Origin: Pseudomonadota bacterium
Lineage (GTDB): Bacteria; Pseudomonadota; Alphaproteobacteria; Rickettsiales; SXRF01
Direction: 5' to 3'
NCBI GenBank assembly: GCA_963205195.1
Contig: CAUJHR010000023.1
Coordinates: 89,054-153,053, forward strand
Length of the DNA: 64,000 bases
Below, piece after piece: positions 1 to 64,000 of this stretch; position 1 is the stretch's first letter, and each line of letters opens with the position of its first letter. The translations under genes and the position numbers were made by a program. Below the pieces are notes generated by a model that did not search any database, was not told the DNA's origin, and was given only the letters and a program-made list of their open reading frames with translations.

Positions 1-93
1 AGATAAGCAGTCCTTATTTTGTTAAATGTGTTGTTTTGATACAACATAATAATTACCCATATGATGAAAATCCGCCTGAATTCTTATAGTTTT

Positions 94-1236
94 TTATGGA
101 ATAGAAGGATGCTTTATGGCTGAATTTCTATATTCAGTGGGAGAAATGCCGGTTTTTTCTTTAAATACCCGGTTAAAAGAAGCAATAGAATTGAACCCAA
201 CCTCAAACCCTATTAATGTAATTTGCTGTATTTTATCAGATATGAGCTTTTCCTTGGCTTCATTTATACGGTAGGAATTTATAAGGTCATTGAAGTTTTT
301 TGAGAAATGATGATTTATTATTCTTGAAAGATAATGCTCGCCAATTCCAAGCTTTTCAGCCAGTGCTGCCCTATTTAAGCGGGTTTCCCTATATATTTTA
401 TCTTTTTCCAGCAATATTTTCAGTTTTTCCACATATGGCAGGTCTTGGTTGTAATCATATTGCTGGTGGGCTTTTATTATTACTTCCCTTACCATGCTTG
501 GATAAAATACCCTAAGAAGGGATGTTATAACCAGATATATAAAAGTAAGGCGTACAATAGATTCGCTAAGTTGCGCTTGCCCTTGCCCAACATATCCGCC
601 TATCCGCAACAGGTCGATAACCAGAAGCAGCAAATGCAATAATATCAATGAGATTATTAGCCAGTATTTATGCTTACGCTCGATGCTGCCCTGATTTATA
701 TTTTTTGCCCTGGAGAAATAAACCAGCAGCAATAGGAATATGAATGATGAAGATACGATATGATATAAGGCTTTAGCTGAATAGGCATCCGAGCAGATTT
801 TCTGCGTACAGTCCTCATTGATTTGCATCATATCAGCATATAATAGGTTTGCGCCGCCTATCAAAGGAATCGCAAGCACAATCCAATATCCGTAATATGG
901 TGTCCTCCCCATTATGAACTGGCAGATAAGAAGAAATCCGAAAGCTACAAGCAGGCTGTCCCCCATTAATAGCCCGCCATGTATCCACGGATTTTTTTCT
1001 GCAGTGGGATATAATTCAAGCAGTGGTAATGCAAAACCACAAGCCAGTGACAGGAAATATAAAACAGGTATTATGGTCTGGTTGTTTTTATTTAACAATG
1101 TAGCTAAAAATACCGCTATGAAAAGACTGGGGGCTAAGCCCACCAATTGCATGGCCTGCGTCAGTGTAAAAACAATATTGTTATTGAACGCGGATTCAAG
1201 CATATGTTCAATATACATAAAATATTGAACAAACAC
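94..1236 (-). CDS. AraC/XylS-family transcriptional regulator with N-terminal polytopic membrane domain
   Basis: 380-aa ORF. The C-terminal ~100 aa carry the double HTH of the AraC family (LNRAALAEKLGIGEHYLSRIINHHF ... IGFEVGFNSIASFNRVFKEKTGISPTEYR). The N-terminal ~260 aa are consecutive hydrophobic helices. The track start is GTG; in-frame ATGs lie at 1218 and 1203. Confidence 0.75.
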   Translation of the reverse strand: MFVQYFMYIEHMLESAFNNNIVFTLTQAMQLVGLAPSLFIAVFLATLLNKNNQTIIPVLYFLSLACGFALPLLELYPTAEKNPWIHGGLLMGDSLLVAFGFLLICQFIMGRTPYYGYWIVLAIPLIGGANLLYADMMQINEDCTQKICSDAYSAKALYHIVSSSFIFLLLLVYFSRAKNINQGSIERKHKYWLIISLILLHLLLLVIDLLRIGGYVGQGQAQLSESIVRLTFIYLVITSLLRVFYPSMVREVIIKAHQQYDYNQDLPYVEKLKILLEKDKIYRETRLNRAALAEKLGIGEHYLSRIINHHFSKNFNDLINSYRINEAKEKLISDKIQQITLIGFEVGFNSIASFNRVFKEKTGISPTEYRNSAIKHPSIP

Positions 1237-1255
1237 AAGGATTTATTATAAAAGC

Positions 1256-2038
1256 CTATTTTCCGGTAAATACCGGTTTGCGCTTTTCATTATAGGCATT
1301 TATACCCTCGGTACGGTCGCTTGTATGCAGTAAGCGGTTATAATGGTTTGATTCGGCTGAAAGCGCCTCATTTATTCCAAGATGCGCCCCATGCGTAGAT
1401 GCCCGTTTTATAGAAATTACTGATAAAGGGGCATTTTTTGCTATAATTCGGGCGCAATTTATAGCTTCTTCCATTAATTTATCAGCCTCCAGTAATTTAT
1501 TAACAATGCCCCAGTAATAAGCATCAGTTGCTGAAAAGCTCTGTCCGGTAAGCAGCAATTCCTTGCTGCGCCGAAGCCCTACTGCGCGTGGCAGATTCTG
1601 GGTTCCGCCCATTCCCGGCATTATGCCGAGGGTAACTTCTGGGAAGGCAAAAGTTGCGCTTTTCGATGCGTAAATAAAATCACATCCCAGGGCCAGCTCA
1701 AATCCCCCTCCATAGGCTGCGCCATTGACAGCCGCAATAACCGGAACCTGGCATTCCATTATTGCCTGCAGCGCATTGCGGAACTGATGGTGTTGCACTT
1801 GCCATTTCTGTGCATCCAGCCCGTGGCGTTCCTTAAGGTCGGCACCTGCACAAAATGCCTTTTCCCCTTCGCCTGTTATGATAACTACCCGTATCTTATC
1901 GCTTAATTTGGCGAAGGCATCCTTTATTTCCTGTGCCATGACCGTATTAAGGGCATTCGCCGATTTAGGGCGGCAGAAAGTTATAACGGCTATATTTCCT
2001 TCGATTATATTGGATTTTATGGTAGGTTCTTGGGTCAT
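1256..2038 (-). CDS. Enoyl-CoA hydratase/isomerase (crotonase) family protein
   Basis: Crotonase motifs FCAGADLKE and AAVNGAAYGGGFELALGCDF. The track ORF starts at GTG 2074. I prefer ATG 2038 (MTQEPTIKSNIIEGNIAVITF) because it matches the usual crotonase N-terminus; neither start has a strong SD. Confidence 0.85.
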   Translation of the reverse strand: MTQEPTIKSNIIEGNIAVITFCRPKSANALNTVMAQEIKDAFAKLSDKIRVVIITGEGEKAFCAGADLKERHGLDAQKWQVQHHQFRNALQAIMECQVPVIAAVNGAAYGGGFELALGCDFIYASKSATFAFPEVTLGIMPGMGGTQNLPRAVGLRRSKELLLTGQSFSATDAYYWGIVNKLLEADKLMEEAINCARIIAKNAPLSVISIKRASTHGAHLGINEALSAESNHYNRLLHTSDRTEGINAYNEKRKPVFTGK

Positions 2039-2158
2039 AGTGCTTAAAATACTTGAATCTTCACAAAAAACCACTAAATAAGTGAAAAAGAAATAAATCC
2101 TCTATATGGATTTGCCAAACGAACCTTCTTAACTATTTTATATATTAGAGCTTAAATT

Positions 2159-2695
2159 ATGATCTTACCTTTGATGCCTAAAGCAACCGCAGTGTGGCTG
2201 GTTGAAAATACTGCCCTTACTTTTAAGCAGATAGGGGATTTCTGCGGCATGCACCCGCTGGAAGTACAGGGAATCGCTGATGGCGAAGTTTCCGGCGGCA
2301 TACGCGGGCATGACCCGATTGCCAGCGGCCAGCTTTCGGCTGAAAATATAGCCCAGTGCGAAAAAGATGAGGATAAGAGCCTTGAGATGCTCGATAATGC
2401 TAAACAATATATACAGCAGAAGCCAAAAGGCAGCCGCTATACCCCGGTTGCCCGCCGTCAGGATAAGCCAGATGCTATTGCGTGGCTGGTGAAGAACTAC
2501 CCGGGAATGACCGATGGCCAGATAGGTAAACTGGTGGGCACCACTAAAAATACCATAGCTGCTGTGCGTGGCAAGACACACTGGAACAGCAGCAATATTA
2601 AACCGCGTGATCCTGTTTTGCTTGGATTATGCAGCCAGACGCACCTTGACGCGGCAGTTGCCAGCATTAAGCACGTTGTTGTAGATCAGGAATAA
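2159..2695 (+). CDS. DUF1013-domain protein (TrcR-like, alphaproteobacteria-specific)
   Basis: The N-terminus LMPKATAVWLVENTALTFKQIGDFCGMHPLEVQGIADGEV matches my memory of the conserved DUF1013 family; 178 aa. Confidence 0.7.
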   Translation: MILPLMPKATAVWLVENTALTFKQIGDFCGMHPLEVQGIADGEVSGGIRGHDPIASGQLSAENIAQCEKDEDKSLEMLDNAKQYIQQKPKGSRYTPVARRQDKPDAIAWLVKNYPGMTDGQIGKLVGTTKNTIAAVRGKTHWNSSNIKPRDPVLLGLCSQTHLDAAVASIKHVVVDQE

Positions 2696-2775
2696 TTCCG
2701 ACGAGCGAAGCGAGGGCTAGCCCAATTGATGGGCGCAGCCTGCGTGGTGCTTGAACGCAATTTATAATTAATTGC

Positions 2776-3885
2776 CTAACCATCTTCCAGATGAAGCAGC
2801 AGGGAAACCCCGATCATATTGGCGACCAGTGCTGGCGTCCATGCTGAAAGTATTACTGGTATTGTCCCGGCTGCGCCAAAAGCGAAGATGATATCGGTGA
2901 AGAAATGCATTAGGAAGCCGGTTACAACACCTGATACTATCAATATTCCTATACGCCCCCTGCGCGGTGAACGCAGTGAAAAAACTGCGGCTATTAAAAC
3001 CGTACCCATCATTAAAAACGGATTGGCAAGCAGTGTGTGCCAGTAAAGTTTATGTTTAAGAGCTGAAAATCCGGCAGCTTCTAAAATGCCTATAAAGCTG
3101 GATAAATGCCAAAATGAAATAGTTTCCGGTGAAGCGAAGCTGTCTTGTATATGTTCCAGCGTCAAGGTGGTGGGCAGGTCATATTCGGGCATGGTTTCTG
3201 CTGGTTTTCCCGGAACTGAACGGACAACATCCGTAAGATGCAATGATTTATCATTAAGCACGGCACGTTGTGCATCTAGCCTTTCAACAAATTTTTTGTC
3301 ATTATCAAATGTAAATATAATAACCTTGGCAAATGACATATCGTTTTGCAGTAATTTGGCAGAATAAATTATATGTTCGCTTATATTGCTGATTTTTCCA
3401 TTTTCCATTTGCCGAAGCCATAGGCCTGATGAGGAAACCGCAAGCAGGTTTGCATTATTGGATATATATTTGGCTTCAATCTGTTCATTACGCATCATAA
3501 GCGCAGAGGCGAATGGGTTGAATATAGTGGTCATGAAAACGCCAAGAGAAAATACTACAATTAAAGCAGGCGCCAGGAATTGCCACACGGATATACCAGC
3601 GGAGCGAGCTATTACAAGCTCCTGCGTGCGCGTAAGGCGGGTAAGCGCCATCATGCTTCCGATAAGCACCGCATAAGGCATCAGTTTTATGGCAAAGCTT
3701 GGAAGTTTAAGGAATGTAAGTGAAAGTATTATATGGAAGGGGACGCCATCGCGTCCTGATGCGCGGCGTATCATTTCTACAATATCTATAAGTGCGGTTA
3801 TTGCTATGAGTCCCAGCAACGCAATCAATATGGAAATTATGAAATGCTTGCCTATATAGCGCGACAGTGTGAATGGCAGCCTCAT
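2776..3885 (-). CDS. lptG: LPS export ABC transporter permease LptG
   Basis: 369-aa YjgP/YjgQ-type permease with 6 TM segments and a periplasmic beta-jellyroll insert. It is the second gene of an overlapping pair (ATGA overlap at 3882-3885) divergent from pepA, as in E. coli lptFG. Confidence 0.85.
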   Translation of the reverse strand: MRLPFTLSRYIGKHFIISILIALLGLIAITALIDIVEMIRRASGRDGVPFHIILSLTFLKLPSFAIKLMPYAVLIGSMMALTRLTRTQELVIARSAGISVWQFLAPALIVVFSLGVFMTTIFNPFASALMMRNEQIEAKYISNNANLLAVSSSGLWLRQMENGKISNISEHIIYSAKLLQNDMSFAKVIIFTFDNDKKFVERLDAQRAVLNDKSLHLTDVVRSVPGKPAETMPEYDLPTTLTLEHIQDSFASPETISFWHLSSFIGILEAAGFSALKHKLYWHTLLANPFLMMGTVLIAAVFSLRSPRRGRIGILIVSGVVTGFLMHFFTDIIFAFGAAGTIPVILSAWTPALVANMIGVSLLLHLEDG

Positions 3886-4982
3886 GCGCTTACCTTTTTC
3901 GTGGAAGCTATATGGTCGCTTATTATCCAGCCAGCTATAAAGCCCGGAAGCAGTAAATTAAGATAGGCCAGCGGTATTATCATTGGCTGCACTGCCATTG
4001 CCCCACGTATTCCCACTGCTGCAAATAACAAGAATGTAGCAATTGCAACCGCAATGGTTATTTTCTGCCATTGCCCGCGGCGGTTGAATTGCCCGGAAAA
4101 TAATATTGCAATCGCGATCAACGTAAGGATTAGCGTGTAGGCTGGCCATACTATACGTTGGTGGCCTTCGGCGCGGCGCTTCATTATTTCCGCTGGTGTC
4201 AGGGCGCTTTCATCTCCGTAACCAAACAGGTCAGGCATGAATAATTCCTGAACATCAGCTTTACGGGCGCTTATAGTGTCGGTATAAAAACTTATATCAA
4301 GATTATAGCTCTGGAAATTAAGCAGCGACAGCCTGCCATCGGTCATTTCCTGGCGGTTACCGTTTTCCAGCGAGAAACGCGGACCACCTGGGGTTTCCAC
4401 CATCCTTCCCGATTCCGCCATCATGGTTATGGATTTATTAGGTTGGCGGTTATCATGAACGAGTATCCCGTGTAATTTGCCCACGGAATCGCGCTCGCGG
4501 ATAAATACAGTAAGCCCTTCAACCGGGTTACTGAATACCCCTTCCTGCACAAGCAATGATACATATTTATCCCGCAATATATACTGCATTTCCTTGAATT
4601 TTTTATAGCTGCTCGGCTGTACATATACTGCTATCAGATAAGTTGTAGCCATAACCATAGCCGCAACAATAAGGGCAGGGCGGGCAAGCCTCCAGCGGGA
4701 AAGCCCCATTGCCTGCATCACCACAAGTTCGCTGTCAGTGGTTAGTTTATTATAAGTAAATAGCACAGCGCAAAAAACGGCAGGTGGAAATATCATCATC
4801 AGGAGCGAGGGAATAAGCAGTATAGTTAAATGTAAAAATACATTTATGGATACACCCTGATTTACTATGAATTCAACAAAGCGCAATGCCTGCGTCAGCC
4901 ACACAATGCTGGTAAGGCTGAAAGTAATAAGCAGCGTAGAGTGGACCAGGTGCCGGATGATATATTTATTATAGCGATACAT
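3882..4982 (-). CDS. lptF: LPS export ABC transporter permease LptF
   Basis: 366-aa YjgP/YjgQ-family permease. It is the first gene of the pair and is divergent from pepA-holC (conserved synteny). Confidence 0.85.
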   Translation of the reverse strand: MYRYNKYIIRHLVHSTLLITFSLTSIVWLTQALRFVEFIVNQGVSINVFLHLTILLIPSLLMMIFPPAVFCAVLFTYNKLTTDSELVVMQAMGLSRWRLARPALIVAAMVMATTYLIAVYVQPSSYKKFKEMQYILRDKYVSLLVQEGVFSNPVEGLTVFIRERDSVGKLHGILVHDNRQPNKSITMMAESGRMVETPGGPRFSLENGNRQEMTDGRLSLLNFQSYNLDISFYTDTISARKADVQELFMPDLFGYGDESALTPAEIMKRRAEGHQRIVWPAYTLILTLIAIAILFSGQFNRRGQWQKITIAVAIATFLLFAAVGIRGAMAVQPMIIPLAYLNLLLPGFIAGWIISDHIASTKKVSA

Positions 4983-4986
4983 TGCG

Positions 4987-5065
4987 GATGATTTGATAAT
5001 CAGATATTAGATGATTAAGTTGATTTATAGCTTATATTGTTTAATCATTAAATAATCAAATCATC
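4987..5065. promoter_or_regulatory. Nested inverted repeats in the lptF/pepA divergent intergenic region
   Basis: The outer 11-bp arms are GATGATTTGAT (4987-4997) and ATCAAATCATC (5055-5065). The inner 8-bp arms are ATGATTAA (5011-5018) and TTAATCAT (5041-5048). The two pairs have nearly coincident symmetry centres. Confidence 0.4.
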
Positions 5066-5092
5066 TAATTTTATCCAACGAAGGTTACCTAT

Positions 5093-6601
5093 ATGAAAAT
5101 GAACTTCTCCGAACTTGCTTCTGTAAACAAAGATAATGTGATTATCTACCTGGTTGGCGATGATAAGAAATTATCGGCAGGCGCCCGCGATCTGGATAAA
5201 AAAGCCAGCGGGCTGATAAGCAAGGCCATGACTAATTCCGGCTTTAATGGCAAGCTTGGAAAAACAATGTGTGTGGCATTAGCAAGCGGCGCCCGTGCTG
5301 ATTACGCAATGCTGGTTGGTATAGGTGACATAAAAAAGCTGGATGCCACCGCCTTGGAAAAAATCGGCGGCAGCGTTGTTCCTCAGTTAAACAGTTTGCG
5401 TGCGGTGTCAGCCACTTTACTGATTGAGGATATAAAAATATCAGGCATTACTACAGCAGAAGCGGCAGCCTGTATTGCAAATGGTACAAGGCTCAGGAGC
5501 TATAATTTTGACAAATATTTCACCAAAAAAACCGCTGACGAAAAACCGACCCTTAAAAATTTCACGGTTGCATTATCCGGTGCAAAAGCAGCAGCAAAAC
5601 CATATGCCAAACTTGCGGCTGTTTCTGATGGTGTTGAGTTTACCCGCAACCTGGTGAGCGAGCCTGCTAATATAATCAATCCTGAAACCCTCGCCGAGCA
5701 ATGCCGGACTCTTGAAGATTTGGGCGTTGAAGTCCAGGTGCTTGGTGAAGAGGAAATGTATAAACTTGGTTTTGGCGCATTGCTGGGCGTTGGGCAGGGT
5801 TCAGCTGTTGAATCGCAGCTTGTTGTTATGCGCTGGAACGGGCTAGGCAAAGCTTCAAAAGAAGCGCCGCTTGCATTTGTTGGCAAAGGTGTGACTTTCG
5901 ATACTGGCGGCATCAGCATAAAGCCTGCTGCCGGGATGGAAGAAATGAAGTGGGATATGGGCGGCGCTGGCGTAGTTATCGGGCTTATGAAAGCGCTTGC
6001 CGGGCGCAAGGCTAAAATAAATGCGGTAGGCGTGGTCGGGCTGGTTGAAAACATGCCCGGAGGCAATGCCCAGCGCCCCGGTGACGTAGTTACATCATAT
6101 TCCGGCCAGACCATTGAAGTATTAAATACCGATGCGGAAGGACGCCTGGTTCTTGCCGATGCACTATGGTATACCCAGAAGCATTTCAAGCCTAAATTCA
6201 TAGTTGATCTGGCAACTTTGACCGGTGCTATTATCGTAGCGCTTGGGACATCACGCGCCGGGCTGTTTTCCAACAATGACAAGCTTTCTGACCAGCTCTC
6301 TAAAACCGGTGCGAAAGTAGGGGAAGAAGTATGGCGCTTGCCGCTTGGCGAGGTGTATGACAAGCAGATAAATTCCGACATCGCTGATATGCAGAATATT
6401 GGCAAGGAGCGTGAGGCAGGTTCGATAACCGCAGCACAATTCCTGCAGCGTTTTGTGAATAATACCCCTTGGGCGCATCTGGATATCGCGGGCGTGGCAT
6501 GGAGCAAAAAAGATGCGGAAATCACCCCCAAAGGTGGAACTGGCTATGGTGTACGCCTGCTTAACCAGTTGGTTGAAGATTTTTATGAAGGAAAACCATA
6601 A
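5093..6601 (+). CDS. pepA: Leucyl aminopeptidase (M17 family)
   Basis: 502 aa. M17 signatures VGKGVTFDTGGISIKP and NTDAEGRLVLADAL. It is followed by holC, as in E. coli. Confidence 0.95.
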   Translation: MKMNFSELASVNKDNVIIYLVGDDKKLSAGARDLDKKASGLISKAMTNSGFNGKLGKTMCVALASGARADYAMLVGIGDIKKLDATALEKIGGSVVPQLNSLRAVSATLLIEDIKISGITTAEAAACIANGTRLRSYNFDKYFTKKTADEKPTLKNFTVALSGAKAAAKPYAKLAAVSDGVEFTRNLVSEPANIINPETLAEQCRTLEDLGVEVQVLGEEEMYKLGFGALLGVGQGSAVESQLVVMRWNGLGKASKEAPLAFVGKGVTFDTGGISIKPAAGMEEMKWDMGGAGVVIGLMKALAGRKAKINAVGVVGLVENMPGGNAQRPGDVVTSYSGQTIEVLNTDAEGRLVLADALWYTQKHFKPKFIVDLATLTGAIIVALGTSRAGLFSNNDKLSDQLSKTGAKVGEEVWRLPLGEVYDKQINSDIADMQNIGKEREAGSITAAQFLQRFVNNTPWAHLDIAGVAWSKKDAEITPKGGTGYGVRLLNQLVEDFYEGKP

Positions 6602-6610
6602 TATTACTAT

Positions 6611-6826
6611 ATGAAATTAGTTAGGGTTATTTTTATAATATTCCTTATTATAGGCGTTCTCCTAATCACCCCTGTGTGGCTGATGGCGAGTATTATGACT
6701 TGCGATGCGCCGGGAAGTTGTGATGGCATTAGAATTATATTGCCTTTAATGTTGGGATCGATACCATTACTGCTTATTTTCTTATTCATATATTTGGGAT
6801 GGAAGTCATGGCAAAGCGATGCCTAG
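6611..6826 (+). CDS. Hypothetical small two-TM protein
   Basis: 71-aa ORF with two hydrophobic helices flanking CDAPGSCDG. It overlaps the holC start by 8 nt (ATGCCTAG). It has no convincing SD and I recognise no homology. Confidence 0.3.
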   Translation: MKLVRVIFIIFLIIGVLLITPVWLMASIMTCDAPGSCDGIRIILPLMLGSIPLLLIFLFIYLGWKSWQSDA

Positions 6827-7274
6827 CATAAGCTTCTATCACCTGACCACAACACCGCTGGAACGCGCCCTGCCCAAACTTCTGGAACGCGCATATTCTG
6901 GCGGATATAGGATTGTGCTTACCGCAGAATCGGACGTGCGCGTGGAGCAGATTAACCAATTGCTTTGGACTTATGACCCGGCTTCTTTTTTGCCGCATGG
7001 CAGCAATAATGAGCCGAATCCAGAGATGCAGCCGATATTGCTTTCCACCTATGCCGAGCCTCTAAATTCGCAAGAAGGTGTAGAAAATTTGCTGGTAATA
7101 ACTGATGGCAGGAAAATAGTGCAGAGCGGCTTCGCACGGATACTGGATATTTTTGACGGCAATGACCCGGAAGCTATAGCTGCAGCCCGTCAAAGATGGG
7201 GTGAATATAAAAATGCCGGGCATGAAATAAGCTATTTCAGCCAGAATGACCAAGGCGGCTGGCAGAAAAAATAA
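6819..7274 (+). CDS. holC: DNA polymerase III chi subunit
   Basis: 151 aa. The N-terminus ISFYHL...RIVLTAESDVRVEQINQLLWTYDPASFLPHG aligns with the E. coli HolC pattern (ATFYLL...VLIACEDE...LDEALW...SFVPH). It lies immediately downstream of pepA. Confidence 0.85.
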   Translation: MPSISFYHLTTTPLERALPKLLERAYSGGYRIVLTAESDVRVEQINQLLWTYDPASFLPHGSNNEPNPEMQPILLSTYAEPLNSQEGVENLLVITDGRKIVQSGFARILDIFDGNDPEAIAAARQRWGEYKNAGHEISYFSQNDQGGWQKK

Positions 7275-7510
7275 TCAGCAAAGTTCAGAATAGTTTCTGT
7301 GCTTCCCGGCTTTAAAATCTTCTATTACCTTGATAGCCGGAATATTTCTTAAATGTCACATAAACTCACGCAAATGGGGCGCAATCTATTCTTGTGCATG
7401 ATATTAATTGAAGCAATACAAATGGTTAGCAGATTGGGCTGCAACTTTAAAAATAAATAAGTAATCCAAGATGTTCCTAAAGATGCTGAAAACACAGGAG
7501 AAAACTTACG

Positions 7511-7530
7511 ATAATGTGCAATAATGTGCA
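7511..7530. repeat. Perfect tandem 10-bp repeat ATAATGTGCA x2, with degenerate copies to 7560
   Basis: Read directly: ataatgtgca ataatgtgca aagattagca gataatctgc aataatggga. It sits inside the 390-bp non-coding gap upstream of glyQ. Confidence 0.6.
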
Positions 7531-7663
7531 AAGATTAGCAGATAATCTGCAATAATGGGAAATAAATTTTCTTATGTAAGCTAAGCTTGGCATACGCAAA
7601 AAACCTTGAATTTTCTATCAAAACGGCTTAAAAGATGCCTCTTTATTCAAATTATGGTTTTTT

Positions 7664-8521
7664 GTGACGTTATCATTCCAACAAATGATTCTAAACCTGC
7701 ACCAGTTTTGGGCAAAGCAGGGCTGCGTTATTTTGCAGCCTTACGATATGGAAGTTGGGGCTGGCACATTCCATCCTGCAACCACTTTGCGTGCGCTTGG
7801 AAGTAAGGATTGGAAAGCTGCTTATGTGCAGCCGTCGCGCCGTCCTAAAGATGGCAGGTACGGAGAAAACCCAAACCGTTTGCAGCATTATTACCAATAT
7901 CAGGTCATATTAAAGCCATCGCCTGCCAATATTCAGGAGTTATATCTGGAAAGCCTGAAAACATTGGGCATAGACCCACTGAAACATGATATACGTTTTG
8001 TGGAAGATGATTGGGAATCGCCAACGCTTGGCGCATGGGGGCTGGGTTGGGAAGTATGGTGTGATGGCATGGAAGTCACGCAGTTTACTTATTTTCAGCA
8101 GGTCGGAGGCCTGGAATGTAAACCGGTTTCAGGCGAAATCACTTACGGTCTGGAACGCCTTGCCATGTATATTCAAGGCGTAGAAAATGTTTACGACCTG
8201 GATTTTAATGGCGAAGGCGTGACTTATGGCGATGTGTTTTTGCAAAATGAGCGGGAATTTTCCGCTTACAACCTTGAATATGCGGATACAAAACAGTTGC
8301 TGCGCCAATTTGAAGATGCTGAAATGGAATGCAAGTCGCTGCTTGATAAAAACCTGTCGCTTCCTGCTTATGATCAGTGCATAAAAGCTTCGCATCGTTT
8401 CAATCTGCTTGATGCCCGCGGGGTTATTTCGGTTACGGAACGGGCTGCATATATTGCCCGCGTCCGTGCCCTTGCCAAAGGTTGCTGCGAAGCGTATGTT
8501 GAGAAGGAGGCTGAGGCATGA
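7664..8521 (+). CDS. glyQ: Glycine--tRNA ligase alpha subunit
   Basis: 285 aa. [42 protein letters not shown] is the highly conserved GlyQ N-terminus. Confidence 0.95.
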
Positions 8522-9372
8522 ATGCGAATCTCTGGATCGTAGATGCTTTCACTCCTGTTGCCTTCCGCGGTAATGCCGCCGCTGTTTATTTGCTGGATGA
8601 ATTTGGAAGCGATGAAAAATTACAGCTTCTGGCAATGCAGGCAAATTTATCAGATACTGCCTTTGTGGTTAAAAATGATGGCCTTGATTTCGATTTGCGC
8701 TGGTTTACACCGGAAACAGAGGTAAAGTTATGTGGCCATGCAACCCTTGCCAGTGCCCATGTCCTTGTACAGACAGGGCAGGCAAAAAAAGGCGATGTAG
8801 TTAAATTTTCTACTCTTAGCGGAATATTAAAAGCGAAAATATTAGATAGCGGGATCGAGCTTGATTTTCCAACTCTTGCCGGAAGCCCTGCTAAGCCTGA
8901 CCCGGCCCTTAATGCCCTTGGCGTAAGTTGGGTGAATTGTGAAAGAAGCCGTGATGATTTTTTAGTAGAGGTTAAGGATTTTGATACTTTGCTGGCAATA
9001 AAGCCTGATATGAAAAAACTTGCTAAACTAAAGGCCAGGGGTGTTATTGTTACAACCTCCAAAGGCGTTTCCGGTTATGATTTTGCCTCACGTTTTTTTG
9101 CGCCTGCAATTGGTATTAATGAAGATCCGGTCACCGGTTCGGCGCATTGCTTTCTTGCCCCTTACTGGGCAAAAAAACTGGGGAAAAATAAGTTTCGCGC
9201 ACTTCAGGCCTCGCGCTCGCGCGGTGTTTTAGAAGTAAGGCTTGATGGCGAGCGCACATACATAACCGGTGAATGCGTAACCACGATAAAAGGTCAGGTT
9301 AATGTTGCAAATACTAAATCAAAATCTGTAGCAAAAACAGCTGCAGAAAATACAAAGGAAATTTTCGTATGA
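8518..9372 (+). CDS. PhzF-family isomerase/epimerase-like protein
   Basis: 284 aa. [22 protein letters not shown] and [23 protein letters not shown] are typical of the PhzF/YddE family. Its start overlaps the glyQ stop (ATGA). Confidence 0.85.
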
Positions 9373-9725
9373 TGCTTACAATGCTTTATAGCAAATTACA
9401 CCGTGCGCGTGTTACGCATAGTGAGCTTAGCTACAATGGCTCAATCGGTATTGATAAAGAATGGCTCACTGCTACCGGGATAAGGGTAGGGCAGCAGGTG
9501 GATGTGCTTAATGTAAATAACGGCGAGCGCTTTACAACTTACGCAATCGAAGAACCGGCTGGCAGTAAGCATATCGGCATATATGGCGCGGCGGCTCATC
9601 TTGCAGATCCAGGCGATGTAATGATTATAATTTCTTACGCGCACATGACGCCTGAAGAAGCCGGGAGCTTTAAACCAAAAGTACTTTTCTTTGACGAGCA
9701 TAATAACGTGGTGGAAAATGTCTGA
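9369..9725 (+). CDS. panD: Aspartate 1-decarboxylase proenzyme
   Basis: 118 aa. MLYSKLHRARVTHSELSYNGSIGID contains the Gly-Ser self-cleavage site. Its start overlaps the phzF-like stop (ATGA). Confidence 0.9.
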   Translation: MMLTMLYSKLHRARVTHSELSYNGSIGIDKEWLTATGIRVGQQVDVLNVNNGERFTTYAIEEPAGSKHIGIYGAAAHLADPGDVMIIISYAHMTPEEAGSFKPKVLFFDEHNNVVENV

Positions 9726-9811
9726 CCCTATTACTGTCATGCCGGTGAATACTGGCATCCATCTTTCTATGCACTTGATACCATCCCCATTTGGTATGGC
9801 AAGGAGTCTGC

Positions 9812-11953
9812 ATGGCTGACCTGCTGCTGGAACTTTTTTCGGAAGAAATACCTGCGCGGATGCAGCAGGCGGCGCTTGAGCATCTGCAGGCAGGCCTGCA
9901 CAAGGCACTGGGCGTTTCCGTAAGTGAAGGCTTTGTCACACCGCGCCGCCTTGCACTAATAATAAGGGATTTGCCTGAAATCCAGCCTGATATAAACACT
10001 GAACTTAAAGGGCCGAAAACTTCCGCGCCGGAAGCTGCGCTTGCTGGATTTTTAAAGAAAAACAACCTGACGCTTGAACAATTGGAAGATCGCGGCGGGG
10101 TATATTTTGCAACCGTCTATGAAAAAGGCAAGCCAACTGCGGAAATTTTACAGGCCGTAATAGTAGAGATACTGGAAAAATTCCCGTGGCCTAAATCGAT
10201 GCGCTGGGGAAGCGGATCGGCAATTTGGGTTCGCCCACTGCAAAGCATATTATGTATTTTTGACGGAAAAATAGTGCCGGTTGAATTTGCTGGTATCAAG
10301 GCCGGAAATATTACTTATGGCCATCGTTTCCTGGCGCCGCAGCCTATGATAATCCATAAGGTTGGGGAATACGAAAAATCGCTTGATAAATCTTTCGTAA
10401 TTGCCAGCCGTGATAAGCGCAAATCCGAGATAAGTAAACAGGCCCAGGAAATTGCAGCCGCCCATAACCTTATTGTAAAAAAAGATGATGCGCTTCTTGA
10501 AGAAGTAGTAGGGCTGGTTGAATTTCCAATGCTGCTGCTTGGGAAAATTGACGATAAATTCATGGATTTGCCCCCCGAAGTTTTGACTATGGTTATGCGT
10601 TCGCACCAGAAATATTTTGCTCTACAAAATAGCGATGGCAGCCTTTCTTCGCATTTCCTGATTACGGCGAATATGCAGGCTGAAGATAATGGGAAAGCAA
10701 TAATAGCTGGTAATGAGCGTGTTCTGCGCGCCCGTTTTGCCGATGCGCGTTTTTTCTGGGACACTGACCGTAAAAAACCACTTTCTGAGTGGGCGGAAGG
10801 CCTGAAAACCGTAACATATCATGCTAAGCTCGGCACTGTTGCCGATAAGGTGGAGCGTATCAATTCGCTCGCGCTAAAACTGAGTGATTATATCAAGGCC
10901 GATAAAAAATTAATAGGACGTGCCTGCGAGCTTTGCAAGGCGGACCTTGTTACTGGCATGGTCGGTGAATTTGCCGAACTGCAAGGAATAATGGGGCGCT
11001 ATTATGCTATGCAGCAAAAAGAATCGCATGAAGTTGCCGATGCTATTCGTGACCATTATAAACCAGCTGGTGCAGGTGATAATCTGCCTGTTGGGGAAAT
11101 AGGAATATGTATCGCGCTGGCTGATAAAATTGATACTATAGTTTCAATGTTTGCTATCGGTGAAAAGCCGACTGGGAGCAAAGATCCGTTTGCCCTGCGC
11201 CGTGCCGCTATCGGCATTATACGGATAATATTGGAAAATGGGCTGCGCCTTCCTCTTAAAAGCCTGTTCCTTTGCCCGCAGATACGAGTTGTTGCCCTGC
11301 ATAAGGCTCATGATAAACTTGTGAAAAAAACTGAGGAAAAGCTGAATGAGCCGCATAAAATAGGAAAATACCTAAGCGTTAGCGAAACTGCTTACGAAGA
11401 TATAGCTGAAGATGCAGCTGAAAAACTCTGCCTGGATATTTTCTCTTTTATAATAGATCGCCTTAAGGTGCAGCTTAAAGATTCTGGAATCCGCCATGAT
11501 GTTATTGATGCTGTTACAGCAAATGGTGATGATGATCTTGTACGCATAGTAAAATTTGCAAAAGAGCTGCAATCGCTTATCGCCTCAGAACAGGGGAAAA
11601 AATTATTATTAGTTTATAATCGCTCCAATAGTATTGTGGTAGCAGAAGAGAAAAAAGATAAAATCTCTTACAATAATCCGGTAAATGAATCTGCTTTAAC
11701 TGCTGAGGAGGAAAAAAACCTCTATAAAGCGATAGAAAATATAGTTTCTGCTGTTAATCAGGCCTTAAAGCAAGAATCGTTTGGCGATTTAATGGAAATG
11801 ATAGACAGAATTAGGCCATATTTAGAAACCTTCTTTGATAAATTGATGGTTAATGATTCTGATTCAGAAATTAGATCTAATAGGCTATGTTTATTATCAT
11901 CATTTTGCCGGACTTTAAATAAAGTTGCCGATTTCTCAAAGATTGAAGGATAA
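9812..11953 (+). CDS. glyS: Glycine--tRNA ligase beta subunit
   Basis: MADLLLELFSEEIPARMQ is the canonical GlyS N-terminus. ATG 9812 is preceded by AAGGAG (9801-9806). The track's TTG 9791 extension is therefore unlikely. Confidence 0.9.
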   Translation: MADLLLELFSEEIPARMQQAALEHLQAGLHKALGVSVSEGFVTPRRLALIIRDLPEIQPDINTELKGPKTSAPEAALAGFLKKNNLTLEQLEDRGGVYFATVYEKGKPTAEILQAVIVEILEKFPWPKSMRWGSGSAIWVRPLQSILCIFDGKIVPVEFAGIKAGNITYGHRFLAPQPMIIHKVGEYEKSLDKSFVIASRDKRKSEISKQAQEIAAAHNLIVKKDDALLEEVVGLVEFPMLLLGKIDDKFMDLPPEVLTMVMRSHQKYFALQNSDGSLSSHFLITANMQAEDNGKAIIAGNERVLRARFADARFFWDTDRKKPLSEWAEGLKTVTYHAKLGTVADKVERINSLALKLSDYIKADKKLIGRACELCKADLVTGMVGEFAELQGIMGRYYAMQQKESHEVADAIRDHYKPAGAGDNLPVGEIGICIALADKIDTIVSMFAIGEKPTGSKDPFALRRAAIGIIRIILENGLRLPLKSLFLCPQIRVVALHKAHDKLVKKTEEKLNEPHKIGKYLSVSETAYEDIAEDAAEKLCLDIFSFIIDRLKVQLKDSGIRHDVIDAVTANGDDDLVRIVKFAKELQSLIASEQGKKLLLVYNRSNSIVVAEEKKDKISYNNPVNESALTAEEEKNLYKAIENIVSAVNQALKQESFGDLMEMIDRIRPYLETFFDKLMVNDSDSEIRSNRLCLLSSFCRTLNKVADFSKIEG

Positions 11954-11959
11954 AAAAAT

Positions 11960-14620
11960 ATGAACGCTCAAACCAACACACAACGGAAAGAAAATATGGC
12001 TGAGAAATTAGTATACAGCTTTGCCGCATCTATGTCAGACGGCAATGGTAGCATGAAAAACCTGCTTGGCGGAAAAGGCGCGAACCTTGCGGAAATGTGC
12101 TCGCTTGGGCTTCCGGTTCCTCCAGGTTTTACTATCACTACCGAAGTATGTGTAGGCTATTATACTAACGGCAAAAAACTGCCAGATGATCTTAAGAAAC
12201 AGGTTGCAGATGCGCTTTCCAAAGTGGAAAAAGATGTGGGCGCAACTTTCGGCGACGCGAAAAACCCGCTATTGCTTTCGGTGCGCTCTGGCGCCCGTGC
12301 TTCCATGCCGGGGATGATGGACACCGTCTTGAATCTTGGCTTGAATGATATAACCGCGCAGGCGCTGGCTAAAAAAACCGGCAATGAGCGCTTTGCATAT
12401 GATAGCTATCGCCGTTTCATCCAGATGTATTCGGATGTGGTTTTAGAAGTCGACCATTACCATTTTGAAGAAATGCTGGAGCAAAAAAAACGCGACCGCG
12501 ATATTGAGCTTGATACCGAGCTTACTGCAGAAGATTTAAAAGACCTTGTCGTGCAGTATAAAGACAAGGTTGCCGAAGAGCTTGGCACACCTTTCCCGGA
12601 CGATGTCCATGCCCAACTCTGGGGAGCGATACAGGCAGTATTTAACTCATGGATGAATCCACGCGCTAACACTTACCGCCGCCTGCATGATATTCCTGAA
12701 AGCTGGGGAACTGCAGTTACCGTACAATCCATGGTGTTTGGCAATATGGGCGAAGATTGTGCAACCGGCGTAGCTTTCACCCGCAACCCGTCAACCGGCG
12801 AACATAAATATTATGGTGAATTCCTGGTAAATGCACAGGGTGAGGACGTAGTTGCAGGAATACGCACCCCGCAGCCGCTTGATGAAATGAAAGCGGTAAT
12901 GCCGCAGGTTTACAAGCAGCTTACCGATGTTTTCGACAAGCTCGAAGCGCACTACCGCGATATGCAGGATATTGAGTTCACCATCCAGAATAATAAGCTT
13001 TGGATGCTGCAAACAAGGAATGGCAAGCGTACAGCGGCAGCGGCGGTAAAAATAGCAGTAGACATGGTTTCAGAAAAAGTCATTACGAAAGCGGAAGCGA
13101 TTAAGAGAATAGATCCTTTATCGCTTGACCAGCTACTGCATCCTACCCTTGATCCCAAGGCTAAAAAAACCATCATTGCAACCGGGCTTCCTGCATCCCC
13201 GGGGGCTGCTTCCGGTAAAGTGGTTTTTACTGCAGAAGATGCTGAGGCTATGGCTCTTGACCATAAAGAAAAAGTTATATTGGTGCGTATCGAAACCTCG
13301 CCGGAAGATATCCATGGGATGCACGCCGCGCAAGGAATTCTGACCGCACGCGGCGGTATGACAAGCCACGCGGCAGTAGTTGCCCGCGGCATGGGTAAGC
13401 CTTGCGTTTCCGGTGCGGGCGATATACGGATCGATTACGTAAAAAAAGAGCTTAAAGCTGGAAGCCACACAATAAAAGAAGGTGATATTATAACAATAAA
13501 TGGCGGAACTGGTGAGGTTATGCTGGGTTTGATCGCGACTGTACAGCCAGTGCTTTCTGATGATTTTAATACACTTATGGGCTGGGCGGATGAGGTTCGT
13601 AAACTTAAGGTACGTACCAACGCTGAAACACCGGTGGATGCGGCTGTTGCCCGTAAATTCGGTGCCGAAGGCATTGGGCTTTGCCGCACCGAGCATATGT
13701 TCTTTGATGCACAGCGCATCATTGCAATGCGTGAAATGATAGTGGCGTCAAACGTTGATGGCCGTAAAGCTGCCCTTGCTAAACTGCTGCCGATGCAGCG
13801 CAATGATTTTGTCGAGCTGTTTCGCATAATGAGTGGGCTGCCTGTTACTATCCGCCTTCTTGACCCGCCGCTTCATGAGTTTTTACCGCACACTGAAGAA
13901 GATATAAAACAAGTGGCATCTGCCGCTGGGATAAGTGTTGAAATTGTGCGCCATCGCGCTCATGAGCTTAAGGAGCAAAATCCGATGCTGGGGCATCGCG
14001 GTTGCCGCCTAGGGATTACTTACCCGGAAATTTATGAGATGCAGGCGCGTGCGATTTTTGAAGCAGCTGCAACCATTATAAAAGAAGGCAAGGATAATGT
14101 GATTCCTGAAATCATGATCCCGCTGGTCATGATGCCAAAAGAGCTGGAAATACTAAAGGCGCTGGTGGATAAAACTGCAAGCGCGGTTATGCAGGAAACC
14201 GGTGCAAAGATCGAATATATGGTGGGAACCATGATAGAGCTGCCGCGTGCAGCTCTGCGTTCAGGGGAGATTGCAAACTCTGCTGAATTTTTCAGCTTCG
14301 GAACCAACGACCTGACACAGACCACGCTGGGTATTTCGCGTGATGATTCGGCTTCATTCATCGAGGCTTATAAGAAGCAGGGGATAGTTGAGCAGGACCC
14401 GTTCGTATCGCTTGACCAATCTGGTGTTGGCGAGCTTATAGGGTTTGCTGTTGAGCGTGGGCGCAAAACCCGCCCTGATTTGAAAATGGGGATTTGCGGT
14501 GAGCATGGCGGTGATCCGGCATCCATTGCTTTCTGCCAGAAAGCCGGGCTTGATTATGTTTCCTGCTCGCCGTACCGCGTGCCTGTAGCACGCCTTGCTG
14601 CAGCACAAGCTGCATTATAG
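11960..14620 (+). CDS. ppdK: Pyruvate, phosphate dikinase
   Basis: 886 aa. It has the phosphohistidine loop GGMTSHAAVVARGMGKPCV and the PEP-utilising C-terminal motif GICGEHGGDP. An alternative start is ATG 11996 (MAEKLVYSF). Confidence 0.95.
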   Translation: MNAQTNTQRKENMAEKLVYSFAASMSDGNGSMKNLLGGKGANLAEMCSLGLPVPPGFTITTEVCVGYYTNGKKLPDDLKKQVADALSKVEKDVGATFGDAKNPLLLSVRSGARASMPGMMDTVLNLGLNDITAQALAKKTGNERFAYDSYRRFIQMYSDVVLEVDHYHFEEMLEQKKRDRDIELDTELTAEDLKDLVVQYKDKVAEELGTPFPDDVHAQLWGAIQAVFNSWMNPRANTYRRLHDIPESWGTAVTVQSMVFGNMGEDCATGVAFTRNPSTGEHKYYGEFLVNAQGEDVVAGIRTPQPLDEMKAVMPQVYKQLTDVFDKLEAHYRDMQDIEFTIQNNKLWMLQTRNGKRTAAAAVKIAVDMVSEKVITKAEAIKRIDPLSLDQLLHPTLDPKAKKTIIATGLPASPGAASGKVVFTAEDAEAMALDHKEKVILVRIETSPEDIHGMHAAQGILTARGGMTSHAAVVARGMGKPCVSGAGDIRIDYVKKELKAGSHTIKEGDIITINGGTGEVMLGLIATVQPVLSDDFNTLMGWADEVRKLKVRTNAETPVDAAVARKFGAEGIGLCRTEHMFFDAQRIIAMREMIVASNVDGRKAALAKLLPMQRNDFVELFRIMSGLPVTIRLLDPPLHEFLPHTEEDIKQVASAAGISVEIVRHRAHELKEQNPMLGHRGCRLGITYPEIYEMQARAIFEAAATIIKEGKDNVIPEIMIPLVMMPKELEILKALVDKTASAVMQETGAKIEYMVGTMIELPRAALRSGEIANSAEFFSFGTNDLTQTTLGISRDDSASFIEAYKKQGIVEQDPFVSLDQSGVGELIGFAVERGRKTRPDLKMGICGEHGGDPASIAFCQKAGLDYVSCSPYRVPVARLAAAQAAL

Positions 14621-14625
14621 ATGCT

Positions 14626-15945
14626 ATGAGCGTAAAAGTACGCTTCGCTCCTTCTCCAACTGGCTACGTACATCTTGGCAATGTACGCACAGCGCTTGTC
14701 AACTGGCTGTTCGCAAAAAAAAGCGGGGGTGAATTCTGGCTGCGGATCGATGATACCGATACTGAGCGTTCAAAAGCAGAATATGAAGCTGCTATTAAAG
14801 AAGATTTAAGTTGGCTGGGTTTAAAATGGGATGGCTTCTTCAAGCAGTCACATAAATTCGCTGATTATGAAAAAGCCAGGCAAAAACTAATAGAATCAGG
14901 CAGGTTATATCCTTGCTATGAAACACCTGAAGAGCTGGATGTGCAGCGAAAAATGCAGGCTTCGCGCAGCCTTCCGCCGATTTATAACCGCGCCAGCCTT
15001 AAATTATCCAGGGAACAGAAAGAGAAATATGAAAGCGAAGGACGAAAGCCGCATTACCGCTTTTTGCTCGAGGACAAACCGATCATCTGGGATGATCTGA
15101 TCCGTGGCGAGGCGAAATTCCAGGCAACCCATATGAGCGACCCGGTTTTAGTGCGCGAAGATGGAGTTCCGCTATATACTTTCGCTTCAGTTGTGGATGA
15201 CGGGGATATGGGAATAACCCATATTGTGCGCGGAGAGGACCATGTATCCAATACTGCTGTGCAGGTTCAGATATTTGAAGCCCTGGGCTATGTGCTCCCG
15301 CGTTTCGGGCATCTGGCGCTGCTAAAGACCAAGGAGGGCGAAATGTCTAAGCGGGTTGGCGGCAATGACATACGTGCATTACGCGAAAACGGTATCATGC
15401 CAATGGCCATTAATTCGCTGCTGGCTCATATAGGAACTTCTGACGCGGTAGAGCCATTTACAAAGTTGCAGGAATTGGTAGCAAAATTCGATTTTGCCAA
15501 ATTCGGGCGCGCACCTGCTAATTATGATGTGGCTGAACTAGAAAAGATCAATGAAAAGATTTTGCATAAATTACCTTACGAAGAAGTTAAATCATTAATA
15601 GAATATGCCGATGAAAAATTCTGGATTTCTGTTCAGGCGAATTTAAAAACCATTTCTGAAGCAAAAATCTGGTGGGATATACTGCACGGGGAAGTTGTAG
15701 CGGATTTAAGCGGAGAAGAACGCAGTTTCCTGCACGAAACCCTCAAGTTTTTGCCACTTGAACCGTGGAATGAATCCAGCTGGGATTTGTGGCTTTCCCA
15801 AATTAAAACAACTACCGAGCGAAAAGGCAAAGAGCTTTTCATGCCTATCCGTAAAGCCCTTACGGGTAAGGAGCACGGCCCGGAGTTTAAGAAGCTATTG
15901 CCGCTTCTGGGGCGCGAACAAGTAATTAAAAGATTATCGGCATGA
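14626..15945 (+). CDS. gltX: Glutamate--tRNA ligase (short, 439-aa form)
   Basis: RFAPSPTGYVHLGNVRTALVNWLFAKKSGGEFWLRIDDTDTERS is the class-I HIGH region typical of GluRS. An MSKR motif (GEMSKRVGG) is present. Confidence 0.9.
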   Translation: MSVKVRFAPSPTGYVHLGNVRTALVNWLFAKKSGGEFWLRIDDTDTERSKAEYEAAIKEDLSWLGLKWDGFFKQSHKFADYEKARQKLIESGRLYPCYETPEELDVQRKMQASRSLPPIYNRASLKLSREQKEKYESEGRKPHYRFLLEDKPIIWDDLIRGEAKFQATHMSDPVLVREDGVPLYTFASVVDDGDMGITHIVRGEDHVSNTAVQVQIFEALGYVLPRFGHLALLKTKEGEMSKRVGGNDIRALRENGIMPMAINSLLAHIGTSDAVEPFTKLQELVAKFDFAKFGRAPANYDVAELEKINEKILHKLPYEEVKSLIEYADEKFWISVQANLKTISEAKIWWDILHGEVVADLSGEERSFLHETLKFLPLEPWNESSWDLWLSQIKTTTERKGKELFMPIRKALTGKEHGPEFKKLLPLLGREQVIKRLSA

Positions 15946-17396
15946 GCATATATCTATACAACACCCTGACTCGCCATAAGGAAGAATTTAAGCCTGCCGA
16001 TGCGAAAAACGTGCGTATGTATGTATGCGGGCCGACGGTTTACGATAGGCCGCATCTGGGCAATGCCCGTTCAGTCGTGGTATATGATGTGCTATACCGC
16101 CTGCTTCGCCATGTTTACGGCGAAAATCATGTGAATTACGTGCGTAATATTACCGATGTCGATGATAAGATAAATGCTGCCGCGAAAGCTAATGGCGAGC
16201 CTATTTCTGCGCTTACAAAGCGCGTGGAAGGCTGGTTCCATGATGATATTGCAGCGCTTAACTGCCTGCCGCCCACTAATGAACCGCATGCCACCGCGCA
16301 TATAGCGGAAATGATAGCGATAATCGAGAAATTGATCGCAGGCGGACATGCTTACGAAAGCGCAGGGCATGTATTGTTCCGCGTGGAAAGTTATAAGGAT
16401 TATGGGCGGCTTTCCGGGCGCAAACTTGAGGAACTGATCGCCGGTTCACGCGTGGAAGTGGAAAGCTATAAGGAAAATCCAGGCGATTTTGTGTTGTGGA
16501 AACCATCTGACGCGGGTGATGACCCAAGCAGTGTATTTCCTTCGCCGTGGGGTGCTGGCAGACCGGGCTGGCATATTGAATGTTCGGCAATGAGCTGCAA
16601 ATATCTTGGTGATGATTTCGACATTCATGGCGGTGGCGCCGACCTTATGTTCCCGCACCATGAAAATGAAATAGCCCAGTCGCGCTGCTCGGCACCGCAT
16701 TCGCATTTCGCAAAAACCTGGGTGCATAATGGATTCCTTACCGTAAATGGTGAAAAAATGAGTAAATCCCTTGGTAATTTCACTACCGTAAAGAATGTGC
16801 TGGACCAAGGTATACGAGGCGAGGTGATACGCTTTGCGCTGCTTTCCAGCCATTACCGAAGCCCTCTCGATTGGAATGAAAAGCTAATTCATGATGCTAA
16901 GAAAACATTAGATGGATGGTATAGAGTAATAAAACGTTATTATGACATATTGAATAATCAGAGTTTTGATAATTCAGAATTGGATAATTCAGAATTCAGA
17001 GCTGCACTTTATGATGACTTAAATTTACCTTTAGCAATAAGCTCTATGCATATAATAGCTACATCAGCTAACAAAATAATAGACAATCAAGTTGCTGCGA
17101 CAAGCCTGTTTAAATTAGGGAAATTTTTAGGTTTATTTTCTCTTACACCAGATGAATGGTTCAAGGGCAATCATGTGATATATGCAGATACTGTTAATTT
17201 TATTGTAAATGCCCCAGAATTTACGGCGGAAGTATCTGTTACTAATCCTAAAATTGATGAATTAGTTGCCGAGCGTTTAGAAGCTAAAAAATCCAAAAAC
17301 TGGGCGAGGGCAGACGAGATCAGAAAAATGCTTTCTTCCCAAGGTATTATACTAGAAGACCGTCCCGACGGCACAACAGATTGGCGTCGGGAATAA
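15942..17396 (+). CDS. cysS: Cysteine--tRNA ligase
   Basis: 484 aa. VCGPTVYDRPHLGNARS (HIGH), HIECSAM and KMSKSLGN motifs. Its start overlaps the gltX stop. Confidence 0.95.
   Translation: MSIYLYNTLTRHKEEFKPADAKNVRMYVCGPTVYDRPHLGNARSVVVYDVLYRLLRHVYGENHVNYVRNITDVDDKINAAAKANGEPISALTKRVEGWFHDDIAALNCLPPTNEPHATAHIAEMIAIIEKLIAGGHAYESAGHVLFRVESYKDYGRLSGRKLEELIAGSRVEVESYKENPGDFVLWKPSDAGDDPSSVFPSPWGAGRPGWHIECSAMSCKYLGDDFDIHGGGADLMFPHHENEIAQSRCSAPHSHFAKTWVHNGFLTVNGEKMSKSLGNFTTVKNVLDQGIRGEVIRFALLSSHYRSPLDWNEKLIHDAKKTLDGWYRVIKRYYDILNNQSFDNSELDNSEFRAALYDDLNLPLAISSMHIIATSANKIIDNQVAATSLFKLGKFLGLFSLTPDEWFKGNHVIYADTVNFIVNAPEFTAEVSVTNPKIDELVAERLEAKKSKNWARADEIRKMLSSQGIILEDRPDGTTDWRRE
16968..16997 (+). repeat. 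In-frame 15-bp tandem duplication inside cysS
   Basis: gataattcagaattg / gataattcagaattc (14 of 15 identical) encodes DNSEL-DNSEF. Confidence 0.8.
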
Positions 17397-17409
17397 TATC
17401 TAAGTCCCC

Positions 17410-17438
17410 TTGAAAGTTTGCTGAAAAACTACTATAAT
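17410..17438 (+). promoter_or_regulatory. Putative sigma70-type promoter of rpoH
   Basis: TTGAAA (17410-17415), a 17-bp spacer, then TATAAT (17433-17438). This is followed by the SD GAGAGGA (17449-17455) and ATG 17463. Confidence 0.55.
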
Positions 17439-17462
17439 AATCCTCCCAGAGAGGATTTATTG

Positions 17463-18383
17463 ATGAAAGTAAATAAGACCAAAATAGACGCAAATAAACA
17501 GGTTGCCCCGGTAAGTGCAGGAGCACTTGCTATTCCAGATAGCCCGTCATCACCTGATGGGCTGCGCCGTTATCTGCAGGATATTACCAAATTCCCGGTT
17601 TTAGAACCGAAAGAAGAATACGAGCTTTCCAAGAAATGGCGCGATGAAGGGGATACAGCTGCCGCGCACCGTCTGGTTACCAGCCATCTGCGCCTCGTTG
17701 CGAAGATCGCTTTCCGCTACCGCGGCTATGGTTTACCTATGGGCGAGTTGATTGCTGAAGGCAATATTGGCATGATGCAAGCCGTAAAACGCTTTGAGCC
17801 GGACAAAGGCTTCCGTCTTTCTACTTACGCCATGTGGTGGATTCGTGCAGCTATTCAGGAATATATACTGCGCTCTTGGTCGATGGTTAAAATTGGAAGT
17901 TCTGCTGCCCAGAAACGCCTGTTTTTTAACCTGCGTAAGATAAAAAACAAGATCGGCGCAGTAGGCGAGCGTGGCCTTACTAATGAACAGGCTGGCGATA
18001 TCGCGCAGATACTAGATGTAACCCGCGATGATGTTATTGATATGGACCAGCGCATGTCCGGCAATGATGTATATCTCAACAGCGCTATCTCGGCTGATGG
18101 CGATGGCGAAAAAATGGATATGCTGGTTGAACCTTCCGAAAGTCATGAAGCTATAATGGTACAGCGTGAAGAGCAGCAGGGCAGGCAGATTCTCTTAAGC
18201 AATGCGATGGCGAAGCTTAATGAACGCGAGCGCGATATTATCAATCGCCGCCGTTTGAAAGACGAGCCAGATACACTTGAAGACCTGAGCCAGATATATA
18301 ATATTTCGCGTGAGCGCGTGCGCCAGATCGAGGTGAGGGCGATGGAAAAGCTGCAAAAGGAAATTGTTGGAAACGCTGCGTGA
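17463..18383 (+). CDS. rpoH: RNA polymerase sigma-32 factor
   Basis: It has the RpoH box (QKRLFFNLRKIKNK) and sigma70 regions 2 and 4 (YAMWWIRAAIQEY; ISRERVRQIEVRAMEKL). The track's TTG 17418 start would place the predicted promoter inside the CDS, so I prefer ATG 17463. Confidence 0.9.
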   Translation: MKVNKTKIDANKQVAPVSAGALAIPDSPSSPDGLRRYLQDITKFPVLEPKEEYELSKKWRDEGDTAAAHRLVTSHLRLVAKIAFRYRGYGLPMGELIAEGNIGMMQAVKRFEPDKGFRLSTYAMWWIRAAIQEYILRSWSMVKIGSSAAQKRLFFNLRKIKNKIGAVGERGLTNEQAGDIAQILDVTRDDVIDMDQRMSGNDVYLNSAISADGDGEKMDMLVEPSESHEAIMVQREEQQGRQILLSNAMAKLNERERDIINRRRLKDEPDTLEDLSQIYNISRERVRQIEVRAMEKLQKEIVGNAA

Positions 18384-18904
18384 GTTTTTTCCTGCTTAAA
18401 AAGATATTTGCCAGCGATTCTTATGAGGCGGCGGCTCATGATGCCTATTTAATTTTAGTAGGGCAGGCTCGTCAGGAATATTTCTACACAAAATATGGTG
18501 TGGCAGATAATCTGGATGGCCGTTTCGATGTTATAGTGCTGCATATCTTCCTTCTGACTGCCCGCATTAAAAATGAAGCCCCGGAATTTTTGCGTTCAAT
18601 ATGGGAAGTGTTTTTTTCCGACATGGATAGAAGCCTGCGCGAGATGGGTGTCAGCGATACTGGTGTGGGCAAGCGTATAAAAAAAATGGCGCAGGCATTT
18701 TATGGCCGTATTGACGCTTATGAAAAAACCATCGCCGATACTGATTCCTTCAAAGAAAGCCTGAAACGTAATTTATACCGCGAAGCGCCAGTTACTGATG
18801 AGCAGCTTTCCGAATTGGTTGCATATGTTACCCGCAACAGGGACTTTCTGAAAACTCAAACTATGGAAGCCATAGCTAAAGGCGAAATAAAATTTTGCGG
18901 TTAA
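18380..18904 (+). CDS. Ubiquinol-cytochrome c chaperone (Cbp3-like) family protein
   Basis: 174 aa. DNLDGRFDVIVLHIFLLTARI fits the family pattern D..GRF....LH..L...R. The GTG start overlaps the rpoH stop (GTGA). Confidence 0.7.
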   Translation: MSFFLLKKIFASDSYEAAAHDAYLILVGQARQEYFYTKYGVADNLDGRFDVIVLHIFLLTARIKNEAPEFLRSIWEVFFSDMDRSLREMGVSDTGVGKRIKKMAQAFYGRIDAYEKTIADTDSFKESLKRNLYREAPVTDEQLSELVAYVTRNRDFLKTQTMEAIAKGEIKFCG

Positions 18905-20160
18905 GCTGCTAATTTGCTGCTGAGTTTTGAGTAAGGCGTAACTTTCGATACATCACCAAGTGCAGCAACAGTAAGTTTGCCGGATGCTATTTTCTCAGCA
19001 AGTTTTTTCAGCTGCTGCTTATCAACATTATCAATTTTTTTGATTATAGAATGGGCTTCCCTATATTCACCGAACAGAAGTAAATGCCTGCCTATCCATG
19101 AAGCAACAGTTTGCGGATTTTCCCTTGCCATAAGCAGTTCAGCTTTTTGCTGGTTCTTGGCGCGTGACATTTCATTATCGGAAATATCATTCGCCATTCC
19201 TGCGATCTGTTCGCAGATAACCAATGAAAGTTCCCCGGCTTTTTCAGGTGCTGCTGCAGCGTAAACACTCATCATGCCAAGGTCTTCATAGGCGGATGCC
19301 ATAGCGTATACCGTATAGGCCAGCCCACGCTTTTCGCGAACTTCCTGAAACAGGCGCGATGACATGCCGCCGCCTAAGATCGTGGTGTATAATTGCAATG
19401 CGTAATAATCTGGCGAGTGCATAGCAACGGCAGGCAGGCCGACAAGCAAGTGTAGCTGCTCAAAATCAGCGTTAATATAATTCTCACCGCCTATATACTC
19501 AGCTCTTTTAAAGCTATCACTATTTGCAACTTGTTCCATGTGGAAAAATCGTTTCACCAGTGCAACGAAATCTTCATGGTGTATATTCCCTGCAGCTGTT
19601 ACCACCATGCGCTGCGGGCGGTAATGCTTGGCCATATATGCCTGCAGGTCAGCCCTGCTATAGGCGGCTATTTTTTCTTTTGTGCCAAGTATTGGCCGTC
19701 CGAGCGGCTGTCCGGCAAAAGCCATAGCGTCGAAATGATCGACCACCAGGTCATCAGGTGTATCCTGGAACATTGCTATTTCCTGGATTATAACTTCTTT
19801 TTCGCGCTCCAGCTCTTCTTCAGTGAATATTGAATTCTGCATGATATCCGCAAGTACATCTACAGCCAGTTCGATATTATCCTTAAGCAGCTTAGCATAA
19901 TAAACCGTTAGCTCCATTGAAGTATAAGCATTAAGCTGGCCGCCTACAGCATCGAAAATCTCTGCTATGTCGCGGGCAGTACGGGTTTTGGTGCCTTTAA
20001 AAGCCATATGCTCAAGCAGGTGCGAAATGCCGTTTTCAGCCTCTGTTTCGTAGCGTGCCCCGGTGCCCACACTTACCGCAACCGCAACGCTCTCAACTCC
20101 CGCCAGGAATTCGCTGGCAACACGCATACCATTGGGTAAAGTTGTTATCTGGTAGCTCAT
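18901..20160 (-). CDS. M16-family zinc peptidase (mitochondrial processing peptidase-like)
   Basis: 419 aa. It has the inverted zincin motif HLLEHMAFKGT (HxxEH). Confidence 0.9.
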   Translation of the reverse strand: MSYQITTLPNGMRVASEFLAGVESVAVAVSVGTGARYETEAENGISHLLEHMAFKGTKTRTARDIAEIFDAVGGQLNAYTSMELTVYYAKLLKDNIELAVDVLADIMQNSIFTEEELEREKEVIIQEIAMFQDTPDDLVVDHFDAMAFAGQPLGRPILGTKEKIAAYSRADLQAYMAKHYRPQRMVVTAAGNIHHEDFVALVKRFFHMEQVANSDSFKRAEYIGGENYINADFEQLHLLVGLPAVAMHSPDYYALQLYTTILGGGMSSRLFQEVREKRGLAYTVYAMASAYEDLGMMSVYAAAAPEKAGELSLVICEQIAGMANDISDNEMSRAKNQQKAELLMARENPQTVASWIGRHLLLFGEYREAHSIIKKIDNVDKQQLKKLAEKIASGKLTVAALGDVSKVTPYSKLSSKLAA

Positions 20161-21545
20161 ATATTTTCCTCGATAAATTTTTTTATAGCAGCGGTTTCAT
20201 TGTTAAGGCGGGCGAATTTTTCTTTACGTTTAAATAAATCTTCAAGATGTGCAGGCAGGGCAGGATGGATGTTGCAGGCCTCTTCTACAGCTACCGGGAA
20301 TTTGGCAGGATGGGCAGTTGCCAGTACCACCAGAGTGGATTTATTATGTTTGCGCGCTTTATTGCCAGCGCATAATCCCACTGCTGTATGCGGATCAAGC
20401 AGTTCCCCTGTCTCTTCGTAACATTTTTTGATGGTAGATTTTGTTTCGGCATCATCAGCACGCGCTGCAGCAAATTCAGCACGCAGGCGCGCAAGAGCAC
20501 GCCCTGACAATTCAAGTTTTTTATCCTTACGGAAACCAGCCATCATATGGGTAATTGCTGCACCATCCCTATCATGCAGATCAAACAGCAGCCGTTCAAA
20601 ATTGCTGGAAACCTGTATATCCATGCTTGGTGATAAAGATGGCTCAACACCCGCAATTTCATAAATACCAGTTTTCAGGGTGCGCGCTAAAATATCGTTA
20701 CGGTTAGTTGCGATTATAAGCTGCCCGATAGGAAGTCCCATCTTCTTTGCTATATAGCCTGCGTAAATATCTCCGAAATTTCCAGTTGGCACCGAAAAAT
20801 TGATAGTCTTTGCTGGTGCGCCAAGCTGTAGCGCTGCGTAAAAATAATATACCACCTGTGCAACGATCCGTGCCCAGTTTATAGAATTAACAGCTGTGAG
20901 GTTATGTTTGCTTCTAAAGCTTTCATCGGCGAATAATGATTTAACAATATCCTGGCAATCATCGAATGTGCCATCAAGCGCTATGTTATGCACGTTTTCA
21001 TCAAGTACCGATGTCATCTGCAGGCGCTGTACATCCGACACACGTCCATGCGGGTACATGATAAAAATATCCATATTCCTGCGCCCTCGGCAGCCAGCGA
21101 TTGCGGCTGATCCGGTATCGCCGGAAGTTGCACCGATTATAACTACTTTCTTTTTGCGTTTCTCTAAAATATGGTCAAGAAGCCTTCCTAAAAACTGGAG
21201 CGCAAAATCTTTAAATGCCAGAGTTTCGCCGTGGAAAAGTTCCAGCAGGTAAGTTTGTGAATCAAGCTGCTTAAGAGGGGCGACGGCAGCATGGCGGAAG
21301 GTTTTATATGACTCATCTATAATTTTTTTAAGCGCATCCGGCGCAATGGTTTCGCCGGTAAAACGTGATATAATATTATAGGCAAGTTCAGGATAGGAGA
21401 GCGATTGCATTGCGCTGATTTCGGGCATCGTAAGTTCAGGGACATATTGGGGTACATATAGCCCGCCATCAGGCGCAAGCCCGGCAAGAACACAATCTTC
21501 AAAGGGTAATTCCGGGGAAGCTCCCCGCGTGGAAATATATTTCAT
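20157..21545 (-). CDS. thrC: Threonine synthase
   Basis: 462 aa. MKYISTRG N-terminus and the PLP-lysine region ETLAFKDFALQFLG. Confidence 0.95.
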   Translation of the reverse strand: MKYISTRGASPELPFEDCVLAGLAPDGGLYVPQYVPELTMPEISAMQSLSYPELAYNIISRFTGETIAPDALKKIIDESYKTFRHAAVAPLKQLDSQTYLLELFHGETLAFKDFALQFLGRLLDHILEKRKKKVVIIGATSGDTGSAAIAGCRGRRNMDIFIMYPHGRVSDVQRLQMTSVLDENVHNIALDGTFDDCQDIVKSLFADESFRSKHNLTAVNSINWARIVAQVVYYFYAALQLGAPAKTINFSVPTGNFGDIYAGYIAKKMGLPIGQLIIATNRNDILARTLKTGIYEIAGVEPSLSPSMDIQVSSNFERLLFDLHDRDGAAITHMMAGFRKDKKLELSGRALARLRAEFAAARADDAETKSTIKKCYEETGELLDPHTAVGLCAGNKARKHNKSTLVVLATAHPAKFPVAVEEACNIHPALPAHLEDLFKRKEKFARLNNETAAIKKFIEENI

Positions 21546-22240
21546 TATTTTATTTTAGCCTTCCGATAGTAAAAAGCAAACATTACAATCCCCGATATTG
21601 CAGTTGCGAACCAGGTTATTGCATATCCTAAATGGTCATTTTGCAGATTTATTTTACCATCGCCAACTATGGGGAAAACACCGCTTTGCTCTTTTCCGGT
21701 TTCTTCAATTACCAGTGGCGAAAGGGAAATCCCCGAAGCTTGTGACATTGCGGGTATATTCTCATAAAACCATACATTTTTCTCAGGCAGGTTTTCGGGG
21801 GCAAAAAAACGCTTTGTGCGCGCAGGGCGTATGATCCCTTCTATGGTCTGGATCCCTTCCGGCCTGCTTTCCTTGCCCGGCGGTGCAAAGCCTCTGTTTA
21901 CCAGTATTGTCCTGCCATCATTTTCCACAGTGAAAGGTGTTACTATGAAATAGCCGGGGAAATTACCACGCTGGCGCCCTATCATATGCAGGGATTTTTC
22001 ATGATTGAATTTTCCCCGCAGGATAACCCGTCTATATTCCAGATTTTCTATATTTTGCGGCAGGCTTTGCAGCGGCGGCATTGATTGAGCCTGCGCTATT
22101 TCCTTAATTAAGCCATTTTTCCACTCCAGCCTTAACAATTGCCATGTGCCGAGATAAGTAAGGGTTATGGTCGCAAAAATAATAAATAGCAGCGGTATAA
22201 GCTGCGGCTTCCTGAAATTGTCGCTTAAAAAACCTGTCAT
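21545..22240 (-). CDS. SURF1-family cytochrome oxidase assembly protein
   Basis: TM-soluble-TM topology with GTWQLLRLEWK and HLGYAITWF motifs. I prefer ATG 22240 over the track's TTG 22276. Its stop overlaps the thrC start by 1 nt. Confidence 0.8.
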   Translation of the reverse strand: MTGFLSDNFRKPQLIPLLFIIFATITLTYLGTWQLLRLEWKNGLIKEIAQAQSMPPLQSLPQNIENLEYRRVILRGKFNHEKSLHMIGRQRGNFPGYFIVTPFTVENDGRTILVNRGFAPPGKESRPEGIQTIEGIIRPARTKRFFAPENLPEKNVWFYENIPAMSQASGISLSPLVIEETGKEQSGVFPIVGDGKINLQNDHLGYAITWFATAISGIVMFAFYYRKAKIK

Positions 22241-22283
22241 TTGAAATATCCGATAAAAAAAGTCCGGTTTGTGCAAACAGCAC

Positions 22284-22311
22284 TTGAACCTTATATTGGA
22301 GGGACTATATA
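22284..22311 (+). promoter_or_regulatory. Putative sigma70-type promoter of the peroxiredoxin-trxB pair
   Basis: TTGAAC (22284-22289), a 16-bp spacer, then TATATA (22306-22311), about 50 bp upstream of ATG 22359. This is a motif match only. Confidence 0.3.
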
Positions 22312-22358
22312 TTTACCAGTGGATTTTGGCAATTTAACTGACTTCTTAAGGAGAAATT

Positions 22359-22997
22359 ATGAGTGTTTTAGTTGGCAAGCAGGCCCCGGATTTTACTGCA
22401 AAAGCTGTCCTGGCTGATGGTAGTTTTGATGAAAAATTCAATCTTTACAATCATTTGGGAATCAAGAAGGATGCTTCTGGAAAAGTCACTAAAAAAGGTA
22501 AGATCGGTATATTGTTTTTCTGGCCGCTTGATTTTACTTTTGTTTGCCCATCCGAAATCATAGCTTTCAATAACAGGCTTAAAGAATTCAAGCTCCGCAA
22601 AGCAGAAGTTATCGGCATTTCAGTTGATTCTCATTTTACCCATCTGGCCTGGAAACAGGTGCCGGTTGAAAAAGGCGGTATTGGCAATGTGCAGTTCCCT
22701 ATGGTTGCCGACCTTACCAAATCCATCTCTCGTGATTATGACGTATTGCTAGGCGATGCAGTTGCTTTCCGCGGCACCTTTATGATCGATGGAAATGGGG
22801 TTGTCCGCCATCAACTGGTAAATGACCTGCCGCTTGGACGTAATGTTGACGAAGCACTGCGTATGGTTGACGCATTGCAGTTCCATGAAGAGCATGGGGA
22901 AGTTTGCCCAGCTGGTTGGCAGCGAGGCGAAGAAGGTATGAAAGCCAGTGCCGAAGGCGTGGCTAAATATTTAAAAGGTCACGCTAAGAAGCTATAA
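22359..22997 (+). CDS. Typical 2-Cys peroxiredoxin (AhpC/Tsa family)
   Basis: Peroxidatic Cys context DFTFVCPSEI and resolving Cys context GEVCPAGW. It has a Lys-rich insert (KKDASGKVTKKGK) before the first motif. Confidence 0.9.
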   Translation: MSVLVGKQAPDFTAKAVLADGSFDEKFNLYNHLGIKKDASGKVTKKGKIGILFFWPLDFTFVCPSEIIAFNNRLKEFKLRKAEVIGISVDSHFTHLAWKQVPVEKGGIGNVQFPMVADLTKSISRDYDVLLGDAVAFRGTFMIDGNGVVRHQLVNDLPLGRNVDEALRMVDALQFHEEHGEVCPAGWQRGEEGMKASAEGVAKYLKGHAKKL

Positions 22998-23000
22998 ATT

Positions 23001-23939
23001 ATGGCAAGTTATACCACTAAAGTCCTTATTATTGGGTCCGGCGCCGCAGGTTGCACAGCATCTATCTATGCGGCCCGCGCCGGGCTTAACCCTATCATGG
23101 TGCATGGGTTGCAGCCCGGCGGCCAGCTTACAATAACTTCTGATGTTGAAAATTACCCAGGCTTTGAACATGCTGTTCAAGGCCCTTGGCTAATGGAGCA
23201 GATGGAAAAGCAGGCTGCCCATGTAGGCACAAAAATTTTCCATGATACAATAATGGAGGTCGATCTTTCCAAGCGTCCCTTTATCGCAAAGGGCGAATCT
23301 GGTGATGAATATATTAGCGATACCCTTGTAATCGCAACTGGCGCATCGGCGCGCTGGTTGGGGCTGGAAAGCGAAAAGAAATTTTCCGGCTTCGGTGTTT
23401 CTGCCTGCGCGACCTGTGATGGATTCTTTTTCAAGAACAAAGAGGTCGTGGTGATAGGCGGCGGCAATAGCGCAGTAGAAGAAGCGCTTTACCTTGCTAA
23501 CATCGCTTCGAAAGTTACCCTTATCCACCGCCGTGATTCTTTGCGTGCGGAAAAAATCGGTCAGGAGAGGCTGTTTGCGAATCCGAAAGTTTCGGTTATC
23601 TGGGATAGCGCGGTAGAAGAGTTTTTAGGCACGGAAGAGCCAAATTCACTTACCGCAGTGCGTATAAAAAATTTAAAAACCGGTGCGATCTCGGAAGTGA
23701 AAACTGATGGTGCATTTGTTGCAATCGGGCATTCACCGAATACCGAACTTTTCAAAGATGCTATCACGCTCGATAAAGATAACTATATCCAGACCACACC
23801 CGGCAGCACTAAAACCAATATAGAAGGTGTCTTCGCAGCCGGTGATGTACAGGATAAAATATTCAGGCAGGCGGTAACCGCAGCCGGAACGGGTTGTATG
23901 GCGGCGCTTGAAGCTGAGCGTTTTTTAAGCGGTCATTAA
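23001..23939 (+). CDS. trxB: Thioredoxin-disulfide reductase
   Basis: 312 aa. FAD motif IIGSGAAG, redox-active CATCDG, NADPH motif VIGGGNSAVEEA. Confidence 0.95.
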   Translation: MASYTTKVLIIGSGAAGCTASIYAARAGLNPIMVHGLQPGGQLTITSDVENYPGFEHAVQGPWLMEQMEKQAAHVGTKIFHDTIMEVDLSKRPFIAKGESGDEYISDTLVIATGASARWLGLESEKKFSGFGVSACATCDGFFFKNKEVVVIGGGNSAVEEALYLANIASKVTLIHRRDSLRAEKIGQERLFANPKVSVIWDSAVEEFLGTEEPNSLTAVRIKNLKTGAISEVKTDGAFVAIGHSPNTELFKDAITLDKDNYIQTTPGSTKTNIEGVFAAGDVQDKIFRQAVTAAGTGCMAALEAERFLSGH

Positions 23940-24022
23940 TTCCTTAAAGCTATTGAGGAAAATAATTGACAATCAAAAGCTATTCTGGTGTAGATGTTGG
24001 CTGGAAATAACCCAAAAAAACG

Positions 24023-24868
24023 GTGCTTAAAATGTCAAATATTGCCAGTAAATCAAATCTTGCAGAATCCTCTAATGAAACTATCGAAGACCGCAAGCTT
24101 AAAGAAATAGAATGGTCGGATTTTCGCCGTACCCTTACAAAAGAGGAAGATGGTGCCGATTTTGATAAATACACCGCCAATTTAAAATATTATTGTATCA
24201 TTGATAAGCAGACCGAAGAAATCAAGCAATGGCTTATCGCTAATACCAAAGGCAAGGATGTTTTTGAAATGGCTTGCGGTAATACTGCTATGCTTCCGCA
24301 TGTTGCCGGAATAGTCCGCACTGCTGTTGCAGCAGATATAGCACCCGTTACCATAGAGCTTGCAAAAAACAGCGCAAAAGGAAATCCTGACCTGGAGAAA
24401 ATTGATTACAGGGTTATGGACTGCGAAAAAACCGGTCTTCCTGATAATTCTTTTGATGTGATACTTGAGCAAGGCGCACTGCATCACATGGATCTGGATG
24501 CTGCATATAAGGAAGCAGCGCGTTTATTACGTCCCGGCGGAAAGTTTTTCTGCCTTGAAGCCATCCGCCATAATCCGGTTATACATTTATACCGCCGCCT
24601 GACCCCGCATCTCCGTACTGCTTGGGAAGTAGACCATATACTGGGCCAGCCGCAGGTTATGAAGGGCCTTGAGTATTTTAACAAAATAGAAAAGAAGCAT
24701 TATTATATTGTTTCCATTATTGCTGTTCCATTCCGTAATACTAAGCTTTTCAAGCCTTTGCTGGCAGTTTTAGAGGGTATTGATGCTGTTCTTACAAGGA
24801 TCCCAGGCATGCAATGGCTGGCATGGCAATGCTGGTTTGTTTTAAGCGAGCCAAAAAACAAGCAATAA
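24023..24868 (+). CDS. Class I SAM-dependent methyltransferase
   Basis: Motif I VFEMACGN and the post-I/II context DVILEQGALHHM...LRPGGKF. The track start is GTG 24023; an alternative is ATG 24032. It is the first gene of the glycan locus. Confidence 0.75.
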   Translation: MLKMSNIASKSNLAESSNETIEDRKLKEIEWSDFRRTLTKEEDGADFDKYTANLKYYCIIDKQTEEIKQWLIANTKGKDVFEMACGNTAMLPHVAGIVRTAVAADIAPVTIELAKNSAKGNPDLEKIDYRVMDCEKTGLPDNSFDVILEQGALHHMDLDAAYKEAARLLRPGGKFFCLEAIRHNPVIHLYRRLTPHLRTAWEVDHILGQPQVMKGLEYFNKIEKKHYYIVSIIAVPFRNTKLFKPLLAVLEGIDAVLTRIPGMQWLAWQCWFVLSEPKNKQ

Positions 24869-24877
24869 TCCATAGGA

Positions 24878-26254
24878 GTGTGCATTAGCATGTGGCTGGG
24901 GATTTTTGTAATCGCCATATCTCTTTTAGTTAGCACATATTCAATTTATTTATGTTATAAAAGGGAAGGGCTATATTCTACAGCCTTTTTCTTTTCCTTT
25001 GGGGCGTTTGTTTATTTTTTGCTAATCCCATCAGAGATGATAATAAGGCATGGGATAAAATTACCAATAGATTTACAATATTCGGCTTCGACCCCTACAG
25101 GGCAAATTCTCTTTTATAAAATAGCTTTTATTGGCGTCACGGCTATTTTAAGTTTTACAATTGGCCTTATTTTATCTGGATTTAAATCAAAGGCACCTGA
25201 TTCCATAAGCCAGGCAGAATATGTTGGCAAGAATAGGGCAGCAGGCAATTTATTTGAAAAATCCACCCTTCTATTGTCAATAAGTTCTATCGCAACCCTT
25301 CTGGTGCTTTTCCCTAACTTTTTACCGGCAATGAAAGCTTCTTATGCCTCAGCATATGATACAAAATATCACAATCCGCTACCTACTTTTATTTACGAAA
25401 TATTTTATATTTCGAATGCTATTCTTGCCACTTTATTAGTTATAAAAAGAAAACTTGTTTGTTTTATTGTCGGGGCATTGCTTTTTGCCGGAAACTTTTT
25501 TTTGACTTTTACAACTTTTATAAAAGCTCCCGCTGTAGTCGCTTTATTAGGCTGCGGATATTCCTATTTCTTTTTAATGAGAAATAAAAAGATTGCATTT
25601 AGCCTTATGTTCGTGGGTATAGCGGCGATCCTATTTGTTCTTATGCCTATGGTTAATATAGCAAAATCTCCAGTCGCAAGGGAATCATTTGCAAAAATAT
25701 TTGAATATTATGTTGGAAATTTTCGTTTTACTTTTATGGATACAGACGCTTCCGGCCCCATGGAGGCAACCTTAATTGCGGTGAGCGATGATTCACATTT
25801 ATTGTTGGGAAAAACCTATATTGATGGCTTAAGTCTTTTTATTCCCCGTATTTTATGGAAAGATCGCCCGCTTGACATTGCTGAATCATTTGCGCGCGAT
25901 CATGTCGTAAACTGGCAGCCGGGGCAGGGCATGGGATTTGGTCCAATAGCTGAAGCTTATGTTAATTTTGGGCTGTATTTCTCTTTTCTTGAGTTCATAA
26001 TTTTTGGATTATTATGGGGAGTATTCTGGCGTGTATTGCAAAAAGCAACTTCCATTTTTAATTCGCCGGTTCAATTCGATATTATATACAGGATAGTTGG
26101 CTTTTATGTTATGGTCCAATTTTTCCGTGGATTCATTATGGGAACATTCAAGCCGGTTATTATGATATTGTTTCCTATAATGATCTCCACATTCTTTATT
26201 TATTTTCTTCAAAAGCACTTAGCTTATAAAAGCGAACAGTTAGTAGATAAATGA
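24878..26254 (+). CDS. O-antigen/oligosaccharide repeat-unit polymerase (Wzy-like) membrane protein
   Basis: 458 aa with about 11-12 TM helices and a late loop GFGPIAEAYVNFGLYFSF that resembles the Wzy-family motif. The call is context-supported. The start is uncertain (GTG 24878 or ATG 24890). Confidence 0.55.
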   Translation: MCISMWLGIFVIAISLLVSTYSIYLCYKREGLYSTAFFFSFGAFVYFLLIPSEMIIRHGIKLPIDLQYSASTPTGQILFYKIAFIGVTAILSFTIGLILSGFKSKAPDSISQAEYVGKNRAAGNLFEKSTLLLSISSIATLLVLFPNFLPAMKASYASAYDTKYHNPLPTFIYEIFYISNAILATLLVIKRKLVCFIVGALLFAGNFFLTFTTFIKAPAVVALLGCGYSYFFLMRNKKIAFSLMFVGIAAILFVLMPMVNIAKSPVARESFAKIFEYYVGNFRFTFMDTDASGPMEATLIAVSDDSHLLLGKTYIDGLSLFIPRILWKDRPLDIAESFARDHVVNWQPGQGMGFGPIAEAYVNFGLYFSFLEFIIFGLLWGVFWRVLQKATSIFNSPVQFDIIYRIVGFYVMVQFFRGFIMGTFKPVIMILFPIMISTFFIYFLQKHLAYKSEQLVDK

Positions 26255-27234
26255 TAAAGATATTATGGCCGCATACCTATTCCCCGGAAGCAAAAAATTC
26301 TGGGGTATTTATGTTTCAGCTTATCGATCCTTTGAAAAAACAAGGTATTGAAGTTATACCTTTGTATATAGGCGGAATAAAAAAAAATCCGGTAAGATTT
26401 ATAAAATCGATTCCCGATATAATGCAGACAGCTTCAAAATGCGATCTTGTCCACGCCCAGTATGGTTCTATGTGCGGCTTGCTTTCCGTATTCTTACACA
26501 GGAAAAAACTATTATCATTACGTGGTTCAGATTGGTATGGAATAGCTGGGGCAAGCCGACAGCAAAAGATCCATAGTTTCTTAGCCAGAAGCTTTACAAA
26601 ACTATCTTTGCCATTTTATAAAAAAATTATTGTCATGTCGAACAGGATGGCAAATGAAGTGAATAACAAGCATCCAAGATGCAGCGTGGTTGCTATAGCA
26701 GATGGAATTGATTTAGATAAATTCTACCCGATGGATAAGGCAGATTGCCGAAAAAAATTAGGAATGGATGCAAATGCAATATATGTTTTATTTACTTCAG
26801 CATCAGAAGGAAATTTTGTGAAGCGTGAATGGTTAGCGCATAAAGCCTGTGAATTGGCCAGGAATGAAATTGCTGAGCTGAGAATTATGATCGCAGAGAA
26901 AATAGACCATGACCTGATGCCTTATTATATTAATGCCTGTAACCTTACAATCATTACATCGCTTCATGAAGGCTGGCCTAATTGTATAAAAGAAGCTTTG
27001 GCTTGTAATGTTCCATTTGTTGCCACAGATATTAGCGATTTACAGGAAATAGCGAATAAAACTACATCCTGTATGGTGGTAGAGGCTGATGAAGTAAAAT
27101 TATCCAAGGCAATAATACAAATCAGCAAGGTTGCCGGTGGGGATGATTTAAGGAATTTTATTTCTGATATGACTGTAGAAAATTGTTCTAGAAAACTTAA
27201 AGAGGAATATGAAAAAGTGATTTTCAATCGCTAA
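26251..27234 (+). CDS. Glycosyltransferase family 4 (GT-B, retaining)
   Basis: The C-terminal EX7E-type motif SLHEGWPNCIKEALACNVPFVATD. Its start overlaps the upstream stop (ATGA). Confidence 0.75.
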   Translation: MIKILWPHTYSPEAKNSGVFMFQLIDPLKKQGIEVIPLYIGGIKKNPVRFIKSIPDIMQTASKCDLVHAQYGSMCGLLSVFLHRKKLLSLRGSDWYGIAGASRQQKIHSFLARSFTKLSLPFYKKIIVMSNRMANEVNNKHPRCSVVAIADGIDLDKFYPMDKADCRKKLGMDANAIYVLFTSASEGNFVKREWLAHKACELARNEIAELRIMIAEKIDHDLMPYYINACNLTIITSLHEGWPNCIKEALACNVPFVATDISDLQEIANKTTSCMVVEADEVKLSKAIIQISKVAGGDDLRNFISDMTVENCSRKLKEEYEKVIFNR

Positions 27235-28222
27235 TATTTCTTTCCCATTCCAGCGAAGTTTTTATCAATTCACTTAAATTATCATGCTGGGGCTTCCACA
27301 ATAAATTTCCCCTTATTTTATCTGTGCTGGCAATGATTTTTTCAATATCGCCATTGCGCCTTTCGCCGAATTTATATTGTATTTTTTTTGTAATTAAAGA
27401 TTCTGCTGCATTGATTAATTCCAATATTGAAAAACCGTGCCCATACCCACAATTTATCAAAAATGGCGTATTCTTACAATTAGGTTTCTCCTGTTTATTG
27501 TCCAAATATTCCAGAAAAATACGGTGTGCGCTGGCAAGGTCGGAAACATGTATGAAATCCCTTACACAGGTTCCGTCATCGGTATTATAATCATTTCCAT
27601 AAATAGTGAACTCTTGCTCATGTAAAATAGCACGGCATAAAGAAGAGAATACATTGGTTGCATTTCGATTAGGCTGTCCGGTACGTCCCTTAGGGTCTGC
27701 ACCTGCGACATTGAAATAGCGCATGATGCCGAAATTTATGGATGTACAAGGTGCAAAATCATAAATGAATTTTTCAGCCATAAATTTAGAAGAGCCATAG
27801 GGGGTGATAGGGGCGCAATAAGTTTCCTCATCCACCTCTGCTGACTCAGGGTTACCATATACGGCAGCAGTAGATGAGAACAGGAATTTAGATAAATTCC
27901 TATTGGCGCAGAATGCAATTAGATTCATGGTTTTAGCCGCATTCTCACGGTAATATTCTATAGGCTTGTTCAATGAGTCAGAGGCATCTATAAGGGCAGC
28001 GCAATGAATTACGGAATCTATCTCATGATCATTAAAGATTTTATTTAGCAGTTCGGGATCAGAAAAATCACCTTTATAAAAAAATGAATCTTCAGGAACC
28101 AGTTTTTTTTGTCCGGTGCTTAAATTATCAATAATTATTATTTTATAATTATTATCTAATAATTCATAACATATATGGGAGCCAATATAACCAGCTCCTC
28201 CAGTAATTATTACTTTTTTCAT
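27224..28222 (-). CDS. NAD-dependent UDP-hexose 4-epimerase (GalE/WbpP-like SDR)
   Basis: MKKVIITGGAGYIGSH Rossmann motif and catalytic YGSSKFMAEK (YxxxK). Its 3' end overlaps the convergent GT4 gene by 11 bp. Confidence 0.85.
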   Translation of the reverse strand: MKKVIITGGAGYIGSHICYELLDNNYKIIIIDNLSTGQKKLVPEDSFFYKGDFSDPELLNKIFNDHEIDSVIHCAALIDASDSLNKPIEYYRENAAKTMNLIAFCANRNLSKFLFSSTAAVYGNPESAEVDEETYCAPITPYGSSKFMAEKFIYDFAPCTSINFGIMRYFNVAGADPKGRTGQPNRNATNVFSSLCRAILHEQEFTIYGNDYNTDDGTCVRDFIHVSDLASAHRIFLEYLDNKQEKPNCKNTPFLINCGYGHGFSILELINAAESLITKKIQYKFGERRNGDIEKIIASTDKIRGNLLWKPQHDNLSELIKTSLEWERNISD

Positions 28223-28237
28223 ACTATTATTATGCCG

Positions 28238-29560
28238 TTAACTTTTGCCAAGGTCCTTAGTAGCATTATGTATTTCAAAAGCCAACCATAGATAGATAAA
28301 AGTAAAGGTAGCTGATATACAGGTCAGGTAATTTACAATATCCATGCTATAGAAATAATTATAAACCAGCAGGAAGAGCATTAAAATTGCCCAAACAAAA
28401 TTAATTACGAATTGGCGATGTATACGCCTGGTGAGAACTAATAAATTTAAGGTAGGACCAATTGCCAGCTGGGTAACCAGGGAAGGCAGCAGGATCTGAC
28501 AATAAATACCTGCGTTTTCCCATGATTTTCCAAAAACTAAGGAAAATAACCATGGGCCATATATTAGAACCAGAAAAATTGCCGGTGTCATTAATAAAAA
28601 TAACTGCGATGTAAGCCTTATAAAGCGGTTATGCACCAGCCTGGGAGTATTATGGAATATATTTGTTATATTGCCGAAAAATACCTGCATCACTGGAGTT
28701 ATTATCACATTAGCCATTGATTGCACCGCAGTATATGCAATGCTTATATAACCAGCTTCAGTTTCTCCGTAAAAAAATATTATGCTTAACGGAAGTATAA
28801 CAAGTGGAAATTCATTCAGTAATGAAGAAACAGTATGTATAGAAAATTGTTTCCTGTAAGGCCTTATAATGCTTAACCATATAGGATATTGCCTTATATG
28901 CTTCAAAAGTGAGAAATTTATACTTTTTTTCCATAGCGTATATATAACCGCTAATCTTCCTGCCGTATCCCCAATTACCAACCCTAATGCTGCTATTCTT
29001 ATAAATAATAATGGTATCATTAAACGTAAAATCACCTGCCAGATGGCTTGGCTTGATTGGCTAATACCAATGGTTGTGTAATCTTCAAAACGAATCAGCC
29101 ATTGTCGTAAAACAATATATAATAAGACCCCGGTTGCGCTAAAAACAAAGCATAACCTGATCCCAATAGATGAGTAGCCGTCAGAAATATATGGCCATAC
29201 CGTAAACACGAATAAGGTCATTAATATGATAATGAAAAAGCTAACTGTAAGAGCGGCAGATAAAATATATTGCGCCTTTCGCCTGGAGCGCGATAGGGGA
29301 ATAAGATACTCAATTTTAAGAGCGCCTATACACGAAATGAAGCCAAGCATCGCAATGAAACCGCTGAGAACACCAAAATTTTCAGGTGTGTAAAGCCTTG
29401 ATAAGAATGGCAGGCTTGCTGCAGTAATTGCTTTTGAAATAGCAGAAAAAGTTGATAAGCGAAATATATCTGCAAAAAAACGGCGCTCGGCTGGATTTTT
29501 TATATTAAGTAATGAAGCAATTTTTTTTGCTAAAATTAATGCTGCCATGCTATTTTCCAA
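28238..29560 (-). CDS. MOP-superfamily polysaccharide flippase (Wzx-like)
   Basis: 440 aa with about 12 TM helices. The N-terminal pattern is typical of the polysaccharide biosynthesis protein family. The call is context-supported. Confidence 0.65.
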   Translation of the reverse strand: MENSMAALILAKKIASLLNIKNPAERRFFADIFRLSTFSAISKAITAASLPFLSRLYTPENFGVLSGFIAMLGFISCIGALKIEYLIPLSRSRRKAQYILSAALTVSFFIIILMTLFVFTVWPYISDGYSSIGIRLCFVFSATGVLLYIVLRQWLIRFEDYTTIGISQSSQAIWQVILRLMIPLLFIRIAALGLVIGDTAGRLAVIYTLWKKSINFSLLKHIRQYPIWLSIIRPYRKQFSIHTVSSLLNEFPLVILPLSIIFFYGETEAGYISIAYTAVQSMANVIITPVMQVFFGNITNIFHNTPRLVHNRFIRLTSQLFLLMTPAIFLVLIYGPWLFSLVFGKSWENAGIYCQILLPSLVTQLAIGPTLNLLVLTRRIHRQFVINFVWAILMLFLLVYNYFYSMDIVNYLTCISATFTFIYLWLAFEIHNATKDLGKS

Positions 29561-29725
29561 TTTTTACAAATAAGCTTATATCCTATTTACTCATAAGACT
29601 CTATTGATTATCGTTCCTCTGAAATTATTCATAATTCAAGATTAATAAAACCCTATGCCATTATAATTAAATATACTAATTGGTGTATATCTATTCAAAA
29701 AATATATTCAGGAAAATTTTATCTC

Positions 29726-31285
29726 ATGGATAATCCGTTATTAAAGGACTTCGAATTTACTCAGCCATGGCTTTCTGTATTTGCGCTATCAAATCTTATT
29801 CTATTTCTCTCCTGTATTGGCATTATAATTTATTTGGCTTTACGCAGGCCTGAAAGCTTCGCGCGCCCGTCTTCTATTATTTCTATACTGGCAATAATTT
29901 TATACCAGTTACCTTTGGTCTTATTCTCACCATTAATTTATAATTATTTGCCTAATGCGCGGTGGTTTGCTTTGAGCATTAATTTTGCGGTAATTTCCAA
30001 TTTATTATGGGTCGCGGTAACACCAAATTTAAATATGAAGTTTGCGTCATACAATAAGGAAATTAATGAATTAAGGGCTGACTTTAGTGGTCCTATATTT
30101 TGGTTACCTATCTTATTACTTTGTACCCTTCTAGTTTCTTATTTTTATAAGATTCCTTTTGATTGTACGGCATTATACGCTTTGTTTGTCGATCAGGACC
30201 TAACACTTTTAGTGCGGGAAATAACCGGTAAATTAATGGGCAGGACATATGCTCCCCACGTCCTAAATATGATAACGGGGGCAGTGGGGCCAATAGTGGC
30301 TTTCCTTGCTGCCGGACGTCTTTACATTTCCTTTTTGGAGAAGAAATGGGCACATATTCTGTTATGGCTTTGTTTGTTATTGCTTACAATAATAATTCCG
30401 CTTTTAGGCGGCGCTAAAGGGGCGTTTGTACCTATGGGTGTTGTTATGGTTATTACTGGCGCACTTATAGCAAGGAATTGGAAGGAAAGGGTTTTTATAG
30501 TTGGTTCTGTAATCATAGTCCTTATGAGTATGATAATGGTGGTAAAGGTTGCACAGGAAAGCAAGGTTGGAAAAGGAAATTACCGATTTAGCGCATGTGT
30601 TATGCGGCTTGGAGTGTGTGATAGAACAGAGGTTTTATTGAATTCACTTAAATTACCAAAAGATTATTATGGAATGTCAAGGGAGCGTATTGACCAGCTT
30701 GAACAAGAAATAGAGAGTGATTGCAAAATAACTGCGATTGAAGCCCAGGAGCCAGGACAAGTTCAAAATATTAATAATAGCCAATATGCGGAAAAGACTA
30801 TAGCAACCCATATAAAGGGCCTGTTTTACCGTATTCTAGCTAATCCATTGCAAGTAGCCTCATGGCATTATCTATATGTTTCTGAATATGGCAAGCCTGG
30901 TTTGGCAGGATTAGCACTTGCGAAGATATTTACCGATAATTATGTAAGTATACCTGCTAAAGTATGCGAAGTTTACTATTCTGGTGATAAAACTTCTGCC
31001 TGTACCGCACCTACAGGCTATTTCTTCACCTACCCTGCCTATTTAGGAATAGTGGGATTGCTATCTGCTTTCCTGCTAACGGTAGCTTTTGATATAATCG
31101 GGGCGTTGGTCATAAAATACCTGCCATATAATTTTTCAAGCCTTGCAATAGGGTTAATGGCAGTTGCAAGCCTTAATTTTATGGTAGCAGATTTTACTAC
31201 AGTTATAATATCGCATGGAGCAGGTATGGCGATCTGGTTATTAGCTGCGTTATGCCTGTATCACAGGTCAAAAAGATCAAGATAA
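29726..31285 (+). CDS. Polytopic membrane protein of unknown function (glycan locus)
   Basis: 519 aa with 10 or more hydrophobic helices and one ~110-aa Cys-containing hydrophilic loop (FSACVMRLGVCDRTE...ESDCKITA). I recognise no motif. Confidence 0.6.
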   Translation: MDNPLLKDFEFTQPWLSVFALSNLILFLSCIGIIIYLALRRPESFARPSSIISILAIILYQLPLVLFSPLIYNYLPNARWFALSINFAVISNLLWVAVTPNLNMKFASYNKEINELRADFSGPIFWLPILLLCTLLVSYFYKIPFDCTALYALFVDQDLTLLVREITGKLMGRTYAPHVLNMITGAVGPIVAFLAAGRLYISFLEKKWAHILLWLCLLLLTIIIPLLGGAKGAFVPMGVVMVITGALIARNWKERVFIVGSVIIVLMSMIMVVKVAQESKVGKGNYRFSACVMRLGVCDRTEVLLNSLKLPKDYYGMSRERIDQLEQEIESDCKITAIEAQEPGQVQNINNSQYAEKTIATHIKGLFYRILANPLQVASWHYLYVSEYGKPGLAGLALAKIFTDNYVSIPAKVCEVYYSGDKTSACTAPTGYFFTYPAYLGIVGLLSAFLLTVAFDIIGALVIKYLPYNFSSLAIGLMAVASLNFMVADFTTVIISHGAGMAIWLLAALCLYHRSKRSR

Positions 31286-31305
31286 CATAGTGGACTATGC
31301 GGCAG

Positions 31306-33750
31306 TTAATCCAGCGCAGCAGGGGAAAGCAGGATTAGTTTAGCATCTTCAACTAATAAGCTTGAGTTGCCAAAATGCTCTATGCCAATCTGTATATATG
31401 CTGCATCAGGCAAAGTTTTAAAGCGGTAAAGGAAGTTTCTATCTGGCCCTTTTTCCCCTAAGATGGTTTCGCTTAAAAACACTCTGGATGGAGAATTGTA
31501 GCCATCTTCTTTTATAGGCGCTCCTTGTTTGTTATATTGCGTAAGCCAGAATCTTAAAAGTCCATGGCCTTGTATATTAAATGCCATTTTATATTCTTTA
31601 TTACCTTGGACAGTTATTGGCTTTGATGTCTGCAGTAATGTTGATATATCCCGCTGGAAAATCCCCAAAGGCAAATGGGTTTGGGATATTTCACCATCTT
31701 TTGCTGCTTCAGATGAAAATAATATCCGTAGCAGTGTTTTTCGTCCGCCGACCAAAAAATATTTGGTTTTTTTCCAGCTTATATTATTAGCTGAAAAATC
31801 AAATATACTTAGGGGTTTCCTTAATAAGGGTGAGTTGCGTAAAGCATAAAGCTGGCTGCCACCAGATGTATAAACAAGCTCAGTATATTCAGGGTTAGCA
31901 ACGATTTCTTGTAATACTGAATTATAAAAAGTAGGCTGGGCACTTGCAACTATATATATATTAGTTATGCCGATCTTTTTAAGATTATTGAACCCTTCCT
32001 GAGGGCTGGCTGATTTATAAAAATCAGCCATACGGGGATCAAGGTTGCTTATCATCCGCCTGTTTGAATAATACATATCAGATGCTTCCATTGCCAGTAT
32101 CAAGGCATCCTGCGGTGTATTATCCCTGATAAAAGCCATAACCCTATGCTCAGGGTGTTCTTGCAAAGTTTTTTCCTGTAGCTGCCCTATATTTGATAAA
32201 TTCAGGCTATTAGCATAATATGGCTGTATGAATATTACGCCAAATTCTATTGCTATAAGCGATAATATCAGCCATGCGAATTTTCTGCGTATCCAATTAT
32301 CAGAATCAAAAAAAACTGCCAGCACCCAGCCGCTTAAGAATACCACAAAAGGCAGAATGATTAGCATATAGCGTTCTATGCGTATCATCTGATTTATGCC
32401 AAGAAACATAGAAATTATTATGCCTCCGTGATACGCTAATACTATGGCGACAGTCGCCCATAATATCATTTTGGGATTTGCGTTATCAGTGTGGTGATTA
32501 TCCGTTTTGAACCATTGTTTGATTTGTAAGCGGCTTAAAAAAAATGTAAGTGCGAAAATTAAAATCCAGAAATTCAGGGCATAGGATTCCGGGCTGAACC
32601 AGCCTTTAAATATGCCATACTGGATCTGGGCGGTAATTCCTTCTATACCCCGGCCAATAATAAAATAATCGTTCCATGCTAATTCTTTAAGGGTGAATAT
32701 AAGCGGGCTGTCACTTATAAGGGAACCCATCTTTTTATAATTCTGTAAATAAGGCCATAGGGCAAAAATAAAACAGGAGCTTATTAATGCTGAAATTCTT
32801 ATAGCCAGTATTTTCCAGCTTCCAAAGCCATGATAAAATAGCAATGCAACGATCATTAAAGGAGGAAAAAGCATAGCTTGCGAATGTGTCCACATTGTAA
32901 GCCCAAGAATACTGCCCTGAATAATCCCGCCTTTAAGGGGGGGCGTAGAAAAAGAAAATATTGTTGTGAATGCCAGCGCAAGCCCAAGGATAGGAAGGGG
33001 ATCTATAAGTGCATTTGCAGCCCCCATAAATAGAAGGGGGGTGGAAAGGAAAAGCAGGGCAGCGTATAGCCCGGTACGGCGGTTAATATATAGGCCAGAA
33101 GCGAATATCAATCCAGCAGCCAAAATAGCGCACCATGGGCTTATAAGGCGTGTAAGGCCAGGACTATCGGCATGGTCCTGCATAAGTTGCACAGCATAAA
33201 TGACTGCTATATAAAGTGGCGGGTGTGTCCATGGCCCATAAAATCCCGAAGGATATTTTTCTGGTGTTACCGGTGGATAATTATCCAATGTTTTATCATC
33301 AAAAATTATACGCCCGGTTGTTGCATATTCCAGTGAATCATTTTGGGTAAGAGGAATAAATATGCTATTTATAAGTAAGCCGATTATAAATAAAGCTATA
33401 AGGAAAACCGCTGCGCGCTCATCTTTTGTATAAGGCTCTTTTGTATATTTAATTATATTTTTTTCCTGCTTTGGAATCCATAAAATGGCGATCAGGTTTA
33501 TTATTACGAGAGCGCCAAAAATAGCATCTTTGTGTATTGCATGGCTTTTCCCCGGTAATAATAATAAAGCTGCTATAGAAATAAATCCTAAAAGGAATGG
33601 GGATAATGCAGCCGCAAAAAATAATGGTGTATGATATTTTTTTGAGGCATTTGACCAAGGCAATAAATTCACCAGCATGGCAGTTGCGCTATGGCATAGG
33701 AATAATGCAATTATAAGGTACAGCCATGCTGGAATTGAAGTTTCAATCAT
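31306..33750 (-). CDS. GT-C fold (ArnT/PMT_2-like) membrane glycosyltransferase with ~300-aa C-terminal soluble domain
   Basis: 814 aa. The N-terminal ~500 aa are polytopic, with an acidic first-loop motif (TQNDSLEYATTGRI) after a TM helix, as in polyprenyl-phosphate-sugar-dependent GT-C enzymes. The C-terminal part is beta-rich. The assignment is by architecture and neighbourhood, not a strong motif. Confidence 0.55.
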   Translation of the reverse strand: MIETSIPAWLYLIIALFLCHSATAMLVNLLPWSNASKKYHTPLFFAAALSPFLLGFISIAALLLLPGKSHAIHKDAIFGALVIINLIAILWIPKQEKNIIKYTKEPYTKDERAAVFLIALFIIGLLINSIFIPLTQNDSLEYATTGRIIFDDKTLDNYPPVTPEKYPSGFYGPWTHPPLYIAVIYAVQLMQDHADSPGLTRLISPWCAILAAGLIFASGLYINRRTGLYAALLFLSTPLLFMGAANALIDPLPILGLALAFTTIFSFSTPPLKGGIIQGSILGLTMWTHSQAMLFPPLMIVALLFYHGFGSWKILAIRISALISSCFIFALWPYLQNYKKMGSLISDSPLIFTLKELAWNDYFIIGRGIEGITAQIQYGIFKGWFSPESYALNFWILIFALTFFLSRLQIKQWFKTDNHHTDNANPKMILWATVAIVLAYHGGIIISMFLGINQMIRIERYMLIILPFVVFLSGWVLAVFFDSDNWIRRKFAWLILSLIAIEFGVIFIQPYYANSLNLSNIGQLQEKTLQEHPEHRVMAFIRDNTPQDALILAMEASDMYYSNRRMISNLDPRMADFYKSASPQEGFNNLKKIGITNIYIVASAQPTFYNSVLQEIVANPEYTELVYTSGGSQLYALRNSPLLRKPLSIFDFSANNISWKKTKYFLVGGRKTLLRILFSSEAAKDGEISQTHLPLGIFQRDISTLLQTSKPITVQGNKEYKMAFNIQGHGLLRFWLTQYNKQGAPIKEDGYNSPSRVFLSETILGEKGPDRNFLYRFKTLPDAAYIQIGIEHFGNSSLLVEDAKLILLSPAALD

Positions 33751-33765
33751 AATGCTTTTGCGAGG

Positions 33766-35757
33766 TTAATTATGCAATCCCATAACGTCCAGTGTGTTTA
33801 TGCGCCTTATGGTTGAGTTGAAATCCAAGCCTATTGTTTCTAAGTACCATTTTAGCGACATAGTGCGTGGCGCGTTCTCTTTCAGTATTTTTTCCATCGC
33901 ATATTCACGGGTTATCATTCCTTCACGTATCTGGTTGCTTCGGAAAGTATCAAATTCACTGAATCCGCATGTGGTTACATAAATATAATTATAAAATGGC
34001 GCCGTACCATCGCCAATCCGCCATGTGCTTGGGCTGTCCGGTGAAGTTTCCCAATTATAGGTTTCAAGCAGGGTTTTATCCACTTCATCTTCATTCCAGA
34101 GCATATGATTAAAGATAAAATAAAAATCTGTGCGCGGGGAAAGATAATATGATGTAAATGCGCTTAAACTATCTAAAAGTGAACTATTTAAATAAGCCGG
34201 ATTTTTAATAAATTGCCCTGCAAAATGCCCGATAAGTTTTATTTTGCGACTGATTGATAGATAATCCAGACGGTGCTTATCGAAATCAGGCTCAATTCCA
34301 CAAAAACCTGATTTAAAATCGGTATTTTCCAAAGGGTTTGCACACCATAGATCTAACTTTATGCCAGTTTGCGCTTTAAGCTCATTTACCACTGTGAAAA
34401 AATGCTTATCACCTGCCATGAACAGGGGAACCATTCCCAGGTCCGGCTTTTTAAGCCATGCTGAAACATTTTTGCGTATATTCTCACGTTTCTTCTTAAT
34501 ATCAGCAGATACCAGGATATTCTGTACCCCAAGCTCACCGCAAACCCTTGCAATATTACGGCGGGCAAGGTCGGTTACCATTCCCCAGTCATAGGTAAAA
34601 GTTATTGGCGTAAGCCCGAATTCTTTTTTAATGATATGCAGACCGTAACAACTGTCGCGCCCGCCACTGAAAGGAACTATTGCATCAGGGTTTTCTCCAT
34701 CCGTGCGATATTTCTGCAAGGAAGCAATGAATTCACGCTTGGCAGTTTCAGGGTCTATATTTTTATATTTAGTTTTATAGCCATGGCAATAATTACAAAC
34801 TCCCTGCCCATCAAATCTTATAAAGGGAAAAGTTTCAGGCAGTATGCAGCGCGTGCAGCGCTTAAGCCCGGCTAAGTTTTTTGCATTATAACGGATTAGA
34901 TTTTCATCGGCATTTTTTTGAATAATTACAGGCGGATTTTTTGCAGAAAAAACCATGTTCTGCTTAGTTGTGAGATTGCCATAAACTGGCAGCGGCAAAT
35001 TTTCCTGCGCCTTTCCAAAAGGCTGCATATCTAGATTATCAAGTGTAATATAAAGGCCGGTTTGCGGCTTGATCCAGTTAATTTCCTCAGTGCTTACCGC
35101 TTGTGCAAGTATATATCGTTCGGAAGCAAAAGTTAGTAATTTACGGCTTCTGTCTACAGAATAAAATAAATCCCCAGTATTAGTTGCCAGTACCATAAAA
35201 CCGGAATTATCATGCAGCCATGCAATAGAAGCAGAACCCTTAATCTCCTCAAAAAAATCCTGGGTCGCTGTTACAGGATGTTTTTTGCTGTTACAGGCTT
35301 TTTCCATATATGCCGCGACTATTTCAGTATCAACTTCCGCACTGCGCTGCAGATCTGGGTTTTTCTTCCATAATTCATTGGCATTAACTATGATACCATT
35401 ATGTACGACATTTACATCGCCGTAAGCCACTGGCTGGTTATTGCGGTCATCATCAGCGCTGCCATTGGTTACAAGGCGTGAATGGGCAATAATCGCGAGT
35501 GCGCCCCTGTTTTTATCCAGCTCATCCCACACTTCGCCTATAAGTTTATTATATTCCTGGGAAGCAATAAATTTTGATGCCGGATGTGCGCTTTTAAGAG
35601 TCCACGCCTTATTGCCTGCTGGCAGATAAATATGTATGCCAGCCGATTCTTTTCCCCTGCTTTCGGAAAACAAATATAGCTTTTTGAGTAATGCGCCGGT
35701 TTCCTCGCGGGAAATAATTGTATCTGCAGGAGCGACCAATCCAAAAATACCGCACAT
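33766..35757 (-). CDS. Fusion protein: class-II (Ntn) glutamine amidotransferase domain + N-acetyl sugar amidotransferase (WbpG/PseA family, PP-loop)
   Basis: The N-terminus MCGIFG has a Cys2 nucleophile, with HSRLVTNG and NGIIVN downstream. The C-terminal half starts with the Cys-rich CTRCILPETFPFIRFDGQGVCNYC and carries the PP-loop VPFSGGRDSCYGL, typical of the WbpG-type family. Confidence 0.8.
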   Translation of the reverse strand: MCGIFGLVAPADTIISREETGALLKKLYLFSESRGKESAGIHIYLPAGNKAWTLKSAHPASKFIASQEYNKLIGEVWDELDKNRGALAIIAHSRLVTNGSADDDRNNQPVAYGDVNVVHNGIIVNANELWKKNPDLQRSAEVDTEIVAAYMEKACNSKKHPVTATQDFFEEIKGSASIAWLHDNSGFMVLATNTGDLFYSVDRSRKLLTFASERYILAQAVSTEEINWIKPQTGLYITLDNLDMQPFGKAQENLPLPVYGNLTTKQNMVFSAKNPPVIIQKNADENLIRYNAKNLAGLKRCTRCILPETFPFIRFDGQGVCNYCHGYKTKYKNIDPETAKREFIASLQKYRTDGENPDAIVPFSGGRDSCYGLHIIKKEFGLTPITFTYDWGMVTDLARRNIARVCGELGVQNILVSADIKKKRENIRKNVSAWLKKPDLGMVPLFMAGDKHFFTVVNELKAQTGIKLDLWCANPLENTDFKSGFCGIEPDFDKHRLDYLSISRKIKLIGHFAGQFIKNPAYLNSSLLDSLSAFTSYYLSPRTDFYFIFNHMLWNEDEVDKTLLETYNWETSPDSPSTWRIGDGTAPFYNYIYVTTCGFSEFDTFRSNQIREGMITREYAMEKILKENAPRTMSLKWYLETIGLDFNSTIRRINTLDVMGLHN

Positions 35758-35758
35758 A

Positions 35759-37084
35759 TTATTTTCCAGATTCTTTGGCAGGGGTTGTATTGGAAAGCAT
35801 ATTCCAACCTAAAAGGAGGTAGCTTAATATCAGCATTATTGCAATACCGGTTATATAGCTAAGCGCAGTTGATATTGCTGCGCCTATAATCCCAAAGGTT
35901 GGGATAAGTAAAAAACAAAGTATGATGTTAACAATGGCAATACTCATATTCTGGATGGTCTGGTAAGCTGGATGGCCACTGGCCAGAAGTAAATTATCAA
36001 ATGGGGTAAAGCCTGATATAATAACATAGCTACCAAATAGGATAGCCAGCACTTTCCAGCCTTCAACCAATTCTTTATTGGCAATGAAATATTCCACGAA
36101 TATATAAAAACAAGGAATAACCAGTAATGCTAGTGCGAGCGTGCCGAGGAATACATAGATTTTGGAGTAATGCAATAATTGCTGTGCCTGCTTCCAATCC
36201 TTATCACGCAGGGCAGTTACCAGTATTGGGTTGAAATTGACGCGAAGCATGGAGAGTATATGTTGCAATCCATCTATGACCATAGCTGCAAAACTATAAA
36301 CACCCACATCGCTTTCACTAAGGAATACCCCAAGCAGCAAAACGTCAACCCTGGTGTTCATATCCAGTAAAATACTCCCAAGCGCACCTTTGAAACCAAA
36401 TTCAAGATGGGATTTTATCCATTTGCCACTAATGATCAAATGCTTGAGCAGGCCTGCCTTGCCCATGTAAACCAGCACAGAAATAATAGTAAGTGCTTCT
36501 GCGATAAAAAACGACCATGTGGCATAGGTAAAAGATAGTGAGGAGATACTTACGATAGCTATTCCTGCCAGTACGGTTAAATAACGTGTTGTTTGTAGCA
36601 GTGACAAGGCACGCATATGGCGCAAACCGTTAATATAGCTGATGAGCACTTTGTTAATAGGGAAAAGCATAAGGCCGAAGCCGGTGTAAGCTATAGCTTC
36701 TGCCGATTCTTCGCTTCCAAATATTGTTGCGATCCATGGCTCAGCCATATATATGCTACCGCCAAATACTATGCCAAACAGCAAGGTGACAGACATGGCG
36801 CTGGCAAGCATGGACCCACGTTCAACAATGTTTTCGCTATGGTAAGCAGTATAGCGCATTACCGAATTATGAATCCCGATTACGGCAACCTGCGATCCTA
36901 TAAGATACACGGCATAAGAAAGGTTGAAGATACCAAGCGAGGCTGAATCCCTGAATATCACAATAATGATATTCATAAGTACACCACTGGCAGCTAATAC
37001 AAAAAAGCTGCCCAGCGTCCACATTATATCACGGTTGATTTTATGCTTAAGCGCGGCCCTAATGAAGTTAATCAGCTTGTTCAT
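35759..37084 (-). CDS. MOP-superfamily oligosaccharide flippase (second copy)
   Basis: 441 aa with about 12-14 TM helices and a polysaccharide biosynthesis protein-like N-terminus. It lies only 1 nt upstream of the amidotransferase gene. Confidence 0.7.
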   Translation of the reverse strand: MNKLINFIRAALKHKINRDIMWTLGSFFVLAASGVLMNIIIVIFRDSASLGIFNLSYAVYLIGSQVAVIGIHNSVMRYTAYHSENIVERGSMLASAMSVTLLFGIVFGGSIYMAEPWIATIFGSEESAEAIAYTGFGLMLFPINKVLISYINGLRHMRALSLLQTTRYLTVLAGIAIVSISSLSFTYATWSFFIAEALTIISVLVYMGKAGLLKHLIISGKWIKSHLEFGFKGALGSILLDMNTRVDVLLLGVFLSESDVGVYSFAAMVIDGLQHILSMLRVNFNPILVTALRDKDWKQAQQLLHYSKIYVFLGTLALALLVIPCFYIFVEYFIANKELVEGWKVLAILFGSYVIISGFTPFDNLLLASGHPAYQTIQNMSIAIVNIILCFLLIPTFGIIGAAISTALSYITGIAIMLILSYLLLGWNMLSNTTPAKESGK

Positions 37085-37099
37085 TTCCCAAACTATTTT

Positions 37100-38098
37100 T
37101 CAAGTGCTGGCTATAGGTTTACGGACAATATCGCGGCTGGTCATAGGTGGATTCAAGCGCTTGTTTTCCTCATAATCGAACCACATGGCAAAAGAAAAAG
37201 AGTTGAAGCTTAACGAAAAGCAAAATAGCCAGATAAGGAAGGTGATTTCAGGTATGCTGCCAACGGCTATCCACAGCCATATCAGGCGTATGAACATCAG
37301 TATGCTCATGGCCATTGTAAGGAACCCAAAAGCATAAAAAAACACAAGGGGATGGAAATTGCGGATAATATATTTTTCCTTAAGCCTCCAGAAAAACAGG
37401 CGCAGCAGCAGGTAATTTATAGTGAACATAACCACGCGTATTTTAATGCCTGATACTTCACCTACATTATATACCGGCTCAACCGGAACATCGATAACCC
37501 GCATATTTTCTACATTGAGCTTTACCAGCAGGTCATTAGGCTGCCCGTAACGCTTATACATTTTATCCCAGTTAATGGCATTGAGTGCTTTAGCATTGAT
37601 TCCGGTATAGCCTGTTTGTGAATCCGCAACATGCCAGTATCCCGAAGCGATCTTAGTAAGAAGCGACAGCACCGCATTGCCAAAAAAGCGGACTTTTGGA
37701 ATTTTGCGGAAGGCATCGCCGGTAACCAGGCGGTTGCCTTTAGTATAATCTGCAACATCATTTACGATAGGGTCTAAAATAGCTGGTAAATCGGCAGGAT
37801 TCATCTGAGCGTCACCAGCCATTACAACTGCTATGTCTATATTATTATCCCGGCTCCATTTATAGCCTGTAGCAATAGCGCCGCCGACTCCTTGATTAAT
37901 AGTGTGCTCAATCAACATTATTTTTGAGGTGCCGAATAATTTATGACCTCTTATGACTTCCGAAGTTCGGTCTTTGCTTAAATCATTGATGATAACGATA
38001 ACATCAACAAATTCAGGCATTGTATCGATAACCTTTAAAATCTGCGTTTCCTCGTTATAGGCTGGAACTACAACACTTATTTTATGGTTATGATACAT
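37100..38098 (-). CDS. GT2 polyprenyl-phosphate glycosyltransferase (ArnC/GtrB/DPM1-like)
   Basis: ISVVVPAYNEE, the IINDLSKDRT acidic motif and MAGDAQMNPADL, plus two C-terminal TM helices as in ArnC/GtrB. Confidence 0.85.
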   Translation of the reverse strand: MYHNHKISVVVPAYNEETQILKVIDTMPEFVDVIVIINDLSKDRTSEVIRGHKLFGTSKIMLIEHTINQGVGGAIATGYKWSRDNNIDIAVVMAGDAQMNPADLPAILDPIVNDVADYTKGNRLVTGDAFRKIPKVRFFGNAVLSLLTKIASGYWHVADSQTGYTGINAKALNAINWDKMYKRYGQPNDLLVKLNVENMRVIDVPVEPVYNVGEVSGIKIRVVMFTINYLLLRLFFWRLKEKYIIRNFHPLVFFYAFGFLTMAMSILMFIRLIWLWIAVGSIPEITFLIWLFCFSLSFNSFSFAMWFDYEENKRLNPPMTSRDIVRKPIAST

Positions 38099-38205
38099 TT
38101 ATTGCCCATTATGTTGAAATATAAATAAAATCAGCAGCGATTTCTTTGTTAGGAACCATATATCAGCAGATTTCGGCGGAAACAATCTTTTTATAAGGCT
38201 GGTAT

Positions 38206-38934
38206 CTAGCGCGACGTTACTATCTCATTACTGCCTAAAGGCGCGGTGGGAACCAAAGGTTTATTGCGTTTGCAAACCTCTATCAATTCGGGATCGGCAT
38301 TAAGTTTGGTAAGCAGTGATACAATTCCTGCAAATGCACGGCGCTTGGAAATAATAGCAATTGCAGTAAGGGTGATAAGGGCAATATCTAGCGGTACCGA
38401 GGAATGGGCAATATAAAATAAACCCAGTCTGCTTTTCCACGGTCTGACTAACTGGTTATATGCGATGTTAGGGTCGGGTGCACTTGCAACAATTTCACCT
38501 AAATCAGAGAATACTATTGATGAAAAATCGGTAATGCCGGGGCGCACGGCAAGCAGGCCTTTTTCCATTTCAGTATATAGTTTTACTTCGCGGTCAATTT
38601 GCGGACGCGGGCCTACCAGACTCATTTGTCCGCGCAATATATTCCATAATTGCGGCAGCTCATCCAATTTATAACGGCGCAGCAAATGCCCTAATCCCGT
38701 TATGCGGGAATCGTTAAGCCCGGTAGTATCAATTTTGCTTTTATCTGCACCCACTACCATAGTACGCAGCTTATGCATCCTAAATGGCACCCCATTTTTA
38801 CCTACGCGCAGAGGGCTGTATAGCGGCCATTGCCTATCCTGCCCGTATATTGCGATAAGGCAAATTATAATAACAGGCGAAAAGATAAATAATATTGCAG
38901 ATGATAAAACTATATCCAATATGCGTTTACCCAT
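38206..38934 (-). CDS. Undecaprenyl-phosphate sugar phosphotransferase (PglC/WbaP C-terminal type, monotopic PGT)
   Basis: ILDIVLSSAILFIFSPVIIICLIA re-entrant helix, FRMHKLRTM, DELPQLWNILRGQMSLVGPRP. I prefer ATG 38934 (MGKRILD); it abuts the upstream AKR stop. The track's 39006 start would overlap the AKR by 70 bp. Confidence 0.85.
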   Translation of the reverse strand: MGKRILDIVLSSAILFIFSPVIIICLIAIYGQDRQWPLYSPLRVGKNGVPFRMHKLRTMVVGADKSKIDTTGLNDSRITGLGHLLRRYKLDELPQLWNILRGQMSLVGPRPQIDREVKLYTEMEKGLLAVRPGITDFSSIVFSDLGEIVASAPDPNIAYNQLVRPWKSRLGLFYIAHSSVPLDIALITLTAIAIISKRRAFAGIVSLLTKLNADPELIEVCKRNKPLVPTAPLGSNEIVTSR

Positions 38935-38936
38935 TA

Positions 38937-39872
38937 TCAGCGCCTCGCTACTGTACTTAGGTCGGCGATATCTTCTTGCGATAAATTCCAGCCTGTTGCC
39001 CCACAATTATCTTTTATCTGGGAAGTGTTTTTTATACCTGCCAAACTTATGGAATCAGGGTGGGAATCAAGCACGAAACGCAGTGCCACCTGTGCCATAT
39101 TTTTATTATGGTGTTTTGCGATTTTCTTTAATACTTCTAGAATTCTTTCATAATAATCCCAGTTTTTTTCAGCAAATATTGAATCTTCACGGCTGCGTAT
39201 ATCCTCTTTTGCAAACCTGCTGCCCCTATTATATTTTCCTGAAAGAAGTCCTTGGGCAAGTGAGCCCCAGGATATAAAGCCTAAGCCATGGCTTATAGCC
39301 GTTTTTATTTGCTCATCGTATATTCTTTTTATAAGGCTATATTCCATAGTAAAACTAACGAGGCCATTGGGTGGATTCTTCATATCCGGCTGGGACGGGT
39401 CAATATTGGAAATTCCATACCAGCGGATCTTGCCCTGTTCACGTAATTTTTCCAGATCGTAAAAAATATCATTCAATGGCCGTTTTCCATCATGCCTGTG
39501 TATCTGGTAAAGGTCGATGGTTTCCCGCTTGAGGCGTTTTAAGCTGGCATTTATTGCTTCTTCAAGCCATGCTTGTGAATTATCATAAAAAGTCTGCTCA
39601 CCATTTACCCTGACCCCGAATTTGCTGGCAATAATAGCCTGTTTGCCAAGCGGGTGTTTATTTATTGTTTCTCCAAGCAAGGTTTCTGACATGCCAAGGC
39701 CATAAACATCCGCAGTATCAAAAAAATTAACGCCGGATTCTAGTGCAAAGTTTATTGCCTCTATTATTGAGTTCTGATCGTTTTCCTGCCATCCGTGCCC
39801 GCCAAGCTGCCAGCAGCCAAACCCAAGCCTGGATACACTTAGGTCGCTTTTCCCAAGTTTAACGATCTCCAT
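38937..39872 (-). CDS. Aldo/keto reductase
   Basis: 311 aa. GFGCWQLGG...NFFDTADVYG and later AKR blocks. Its start overlaps the E1-beta stop by 1 nt. Confidence 0.9.
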   Translation of the reverse strand: MEIVKLGKSDLSVSRLGFGCWQLGGHGWQENDQNSIIEAINFALESGVNFFDTADVYGLGMSETLLGETINKHPLGKQAIIASKFGVRVNGEQTFYDNSQAWLEEAINASLKRLKRETIDLYQIHRHDGKRPLNDIFYDLEKLREQGKIRWYGISNIDPSQPDMKNPPNGLVSFTMEYSLIKRIYDEQIKTAISHGLGFISWGSLAQGLLSGKYNRGSRFAKEDIRSREDSIFAEKNWDYYERILEVLKKIAKHHNKNMAQVALRFVLDSHPDSISLAGIKNTSQIKDNCGATGWNLSQEDIADLSTVARR

Positions 39873-40900
39873 TAAGAGCCAGCCGTAAGCATAGTGCGTA
39901 TTTTATCGGCAATACGCTTCGGCGTAATATAGTAAATATCTTCAAGTGCTCCGCTGGTTGGGGCAGGGGCATCCGGCAGAGTAATTCGTAGTGGCGATGA
40001 TTTCCAAGCGCTAACTGGTAAGGCTTCGCTTGCCCCGGCAATAATTTCTGCTCCAAGGCCGCATGTGCTCCATCCGCCATCAATTGCCGCAAGCCGTCCG
40101 GTTTTTCGCACGGAATCAATAGTTACACTATGGTCCACAGGAGCTATAACCCTTAAGTCTATAACTTCGGCAGAAATATTTTCTAAAGACAATAATTCAG
40201 CGGCTTCCAAAGCAAGCTGCGTAGAATAGCTGCAGGACACTAAAGTTACATCTTTGCCTGAACGTAATATCTGCGGTTTTATATCGCGTATATCTACAGG
40301 TTTTGCGGGTGGGAGTATTTCTGTTTTATCATAAAGCCAGCGGTCATCAATATATACCACTGGATCATTGGATAGGGCGGCGGCTATTAACATATCGCGG
40401 GCGTCAGCTACTGTTGCCGGCATTAATACGCGTAAGCCCGGTATATGGGCAAACCATGAATGAAGGGCCTGTGAATGTTGTGCTCCCTGCTGTCCGCCGC
40501 GGTTTACCACTGCGCGGAAAGTTGCTGCCGGATGCGCCTGACCACCAAGCATGTGTGACCATTTCGCGGCCTGGTTAACTATCGAATCCATGGCCAGTAT
40601 CATAAAATCAACACGCGGATGCAGCACTATTGGGCGGTAGCCACATAATGAAGCGCCAACTGCTGCGCCGGTTGTTGCAGCTTCCGATACTGGCGTATCA
40701 ATTACTCTTTCCTTGCCGAATTCCTTATCAAGTTCAAGCATGGAATTGCCCGCATACCACGGACTCCAAACACCTTGGCCGATAACAAATACTTCCGGGT
40801 AATTAGCAAGCAGGTAAGCATAACCCTCACGTATTGCCTGCCCGTAATTTATAGCGGCCTGGGTTTGTATTGCTGACGCTTTATTCGCTTGCATACACAT
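39872..40900 (-). CDS. Thiamine-diphosphate-dependent 2-oxoacid dehydrogenase E1 beta-like subunit (transketolase Pyr/C domains)
   Basis: 342 aa. GQGVWSPW...VIDTPVSEAATTGAAVGASLCGYRPIV and the C-terminal transketolase-C-like region. It overlaps the E1-alpha 3' end by 14-20 nt (ATG 40900 or 40894). Confidence 0.85.
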   Translation of the reverse strand: MCMQANKASAIQTQAAINYGQAIREGYAYLLANYPEVFVIGQGVWSPWYAGNSMLELDKEFGKERVIDTPVSEAATTGAAVGASLCGYRPIVLHPRVDFMILAMDSIVNQAAKWSHMLGGQAHPAATFRAVVNRGGQQGAQHSQALHSWFAHIPGLRVLMPATVADARDMLIAAALSNDPVVYIDDRWLYDKTEILPPAKPVDIRDIKPQILRSGKDVTLVSCSYSTQLALEAAELLSLENISAEVIDLRVIAPVDHSVTIDSVRKTGRLAAIDGGWSTCGLGAEIIAGASEALPVSAWKSSPLRITLPDAPAPTSGALEDIYYITPKRIADKIRTMLTAGS

Positions 40901-41963
40901 AATCCATTAAAGTGTTTTCAGCAGGCCAGGAATCTTTATGCACATCAGCGCTGATTTTTGTAAATTCAGCCCGTGTTTGCTTTGTAAATTCATCAAATTC
41001 AGCCCGTGTGTAATGATTATTGGAAATGAGGGATTTAAGCAAACGTTCTACAGGATCACGCATTTTCCACGCAGAAATATCTTCCGGTGAGCGCCGCAGG
41101 CCAACATCAATATCTTCACGTGGCCCTACATGTCCACGCCAGCGGTAGGTAATGGCTTCCAGAAGTGCAGGGGAGTTTTGCATACGTGCCTTTGAGATAA
41201 GTTCGCCCGACTCTTTCATTACGCTTGCCACATCATTGCCATCAATAGTTTTATGGTTGATACAGGCCGCTTCTGCAAACCGCGCTATTTTATCCGATGG
41301 CTGGCGGAGGTTTATGTCAAGGTGGCTGGAAAAAAGATTATTCTCAACTACAAATATAACAGGAAGTTTCATGATCGCCGCCATATTAAGGCATTCATGG
41401 AACACGCCTTCTTCGCACGCGCCATCCCCAAAGAATGCAACTGCTACATCGCCTGTTTTATCAAATTTTGCTGCTATCGCCGCACCAACGGCAAGGGGAA
41501 TTGTCCCGGCAACTATTGGCACAGAACCATAAAAGCCAACATCCTGTGCAAATAAGTGCATGGAGCCGCCGAACCCATGCGAACATCCTGTGGATTTTCC
41601 TAAAACCTCTGCAAATAATTTGCGAACATCTCCGCCCATCGCCAGGTAATGCCCATGCGAACGGTGGTTCCCAAAAGCCCTGTCACTTTTTCGTAAATTA
41701 GTTGCTATACCAACTGAAACCGCTTCCTGCCCGATAGCAAGGTGAACTGGGCATTTTACATGACCGGCAGTTACCATGTCTGCTATAGTTTCTTCCGCTA
41801 TACGGATATTTACCATGCCATGAAGGGCTTTGATAAGTGAGGAAGGATCGCAACCTTGTATATTAATTGCAGAAGCATAATGAATGGGATTTGCCAGGTC
41901 TCCAAGTTGTGATTGCCAGATAGTCAAGCTTTCTAATTCTTTCAGGGGCAAAATATGTTTCAT
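40881..41963 (-). CDS. Thiamine-diphosphate-dependent 2-oxoacid dehydrogenase E1 alpha-like subunit
   Basis: 360 aa. ThDP-binding motif GDGACEEGVFHECLNMAAIMKLPVIFVVENN. Confidence 0.85.
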   Translation of the reverse strand: MKHILPLKELESLTIWQSQLGDLANPIHYASAINIQGCDPSSLIKALHGMVNIRIAEETIADMVTAGHVKCPVHLAIGQEAVSVGIATNLRKSDRAFGNHRSHGHYLAMGGDVRKLFAEVLGKSTGCSHGFGGSMHLFAQDVGFYGSVPIVAGTIPLAVGAAIAAKFDKTGDVAVAFFGDGACEEGVFHECLNMAAIMKLPVIFVVENNLFSSHLDINLRQPSDKIARFAEAACINHKTIDGNDVASVMKESGELISKARMQNSPALLEAITYRWRGHVGPREDIDVGLRRSPEDISAWKMRDPVERLLKSLISNNHYTRAEFDEFTKQTRAEFTKISADVHKDSWPAENTLMDYVYASE

Positions 41964-42079
41964 CGTTTTATAAGGGCTGTATTAAATCAAATTAACTTGC
42001 TTTTGCCGAATTATTACTTAGACTTCCGCCAAAATACAAGGTTTATTTGATTTTTCAAAGTGTAGCATTCATCATATTT

Positions 42080-43666
42080 ATGGAAAAAATAAAATTAGCG
42101 GTTATCGGTTGTGGTTACTGGGGCAAGAACCTGGTGCGTAATATGTCAGAATTAGGGGTTCTGGCGGCAGTTGTTGATAACCATTTGCCTACAGCCTCAG
42201 CTATTGCAAAAACATATAATGTGCTCCCAAAAAGCTTTGAAGAAATATTGAATGATAAGGAAATTGTAGCAGTTGTAATTGCTTCTTCAGCAGTTGCACA
42301 TGCTCCTATAGCTAAGGCATCTCTGCATGCCGGGAAGCATGTTTTTGTTGAAAAGCCGTTAGCATTGGATATGGCTGATGCGAAAGATCTTTGCACGCTT
42401 GCAAATGAAAAAAAACTTACACTTATGGTTGGGCATTTGCTGCAATACCATCCTGCGTTCATTGCTTTGTTTCAGGCGGTCAAAGCAGGCCAAATTGGTA
42501 AGCTTCGCTATATCCAGTCGCACCGCTTGAGCTTTGGCAAGATTCGTACTGAAGAAAATGTATTATGGAGTTTTGCGCCCCATGATATTTCCATGATACT
42601 TGCATTGGCAGGCAGCTCCCCGGAAATAGTTTCAGCTCAGGCGGCCACGCAGGTAACGCAGCATGTTGCTGATATTGCAACCTTGCATCTAAGTTTTGCT
42701 GATAACCTCAAGGCTCATATAATGGTATCCTGGCTGCATCCGGTAAAGGAGCATAGGCTTACTGTAATAGGTGAGAAGGGGGCGCTGGTTTTTGATGACA
42801 GCCTGCCTTGGGAACAGAAATTAACCCTGCATAAGAATAATATTGTTTTAAAAGATGGAAATCCAGTGGCAGAAAAAGGCGAAATCACTCCAATTGCTCT
42901 CAAGCAAGATGAACCTCTTAAAGCTGAATGTGAGCATTTTTTAAATGCAATTAAAAATAATTCTCCTGTGCGAACTGATGCTGATGAAGGTATACGTGTA
43001 CTGGAAACACTGGTTGCTGCTGAAAAATCACTTAAGCAAAAACGGGAAATACAAATGGCAGAAACGGAAAAAGATTATTTCGTACATGAAACAGCTATTG
43101 TTGATAAAGGATGCGAAATTGGTGCTGGCAGCAAAATATGGCATTTCAGCCATATATTATCCGGAACTAAAATTGGCAGCCAGGTTATAGTCGGCCAGAA
43201 TGTTATGATAGGGCCTAATGTTACGGTTGGCAATCGCTGTAAGATACAAAACAATGTCAGCCTTTATAAAGGCGTAATACTTGAAGAAGGCGTGTTCTGC
43301 GGGCCATCTTGTGTATTTACCAATGTAAATACCCCGCGCGCAGAAATTGAACGCAAGGAAGAATTCCTGACCACTCCAGTTGGCAGGGGGGCTACAATTG
43401 GTGCGAATGCTACAATTGTCTGCGGAAATTCCATAGGTGAATATTGTTTGATTGGCGCTGGGGCAGTAGTTACTAAAAATGTGAAGCCGCATGCGCTTAT
43501 GGTAGGGAATCCTGCAAAGCAGATTGGTTGGGTAAGCCATGCCGGGGACCGTTTAGGAAAGGATCTTACCTGTCCGCGTGAGAACCGCCGCTACCGGGAA
43601 AATGCTGACGGCAATCTGGAAGAAATAATGGAAAATAATAAAAATGAAAAAATCTGTGCAGCCTAA
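42080..43666 (+). CDS. Fusion protein: Gfo/Idh/MocA oxidoreductase (WbpB/WlbA-like) + left-handed beta-helix N-acetyltransferase (WbpD/WlbB-like)
   Basis: N-terminal Rossmann [14 protein letters not shown]. The C-terminal ~190 aa are hexapeptide repeats ([49 protein letters not shown]). I prefer ATG 42080 over the track's TTG 42047. Confidence 0.8.
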
Positions 43667-45008
43667 ACTCGTCAAAAAAGAAGCTGATTTCGAAAAGATA
43701 CTTGAGAAATTCGAGCAGTGCAGCGCAACTATAGCCATCATGGGTATGGGCTATGTAGGGTTTCCACTGGCGCTTGCCACTCACAAACAAGGATTTTCCG
43801 TTCTGGCTTTTGATGTTGATGAAAATAAAGTAAAAAAGCTAAATAAAGGTGAGTCTTACCTAAAAGGAGTGGCGGACGAAAACATACAAAATATGGTTAA
43901 AGAGGGCAGGTTCCACGCTACTACCGATGTGTATGAACTGAAAAAGGCTGATGCGATTATTATGTGTGTCCCGACCCCGCTTACCAAAAACCGCGAACCG
44001 GATTTAAGTTACGTTGAAACAACTACCAGCATGATCGCCTCGCAACTTAGGCAGGGGCAGCTTGTGGTGCTTGAATCAACTACCTATCCCGGCACTACGC
44101 AGGATTTGATCAAGCCTATATTGGAAGAAACCGGGCTTGTGTGCGGCGAAGATTTTTTTATCGCCTATTCACCTGAGCGCGAAGATCCAGGCAATGGCTA
44201 TTTCTGCACGCATTCCATTCCAAAAGTTGTAGGGGCGGATGATGAGAAATCGCAAAAATTAGCTGTAGCACTTTATAATAATATAGTTTCCAAGGCGGTT
44301 TTGGTTTCTTCCGCCGCTACAGCAGAAGCAGTTAAGCTCACTGAAAATATTTTCCGTTCGGTTAATATTGCTTTGGTCAACGAACTGAAAATGGTGTTTT
44401 CCAAAATGGATATTGATGTCTGGGAAGTAATAGATGCGGCGAAAACAAAGCCGTTCGGTTTCATGCCGTTTTATCCGGGTCCTGGTGTAGGCGGGCACTG
44501 CATACCTATAGACCCTTTTTATCTTACATGGAAATCGCGGGAATTCGGCATGCCAACCCGCTTTATTGAACTTGCAGGGCAGATCAATGAACGCATGCCT
44601 GATTATGTTATAAATTGTCTGCGTGAAGGTTTGGACAGGCAATTTAAGAAGGGTTTGAATGGCTCGCGTATACTTATGCTTGGCATTGCTTATAAAAAAG
44701 ATGTCGATGATATGCGTGAAAGCCCGTCAATGATCATTTTCGAACGCTTGCTGGAATTTGGTGCAATAGTTGAATACCATGATGATTTTATCCCTGTAAT
44801 TCCGCACACGCGTGAGCATGATAACCTTTCGGGGCGGAAATCTGTTTCGCTTTCTAAAGAATTGCTTGCCGGGTTTGATGCTGTGGTTATAGCTACGGGG
44901 CATAGCAATATTGATTACGCTATGGTGGTTGAGCATAGTAAACTTATAATTGATACGCGCAATGTAACCGCGAAATTCGGTAAGCAAGCACATATCATTA
45001 ACGCTTAA
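43644..45008 (+). CDS. UDP-N-acetyl-D-glucosamine 6-dehydrogenase family (WbpA-like nucleotide-sugar dehydrogenase)
   Basis: [16 protein letters not shown] Rossmann motif and catalytic Cys context [14 protein letters not shown]. Confidence 0.85.
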
Positions 45009-45025
45009 GAAGCAGGAAATATTAA

Positions 45026-46183
45026 ATGTCCGTAAAAGAAAACAGAAGAATTGAATTTATAGATTTAGCGGCGCAACAAGCTCTTATACGCCCAAAAATA
45101 GATGCTGCGATTGCCCGGGTTCTTGATCATGGCGGGTATATAATGGGCAAAGAAGTGCCAGAGCTTGAAAAGCAGCTTGCGGAATTTGCCGGAGCAAAAT
45201 ACTGCCTGAGTTGTTCTAATGGAACCGATGCACTGGCTTTGGTGCTTATGGCAAAAAATATAAAAGCAGGCGATGCGGTATTTGTCCCAAGCTTTACCTT
45301 TGCAGCAAGCGCCGAAGTAATCGCCTGGCTTGGTGCAGCAGCATTTTTTGTGGATATATTGCCAGATAGTTTCAATATGGATCCGGCTAGCCTGATACAG
45401 GCTATTGCGGCGGCAAAGAAACAAGGGCTTAACCCAGCAGCTATTATGCCGGTTGACCTGTTCGGACAGCCAGCTGATTATGATAAAATTCTCCCTATTG
45501 CAGAAAAAAATGATATGTGGGTGCTGTGTGATTCGGCGCAAGGGTTTGGCGGGATGTATCACGGGCGCAAAGTAGGAAGTATTGGCCTTGCTACCGCAAC
45601 AAGTTTCTTCCCCGCAAAACCCCTCGGCTGTTATGGCGACGGTGGCGCAGTATTTACTGATGATAAAGAGCTTTATGATGTGATGGCAAGTCTGCGCGTT
45701 CATGGCAAAGGCGATGATAAATACGATAATGTCCGTATCGGGATGAATGGTAGGCTTGATACATTGCAGGCTGCAATATTGATCGAAAAACTGGCTATAT
45801 TCCCAGATGAGCTGATTAAACGGCAACGAGTGGCCGATCATTATAATAATCTGCTTGAAAATTTTATAGTTATTCCAAAATTACCAAAGGGATTGCACTC
45901 TGCCTGGGCCCAGTACACTTTGACCGCTGCTTCCAATAAGCAGCGTGATGAATTGCAAGCAGCGCTTAAACAGGCGGGAGTTCCCTCAATGGTTTACTAT
46001 CCGAAACCTTTGCATCTGCAAACTGCTTATAAGAATTTTCCTACTGCAACTGGCAAAGGACTTCCTGTTTGCGAGGATCTGGCCAGCAGGGTATTTAGCT
46101 TGCCGATGCACCCTTACCTTGAGGATGAAACCATAAAATATATTTCCCAGTCGCTAATTCTTGCTTTTAAGAAGGCTGCCTGA
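45026..46183 (+). CDS. DegT/DnrJ/EryC1-family PLP-dependent sugar aminotransferase (WbpE/WlbC-like)
   Basis: 385 aa. CSNGTDAL, DSAQGFGG and the PLP-lysine context TSFFPAKPLGCYGDGGAV. Confidence 0.85.
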   Translation: MSVKENRRIEFIDLAAQQALIRPKIDAAIARVLDHGGYIMGKEVPELEKQLAEFAGAKYCLSCSNGTDALALVLMAKNIKAGDAVFVPSFTFAASAEVIAWLGAAAFFVDILPDSFNMDPASLIQAIAAAKKQGLNPAAIMPVDLFGQPADYDKILPIAEKNDMWVLCDSAQGFGGMYHGRKVGSIGLATATSFFPAKPLGCYGDGGAVFTDDKELYDVMASLRVHGKGDDKYDNVRIGMNGRLDTLQAAILIEKLAIFPDELIKRQRVADHYNNLLENFIVIPKLPKGLHSAWAQYTLTAASNKQRDELQAALKQAGVPSMVYYPKPLHLQTAYKNFPTATGKGLPVCEDLASRVFSLPMHPYLEDETIKYISQSLILAFKKAA

Positions 46184-47441
46184 TTCCCTTATCGTCTTTT
46201 ATATTAAGGGATGCAATTGCAACACTTACACTATACCACAGCAATATTGCCGGCCAATTTGAAAATTGGCTTTGCGTTGGCATAAAGGGAAAGAAATTAC
46301 TTATCATGCAGGCAAATGCAAAGGCTGGTATTATACGGTAAATACCACGCCCGTTAATCAGGGATTTAAGGCAGGTATAGATTAAGAAGGAAATCATGGT
46401 TATAAATAATATAAGCCCTACAGCTCCAGCTTCTGAGAACCATTCCAGATAGGGATTATGCGGGTGTATATTGCAATAAAAAATTTTATTATTTACAATA
46501 AGGTCCGGGCATATTGCCCTGAATCCTTTAGGGCCAGCACCTGTCACCCAATTCTCAATTCCTATATAATAACCTGCCTTGAAAAGCTGGCCATAATTCG
46601 ATACGAAAAAATTTGAAATAGTAAGGTAAAAATCATAGGCGCGGGCTTGTACCCATGTTTGTGTTGCAAGCATAAAGCTTACGCTGCAAATTAATATCGC
46701 GATTCCCGCCAGCAATATTTTCCTGAAAGTTGGCTCTATAATTGCAATGTATATTGCCAGCGCCGAAATAGCTATAACGGTGCTGAAAAAAGCGGTGCGC
46801 TCGCCACTAAGCATGATTACCAATATGCTGCTTAGAATTAAAAAAATGCTTAAAGCAACCGCAATTCTTTTTCTATTTAAAATGGAAAAGAACAAGCAAA
46901 TACCTGCTGTCGGCAATAAGAGCTTTGCCATGAAAATACCAACTTTTACGTTATTAATAGGGCCTGTAAGCCTGCCGCTGCTATCACGTATATGTCCGGT
47001 TATCGACATGCCGGTTATGTATTGCCAAAGGGTGTCAATCATTACCAAAATAAGCATGAATGCTAATATTTTTCCAAGTAGTAATAATGGCTCGCTTCTG
47101 CTAAGGACCCAATATTTAAGTGCAGCATAAAGCAATATATAGCGTATCCACGGGGCGGCTATAAATATGGATTCCCTGGGCGTAATAGCAAAAGGGGTTA
47201 CTATCACAAGCATCCATAGCCATGCTATCAGTCCAGTTTTTACAAATGGATCTTGAAGCCACCCCCACTCTTTATGCTCAAAGCTTTGCCATAACCATAA
47301 TAGCGAAATAATTACGCAGCAGGCATCTGCAGATCCACGGCTGAATATCAGCGCCCAAGGTAGTAAAATGGTAACAAAATAAGCAGCTTTCCATTTTATA
47401 TTAACGTCTTGCAGAAGATTTTGCCAGTCTGTCTTAATCAT
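46167..47441 (-). CDS. O-antigen ligase family (Wzy_C domain, WaaL-like) membrane protein
   Basis: 424 aa and polytopic. The periplasmic loop motif HPHNPYLEWFSEAGAVGLILFI matches the H-N-x-x-L-x(4)-E-x-G-x-x-G ligase signature. Its 3' end overlaps the convergent aminotransferase gene by 17 bp. Confidence 0.7.
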   Translation of the reverse strand: MIKTDWQNLLQDVNIKWKAAYFVTILLPWALIFSRGSADACCVIISLLWLWQSFEHKEWGWLQDPFVKTGLIAWLWMLVIVTPFAITPRESIFIAAPWIRYILLYAALKYWVLSRSEPLLLLGKILAFMLILVMIDTLWQYITGMSITGHIRDSSGRLTGPINNVKVGIFMAKLLLPTAGICLFFSILNRKRIAVALSIFLILSSILVIMLSGERTAFFSTVIAISALAIYIAIIEPTFRKILLAGIAILICSVSFMLATQTWVQARAYDFYLTISNFFVSNYGQLFKAGYYIGIENWVTGAGPKGFRAICPDLIVNNKIFYCNIHPHNPYLEWFSEAGAVGLILFITMISFLIYTCLKSLINGRGIYRIIPAFAFACMISNFFPFMPTQSQFSNWPAILLWYSVSVAIASLNIKDDKGIRQPS

Positions 47442-47556
47442 AATTATATTTAATTCATTTATTAATAAGGCTTTGAGTATAAATATCTGTTAGATATATT
47501 TATCAGTTATATAGTTAGGGAGCATAATTTGTTTTTTGATATTCTAGGTTTATTTC

Positions 47557-48462
47557 ATGCAGTCAACTGCTAATAATAATATTAACAAGCCTGATTTTAC
47601 TGCATGGTTTGTCCTTCAGGGCATTATAGCCACAATGCATCTTAGGGGGTATGCCGGCGATTATCCTGAAAGATCGCTGGAGCTCTATCGAATTCTGGCG
47701 CGTGAAGCAGGCAAAACACGACTTATATCTAAAGTAATAGAATGTTTGCCATACACGCTACAATATAAAATAGGCGAGCTGGTAACAAATAAAGGCAGGC
47801 TAAGGCATTTTTATCTACGAAAAAAAGAAATCGAAAAAAATGCAAGAAAACTGATCGATGAGCATGCGATTGAGCAAATAATTGTTTTAGGTGCCGGGCT
47901 AGATATATTGGCTTTGCGCTTATCAAGTGAATTTCCACAGATGCGCTTTATTGAAATTGATATGGAAGAATCCCAGCGCTTCAAGGAAGCCGCGCTTTTT
48001 GCACATAATATAAAAATACCAGCTAATATGGAGCTTCTATCGGCAGATTTACGCGAGAAATTCAGCTCTATCCTATCTGCATCACGCTTATATAAGCCAG
48101 GATTAAAGACATTGTGGATAGCAGAAGGCCTGTTCATGTTTATACCTGAGGTCAATGTTCCGGCTATATTCACTCAAATAAAGGAAAATTGTGCCGCTGG
48201 CTCATATTTTGTTTTTACGACACTTGCACCTAAAGGCCAGGGAAGTGCTGTGACAAAAATCATACAAGATTTATTTCTGAGTAGGGAAAAAACTGCCTAC
48301 CACTGGACTATTTTTCCCGAATTAGTACCTGATTATATACAAAAATTTGGATTTAAATTGATGGAGCAAATTAATTGTCATCTGTTACACAAAAACCACA
48401 TAGGGGATAAATTTGATATAAATCATAAGATTGGAGATGACATCCACATAGCGAAAATGTAA
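47557..48462 (+). CDS. SAM-dependent methyltransferase of the Ppm1/LCMT/TcmP (leucine carboxyl methyltransferase) family
   Basis: 301 aa. IIVLGAGLDILALRL, RFIEIDMEESQRFK and TLWIAEGLFMFIPE follow the family pattern (LGAGxDTRxxRL ... E(V/I)D ... ptl.iaEG...Yl). Confidence 0.8.
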   Translation: MQSTANNNINKPDFTAWFVLQGIIATMHLRGYAGDYPERSLELYRILAREAGKTRLISKVIECLPYTLQYKIGELVTNKGRLRHFYLRKKEIEKNARKLIDEHAIEQIIVLGAGLDILALRLSSEFPQMRFIEIDMEESQRFKEAALFAHNIKIPANMELLSADLREKFSSILSASRLYKPGLKTLWIAEGLFMFIPEVNVPAIFTQIKENCAAGSYFVFTTLAPKGQGSAVTKIIQDLFLSREKTAYHWTIFPELVPDYIQKFGFKLMEQINCHLLHKNHIGDKFDINHKIGDDIHIAKM

Positions 48463-48559
48463 GTATGGCTTGCTGAATATAATTTTTCCGCAAATATTTT
48501 GTTGCTTTTGTTAATAATTACTAATATTTGGTTAATATCAAATTATAGGATTAACGATT

Positions 48560-49312
48560 ATGCCTAAGCCAATTATAGAAAATACTGCGGAAAAAGAAAA
48601 TCAGACTGAGATTCAATCCACAAATAATTTTATGGTTGCATTGCAATCTGCAATTACCCGCCGCTTGCTTAAGCCTTACAGCAAAAATGAACCTGTTGTT
48701 TATGAATTTACGCAAGACCGTGCAATGTTGCACCAATATTTCCGTCTGCGTTCCATAATGTACGATAAGGTTTTCAAGGTTGATGGTTATAATTGGGGCG
48801 AAGATTTTTACGATAAGATCGGGCATATCCTTATAGCGCGCCGTGGCAATCTTTGTCTGGGCGGTTGCCGCCTTATAATCCGCGAAGGTGACGAAGCATG
48901 GCCTATGCCTATGGAAAGTGATGAATTCAACCTGCGTAAAACTTTTGCCGATCTGCCGCTTGATAAAGTAAGGCATGCTGAAATTTCACGTTTTGCTGTT
49001 ATGGAAGATTGCGGTGAAAGCAATATTTTTGGCGAATTATGCAAAATAGTATATGATAAGGTAACCACCTCCGATATCCATTACTTGTTTGTAAAATCTC
49101 CATACCGCATGGCTAGGAGCTGGAGGTTCATTGCAAATAATTTTGGTGTTAAGACCACTCGTATTATTGAAGGGGTGCATCCGGTGGATAATACATTATC
49201 CCCTGATATTAAATGGTACTTGATACTTTCCGACCTTACCGCATTCTGCCGTGATACAGTTACTGACGGCAAGAGGATATTAATTAATAATATGTCAGAA
49301 GCTATAAACTAA
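48560..49312 (+). CDS. LuxI/FeeM-like N-acyltransferase (acyl-homoserine-lactone synthase / N-acyl amino acid synthase fold)
   Basis: 250 aa. Blocks YFRLRSIMYDKVF, WGEDFYDKIGHILIA (ExDxFD-like), GGCRLI and EISRFAV mirror the conserved LuxI-family/NAS blocks. I cannot separate AHL synthase, NAS and OlsB-like GNAT families by eye. Confidence 0.6.
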   Translation: MPKPIIENTAEKENQTEIQSTNNFMVALQSAITRRLLKPYSKNEPVVYEFTQDRAMLHQYFRLRSIMYDKVFKVDGYNWGEDFYDKIGHILIARRGNLCLGGCRLIIREGDEAWPMPMESDEFNLRKTFADLPLDKVRHAEISRFAVMEDCGESNIFGELCKIVYDKVTTSDIHYLFVKSPYRMARSWRFIANNFGVKTTRIIEGVHPVDNTLSPDIKWYLILSDLTAFCRDTVTDGKRILINNMSEAIN

Positions 49313-49314
49313 TA

Positions 49315-50724
49315 TCAAGGCAATTCAGGATTGGCTCTTGATACGCGGTCTATCTCAACCATAAGTGGTTTTTTGAGTTTTAGGGAAATTCCAGGCTTTA
49401 AGCCATTATCAAGTTTGTTTAATGCTGTAACAGTAAAAAGTGGAAGCAGCTTAGCAATAATAGTTTTAGCTTCCATATCCACAAACATATAGCCGCTGCA
49501 TTTCCTGCCGCCATGCAGGAATGGAAAATAAATCCCTTCGTCAATTTTATTCTCATTTTCTGGCAGGAAACGCTCAGGAATAAAGCTATTAGGGTTATTC
49601 CAGTATTTAGGATGGCGGTGCATGCCTAATTGGGAAATTATAATAGTTGCGCCTTTTTTTACTTTGAAATCACCAAAATTATCTTCATCAACAGCTTCCC
49701 TGCCCGTCATCCAGAATGGCGGGTAAAGCCTCATGGTTTCTTTCAAAACCAAATTTATGTAATCCATTTTCTTAATTTCTTCAAATGTAAGTTTGCTACT
49801 ATCATCAGTGGTAGTGCAGGGGGCATTTTTTATAATATCTTCATATAGTTTGGTCCTTACATCTGCATATTCATCCATTAAAAACCATATCCATTGCATG
49901 AGGATTGAGGTTGTTTCAAAGCCAGCGAATACCATGCTTACAGCATGATCGCGTATATCTTTTTCAGTAAAGTTTTTCGGGTCATTTTTCTGTGCTTCAA
50001 TAAGTAGGGAAAGCATATTATATTTATCATTAAGCCCGCTGCTTCTATATTGCTCACTTAGTGATTTAATATGTGCATCAATATTATTGAGTTCTTTTTT
50101 AAAACTGAAATAAGCTGGGTGACAAAATATTTTACGAAGGTCTACATTATATATAATGCGAATAGACATTAAGTATTTGATTAATACGTTATAAGAATGA
50201 TGAAGAGAATTTATCGTTTCATCACTTATATTATTTCCAAATATTGAGCGCAAAATAACTTCGGTAGTTATTTTCGCCATTTCTTCAGTTATATTTAGTT
50301 TGAATTTTCCATTTTGCGTCAATTTAAACCAGCGCTGCTTATATTTTTCAGTGACTATATTTACAACATCGAAATAATAACCGGCGATTTGTTCACGGTT
50401 GAACATGGGCTGTATTTTTTGCCGGTCGCGTTTCCATTTATCGCCATTACTGGTAAGAAGGCCTAATCCAATAGCTGATTCAAAGCGGATATAAGGCTTG
50501 CTTTTTTTATAATTTCGTTGGTTCTCAATAAATATTTTTTTAACAATATCAGGATGATTAACTTGAAGAACCTGTTGGCCAAGAATATCGAATGTAACTA
50601 AATCTGCACCACATTGCGTTACATCCATTACAAAGCCTGATGGATTTTTTATAGCAGGGATTAAAAAGCCAAGAACCGGAGTTCCTTTAAGCCTGCTTAC
50701 GCTATAATTTTTTATATCCGCCAT
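49315..50724 (-). CDS. Cytochrome P450 monooxygenase (CYP102/CYP4-like features)
   Basis: 469 aa. I-helix VFAGFETTS, K-helix ETMRLYPP, PERF, and the heme-thiolate loop FLHGGRKCSG (FxxGxRxCxG). It has no N-terminal membrane anchor, and no redox partner is fused or adjacent. Confidence 0.9.
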   Translation of the reverse strand: MADIKNYSVSRLKGTPVLGFLIPAIKNPSGFVMDVTQCGADLVTFDILGQQVLQVNHPDIVKKIFIENQRNYKKSKPYIRFESAIGLGLLTSNGDKWKRDRQKIQPMFNREQIAGYYFDVVNIVTEKYKQRWFKLTQNGKFKLNITEEMAKITTEVILRSIFGNNISDETINSLHHSYNVLIKYLMSIRIIYNVDLRKIFCHPAYFSFKKELNNIDAHIKSLSEQYRSSGLNDKYNMLSLLIEAQKNDPKNFTEKDIRDHAVSMVFAGFETTSILMQWIWFLMDEYADVRTKLYEDIIKNAPCTTTDDSSKLTFEEIKKMDYINLVLKETMRLYPPFWMTGREAVDEDNFGDFKVKKGATIIISQLGMHRHPKYWNNPNSFIPERFLPENENKIDEGIYFPFLHGGRKCSGYMFVDMEAKTIIAKLLPLFTVTALNKLDNGLKPGISLKLKKPLMVEIDRVSRANPELP

Positions 50725-50788
50725 ATTAATAATAAAATCAATGATGTTTAAACCATTTTATATATTCAGCTTATTCTGGGCGCAAGGA

Positions 50789-50878
50789 AATTAATCTAAT
50801 TAAAATAATTAGTTAATCTAATTTTAACTTTATCAGGTTATGACATTATGGTTGCTTTGTAATTTGCTTAGATTAATT
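50789..50878. promoter_or_regulatory. Repeated operator-like motif TTAATCTAA in the P450/TonB-receptor divergent promoter
   Basis: TTAATCTAATT occurs at 50791-50801 and 50813-50823 (direct, 22-bp period). An inverted copy TTAGATTAA lies within 50868-50878. There is also a 7-bp inverted repeat, CTAATTA-aaa-TAATTAG, at 50796-50812. Confidence 0.45.
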
Positions 50879-50900
50879 GAATAGCTGTTAAATATTTTTT

Positions 50901-52898
50901 ATGTCCAAGGCTAATATATATAAGTTATTTATGATCAGCATGGCGCTGCTGCCTAAGACAGCGCTTGCGGCAAATGATGTTTCCGATGCGGAAATTAAAA
51001 AAGTGCTCAGCATGTCTTTAGCTGAACTTACTAATGTTAAAGTTACCTCGGTTTCTAAAAAATCTGAGCCGGAAAATGAAGCGCCCGCCGCTATATTTGT
51101 AATTACCCAGGAAGATATACGGCGCTCCGGTGCAACTACTATCCCAGAAACCCTGCGTATGGCTCCGGGAATTGTTGTAACACAGTCGGGTTCTAATAAC
51201 TGGACAGTTAGCGCACGTGGTTTTAATGACCAGTTTTCTAACAAGCTTTTAGTGCTTATTGACGGCAGGACTATTTATTCTCCTTTATTTTCAGGGGTTA
51301 TATGGGACTCGCAAGATACGATGCTGGAAGATATAGAGCGTATTGAAGTTATCCGCGGGCCAGGTGCTACATTATGGGGCGCAAACGCGGTAAATGGCGT
51401 TATCAATATTATAACCAAGAATTCCAAGGATACCCAGGGAGGCTTGGCTACTGCTGAATATGGTAACCAGCTTGGTATAGCCAGTGTGCGTTACGGTGTA
51501 AAAGTTGGAAATGACAGCTATATTCGTACCTACGCTAAGTATAATGATTATGCTTCCCAGCGCTATACTAACGGAACTGATGCTAATGATTCATGGCGTA
51601 AACAGCAGGCTGGGTTCCGTAGTGACCTTAAAATATCTGATAGCGGTAAGCTTAAAATACAAGGCGATATATATGCCAGTGATGAAGATAACTCCTATAT
51701 ATTCCCAGATTTAGCTTCCCCAACCTATTATAATTCTTCAAAAGGCTTGAAAGCTGGCGGCGGAAACTTATTAATGCGTTGGGAAGAAAAATTAAGCTCA
51801 ATATCAGAAACATCGCTGCAGGCTTATTTTGATAATGCCTCTAGAAAAACATACTTTTTTAATGATATAGCTAATACTGTTGATATTGAATTCCAGCATG
51901 TCTGGACCGGTTGGGAGAGGCAGGAATTAATCTGGGGTGCGGGCTACCGCTTTATAAATGATAAGAACGATCCAAGCGCACAATATGCCCTGACACCATC
52001 AACAAGGAATGACAGTATTTATAATGCTTTCTTGCAGGATAAATTCACCTTGATACCAGAAAGCGTATTCTTGACGCTTGGTTCCAAATTCGAGCATAAT
52101 GAATATTCAGGATTCGAGGTCCAGCCTAGTGCCAGGATTTCATGGCTGCCCGACCATACCCAGACTGTTTGGGCTTCGGTTTCGCGCGCCGTGCATACAC
52201 CAAGCCGCTTTGATTCAGATGGGCGTTTATCATACCTGATCGACCCTCCCACCATCTCAATACCGCTGCCGGTATTATACACAGCAGCGCCTAATAAAAA
52301 GGCGGATGCTGAGGATTTGATAGCTTATGAGCTTGGCTATCGTATACAGCCTGTTAAATCCCTGTCTATTGATGTTACTACGTTCTATAATAGGTATAAT
52401 AACCTGCTGCAAGACGTGGTTGGCGATCCTACCATATTTGTTGACTATATAAGCCAGCCTATCACTGTTGAAAATATAAACAAAGCGCACTCATTTGGTT
52501 TTGAAAGCTCAGTCAAATATAATGTTTCCCCTTCATGGCAGCTTGCAGGAACATATAGCTATATCGATTTGAAATTCGATGATAAGGCACAGGTAGGATT
52601 ATTCTTTGTAGGCAAACACCCAAAAAATATGTTTAACCTGCGCTCAACTTATCTATTCCCGAACCGCGTTGAAATGACTAATTCGCTTTATACTATGTCT
52701 GAATTAAGCAGTATAAATGTTCCCGGCTATTACCGGTTTGATACTAAACTTTCCTACCCTGTTACCGATTCAATCAGCGTAAGTTTGGTTGGGCAGAACC
52801 TGCTTGATGAACGCCATAAGGAATTTACACCATTCCTATACCAGCGGCAGACTGAAATAGGCCGCAGTGTATATGCCGGCGTATCCTTTAAGTTCTAA
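50901..52898 (+). CDS. TonB-dependent outer-membrane receptor
   Basis: Signal peptide (...LLPKTALAANDV). Plug-domain blocks IFVITQEDIRRSGATTIPETLRMAPGIVV and ERIEVIRGPGATLWGANAVNGVINIITK. The beta-barrel ends in YAGVSFKF. Confidence 0.9.
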   Translation: MSKANIYKLFMISMALLPKTALAANDVSDAEIKKVLSMSLAELTNVKVTSVSKKSEPENEAPAAIFVITQEDIRRSGATTIPETLRMAPGIVVTQSGSNNWTVSARGFNDQFSNKLLVLIDGRTIYSPLFSGVIWDSQDTMLEDIERIEVIRGPGATLWGANAVNGVINIITKNSKDTQGGLATAEYGNQLGIASVRYGVKVGNDSYIRTYAKYNDYASQRYTNGTDANDSWRKQQAGFRSDLKISDSGKLKIQGDIYASDEDNSYIFPDLASPTYYNSSKGLKAGGGNLLMRWEEKLSSISETSLQAYFDNASRKTYFFNDIANTVDIEFQHVWTGWERQELIWGAGYRFINDKNDPSAQYALTPSTRNDSIYNAFLQDKFTLIPESVFLTLGSKFEHNEYSGFEVQPSARISWLPDHTQTVWASVSRAVHTPSRFDSDGRLSYLIDPPTISIPLPVLYTAAPNKKADAEDLIAYELGYRIQPVKSLSIDVTTFYNRYNNLLQDVVGDPTIFVDYISQPITVENINKAHSFGFESSVKYNVSPSWQLAGTYSYIDLKFDDKAQVGLFFVGKHPKNMFNLRSTYLFPNRVEMTNSLYTMSELSSINVPGYYRFDTKLSYPVTDSISVSLVGQNLLDERHKEFTPFLYQRQTEIGRSVYAGVSFKF

Positions 52899-52953
52899 AT
52901 CTACTTTATCTTCAAATCTGCTTGCGCTGGAATTCCCTCGAAAATTCACATAC

Positions 52954-52978
52954 ATAAAATCCACAAGTGGGATTTTAT
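52954..52978 (+). terminator. Putative intrinsic terminator of the TonB-receptor gene
   Basis: ATAAAATCCAC-aa-GTGGGATTTTAT forms an 11-bp stem with one bulge, followed by a T-rich ATTTAT stretch. Confidence 0.45.
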
Positions 52979-52982
52979 ATTT

Positions 52983-53013
52983 ATAAAAACAAATCCCATA
53001 TATGGGATTTGTT
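52983..53013 (-). terminator. Putative intrinsic terminator of the fadN-like gene
   Basis: Perfect palindrome AACAAATCCCAT-at-ATGGGATTTGTT (52988-53013). On the minus strand it is followed by TTTTTAT. Confidence 0.55.
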
Positions 53014-53081
53014 GTGTATGCTCAACTTTTCTCGGTATCCATCACTTCGCGATATTTTGCTAAAGCGATTTAATTATAAAG

Positions 53082-55406
53082 TTAATTTCTAAGCGGCTTG
53101 CCGGTTTGCAGCATATGCTCAATGCGGGCGATGGTGCCTTTGGTCTTTACTAATTCCATGAAACCTGCCAATTCCAGATCCAGAAGCTGCTGCTCGCTTA
53201 TGCTGTCAGAAATATCAGTATTGCCACCGCTTAGAACCTGTGCCAATACGCGTGATACTACAACGTCATGCGGTGTTGCTTTACCGGAAGCGGCAAGCCC
53301 GTCAACCGCCATGAAAAGCGCGACTTTAGCACTTTCACCGGGCAGGTTTATTGTTTGCGGATCTGGAGGAGTATATCCATCAGTAAGCGAAATAGCGCGG
53401 GCCTTGGCATCAGCCAGAACCCTTGTACGGTTCATGCTTACAGCATCAGTTTCACGGATTATTTTAAGGTCACGTGCTTCAAGGGCTGAACCAGCAGTTT
53501 TTGCAGTGCCGATCATTTCAAAAACCTTGCTTACTGTTGGCATAGCATTTGCCGGATTATTAGTGTCCATATGCCTAAACAGCATTTCCTTGCAGCCACC
53601 CCATGCCGGAATCAGCCCAACCCCAACTTCAACAAGCCCAGGATAGGATTCCATATGTGCTTGTACAGCATTGGAATGCAGCACAATTTCACAGCCGCCT
53701 CCGAGTGCCATTCCAGCAAGGGATGACACAACCGGGAAAGGAGAATATTTAAGCGCCATCATCGCATGCTGCCCGGCTTTGATTACATCCTCGATCTGTT
53801 TCCATGCAGCAACATTTGCGGCCATCAACATGAAGCCAAGATTTGCCCCAACCGAGAAATTATCAGCATCGTTGCCTATTACCAGCCCGCGAAAATCTTT
53901 TTTCACTAAAGCTACTGTTTGTTCAATAAGCGATAAAATATCAGGGTCAACCGAATTCATTTTTGAGGTAAGTTCCAGACATGCTATGCCATCCCCCATA
54001 TCCCACAAACTTGCCGAACCATTCTTAAGAACAGGCTTTTTTGATAGCTTGATGTTGCCAAGCATAAGCGTTCCTGATGGCGGGATGATTGGCTTATAGG
54101 TACCATCAATTTTAAGGGCAGCATTCTCACCACCAGCTTGGGAGTAAAGAGTTTTACCTGCAGCCTTTGCAAGAACAGGTGGAATTTCCTTATTCATTGA
54201 ACGAAGGGCTTTTATAAAATTATCTACCCCGATTTTATCGATCATTTCGAATGGGCCATATTTCCAGCTATAACCAAGCTTCATGGCAGTATCGACTGCA
54301 TAAATATCATCAGATATTTCAGGAATTAAAGAAGCGGCGTAATGCAGGGTTCCGCCAAGTACGCTTGCGGCATATTGCCCGCCAATATCAGGATGTGTAA
54401 GCAATGCGCCCAAGCCTGCCTTTGCTGCCTCAACGCTTGCCAGCTCCACCTTGACGGCAACTGGCTTATACTCCCCAGTCTTTAGGTCGATAACTTCTTT
54501 TACTTTTTTATCTGCCTGCTTGTTCATTCGGTAAAAGCCACCTTTACCCTTGCGGCCTGTATAGCCGTCGGCAATCATTTTTTTGACCAGCTCAGGCTCC
54601 TGGTATAATTGCCTGAAAGCATCATTTGCTGGAAGGGTGGCAAGCATAGCCTTGGCAATAAGAGGCATAAGGTCTATACCGATAAGATCGAATAGGCCAA
54701 ATATTCCTGTGCTGGGCATGCCAGCGGGTTTTCCCATAACAGCGTCAGCCTGTTGTGGAGAAATGCCAAGGCGCATGGCTTCGATAAGCCCCAGCATCAT
54801 CCAGTATACACCAATACGGTTAGCTATGAATCCCGGTGTATCTTTGCAATGAACTATGCTTTTTCCCAGTTTTATATCGGCGAACTGCTCAATAGCTGAA
54901 ACAACTTCTGGCTTGGTATGCTCGGTTGCAGCGACTTCAAGCAGGCGCATGAAGCGTGGAGGATTAAAGAAGTGGGTTATTATGAAATCCTGCTTGAAAG
55001 CATCAGGAAAACCATCGGTAAGTGTTTTAAGTGGTAAAGTTGAGGTATTAGATGAAACAACACTTTCCTTTTTACGAACCGAATTGATCTTACGGTAAAC
55101 ATCCTGTTTTACATCCAGCTTTTCCAATACTGCTTCAATTATCCAGTCGCAATCGGCAAGCATGTCAAGGTTATCTTCCAGATTCCCGCAGGTAACCATT
55201 TTTGCAACCTTGGGATGGGCAAAACCAGGAGGCTTAGCTGAAAGCTGCTTTTCCACTGCTTTTTCACAAAGCACGTTACGGCTTTCCGCGCCGGGAGGAA
55301 CTATATCAAGCAATATAACCGGAGTTCCGCTTGCCGCAATATGTGCTGCTATACCACTACCCATAACTCCCGAACCAATAACCGCAATTTTTTTGATATT
55401 TGCCAT
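53082..55406 (-). CDS. Bifunctional 3-hydroxyacyl-CoA dehydrogenase / enoyl-CoA hydratase (FadN-type domain order)
   Basis: 774 aa. N-terminal Rossmann IAVIGSGVMGSGIAAHIA with 3HCDH blocks, and a C-terminal crotonase fold (FSVGANLGFML...MALGGGCEIVLH). Confidence 0.9.
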   Translation of the reverse strand: MANIKKIAVIGSGVMGSGIAAHIAASGTPVILLDIVPPGAESRNVLCEKAVEKQLSAKPPGFAHPKVAKMVTCGNLEDNLDMLADCDWIIEAVLEKLDVKQDVYRKINSVRKKESVVSSNTSTLPLKTLTDGFPDAFKQDFIITHFFNPPRFMRLLEVAATEHTKPEVVSAIEQFADIKLGKSIVHCKDTPGFIANRIGVYWMMLGLIEAMRLGISPQQADAVMGKPAGMPSTGIFGLFDLIGIDLMPLIAKAMLATLPANDAFRQLYQEPELVKKMIADGYTGRKGKGGFYRMNKQADKKVKEVIDLKTGEYKPVAVKVELASVEAAKAGLGALLTHPDIGGQYAASVLGGTLHYAASLIPEISDDIYAVDTAMKLGYSWKYGPFEMIDKIGVDNFIKALRSMNKEIPPVLAKAAGKTLYSQAGGENAALKIDGTYKPIIPPSGTLMLGNIKLSKKPVLKNGSASLWDMGDGIACLELTSKMNSVDPDILSLIEQTVALVKKDFRGLVIGNDADNFSVGANLGFMLMAANVAAWKQIEDVIKAGQHAMMALKYSPFPVVSSLAGMALGGGCEIVLHSNAVQAHMESYPGLVEVGVGLIPAWGGCKEMLFRHMDTNNPANAMPTVSKVFEMIGTAKTAGSALEARDLKIIRETDAVSMNRTRVLADAKARAISLTDGYTPPDPQTINLPGESAKVALFMAVDGLAASGKATPHDVVVSRVLAQVLSGGNTDISDSISEQQLLDLELAGFMELVKTKGTIARIEHMLQTGKPLRN

Positions 55407-55482
55407 TTGTAAAATTCCTTTAATGATGAGACGGATGGGGAGTTAATTTATCAATTATAACATAATATATCATATATTTAAA

Positions 55483-58400
55483 TTATTTAGTGGCAGTAGT
55501 AGCTTCTGCAGCCGTATTTGCAGCAGGAGCAGGGGAATTTGCAGGAAGCAATATATGCGCTTTATAATTCTCGATAAAACTACGCGTATTATTAATATAC
55601 TGTATTACCTCATCAAAGTTTCTCGAGTTCGGATCTATATCTGAAGAAGTAACAAATTCAAAAACCTTTCGGTTAGGGCTATTTGCCATAAGCGGCCCAA
55701 AATAATCCCTTAAATATTGCAATTGCTCCTTATTATCCGTAAATACATAGGCAAGGGCAAGTTTTATTAAATATTCGCTTTCATCGAGTGTTACAGCTGC
55801 GGTTATATCCTGCCTTGCTTTTAATATATTTTCTACACTTGCAGTAAGTTTATCCCAATCCTTGGCTTTCCAATATATGCTAAGGCGAATACTTTCTGCC
55901 TCTGTGCTGTCATCCTGTCCCAGAGTCTGCATTGCCATATCCGGTTTACCCATATCAACCATTGCCTGTGCTGCCAGGCGATTCCGAGTAAGCCTTAATG
56001 TGGCTTGATTTTCTCCATATACAGAATCTTGAAGGGCCAGAAGTGTTTTTTGCGGCTGGTGGTTTAGAAGATATATTCCTGCAAGTTTAGCTCCTATCTG
56101 ACTGCGCTTTTCTTTCTCTGTCTGTGTACGCATCTGGTGGTCAAGAAGCCCTGCGGCCTGTTCCAGCAGATCAACAGAAACAAGCCTGTCCGCAAGCCTG
56201 TCTACCATCTCGCTTCCGGCAGTTCCATTCGGCATATAATTCCGGTATTCATAATAAAGTGCAAGTGCCTCTAGAGGTGGAAGTTTATCGGCAACCCCTT
56301 CGTTAAACATAATAATGAACACCTCTTCCATTTTATGGGCCATTTCTATGGCTGCCGCAGTATTTTTAAAAGCCTGAACCCCATTATTCCATACACGCAT
56401 GGCGTTTACATAGTCTTTACGCTCATTGTAAAGTTCTCCAAGCAATGTAAGAACGGTAAGCTCTAAATTATCCCCGTGCCAGCTAAGGCGCAGGCGCTCA
56501 AGTCTGTCTATGGCTTTATCTTTTTCCAAACCTGCATCCATATCGCGGGCGATGCGTGTAAATTCAGCGCGGGCTTTGACAAATGGATGCTTATAATCTT
56601 CAGCTATCTTATCGAGATTTTCTGTAGCTTCTTTTTGCTGCCCTGTGCTTAAGGAAATTTTTGCCATCAGGAAATTTATATATACATTTATCGAATCAAG
56701 CAGATTATCTTGATGTAGTGAATCAAAGATTTTTAGCGCTATGTTATAATCTTTGTTTGCAATAGACCTGTCTGCTGCAACTATAGCAAGGCGCTGCCGG
56801 AAAACAGGAGGGTACTTACTTATATAATCATCATTCATTGCAAGATAATCATAAGTTTGGCCGGTATTACCCAAAAGGTCGGCAAGTACTGCCCGCCAAT
56901 ATTCAATTTCCTTGTTGTTGTTCAATTCTGTTGCTGAAAAGTCTTTCGCAGATTCTATAAAGCGCGCCATAAGGAAATTAGCAGCTCCATGCAGGGCATT
57001 TAATTTTGCAGTTCTATAAAAAGCTGGATTGGAACGGTTTATTCCGTCAAGAAGGGCATTGGCCTCAGGCGCCAGGCCTTCACTTAAATATAATTTGGCT
57101 AGTTTAAGCCTTGCATTATTAGCATCCTGCGTATTATCGGTTTCCACGATCTGGTGGAACATTGATTGTATTTGTTTCTGCCGGGTTTCAGTAATATTGG
57201 CCTTCCATATTTCATAAGGAAATAAAGTTGGGTTGGCCTGTACGCCGTCATTTACATTTTTAATATCTATTTTAGGAAGGTCTGGTGAAATGGTTGCACC
57301 TTTTCCTGAGGTTATACGCAATCCGTTCCTGAGTTGTAAAACTGAAATATCATCTGCCTTTTTAACAAGCGCTATGCCTTGCGTTGTTTCCAGTAGATCA
57401 AATTCTATAAATTCACGCTTATGAGTAACCCCTTCGCCGATCTTGAATAATGGAGTAATTATGATTTCGTCACCGATTATCGGGTCGCGTATAGTAAGGG
57501 GATCTGCCATTTCCAAAGTTGAAATCAGTACATGCGGCGGTGCAGGGGGACCAGTACTTACTTCTACAGGGAGCGAAATTGCTATGGGCTGTTTTTTCTG
57601 GGTTATAAGTACCGCAACATTATTGCTATTTTCTTCCTTAAGGACGCTAGTATAAACATTATCGTCTATAGGCATGTAAAGTATGGTAGCCTTTGGATTA
57701 GCTATAAGTTCTGGTTTGCCGACCACTGTTTTTTCCATCTCTTCGAATTCTGAAAGGTCAAGCTTTAGATTTTTATCCAGCACTATCCATAAATGGTGGT
57801 TGCGGTTAAATACAGAGAATGCTGTACGTTCTGCAAGCGGGAAACGTAATGTTATACTATCTTCAGCAGCTGAAACAGTGACTTTGTTGATCTGGTCACG
57901 CAAAATATTATCAACATCTGCAGGGTGTGCTGCGCCATCATCTGATTTTTCTATTTCTGCTTTTTTTTCTTCTGCTGCATTACCAGCGGCGGGAGCAAGC
58001 ATACCAAGGTTTTTTGCAGAATTCATAAATTTTATACGGTTATCGGCTACTTGCTTGCGGATTACCTGTGCTGCCTTTTCTGCTGCAATTTGCTCTTTGG
58101 TCGGGGTATTTGGCACAGCTTTTGCGACTTCTTTTGCTGGGGCGGGTTTTGCTGCAAATTGCAATAGTTCAATCCCGCTTATATTCTTATTTGTGAATTT
58201 ACGTATATGGTATGGCTTATCCATAGTGAGTATGACGGTCTTGCCGTCAGGCTTGCGTTCTACACTGCTTATATAAGGATATAGCTTGGAAAGTATTGCC
58301 GCCGCATCAGGCTTTGCCTTACGCTCGAAGGTTATGGTTATGGTTTTGTTTTTTGCAACAGCAGTAAATGGCACTGGTTTTTGTAATTCAAAAACAAGGC

Positions 58401-58548
58401 GTGCAACTGCATGGTTGTTTTCTATACGAGTAGCAGGAACTGCACTGCCATTAGCCGCCTGCGCGGATAGCGGCATTAATAATATTCCCGCGCATAATAA
58501 CAGGCGCGAATAATTATATATGTAAAAATCCAGACGCATCGCAACCAT
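55483..58548 (-). CDS. Large secreted protein: beta-rich N-terminal modules, Ala/Lys/Pro linker, TPR-like helical C-terminal ~600 aa
   Basis: 1021-aa ORF. Signal peptide ...LLMPLSAQA/ANG. The linker is AAKPAPAKEVAKAVPNTPTKEQIAAEKAAQ. The C-terminal region has long helical repeats. I recognise no catalytic motif. Confidence 0.6.
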   Translation of the reverse strand: MVAMRLDFYIYNYSRLLLCAGILLMPLSAQAANGSAVPATRIENNHAVARLVFELQKPVPFTAVAKNKTITITFERKAKPDAAAILSKLYPYISSVERKPDGKTVILTMDKPYHIRKFTNKNISGIELLQFAAKPAPAKEVAKAVPNTPTKEQIAAEKAAQVIRKQVADNRIKFMNSAKNLGMLAPAAGNAAEEKKAEIEKSDDGAAHPADVDNILRDQINKVTVSAAEDSITLRFPLAERTAFSVFNRNHHLWIVLDKNLKLDLSEFEEMEKTVVGKPELIANPKATILYMPIDDNVYTSVLKEENSNNVAVLITQKKQPIAISLPVEVSTGPPAPPHVLISTLEMADPLTIRDPIIGDEIIITPLFKIGEGVTHKREFIEFDLLETTQGIALVKKADDISVLQLRNGLRITSGKGATISPDLPKIDIKNVNDGVQANPTLFPYEIWKANITETRQKQIQSMFHQIVETDNTQDANNARLKLAKLYLSEGLAPEANALLDGINRSNPAFYRTAKLNALHGAANFLMARFIESAKDFSATELNNNKEIEYWRAVLADLLGNTGQTYDYLAMNDDYISKYPPVFRQRLAIVAADRSIANKDYNIALKIFDSLHQDNLLDSINVYINFLMAKISLSTGQQKEATENLDKIAEDYKHPFVKARAEFTRIARDMDAGLEKDKAIDRLERLRLSWHGDNLELTVLTLLGELYNERKDYVNAMRVWNNGVQAFKNTAAAIEMAHKMEEVFIIMFNEGVADKLPPLEALALYYEYRNYMPNGTAGSEMVDRLADRLVSVDLLEQAAGLLDHQMRTQTEKEKRSQIGAKLAGIYLLNHQPQKTLLALQDSVYGENQATLRLTRNRLAAQAMVDMGKPDMAMQTLGQDDSTEAESIRLSIYWKAKDWDKLTASVENILKARQDITAAVTLDESEYLIKLALAYVFTDNKEQLQYLRDYFGPLMANSPNRKVFEFVTSSDIDPNSRNFDEVIQYINNTRSFIENYKAHILLPANSPAPAANTAAEATTATK

Positions 58549-58631
58549 AATTTATAGCATACCCATCCGTATGGAAGATACTGTTATAGCATGTAATGTA
58601 TTTTACAAGGAGCAATAACGAAAGGTAAAAA

Positions 58632-60071
58632 TTATATAAAAGATGGGGATTGGGATTCAGGGTTAATAGTTTTTATTGCTGACTGCCAGTTTGCTTTATT
58701 ACTTCCCTTGCTGGGCGGTGTTTTTTCATCTTTTTTATCTTTGCTGTCGGCAGCCAGTGTCATACACTGTGCCCACGGATTGTTTCTCATAAGTTCAACT
58801 TGCTCTTGAAGCCTGTCGCGTACATTGGAGTCTTTCATTGCCAGCACATCTTCACGTCCGAGAAACCCTGACATGTAATCAATTAAATTTTTCTGCATAT
58901 TCTCTGGCTGTTTTGCAATCAGGTCGGCAGTAAGGGCAATCACACTGTCATCAACACTCTTATCGCTTATCACGCCTTTTCCATGTCCCTTTGAGGAAAT
59001 AGTCATTAGTATTTCGGCAATTAGATTGGCGCCAACAAAGGTTATTCGTAGCGGAATGGATTTTTTCATGGTTTCATCATGATTTATTACCGCAGATTTC
59101 ATAGAATGATAACTGCCAGCAGCATGGAAGCATGTACTGACAATATAGCCAATTCCAGCCACTGCCAGCGGGTGTTCTTGAATCTGCTCCCACAAAGCAG
59201 CTACACCATGTTTTTTTGGCGCATCAGGATCTAAAGACTTTTCTTGTATGAGAGATGCCAGGGCACCAGATGACATGGTAGTTGCACCCAGTGCCACATC
59301 CATTTTTCCTTCTCTTACTTTCCTGTGAACCTGCTCTTTATCCCACCCTTCTGGAGGCTTTGCGTAAATATTATGGCGCAGCGCTGAAGCAATTATGCTT
59401 ACGCCTGCAAGACCAAAAAATGCATTCATAATTTCAGAAGGGTAACGGCTTAATAAGTCATCCGTGGTTTTCAATACCCCTTTTTTATGATCGCTGGTAA
59501 TAGCAGCGAGAGAGCAGTTTTCTGGCAAATTAAAGGATTGCTTTTTTACCTCATCTTGCATCTTTTTTGCAAGATCATGAATTTCCATTTGTGCATTATC
59601 TTGATTTCCATACCCTAAAAGGGTAGCGCTTCCTGCAAAATACATTGCTCCAGCTAATATATCTTCCAAATGCCCTTTTTTATATCCATATGCTGCATAG
59701 GCAGCATCCCCTACAAGAAAAGATAATCCACTAGCCTTCAAGCTGTTTTGCTTGATTTTATTAGCAAAAGAAATGGGCTTTTCTAAAGTTCTTTCAATTT
59801 GGTGATCACCTTTAATCCATCCCTTTTTTTCAAGTTCTTTCAGTAGTTTTTTTTCACTGCCAAAACCCCGTATTTCTAGCGTGGGTTTACTATCTATTGC
59901 TGCTGGGATATTTTGCCAGCCACGCCCTGATAGGGCTTTGGAAATATCCATCAATTTTGCATTGTCAGCGTTTTTATCGGCATGCAAATAGGCACGAATT
60001 GAACCTCCGTCCGATTTTTCGAACGTGATCTCGTCAACTATGCTGTCTTTTCCATAGCGGTAAATGCTCAC
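58632..60071 (-). CDS. Hypothetical membrane-associated protein (orphan)
   Basis: 479-aa ORF with a GTG start and AGGA 6 nt upstream. It has about six Gly/Ala-rich hydrophobic segments (e.g. ILAGAMYFAGSATLLGYG, LAVAGIGYIVSTCFHAAG) between charged loops, and a Lys/Ser/Pro-rich C-terminal tail. I recognise no family. Confidence 0.5.
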   Translation of the reverse strand: MSIYRYGKDSIVDEITFEKSDGGSIRAYLHADKNADNAKLMDISKALSGRGWQNIPAAIDSKPTLEIRGFGSEKKLLKELEKKGWIKGDHQIERTLEKPISFANKIKQNSLKASGLSFLVGDAAYAAYGYKKGHLEDILAGAMYFAGSATLLGYGNQDNAQMEIHDLAKKMQDEVKKQSFNLPENCSLAAITSDHKKGVLKTTDDLLSRYPSEIMNAFFGLAGVSIIASALRHNIYAKPPEGWDKEQVHRKVREGKMDVALGATTMSSGALASLIQEKSLDPDAPKKHGVAALWEQIQEHPLAVAGIGYIVSTCFHAAGSYHSMKSAVINHDETMKKSIPLRITFVGANLIAEILMTISSKGHGKGVISDKSVDDSVIALTADLIAKQPENMQKNLIDYMSGFLGREDVLAMKDSNVRDRLQEQVELMRNNPWAQCMTLAADSKDKKDEKTPPSKGSNKANWQSAIKTINPESQSPSFI

Positions 60072-60130
60072 TATTTATCCTATTCTAAATACTGCTTAGA
60101 ACGTAATTATAGCGGATAAATATAATAATT

Positions 60131-60152
60131 ACATGACAATTGCATGACAATT
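60131..60152. repeat. Tandem 11-bp repeat (A/G)CATGACAATT x2 upstream of the 479-aa gene
   Basis: acatgacaatt gcatgacaatt, read directly. It lies 60-80 bp upstream of GTG 60071, and a TATAAT is at 60111-60106 on the minus strand. Confidence 0.6.
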
Positions 60153-60168
60153 AACAAAAAATTCACTT

Positions 60169-61620
60169 TTAGCCGTTGCGGACCTTGCTGTGATGCTGGC
60201 TATAGGTAAAATATATTATTACACCCAAAACCAGGTAAACCAGGTAGAATTTTACGGTTACAGGGTTTGAAAGCAGCCCATAAATCAAATATCCACAGAA
60301 AATCATGCCTAAAATAGGGAAATATGGGGTAAATGGTACGCGGAAGGGACGCTCAAGGTTTGGTTCCACCTTACGCAGGTAAAGCACTGTAAAGCAAATA
60401 ATAGCAAATGCAGTAAGTGTGCCCAGCGATACAAGATCACCAAGTATATCAATAGGGGTAGTGGCCGCTATTAACCCAATTACAAGCCCAACAACTATGG
60501 TATTAACCCAAGGTGTCTGGTATTTATGGTGCACAGCGCTGAAAATCTGCGGCATAAGACCATCCTTAGCCATAGTATAAAATACACGGGTCTGGCCATA
60601 CATAAGCACCATCATAACCGAGGTAAGTCCGGCAATAGCACCGATTTTTACTATAAAAGAAAGCCATGGCAGACCAATGGCATCAACAGCTTTGGCTATC
60701 GGATCGGCAACATTTAAGGTGCTGTAAGGCACGATACCGGTAAGTACGGCAGCAACTGCCATATATAAAACAGTGCAGACAAAAAGCGAACCAAGTATGC
60801 CGATAGGAACATCGCGCTGCGGGTTTTTTGCTTCCTGTGCTGCGGTGGAAACAGCTTCAAATCCTACATAAGCAAAAAATACTATGCCGGCACCGCGTAA
60901 AATACCATTCCACCCATAACCAAAATTATTTTCCGGTGTTGGTTCCGGTATAAATGGATGCCAGTTAGCAGGATCAATATATTGCGCCCCCATTACTATA
61001 AAAAGCAATACAACGGAAACTTTGATAAATACGATAAGATTATTGATAGTTGCCGATTCCTTGACGCCAATAATCAAAAGCATTGTCATCATAAGTACAC
61101 CAAGAAGGGCAGGGAGGTTGAAACCGCCGGTAAATAGCAGGTCATGCCCATCATTGATAATTTGCAAGGTAGGGGTAGTCAGGGATTTAGGAATAACAAT
61201 ACCAAAATTTGCAAGGAAGCTTACAACATAACCTGACCAGCCAACGGCAACAGTCGAGGCCGCAACTCCATATTCCAGCAAAAGTAGCAATCCCATCCCC
61301 CATGCAAGCAGTTCGCCAACGCTTGCGTAAGCATAAGAATAGGCGCTGCCGGAAACAGGCAGCATTGATGAAAGTTCTGCATAGCAGATGGCCGCAAAAG
61401 TGCAGCAAAGACCAGCGATAACGAAAGAAATAATAATAGCGGGGCCGGCATATTGAGCTGCTGCTTGCCCGGTCATTACGAAAATGCCGGCGCCAATAAT
61501 ACAGCCAATGCCAAGGCTTATTAGGTTCATTGCTGAAAGTGTGCGCTTGAGCTCACCTTTTTGTGATTCAGCTTGAATTGAAGCAATGGATTTTTTAACC
61601 ATAAACCTAGAAAAACTCAT
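60169..61620 (-). CDS. APC-superfamily amino acid permease (cationic amino acid transporter-like)
   Basis: 483 aa with 12-14 TM helices. N-terminal signature LISLGIGCIIGAGIFVMTGQAA. Strong SD GGAGGTG. Confidence 0.9.
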   Translation of the reverse strand: MSFSRFMVKKSIASIQAESQKGELKRTLSAMNLISLGIGCIIGAGIFVMTGQAAAQYAGPAIIISFVIAGLCCTFAAICYAELSSMLPVSGSAYSYAYASVGELLAWGMGLLLLLEYGVAASTVAVGWSGYVVSFLANFGIVIPKSLTTPTLQIINDGHDLLFTGGFNLPALLGVLMMTMLLIIGVKESATINNLIVFIKVSVVLLFIVMGAQYIDPANWHPFIPEPTPENNFGYGWNGILRGAGIVFFAYVGFEAVSTAAQEAKNPQRDVPIGILGSLFVCTVLYMAVAAVLTGIVPYSTLNVADPIAKAVDAIGLPWLSFIVKIGAIAGLTSVMMVLMYGQTRVFYTMAKDGLMPQIFSAVHHKYQTPWVNTIVVGLVIGLIAATTPIDILGDLVSLGTLTAFAIICFTVLYLRKVEPNLERPFRVPFTPYFPILGMIFCGYLIYGLLSNPVTVKFYLVYLVLGVIIYFTYSQHHSKVRNG

Positions 61621-61627
61621 AGCACCT

Positions 61628-61649
61628 CCAAATGATTTTAATCATTTGG
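61628..61649. promoter_or_regulatory. Perfect 22-bp palindrome overlapping the permease Shine-Dalgarno
   Basis: CCAAATGATT-tt-AATCATTTGG. The stem end (C61628-C61629) is complementary to the first two G of the SD GGAGGTG (61629-61623, minus strand). Confidence 0.4.
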
Positions 61650-61695
61650 TTCTAGCGGTTTAAGGAATATTTGCAAATGTTTTATTTAATGGAAA

Positions 61696-62043
61696 TTATT
61701 TATTGGCCTGTTGCTGCTGTCCGCCTGCTGCTTCCATTGCCGCGATAATTTTTGCTATTGCGACTTCCGAATTGCCATCTTCTATCTGCTGCAAAGTTAC
61801 GCCGAACATCTCGGTAACTTTTTTGGTTATCTCTGCGGGAGGTTCTTTCCCGCGTCCCGATACTATAACTTCGCCATATTCGTCTTTAGTGAAATTCTGT
61901 ATATTATATTGATTAGCGACTGCCTGCTGGAATTTTTTAGCTAAATCCGGTTTTACTGCAAGGTAGCACCAGTAAAAGCCGCCACGTTCCATTAGCCCGC
62001 GTACAAGAGTTATAAGTCTGGATGAGGTTTTTTTATCGTCCAT
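61696..62043 (-). CDS. Hypothetical 115-aa protein
   Basis: ORF 25 nt downstream of the 80-aa gene on the same strand. It has a Gln-rich C-terminus (GGQQQQANK), a weak SD and no recognised family. Confidence 0.45.
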   Translation of the reverse strand: MDDKKTSSRLITLVRGLMERGGFYWCYLAVKPDLAKKFQQAVANQYNIQNFTKDEYGEVIVSGRGKEPPAEITKKVTEMFGVTLQQIEDGNSEVAIAKIIAAMEAAGGQQQQANK

Positions 62044-62068
62044 ATCAACTTGCGCCGCAGGCCTTACA

Positions 62069-62311
62069 TTACCTGCCGATCAGCGTGGTACCGGCATCCT
62101 GTGCGCGGTGCAATAATTTGCTGACCATGTTACCAAGTGTACCGCCTGTAGCAGCTGCCCCTGCATAGGTTATAGCTGAAGCGGTTGAGGCGGCCATGCC
62201 TGTGGTTGCAAGCTCCCCGGCAATTATGGCTCCGGCTGGCGCAAGCGCTACTATTGAAACAACGGCAGCTGCACCAACAATTACTGCGCCCCAACTTATA
62301 TCTTTAAGCAT
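62069..62311 (-). CDS. Small Gly/Ala/Thr-rich membrane protein (80 aa)
   Basis: Strong SD (AGGAG, 6 nt before the ATG). It has one clear hydrophobic helix (WGAVIVGAAAVVSIVALAPAGAIIAG), then an Ala/Thr/Gly-rich stretch and a basic amphipathic tail. Confidence 0.5.
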   Translation of the reverse strand: MLKDISWGAVIVGAAAVVSIVALAPAGAIIAGELATTGMAASTASAITYAGAAATGGTLGNMVSKLLHRAQDAGTTLIGR

Positions 62312-62380
62312 AAAAATCTCCTGAACCTAACTATTAAACTGATTATTAACTTAAGCCAACACTAACATAAAATATAGGCG

Positions 62381-62402
62381 AATTATATGACAATTATATG
62401 AA
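62381..62402. repeat. Tandem 11-bp repeat AATTATATGA(C/A) x2 in the AT-rich divergent intergenic region
   Basis: aattatatgac aattatatgaa, read directly. On the minus strand it contains TAATTGTCAT, identical to a 10-mer within the 60131-60152 repeat region. Confidence 0.55.
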
Positions 62403-62615
62403 AATAATATTACAGGAGCGGCCACTAGCCCGAATATAGGAGGATTATTGGTGTCGATAAATCGCGATATATCCATATATTATTAGGGTATATCCAGTTA
62501 AATTAATTAACAAATAATTAAAAACATATTAAGTATATATTGATTAATTGTTAAGTTAGATTTATTATTCATTAATATCAAAGGGGATTTTTGCAAAAAA
62601 ATTAAATAAATTTTC

Positions 62616-63926
62616 TTGTGTTTCTGCAGTAGGGGAATAGCCAGGGTGGAATATTTACATTTAAGCGTATCTAACGATATTGTGAATGGCAAAAGCAGGA
62701 GAACAACATCTTTACATGAAGATGGCAGCAATAAAACAATAGAAGTGTTTTATGAATTTGATTCACAGATAGAGTGGTCGGAGAATACCCTTTTAGACGG
62801 CCATGTGTTTGCCATATTGCTTTATGCCTGCAGCTTGGGCAAGCCCCTTAAAGTTCATGGTCCAATCTCCCGTACCGCGCTACGAAATATTGATGAGCTG
62901 CAATTAGCATGGGGAAAGTGGAAACCGGAAATATATAAAAAAATAGAAATTATACCCGATTATGTTGATAACAAAATTAGGCGGCAGATTGGTGGTAAAA
63001 CCATTGCCGCATTTTCTGGAGGAGTAGATGCTACCTTTACCGCGCTTAGGCACACAAAAATACTACCTGAAAATATCAGGTATCCACTTAGTAGTGTTCT
63101 TATGGTTCATGGCTTCGATGTTGATGTTTATAATTGTCGTGACTTCAAGCAGTTGACAAAAAGGGTAAGCCCATTACTTGAATATTTGGATCTGGAATTT
63201 CGTACTATACGGACCAATAGCCGTGATTTAAAATTACAAGATTGGAATGATTCGCATGGGCTGGAGCTTGCTGCTTGCCTCCATATGCTTAGCGATGAAT
63301 TTGAATTCGGTATAATTGGCAGCTCAGGGTCATATGACAATTTTGCAATGCCGTGGGGGTCAAGTCCGGTAACGGACCATTTGATTTCTGGAAGCCAACT
63401 TTCAATAATACATGATGGCGCTGGTTTTTCACGTACCGAAAAAGTTGCCGGCATATTAAATTTTCCTATTGCATGTAAAACCATAAAAGTTTGCTGGTCT
63501 GCTGCTGACCAGAGCGGGAATTGTGGAAGATGTGAAAAATGTGTTCGAACCCAGCTTAATTTTCTTGCAGCCGGAGCTTCTTCTCCTCAGCCATGCTTCT
63601 CAGGAAAACTGCATACTGATCATATAATAGCTGCACAGAATAACAAATACACCCCTCTTAGGGATATGCGAAGTTTGGTAGCTTACGCCAAGGCCAATAA
63701 TATAAGCGGTGAATGGCTTTCGGTAGTAAAAAATGGTATAGATGAACAAGAAGGAAAGCCATTATCTTCAAATTTAGTATCAGTCATTAAGGATACAAAT
63801 TCTCTGAAGGGGCAACTGGCAAAAATAATTTCTGAGCTTGGTTTTGAAGAGCCGGCAAAGAAATTATGGAGATCGGTGCGCCGCACAGTAATAAAAGCAA
63901 TAGCAGAATATCAAACCTTACTGTAG
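62616..63926 (+). CDS. PP-loop (adenine nucleotide alpha-hydrolase) superfamily protein, QueC/ExsB-like core with extra N- and C-terminal domains
   Basis: Modified PP-loop IAAFSGGVDATFTAL and a C-terminal zinc-ribbon-like C-x11-CGRCEKCVRT, as in QueC. The start is uncertain (TTG 62616, GTG 62646 or GTG ~62682). Confidence 0.5.
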   Translation: MCFCSRGIARVEYLHLSVSNDIVNGKSRRTTSLHEDGSNKTIEVFYEFDSQIEWSENTLLDGHVFAILLYACSLGKPLKVHGPISRTALRNIDELQLAWGKWKPEIYKKIEIIPDYVDNKIRRQIGGKTIAAFSGGVDATFTALRHTKILPENIRYPLSSVLMVHGFDVDVYNCRDFKQLTKRVSPLLEYLDLEFRTIRTNSRDLKLQDWNDSHGLELAACLHMLSDEFEFGIIGSSGSYDNFAMPWGSSPVTDHLISGSQLSIIHDGAGFSRTEKVAGILNFPIACKTIKVCWSAADQSGNCGRCEKCVRTQLNFLAAGASSPQPCFSGKLHTDHIIAAQNNKYTPLRDMRSLVAYAKANNISGEWLSVVKNGIDEQEGKPLSSNLVSVIKDTNSLKGQLAKIISELGFEEPAKKLWRSVRRTVIKAIAEYQTLL

Positions 63927-64000
63927 GTATTGCCAGGATTTCATTTCTAACCATAATTTCTCTGGCACTATAATAACTTAAATATATAATAGGATATTAG

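Follow-up and report, generated by a model that had tools for sequence, protein, structure and literature searches.

Stand-alone pairs of proteins resembling the E1alpha and E1beta subunits of pyruvate dehydrogenase (PDH) are known from actinomycete antibiotic pathways, in which they add a pyruvate-derived C2 branch to a ketosugar, as reported for Plm8/9 (PMC4802897) and EvdU5/S3 (PMC10338323). These alphaKADH2-type pairs are AviB1/AviB2 (avilamycin), Pau11/Pau12, which are Plm8/Plm9 (paulomycin), EvdU5/EvdS3 (everninomicin) and KbDH-alpha/beta (kibdelomycin). KbDH-alpha/beta has been assayed in vitro, and the branch ketone is described as being "reduced (paulomycin...) or transaminated (kibdelomycin)" (PMC12247030). 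Pau11/Pau12, homologues of AviB1/B2, work with the aldo-keto reductase Pau7, which, supplied with NADPH in vitro, converted the acetyl group branching from C-4' to hydroxyethyl (PMC4753412). In Gram-negative O-antigen loci, YerE/YerF (yersiniose A) and the related ErwE/ErwF carry out ThDP-dependent acyl addition to a nucleotide 4-ketosugar and a subsequent NAD(P)H-dependent reduction (PMC9306805). YerE, which the source papers class as an acetolactate-synthase-type flavoprotein dependent on ThDP, is a single-chain enzyme of the decarboxylase superfamily with a CDP-3,6-dideoxy sugar substrate. A 2025 review assigned alphaKADH2 enzymes to secondary metabolites and YerE-like enzymes to LPS.

The window studied here (the whole 64-kb stretch of DNA that was analysed), from an uncultured alphaproteobacterium, contains a Wzx/Wzy polysaccharide locus with four minus-strand genes that overlap or abut. 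These encode an E1alpha-like ThDP-binding subunit (40881..41963; 360 aa), an E1beta-like subunit (39872..40900; 342 or 340 aa; PF02779 and PF02780), an aldo/keto reductase (AKR; 38937..39872; 311 aa) and a small, monotopic, PglC-like phosphoglycosyl transferase (PGT; 38206..38934; 242 aa). The original prediction had described this same-strand operon, and its coordinates and overlaps were confirmed from the sequence. E1beta starts at ATG 40900 or ATG 40894, giving an overlap with E1alpha of 20 or 14 nt, the latter being the version in the public gene call, and the AKR start shares one base with the E1beta stop (TAATG, 39874-39870). The AKR and PGT genes are closely coupled, as had been claimed, but do not strictly abut: two nucleotides, 'TA', separate the AKR stop TGA (38939-38937) from the PGT ATG at 38934. 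A PGT start at 39006, listed as a TTG-ORF, was rejected as an over-extension, and ATG 38934 was used.

The same-strand run continues with a GT2 glycosyltransferase resembling polyprenyl-phosphate sugar synthases (37100..38098, minus strand; PF00535 and a weak PpgS/AglJ-type NCBIfam match), 87-90% identical in the related loci L032 and L033. It is followed on the same strand by a Wzx-type flippase (35759..37084; PF01943 and PF13440), syntenic in L032 and L033, and a 663-aa glutamine amidotransferase/WbuX-like N-acetyl-sugar amidotransferase fusion (33766..35757; PF13537 at residues 92-217, TIGR03573 at residues 299-628). The final gene of the run is an 814-aa ORF (31306..33750, minus strand) that had no Pfam or NCBIfam match; its homologues in L032 and L033 (43-46% identical) occupy the corresponding place. 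On the other side of E1alpha, an 83-bp divergent intergenic region (41964..42046), presumed to be a shared promoter region, gave only a weak -35/-10-like match (42058..42031, minus strand). Beyond it lies a plus-strand wbp operon encoding a fusion of a WbpB-like UDP-sugar 3-dehydrogenase with a WbpD-like hexapeptide N-acetyltransferase (42047..43666; PF01408, PF22725, PF00132; NF040723, TIGR03570), a WbpA/WbpO-like nucleotide-sugar 6-dehydrogenase (43644..45008; TIGR03026, 429 bits against a cut-off of 190) and a WbpE-like DegT-family aminotransferase (45026..46183; PseC- and LegC-type NCBIfam matches). The arrangement is not due to chance alone, since the eight-gene operon and the divergent wbpB-D/wbpA/wbpE operon recur, again divergently arranged, in three further assemblies (L007, L032 and L033; 57-90% protein identity).

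Analyses of the E1 pair indicated that both subunits have intact catalytic residues. E1alpha matched PF00676 at 2e-54 and carries the predicted ThDP motif, GDGACEEG...VVENN, at residues 179-209 (G179-N209). In alignments to human PDH E1, its His278 corresponds to the catalytic alpha-His, and the Glu of 'PVSE' and the His of 'AQHSQ' are conserved in E1beta. These canonical catalytic residues and the fold are shared with pyruvate and acetoin dehydrogenase E1s, the nearest solved structures are human PDH E1alpha and E1beta, and several relatives carry source annotations as PDH or acetoin:DCPIP oxidoreductase subunits. Such similarities would suit a reading in which the pair serves a conventional pyruvate or acetoin dehydrogenase complex, lies in the polysaccharide locus by accident and has its E2 and E3 encoded elsewhere. 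We consider this very improbable, as both subunits scored below the curated NCBI cut-offs for PDH equivalogs (E1alpha, 286 bits against 394 for TIGR03182; E1beta, 242 bits against 321 for NF006667) and are translationally coupled to the AKR and PGT.

The genomic linkage of the pair also differs from that of complex-type E1s. As the original prediction had stated, the window has no E2 or E3 gene: tblastn with an E2 reference found no E2 in the 64 kb, and a family scan of nearly all non-nested ORFs of at least 150 aa gave no E2/E3 match. The only flavoprotein disulfide reductase in the window is a thioredoxin reductase (23001-23939). Among 33 non-redundant loci of the E1 clade with sufficient flank, E2 adjoined the E1 pair in none, versus 6 of 13 outgroup loci, and a small PGT was within 6 kb in all 33. 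In a neighbor-joining tree without support values, the polysaccharide-linked E1alphas clustered apart from E2-linked E1alphas. Sixteen E1alpha positions, including H214, R220, R228 and R307, were conserved in at least 95% of 85 clade E1alphas and in at most 10% of outgroup sequences. These residues are concentrated in two loops bordering the substrate channel of human PDH E1; the loops are remodelled in the clade and the phospho-serine region of PDH E1 is replaced, which fits an altered second substrate. On these comparisons we judge that the pair is not a central-metabolism enzyme, because of its sub-threshold PDH scores, its separate clade, and the constant presence of a PGT and absence of E2 in the related loci. 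The lack of E2 and the separation from E2-linked E1s both favour the original prediction.

We propose instead, with about an even chance of being correct, that the pair is a stand-alone ThDP carboligase of the alphaKADH2 type that adds an acetyl branch to the ketosugar destined to be the initiating sugar. The pair would decarboxylate pyruvate to hydroxyethylidene-ThDP and attach the resulting C2 unit to a UDP-linked ketosugar at its carbonyl, yielding a C-acetyl, tertiary-alcohol branched sugar. For most related loci the acceptor would be UDP-2-acetamido-2,6-dideoxy-hexos-4-ulose, the product of a PglF-type UDP-GlcNAc 4,6-dehydratase, a gene for which was nearby in 19 of the 33. The window itself has no such gene, which counts against the proposal. 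The AKR would then reduce the branch carbonyl to 1-hydroxyethyl, or, in most relatives, a DegT aminotransferase in place of the AKR would convert it to 1-aminoethyl. The translationally coupled PGT would load the completed sugar-1-phosphate onto undecaprenyl phosphate and so provide the first sugar of a repeat unit that may be extended with 2,3-diacetamido-uronic acids from the divergent wbp operon before Wzx flipping and polymerisation. A search of a literature collection found no glycan with an acetamido 4-C-(1-hydroxyethyl) or 4-C-(1-aminoethyl) sugar, which also weighs against this reading.

The likeness to the alphaKADH2 pairs was judged from gene context and proposed chemistry. Their E1alpha- and E1beta-like genes are likewise adjacent, unaccompanied by E2/E3, and placed in glycan-building clusters beside ketosugar-forming and ketone-processing enzymes; their branch ketone is later reduced or transaminated, as proposed for the clade studied here. 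The present pair, however, lies in a Gram-negative Wzx/Wzy surface-polysaccharide locus and its clade is tied to a UDP-GlcNAc 4,6-dehydratase and an initiating PGT, whereas the precedents belong to actinomycete antibiotic pathways with dTDP-deoxysugar genes and a Leloir glycosyltransferase. YerE/YerF and ErwE/ErwF resemble the proposed pathway in using a 2-oxo-acid-derived acyl unit and a 4-ketosugar in an O-antigen locus. The two-subunit E1 type and the UDP-HexNAc-based pathway set the window apart from the single-chain YerE, a difference in enzyme type that had been correctly anticipated. The actinomycete precedent was stronger than the original prediction had it, with Pau11/Pau12 acting together with an aldo-keto reductase (PMC4753412).

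The AKR matched PF00248 at 2e-62 and has the catalytic tetrad (D52, Y57, K84 and H125). Like Pau7 (AKR5I), it has this tetrad and is encoded with an E1 pair. Unlike Pau7, it is AKR11/13-like: its match to that type (GSP69, IolS, YdjG) was 120 bits, versus 52 bits to the 2,5-diketogluconate-reductase (AKR5) type, and its nearest structures were 3n2t, 1pz1 and 1pyf. Close homologues of the AKR are also found together with a PGT where no E1 is present. Two E1-less loci (L120 and L121) carry a methyltransferase-AKR-PGT module in which identities to the window proteins are 56% and 49% for the AKR, 62% and 61% for the PGT, and 63% and 58% for the methyltransferase, as high as among E1-containing loci. 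The E1 pair may therefore be an add-on to an AKR-PGT module, and the genes beside it would not define the step that it catalyses. In the window, the candidate accessory of the module is a class I SAM methyltransferase (24023..24868, plus strand), homologues of which lie beside four AKR-type E1 loci (L046, L067, L088 and L113).

Because this module exists without E1, the AKR, a candidate for reducing the branch carbonyl or, alternatively, ring C-4, could be a plain ring C-4 ketoreductase. In the corresponding alternative, the AKR or DegT enzyme processes the C-4 ketone of the PglF product and the E1 pair acts otherwise, by chemistry undescribed for E1 enzymes. The AKR would lead to a QuiNAc/FucNAc-type sugar, possibly after lipid transfer, and DegT to a 4-amino sugar, with N-methylation following as in Bordetella FucNAc4NMe. 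PglF-PglE-PglD-PglC (diNAcBac) and Bordetella WlbL-WlbF-WlbG (FucNAc4NMe) are initiating-sugar pathways. They share with the E1 clade loci a membrane-anchored UDP-GlcNAc 4,6-dehydratase, a DegT enzyme, often a methyltransferase, and a small monotopic PGT, and the best-scoring models for the relatives' DegT proteins are C-4 aminotransferases such as PseC and WecE. The window PGT is also equally similar to PGTs of E1-less (61-62%) and E1-containing (51-75%) loci. The clade loci differ in usually having no N-acetyltransferase and in that the E1 genes, translationally coupled, are embedded among PglF, the AKR or aminotransferase, and the PGT. Moreover, C-4 reduction or amination would leave no carbonyl for the E1 pair to act on, an E1 alone would have no oxidant for forming an acyl donor, and addition to a ketone is the sole documented chemistry of stand-alone E1 pairs in sugar pathways. 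On balance we regard the C-4 alternative as unlikely, though worth serious consideration.

The original prediction had suggested that the E1 pair and the AKR could act together on an LPS sugar, and was partly supported overall: among the readings, C2 addition to a ketosugar has the best support, but the association of E1 with the AKR is looser than had been supposed, given the E1-less modules and the distribution of ketone-processing enzymes. DegT was found in 25 of the 33 loci, AKR in 8, and both in none. AKR-type loci were interspersed with DegT-type loci in the neighbor-joining tree (no support values), the pattern predicted if AKR and DegT act interchangeably to tailor a single ketone. The relative L122, in which AKR and PGT are followed by a split transketolase, another ThDP enzyme type proposed for ketosugar branching, is a parallel arrangement and was counted for the carboligase reading.

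The same carboligase chemistry could instead use UDP-2-acetamido-2-deoxy-3-oxo-glucuronic acid, the WbpB product, in the window, in which case the branch would sit at C-3 of a uronic acid and not at C-4 of a 6-deoxy-HexNAc. We consider this acceptor improbable. The WbpB-like domain is the sole ketosugar-forming enzyme detected in the window, which holds no sugar-oxidising enzymes besides WbpB-D, WbpA and WbpE. A tblastn search found no 4,6-dehydratase in the 64 kb, and none lies within 10 kb in L007, L032 and L033. In each of the four syntenic loci the wbp operon faces the E1 operon across the 83 bp, and alphaKADH2 branching at C-3 is known for aldgamycins and kibdelomycin (PMC12247030). Yet the window E1 (47-62%) and PGT (51-62%) are orthologous to those of PglF-containing, WbpB-less loci, and the fusion partner of WbpB is the acetyltransferase of the standard 3-amino route, which implies that this route is carried through to its end. 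The PGT (PF02397 at 5e-47) matched PglC and the WbaP catalytic domain, with the Asp-Glu dyad conserved within 'KLDELPQL'. Small PglC-like PGTs typically take HexNAc-derived 6-deoxy sugars, which also speaks against a uronic acid product. The WbpE-like DegT is 29-32% identical (tblastn) to the aminotransferase that accompanies E1 pairs elsewhere.

The feature had been thought unusual, but at least 594 metagenomic matches in the E1 clade were confirmed, and its carriers include the cultured Caenimonas sedimenti HX-9-20 (L009). The pair is thus a member of a large and uncharacterised family, widespread rather than exotic.

Analyses of the minus-strand operon at 41963-38206 confirmed the gene calls, the overlaps and the ThDP motif that had originally been predicted from the sequence. 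The sole correction concerned the aldo/keto reductase (AKR) gene, which had been predicted to abut the phosphoglycosyl transferase (PGT) gene and whose stop is separated from the PGT start by a 2-nt spacer. The E1alpha gene (41963..40881) encodes a 360-aa protein of family PF00676, and the E1beta gene, which starts with an ATG at either 40900 or 40894 and ends at 39872, encodes the PF02779 and PF02780 domains. Depending on the E1beta start, the ORF list and the sequence give an overlap between these genes of 20 or 14 nt. The AKR gene (39872..38937; PF00248 at 2e-62) has one base in common with the E1beta gene (TAATG), and the small PGT gene (38934..38206) encodes 242 aa, with PF02397 over residues 3-195. 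The Pfam E-values for the four genes ranged from 1e-25 to 1e-62. The E1alpha protein carries the ThDP motif GDGACEEG...VVENN (G179-N209), and the catalytic residues of the E1 pair are kept (alpha-His278, the beta Glu of "PVSE" and the beta His of "AQHSQ"), as is the Asp-Tyr-Lys-His tetrad of the AKR (D52, Y57, K84 and H125). The PGT has the features of the small monotopic PglC-like enzymes (~200-250 aa, a single Bac_transf domain and an Asp-Glu dyad) and could be aligned to PglC and to the catalytic domain of WbaP, with "LDELPQL" conserved. In the databases, the exact E1alpha protein occurred only in metagenomes. A promoter and terminator scan gave no useful signal, its terminator-like sites being no more frequent than chance.

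The operon is situated within a polysaccharide locus that spans ~24-47.5 kb of the window and has a lower G+C content than its flanks (e.g., 0.34-0.39 over the part at 24001-34000 vs. 0.44-0.49 in the upstream housekeeping region). Low G+C is common in horizontally exchanged O-antigen loci. The flanks have housekeeping genes, including those for tRNA synthetases, LptF/G and the alphaproteobacterial regulator TrcR. Downstream on the same strand are genes for a GT2 glycosyltransferase, a Wzx flippase and a glutamine-amidotransferase/WbuX fusion, followed by an 814-aa ORF without a family. The fusion protein (33766-35757; 663 aa) has an N-terminal class-II glutamine amidotransferase domain and a WbuX-like N-acetyl-sugar amidotransferase; two related loci (L037 and L038) have separate HisH/HisF-like genes instead. 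The 814-aa ORF (31306-33750) had no Pfam or NCBIfam match, and homologues with 43–46% identity occupy the same position in two loci syntenic with the window (L032 and L033), while a 32% identical relative lies near another AKR-type E1 locus (L057). A gap of 83 bp separates the operon from divergent genes for a WbpB-WbpD fusion, a WbpA-like 6-dehydrogenase and a WbpE-like aminotransferase, which are a route to 2,3-diacetamido-2,3-dideoxy-uronic acids. The fusion (42047-43666; 539 aa) joins a WbpB-like UDP-sugar 3-dehydrogenase (GFO/IDH/MocA) to a WbpD-like hexapeptide N-acetyltransferase and is conserved in the three syntenic loci (L007, L032 and L033). Wzy-like genes, a second flippase-like gene, GalE, a GT4 and a methyltransferase were found at 24-31 kb and 46-47 kb. 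There are two flippase-like genes in the locus (at 28238-29560 and 35759-37084), along with three that are Wzy- or ligase-like (24878-26254, 29726-31285 and 46167-47441), and more than one polysaccharide may be encoded here. Just beyond it, a cytochrome P450 gene (469 aa) is divergent from that of a TOL_0244-family TonB-dependent receptor (49315-52898). Elsewhere in the window, two large adjacent minus-strand ORFs of 1021 and 479 aa without an NCBIfam match (55483-60071) are flanked by a FadB-like gene and an amino-acid transporter gene.

An E1alpha/E1beta pair could belong to a 2-oxoacid dehydrogenase complex of central metabolism, and the nearest solved structures to the window pair are human pyruvate dehydrogenase (PDH) E1alpha and E1beta. 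Both subunits match PDH E1 models yet stay under NCBI's curated cut-offs: on E1alpha, TIGR03182 scored 285.9 bits against a cut-off of 393.85, and on E1beta, NF006667 scored 242 bits against 321, the scores for TIGR03181 and NF008854 being 192 bits against 411 and 236 bits against 454. The pair has neither the curated score of a complex E1 nor, within the window, a lipoyl-E2 partner gene. Family scans of ORFs and tblastn bore out the prediction that the 64-kb window contains no E2 or E3 gene. In an alignment to human PDH E1alpha, the phospho-serine region "GHSMSDPG" is replaced by "GHVGPRED" in the window protein, and the loop after "ENN" also differs. Among the more distant E1s retrieved by the genome and metagenome scans for relatives (outgroup), E2 was adjacent in six of 13 loci and a PGT in none of the 13. 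Grouping with complex-type E1s would have counted against the original prediction; in a neighbor-joining tree, which carries no support values, the polysaccharide-linked E1alphas were separate from the E2-linked ones. In addition, 16 E1alpha positions were at least 95% conserved in 85 sequences of the polysaccharide-linked clade and at most 10% in 11 outgroup sequences (P72, S128, P149, T154, A164, E184, S213, H214, R220, Q221, R228, V279, D286, V287, R307 and L308). Clade-specific positions are concentrated in the loops at 205-228 and 279-291, which align to loops of human PDH E1 that we take to wall the substrate channel. That the E1 pair stands alone and is dedicated to polysaccharide synthesis is well supported.

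The pair had been expected to be unusual for a Gram-negative O-antigen, an expectation that did not survive the searches, as it is far more widespread than supposed. A protein search identified at least 120 relatives, with 53–99% identity among the matches listed, and the source of every relative listed was a genome or metagenome of bacteria that are uncultured or have been little studied. A genome scan yielded 26 loci, and a metagenome scan a further 80 from at least 594 confirmed matches. To determine gene content, reference proteins were compared with all loci by tblastn; the census was confined to clade loci (E1alpha at least 45% identical) with at least 3 kb of upstream and 4 kb of downstream sequence, which formed 33 non-redundant groups. 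Within 6 kb, E1beta and a small PGT were present in 33/33 groups, a PglF-type UDP-GlcNAc 4,6-dehydratase in 19/33 and E2 in 0/33. A DegT aminotransferase without an AKR was found in 25 of the groups, an AKR without DegT in the other eight and both in none. Precomputed Pfam annotation of seven loci was consistent with these counts. A locus whose flank was too short for the census (L084) was alone among those seen in having both AKR and DegT on the sides of the E1 pair, and carries two PGT genes.

The gene order E1alpha-E1beta-AKR-PGT-GT2-Wzx-amidotransferase-814aa, facing wbpB-D/wbpA/wbpE, is shared by the window and the three syntenic loci, of which L032 is from a Rickettsiales MAG. The commoner order is (PglF)-methyltransferase-DegT-E1alpha-E1beta-PGT or a permutation of it, with carriers that include a Micavibrio MAG, Caedimonas varicaedens, Caenimonas sedimenti and many metagenomes. 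A second AKR arrangement, PGT-AKR-E1alpha-E1beta-PglF, was found in five loci (L057, L077, L088, L098 and L113). The AKR-type loci were scattered among the DegT-type loci in the neighbor-joining tree without support values. A tblastn search of the plasmid collection identified no clade member, all 254 matches being below 60% identity and those listed at 44% or less. The best Streptomyces plasmid match, on pSGRIFU1 of Streptomyces griseofuscus (L119:15004-20534), was an E1alpha/E1beta pair whose alpha subunit is 42% identical to that of the window; the genes after it encode a condensation-domain protein of 1100 aa, an ACP and a phosphopantetheinyl transferase. This E1 pair, too, stands alone, in secondary metabolism rather than among sugar genes.

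E1-like pairs are credited with placing a pyruvate-derived two-carbon chain on nucleotide ketosugars in the avilamycin, paulomycin, everninomicin, aldgamycin, kosinostatin and kibdelomycin pathways (PMC4753412, PMC4802897, PMC10338323, PMC12247030). A 2025 review named these enzymes alphaKADH2, described ketone carboligation by KbDH-alpha/beta in vitro, and listed reduction, methylation, oxidation or transamination as the later fate of the branch ketone (PMC12247030). The same review assigned the branched sugars of LPS to YerE-like single-chain enzymes and alphaKADH2 to secondary metabolites (PMC12247030). The window pair resembles alphaKADH2 in having adjacent E1alpha-like and E1beta-like genes with intact ThDP-binding and catalytic residues, no cognate E2/E3, and a position inside a glycan cluster. 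YerE, in contrast, is a single-chain member of the decarboxylase superfamily (acetolactate-synthase-like), and the predicted difference in enzyme type held: the window enzyme is a two-subunit E1, in which PF02775 gave only a sub-threshold overlap (21.2 vs. 21.9 bits). We found no published description of E1-type pairs in Gram-negative polysaccharide loci, with the caveat that the bioinformatic study of Krug et al. 2024 (Angew. Chem. e202403535), on which the review draws, may already list some Gram-negative clusters. The LPS loci of Coxiella and Legionella, considered as possible E1 carriers, were set aside as a precedent when the papers searched made no mention of such genes.

We consider C2-branching chemistry by the E1 pair the best available explanation by analogy with these pathways, with about an even chance of being correct. 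The pair would act as a stand-alone ThDP carboligase that decarboxylates pyruvate and adds the C2 unit to the carbonyl of a ketosugar destined to be the initiating sugar, which in most loci would be the PglF product. The ketone formed outside the ring would next serve as substrate for the AKR, which reduces it, or in other loci for DegT, which transaminates it, and the sugar would finally be placed on undecaprenyl phosphate by the PGT. We infer the donor, acceptor, regiochemistry and order of these steps. The carboligase reading fits because each census locus has exactly one of AKR and DegT, because the two interchange repeatedly in the tree, and because there is literature precedent for both fates of a branch ketone. 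The window has no PglF-type or other 4,6-dehydratase gene, and the syntenic loci have none within 10 kb, so the acceptor here would be either made elsewhere in the genome or the 3-keto product of WbpB, whose 3-dehydrogenase domain is the only ketosugar-forming candidate in the window. Four other roles were considered and rejected. Pyruvate-dependent N- or O-acetyl donation has neither an oxidant nor a lipoyl carrier; a 2-oxoacid sink for an aminotransferase does not suit AKR-type loci, which lack that aminotransferase; a phosphonate-type decarboxylase route has no PEP mutase and involves the wrong ThDP family; and ring cleavage of a 4-keto sugar offers no plausible leaving group.

The relatives of the window pair are spread over Rickettsiales- and Holosporales-like alphaproteobacteria, Micavibrio, betaproteobacteria, spirochaetes and marine lineages. 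We tentatively propose, at somewhat less than an even chance, that they are a large unrecognised family of E1-type ThDP carboligases that act specifically on the first sugar of surface polysaccharides in Gram-negative bacteria and number several hundred or more in metagenomes. The PglF product would be converted to an eight-carbon, C-4-branched HexNAc with a 1-hydroxyethyl (AKR loci) or 1-aminoethyl (DegT loci) branch, types that have yet to be described in a glycan, and the partner would have changed repeatedly between AKR and aminotransferase. Our literature search found no glycan with a 4-C-acetyl, hydroxyethyl or aminoethyl HexNAc. If the proposal is correct, tailoring by C-C bond formation, known from a few actinomycete antibiotics, would become part of mainstream Gram-negative envelope biosynthesis, and many uncultured bacteria, relatives of intracellular symbionts among them, would be predicted to have O-antigen or capsule repeat units with new branched amino sugars at the reducing end. 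It would also offer glycobiologists a testable route (PglF product, pyruvate and E1alpha/E1beta, then AKR or DegT) and biocatalysis hundreds of new ketone-accepting ThDP carboligases. In annotation, the names pyruvate dehydrogenase and acetoin dehydrogenase should be avoided for E1alpha/E1beta genes beside a small PGT.

The role of the AKR is less clear. Pau7, the paulomycin aldo-keto reductase, reduced the acetyl branch in vitro (PMC4753412). Pau7 and the window AKR have the fold and tetrad in common, but Pau7 is AKR5I, whereas the window AKR is AKR11/13-like, outside AKR5 (2,5-diketogluconate reductase-like): its best PDB matches are AKR11/13-type, and it matched DkgA and DkgB at 52 and 40 bits vs. 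120 bits for YdjG. The E1-associated AKRs form two groups that are 32–40% identical to each other, barely above unrelated AKRs. In addition, AKR-PGT operons without an E1 gene within 8 kb were identified in two loci, L120 and L121, with AKRs 56% and 49%, PGTs 62% and 61%, and methyltransferases 63% and 58% identical to those of the window (methyltransferase at 24023-24868). Methyltransferase-AKR-PGT is therefore a module of its own, to which the E1 pair is an add-on. The window AKR may be an ordinary C-4 ketoreductase, and a YerF- or Pau7-like role for it is uncertain. In both E1-less loci (L120:6317-11702 and L121:8001-13869) the AKR and PGT genes overlap or abut as a two-gene unit. A further locus on a long-read contig (L122:6001-9907) has an AKR 45% identical to that of the window and a small PGT, after which come the N- and C-terminal subunits of a split transketolase; apparent frameshifts break all of these genes. 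The transketolase, another ThDP enzyme type and one proposed to branch ketosugars, takes the position that the E1 pair has elsewhere and counts in favour of a ThDP link.

Follow-up and report, generated by a model that had tools for sequence, protein, structure and literature searches.

[quoted passage not shown] In a preliminary description of the 64-kb window (the whole stretch of DNA analyzed), the three genes in 47557-50724 were proposed as a pathway for a modified N-acyl amino acid or an AHL-like lipid.

Gene content and limits of the module

All three open reading frames were present where that description had placed them (Table 1), its figures of 97 bp between the MT and NAS-like genes and 2 bp between the convergent NAS-like and P450 stop codons were right, and every motif quoted in it was recovered from the translations: VLGAGLDILALRL, IEIDMEES and WIAEGLFMFI in the MT; FRLRSIMYDKVF, GEDFYDKIGHILIA, GGCRLI and EISRFAV in the NAS-like protein; and AGFETTS, ETMR, PERF and FLHGGRKCSG in the P450. 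The genes of the trio stand, but by ending at 50724 it missed the gene for a TonB-dependent receptor, transcribed divergently from the P450 gene, which proved the best-conserved partner. We regard a module of four genes (47557-52898), and not the MT-NAS-P450 trio, as the unit.

Table 1. Features of the module and their positions in the 64-kb window
Feature	Position	Strand	Basis or remark
MT, LCM/TcmP-family SAM-dependent methyltransferase, 301 aa	47557-48462	+	PF04072, TIGR00027
NAS-like protein, FeeM-fold putative N-acyltransferase, 250 aa	48560-49312	+	AF2 model; no curated profile passes
Soluble cytochrome P450, 469 aa	49315-50724	-	PF00067
P450/receptor intergenic region	50725-50900	.	176 bp, divergent; presumed shared promoter/regulatory region
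TonB-dependent outer-membrane receptor, 665 aa	50901-52898	+	PF07715 + PF00593

Two independently assembled metagenome contigs with an identical receptor protein (JGI 3300056625 and Logan ERR10643339) showed unchanged gene order, which is thus no assembly artefact. Within ~10 kb to each side, neither the precomputed Pfam annotation of the identical contig nor Pfam scans (24-47 kb) revealed a LuxR, an ACP or a partner of the ferredoxin type, and over that distance the earlier statement that no LuxR, ACP or P450 redox partner is encoded nearby holds. Nor does the neighbourhood of the module encode an exporter or a P450 redox partner.

The receptor has a signal peptide, a Plug domain (PF07715) and a barrel (PF00593), and no STN domain. 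In the presumed regulatory region upstream of it, a block of ~90 nt is almost identical between the window and one related locus, L001 (GGTTAATCTAATTTTAACTTTATCAGGTTAT...), and the core AATTTTAAC is also kept in L026. Promoter-consensus scans of this region gave no more matches than expected by chance, and promoter and terminator scans were uninformative.

The NAS-like protein and its family

None of the curated models passed its cutoff with the NAS-like protein. PF21926 (FeeM) scored 13.7 bits (E = 0.055) against a gathering score of 27 bits, and TIGR03694, the only NCBIfam model with any match, scored 19.8 bits (E = 4e-4) against a cutoff of 111.95; PF13444 (Acetyltransf_5) gave no match and PF00765 none even at E <= 10. 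No curated model makes the protein an OlsB or an ordinary GNAT, the two other identities named in the preliminary description. The AF2 model (pLDDT 81.6, pTM 0.73) has the GNAT-derived alpha/beta/alpha fold of the FeeM/LuxI type. Its best PDB match by Foldseek was FeeM (2g0b; E = 9e-8, target-normalised TM 0.73), followed by LasI (1ro5), with MesI and BjaI also among the matches.

LuxI, EsaI and LasI possess conserved N-terminal SAM-binding residues, including an invariant Trp. In an alignment of 40 sequences of the NAS-like family no conserved Trp was found between Y68 and D82, the stretch in which that of LuxI would be expected, the first conserved one being W188, while the R...Y/F and ExDxYD blocks common to the whole clan were present. 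The earlier label "LuxI/FeeM-like" is therefore apt for the fold, with FeeM ahead of LasI by structure, and "LuxI-like" finds no support in the sequence, with both PF00765 and the Trp absent.

Homologues of the protein fell into ~96 clusters, all of them without a name, and an exhaustive profile search returned 579 clusters at 50% identity. These came only from uncultured Rickettsiales-type or alphaproteobacterial MAGs, and neither named cultured bacteria nor plasmids yielded a homologue. The protein is the founding member of an unannotated, uncurated family, whose invariant residues sit in the motif blocks of the clan (LRxxxY, EDxYD, GGxRL and EISRFA). Weak matches to PF21926 were obtained for 25/40 close and 47/60 distant relatives (best 4.5e-9), to PF13444 for 2/40 and 31/60, respectively, and to TIGR03694 for 31/60 distant relatives; PF00765 matched 3/60 distant relatives weakly (best 7.8e-6), and there were a few weak matches to the TraI model. 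From remote homology and the modelled fold we infer the activity of the protein, which is regarded as a putative N-acyl amino acid synthase.

Synteny and tailoring genes

Gene order was compared across 23 loci with a NAS-like gene. Receptor orthologues (44-87% identity) lay beside or near this gene in 19 of them, the P450 gene was found in 11 and the MT gene in eight. The proposed co-occurrence of MT, NAS and P450 does recur (6/23 loci, at NAS identities down to ~46%), but these counts do not make the trio a conserved unit, and MT and P450 occur independently of each other. The receptor is the constant and most conserved partner. Two of the four loci that lack it are contig ends, the other two (L002 and L003) having complete flanks, and its orthogroup also occurs in three loci without a NAS gene (L021-L023).

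The exact layout of the window is repeated in L026, where the NAS-like protein is 58% identical, and a FadB/TPR flank is common to the window, L026, L004, L005, L012 and L028. Vertical descent within one clade accounts for part of the synteny. Elsewhere the genes near the synthase encode a FAD-linked oxidase, desaturase-family proteins, a heme-oxygenase-like oxidase or an OxzB-like ThiF-nitroreductase. In L027 the order on one strand is NAS-NAS-MT-receptor-DUF4154-CHASE8 histidine kinase, with gaps of 6, 6, 136, 3 and 10 bp; as most of these are only a few bases, co-transcription is indicated. Tandem synthase paralogues are present in both L027 and L028. The receptor gene lies a few bases upstream of, and on the same strand as, the DUF4154 (YfiR-like) and CHASE8 histidine kinase genes in L014, L015, L017 and L027, and likewise a few bases upstream of them in the NAS-less loci L021-L023. 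The 64-kb window has no YfiR-like or CHASE8 gene, and none of the related loci examined has a LuxR or GerE-type gene.

The genes could be functionally unrelated neighbours with no shared pathway, whose proximity reflects only vertical descent in a narrow lineage. Every locus comes from one poorly sampled alphaproteobacterial group, the wider synteny is common to the near relatives of the window, L002 and L003 have no receptor, and the promoter and terminator scans did not help. Against this, the linkage of NAS and receptor survives changes in flanking genes, order and orientation (NAS identity across receptor-linked loci is 32%-79%), the short gaps in L027 point to a common transcript, and the tailoring genes, although they vary by locus, are still found between or next to NAS and receptor. 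The absence of a shared pathway is accordingly considered quite improbable.

The earlier calls of an LCMT/TcmP-type methyltransferase and of a P450 are both solid. The MT scored 89.6 bits with PF04072 (E = 3e-25; cutoff 22.3) and 95.6 bits with TIGR00027 (cutoff 93.55), its closest solved relatives being ML2640 and Rv0731c. Wherever found, its gene adjoins the NAS-like gene (in the window and in L001, L002, L009, L010, L015, L026 and L027). It is an accessory tailoring gene and, because L002 and L027 have it without a P450, it does not depend on a hydroxyl made by the latter. Methylation would most plausibly take place at a free carboxylate, giving a methyl ester.

The P450 matched PF00067 (E = 1e-66) with the heme-Cys loop intact, and its best solved matches were CYP3A4, CYP97, CYP170A1, CYP4B1 and CYP102. 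Of the description "CYP102/CYP4-like", membership in a CYP3/CYP4/CYP97/CYP102/CYP170-like clan was retained and the CYP102-specific part was dropped, since CYP3A4 matches better (E = 1e-34) than the CYP102 heme domains (only E = 1e-21 to 1e-26). Membership in CYP102 (P450 BM3), defined here as at least 40% identity to members plus a diflavin reductase fusion, was rejected on this ground and on the lack of a reductase domain in the protein. Orthologues of 47-82% identity, varying in position and orientation, form one orthogroup specific to the NAS loci, and this gene too is an accessory tailoring gene.

The match of the receptor to the NCBIfam model NF053590 ('TOL_0244 family'; 640.7 bits over the full model length, 4 bits under the equivalog cutoff of 645) raises another reading, in which the module serves the acquisition of hydrophobic substrates. 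The receptor would import a long-chain alkane, fatty acid or lipid nutrient, the P450 would hydroxylate it and the adjacent FadB-type enzyme degrade it, with the N-acyl amino acid as a solubilising biosurfactant. Products of N-acyl amino acid synthases are known biosurfactants, a FadB-like gene converges on the receptor gene in the window and the five other loci that have the FadB/TPR flank, and genes of the desaturase/AlkB superfamily (PF00487) recur beside the receptor. The T. oleivorans TOL_0244 receptor itself was induced 7-fold on C28 alkane and alkane uptake was proposed (PMC6304351), but this role is an inference from proteomics only. The P450, moreover, is not CYP153-like, with CYP3A4, CYP97 and CYP170 as its best matches; the FadB and TPR genes look like housekeeping genes, with 84-85% identity, and are confined to the near clade of the window; and neither the MT nor the YfiR-like/CHASE8 kinase nor the OxzB-like enzyme would have a role. 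We consider an acquisition module unlikely.

The module may alternatively belong to envelope aminolipid synthesis, the NAS-like protein being OlsB/GlsB-like and forming a lyso-aminolipid, the P450, MT and desaturases modifying it, and the receptor being a mere neighbour. This would agree with the weak PF13444 matches among the relatives and with the LPS/O-antigen genes that adjoin the module in the window, L001, L004, L005, L012 and L028. Hydroxylation and methylation also have precedent, ornithine lipids being modified by the OlsC/D/E hydroxylases and the OlsG methyltransferase. The protein of the window itself has no PF13444 match, however, an OlsA/PlsC-type O-acyltransferase (PF01553) is absent from every NAS locus, and the adjacency to O-antigen genes is secondary, because that cluster is a ~23.6 kb insertion absent from L026. 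The receptor/YfiR-like/kinase operon of L027 and the OxzB-like partner would be left unexplained. With neither PF13444 nor a PF01553 partner found, the OlsB-type assignment was rejected, and a role in aminolipid synthesis is judged doubtful, on a level with substrate acquisition. The PF01553 genes of L021 and L031 lie in a housekeeping SRP54/S16 block.

Indirect evidence on the nature of the product comes from L014, in which a gene for an OxzB-like ThiF-nitroreductase fusion (654 aa) is situated between the NAS and receptor genes; the window has its P450 gene, and no OxzB-like gene, at this position. In L031 the same P450 orthogroup adjoins an OxzB-like gene. Named proteobacteria have full-length homologues of the L014 protein (43-48% identity), and these adjoin canonical OxzA-type acyltransferases. 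The substrates of OxzB, TyzB and TyzC are N-acyl-Tyr and N-acyl-Phe, which come from acyl-CoA-dependent synthases with the FeeM fold (PMC10404671; bioRxiv 10.1101/2020.06.11.147165). The OxzB-like partner in L014 therefore argues for a free amino-acid product and against homoserine lactone. An OxzA-type assignment of the NAS-like family by sequence homology was rejected: three OxzA-type proteins gave HMMER E >= 0.06 (Z = 1e6) with the family profiles A1 and A2, and hhalign gave E = 0.006-0.04 at a probability of 1-6%.

A divergent orphan LuxI-type AHL synthase, whose AHL is modified by the MT and P450, is the least probable of the readings weighed here, and very improbable in itself. LasI, MesI and BjaI do occur among the structural matches, and the PF00765 and TraI models match a few distant relatives weakly. 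The protein of the window lacks PF00765 and the SAM-site Trp, and there is no LuxR within ~10 kb on either side (a LuxR nearby being usual, not obligatory), so that LuxI-type membership was rejected. An AHL, furthermore, offers an LCM-type MT no free carboxylate, and AHLs are not substrates of OxzB, although the NAS-like family is paired with an OxzB-like enzyme in L014. An AHL synthase is unlikely.

Proposed pathway and known systems

The reading preferred here, to which we give an even chance, is that an N-acyl amino acid is made, methylated and oxidised, and that the cognate receptor recaptures or senses it. The cytoplasmic FeeM-fold enzyme would act as the N-acyltransferase and form an N-acyl amino acid from an amino acid and a fatty acyl thioester. 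Like OxzA and TyzA, it may take the acyl group from acyl-CoA, and the absence of an ACP gene nearby would then be accounted for. The adjacent MT, whose LCM family is established by the profile matches, would then methylate the product, and the P450 would oxidise the lipid. The modified lipid would leave the cell and be bound or imported by the TonB-dependent receptor, the genetic linkage of the latter being observed and its ligand predicted. In related genomes the pair of synthase and receptor is kept and the tailoring enzymes are swapped; in a divergent subclade the receptor gene is followed, apparently within one operon, by those for a YfiR-like periplasmic protein and a CHASE8 histidine kinase. 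The pair and this operon suggest that the cell makes the lipid and afterwards recaptures or senses it, and the lipid might be a signal or a scavenging amphiphile. A neutral methyl-ester lipid has no obvious need for TonB-dependent uptake, a point against this mechanism.

[quoted passage not shown] The earlier statement that no gene cluster is established for NAMEs agrees with the literature, in which the genes for their biosynthesis are unknown to date (PMC11580390). The simplest set of genes that could account for a NAME is an NAS and, beside it, a carboxyl-type methyltransferase. The organisms that produce NAMEs belong to a different alphaproteobacterial group from the hosts of the NAS-like family.

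LuxI/LuxR belongs to the same fold clan, and there too the genes for a small lipid-amide synthase and its presumed receptor are neighbours. LuxR is a cytoplasmic transcription factor, whereas the presumed receptor here is an outer-membrane TonB-dependent protein, after which some genomes have a YfiR-like protein and a CHASE8 kinase. YfiR controls YfiN through a domain of the CHASE8 type, and the related loci resemble YfiBNR (TpbB) in combining a CHASE8 sensor with a YfiR-like protein (DUF4154), here after the receptor. As in YfiBNR and FecA-type signalling, the periplasmic relay has an outer-membrane protein upstream of it. A histidine kinase takes the place of the diguanylate cyclase as output, a TonB-dependent receptor without the STN domain of FecA takes that of the lipoprotein YfiB as outer-membrane partner, and the window itself is without the sensor pair.

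The PEP-CTERM/exosortase-associated N-acyltransferase of TIGR03694 is also an NAS-clan enzyme linked by context to an envelope system; membership in it was rejected on the score given above and on the absence of exosortase and PEP-CTERM genes from all NAS loci examined. FeeM and other eDNA-derived long-chain N-acyl amino acid synthases (PF21926) are of similar size; FeeM is the closest in structure and has motif blocks in common with the NAS-like protein, including the E-I-S-R-F-A strand. The NAS-like protein differs in ~45 extra N-terminal residues and in its score below the Pfam threshold. FeeM depends on an ACP and its gene is part of the fee cluster; the module described here lacks an ACP and has a TonB-dependent receptor as partner. 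Pathways from N-acyl amino acids to acyl-oxazolones are represented by OxzA/OxzB (Pseudoalteromonas rubra and others), TyzA/TyzB/TyzC and TrzA/TrzS (M. tuberculosis). The accounts of the oxz and tyz systems consulted here include no TonB-dependent receptor. The module shares with them a stand-alone FeeM-fold (putative) N-acyltransferase and neighbouring enzymes for the tailoring of N-acyl amino acids, with a P450 and an MT in the window taking the place of OxzB.

Gene order and its conservation

Open reading frames for an LCM-family methyltransferase, a 250-aa protein and a cytochrome P450 were found in translation at the positions listed below, with all of the motifs quoted for them in the preliminary description. 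The first two genes are separated by 97 bp, and the stop codons of the gene for the 250-aa protein (a putative N-acyl amino acid synthase, NAS-like) and of the P450 gene converge 2 bp apart. The same gene order with an identical receptor protein occurs on two independently assembled metagenome contigs, and the arrangement is therefore real. Pfam annotation of the identical contig, and of the 24 kb upstream, showed no LuxR, ACP or ferredoxin near the module, as had been described. Matches in promoter and terminator scans were no commoner than in shuffled sequence, Rfam and tRNA scans of the window gave no matches, and plasmid searches with the NAS-like protein and the 3.2-kb DNA returned no relatives.

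Coordinates of the module, its flanks and related gene sets (L numbers denote compared loci in related genomes or contigs)
Feature	Location	Coordinates	Strand	Remarks
Methyltransferase	window	47557-48462	+	ORF in translation
NAS-like protein, 250 aa	window	48560-49312	+	ORF in translation
P450	window	49315-50724	-	ORF in translation
TonB-dependent receptor	window	50901-52898	+	
Peroxiredoxin genes	window	22359-23939		AhpC, TrxR-like flavoprotein
Peroxiredoxin genes	L026	6223-7883		AhpC, TrxR-like flavoprotein
Peroxiredoxin genes	L033	1351-2510		AhpC, AhpD/CMD, LysR
O-antigen/polysaccharide island	window	24000-47500		about 23.6 kb
WbpB-WbpD-like fusion	window	42047-43666		single ORF, 539 aa
FadB-type and TPR-like proteins	window	53082-58548		774 and 1021 aa
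DUF7380/EMARD_N protein and phage-type integrase	L033	8281-11559		
Tandem NAS-like paralogues	L027	500-2023		
Tandem NAS-like paralogues	L028	9001-10638		
Receptor, DUF4154, CHASE8 histidine kinase (MarR) set	L021	7001-11696		
Same set	L022	7001-11542		
Same set	L023	7001-11655		
Same set	L027	3075-7137		

Twenty-three distinct loci were compared, namely the window, 18 GTDB representative genomes and L026, L027, L028 and L033. A TonB-dependent receptor (44-87% identity to that of the window) lies beside or near the NAS-like gene in 19 of them, where it usually follows that gene directly on the same strand; in two of the four loci where it is missing, the contig ends. The P450 orthogroup (11/23 loci, 47-82% identity) varies in position and orientation; the methyltransferase gene (8/23) always adjoins the NAS-like gene. 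The latter is accompanied by the methyltransferase without the P450 in L002 and L027, and by the P450 without the methyltransferase in L006-L008, L011 and L017. The trio proposed as a pathway in the preliminary description does recur, in six of the 23 loci (window, L001, L009, L010, L015 and L026), but the receptor is the commoner partner, and that interpretation, supported in part, needs to be re-centred on a four-gene synthase-tailoring-receptor module. The reading that these neighbours are unrelated is judged quite improbable.

The exact layout of the window was found in L026, on a 2.05-Mb contig (NAS-like protein 58% identical), where the methyltransferase and NAS-like genes are met by a convergent P450 gene and the receptor gene by a convergent FadB gene. 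The region directly upstream of the methyltransferase gene in L026 is collinear with window 17.5-23.9 kb. The island is missing there and the TrxR-like and methyltransferase genes abut; the O-antigen cluster at 24.0-47.5 kb is thus an insertion between these two genes, and it lies beside the module only secondarily. It carries genes for a SAM-dependent methyltransferase, Wzy, two Wzx-type flippases, GT1 and GT2 glycosyltransferases, an epimerase, an AsnB-like amidotransferase, E1 alpha and beta subunits, WbpA-like, WbpE/DegT-like and Wzy_C ligase-like proteins, and a fusion of a GFO/IDH/MocA oxidoreductase with a hexapeptide-repeat acyltransferase. Its GC content drops to 0.34-0.39 at 26-32 kb. 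In L024, an otherwise identical contig, the gene caller splits the fusion ORF in two, and the E1 alpha gene is split as well.

Three loci have peroxiredoxin genes shortly upstream of the module. In the literature on the tyz oxazolones, related lipids are connected with oxidative stress. Downstream, the gene for a FadB-type multifunctional beta-oxidation enzyme converges on the receptor gene and is followed by one for a TPR-like protein; both are found at 68-85% identity in L004, L005 and L012, and the same pair borders the receptor gene in L026 and L028. They have the appearance of housekeeping genes conserved in the flank; a supply of acyl-CoA by FadB is an alternative reading. In L033 the integrase region directly follows a NAS-desaturase-desaturase-receptor block, which hints that the module there borders a mobile element.

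The 250-aa family and its tailoring enzymes

The 250-aa protein gave no Pfam match under E = 0.01, PF00765 (LuxI) was absent even at E <= 10, and the FeeM and TIGR03694 models scored 13.7 and 19.8 bits against cutoffs of 27 and 111.95. PDB searches with the protein and its profile returned just spurious matches to an FF-domain protein, and fold comparison alone was informative. A confident AlphaFold2 model built from 40 homologues (pLDDT 81.6, pTM 0.73) matched FeeM (2g0b) best (E = 9e-8; TM 0.73, FeeM-normalised), followed in order by LasI and generic GNATs; MesI and BjaI were also among the matches. The invariant residues fall in blocks common to the LuxI/FeeM/NAS clan (LRxxxY, EDxYD, GGCRL, EISRFA). 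Of the LuxI/FeeM-like synthase first proposed, the fold and the motif blocks are supported and the LuxI label has no backing in sequence; this assignment is the weakest part of the preliminary description. The conserved Trp at the LuxI SAM-binding position is absent from the family alignment, and, the LasI match notwithstanding, an AHL synthase is very improbable.

Homologues formed 96 clusters at 90% identity, none functionally named (the few named ones are "hypothetical protein"); their sources are metagenomes or MAGs carrying the label Rickettsiales, Alphaproteobacteria or Pseudomonadota. A profile search run exhaustively over 1.84 billion representatives gave 579 clusters at E <= 1e-3, 120 of them at E <= 1e-30. 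Weak matches to FeeM (25/40 close and 47/60 distant members), Acetyltransf_5 (2/40 and 31/60) and TIGR03694 (31/60 distant) were found, with LuxI matches rare (3/60). Based on these sequence comparisons, the protein founds an uncurated family within the NAS clan and is not recognisable as an enzyme of the FeeM, LuxI, OlsB or exosortase type. Synthesis of an envelope aminolipid, the role in which an OlsB-type enzyme would be expected, is given as an unlikely alternative. Tandem NAS-like paralogues in two loci suggest either a heteromeric enzyme or a pair of enzymes that differ in acyl or amino-acid specificity.

The methyltransferase is, as first described, a clear LCM/TcmP-family enzyme (PF04072, E = 3e-25; TIGR00027, 95.6 bits with the cutoff at 93.55), with mycobacterial ML2640 and Rv0731c as its nearest solved relatives. 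The P450 is intact (PF00067, E = 1e-66) and belongs to the clan of CYP3A4, CYP97, CYP170A1, CYP4B1 and CYP102; the CYP102/CYP4-like label holds at the level of this clan, but the protein is not a CYP102 member and CYP3A4 is its best match (E = 1e-34). The TrxR-like flavoprotein upstream is, speculatively, a candidate P450 reductase. The P450 of L023, a receptor locus without a NAS-like gene, was ruled out as an orthologue (22% identity).

Other loci carry alternative enzymes, usually between the NAS-like and receptor genes or just past the latter: a FAD_binding_4 oxidase (L006-L008, L011), an SRPBCC protein (L007, L008, L010), desaturase-family enzymes (L009, L033), a heme-oxygenase-like diiron enzyme (L017) and a 654-aa ThiF-nitroreductase fusion resembling the oxazolone synthetase OxzB (L014). 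OxzA, TyzA and TrzA share the FeeM fold and synthesise N-acyl amino acids from acyl-CoA, and N-acyl-Tyr, N-acyl-Phe and N-acyl-Trp are converted to acyl-oxazolones by OxzB, TyzB/TyzC and TrzS (PMC10404671, PMC12856293, bioRxiv 10.1101/2020.06.11.147165). Full-length comparison of the L014 fusion gave 43-48% identity to proteins of Nitrosococcus wardiae, a Rhodospirillaceae isolate and others, whose genes adjoin PF13444/PF21926 acyltransferase genes, the same architecture as OxzAB. These acyltransferases, taken as OxzA-type, matched the 250-aa family at E >= 0.06 in HMMER and E = 0.006-0.04 in hhalign, with motif blocks aligned, values that rule them out as detectable members. Since they fall outside the family and an OxzB-like gene is nevertheless present, the L014 member appears to fill the role of OxzA by non-orthologous replacement. 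This pairing is the best available evidence that the family would make a free-carboxylate N-acyl amino acid. In L031, the same P450 orthogroup adjoins an OxzB-like gene.

Receptor and sensor genes

The receptor consists of Plug and barrel domains alone, without an STN domain, and its family is very large (at least 8000 clusters at E <= 1e-30). It scored 640.7 bits with NF053590, 4 bits below the cutoff; the namesake receptor, TOL_0244 of T. oleivorans, shows induction on C28 alkane (PMC6304351). This likeness would suit an uptake module for a hydrophobic nutrient with the lipid as surfactant, a reading considered improbable. A siderophore or metallophore role was rejected, since there are no NRPS, NIS or hydroxamate-forming genes and a metal ligand would be lost on carboxyl methylation.

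Directly after the receptor gene in L014, L015, L017 and L027 come a DUF4154 (YfiR/HmsC-like) gene and one for a CHASE8-HAMP-HisKA-HATPase histidine kinase. The genes of L027 lie on one strand in the order NAS-NAS-methyltransferase-receptor-DUF4154-kinase, with gaps of 6, 6, 136, 3 and 10 bp. The last three keep their order at L021-L023, without a NAS-like gene and with a MarR gene added; upstream they have a divergently oriented desaturase-family gene, accompanied in L021 by a ThiF gene and in L023 by an unrelated P450 gene. This receptor-DUF4154-kinase set, occurring with and without the NAS-like gene, is apparently undescribed. In the 64-kb window, tblastn found no YfiR-like, CHASE8 kinase, FAD oxidase, SRPBCC or other accessory genes.

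Proposed pathway and relation to known systems

[quoted passage not shown] To our knowledge, very few receptors for lipids of this type have been described. In the scheme favoured here, the 250-aa enzyme would make an N-acyl amino acid, as its clan membership and the OxzB-like partner in L014 suggest. The methyltransferase would methylate this compound, probably at the carboxylate, a site consistent with its independence from the P450; the P450 would oxidise the product, and the receptor next door may bind or import it. For the scheme as a whole, our confidence is evenly balanced.

As a candidate route to N-acyl amino acids that are methyl-esterified and oxidised, the module is compact and open to direct testing, and its synthase belongs to an uncurated family annotated at present as "hypothetical". 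Its unusual part is the genetically linked candidate receptor, which in sister genomes forms one apparent operon with the YfiR-like/CHASE8 kinase pair. A conserved TonB-dependent receptor as partner of a NAS-clan enzyme and tailoring genes is unprecedented: the literature searched held no account tying DUF4154 or CHASE8 to TonB, or NAS or N-acyl amino acids to a TonB-dependent receptor, and nothing apparently relevant, judged by title and abstract, on YfiR with such receptors. If the link is functional, lipid-amide synthesis would be joined to TonB-dependent perception, an architecture not found described, and the very widespread receptor-DUF4154-CHASE8 triad would gain a function.

The NAME reading fits the methyltransferase-NAS pair, a candidate bearing on the question of NAME synthesis genes, which are still unidentified (PMC11580390); the organisms carrying the module are not members of the Roseobacter group. 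A more specific and rather doubtful extension is a novel type of cell-cell or self-signalling, with an autoinducer derived from an N-acyl amino acid that is made by the FeeM-fold synthase, diversified between lineages by the variable tailoring enzymes, and sensed through the dedicated receptor at the outer membrane, the YfiR-like periplasmic protein and the CHASE8 histidine kinase in turn. If this is true, NAME-type compounds would have their first genetic route. Compared with YfiBNR, the receptor would in such an autoinducer system take the part of YfiB.
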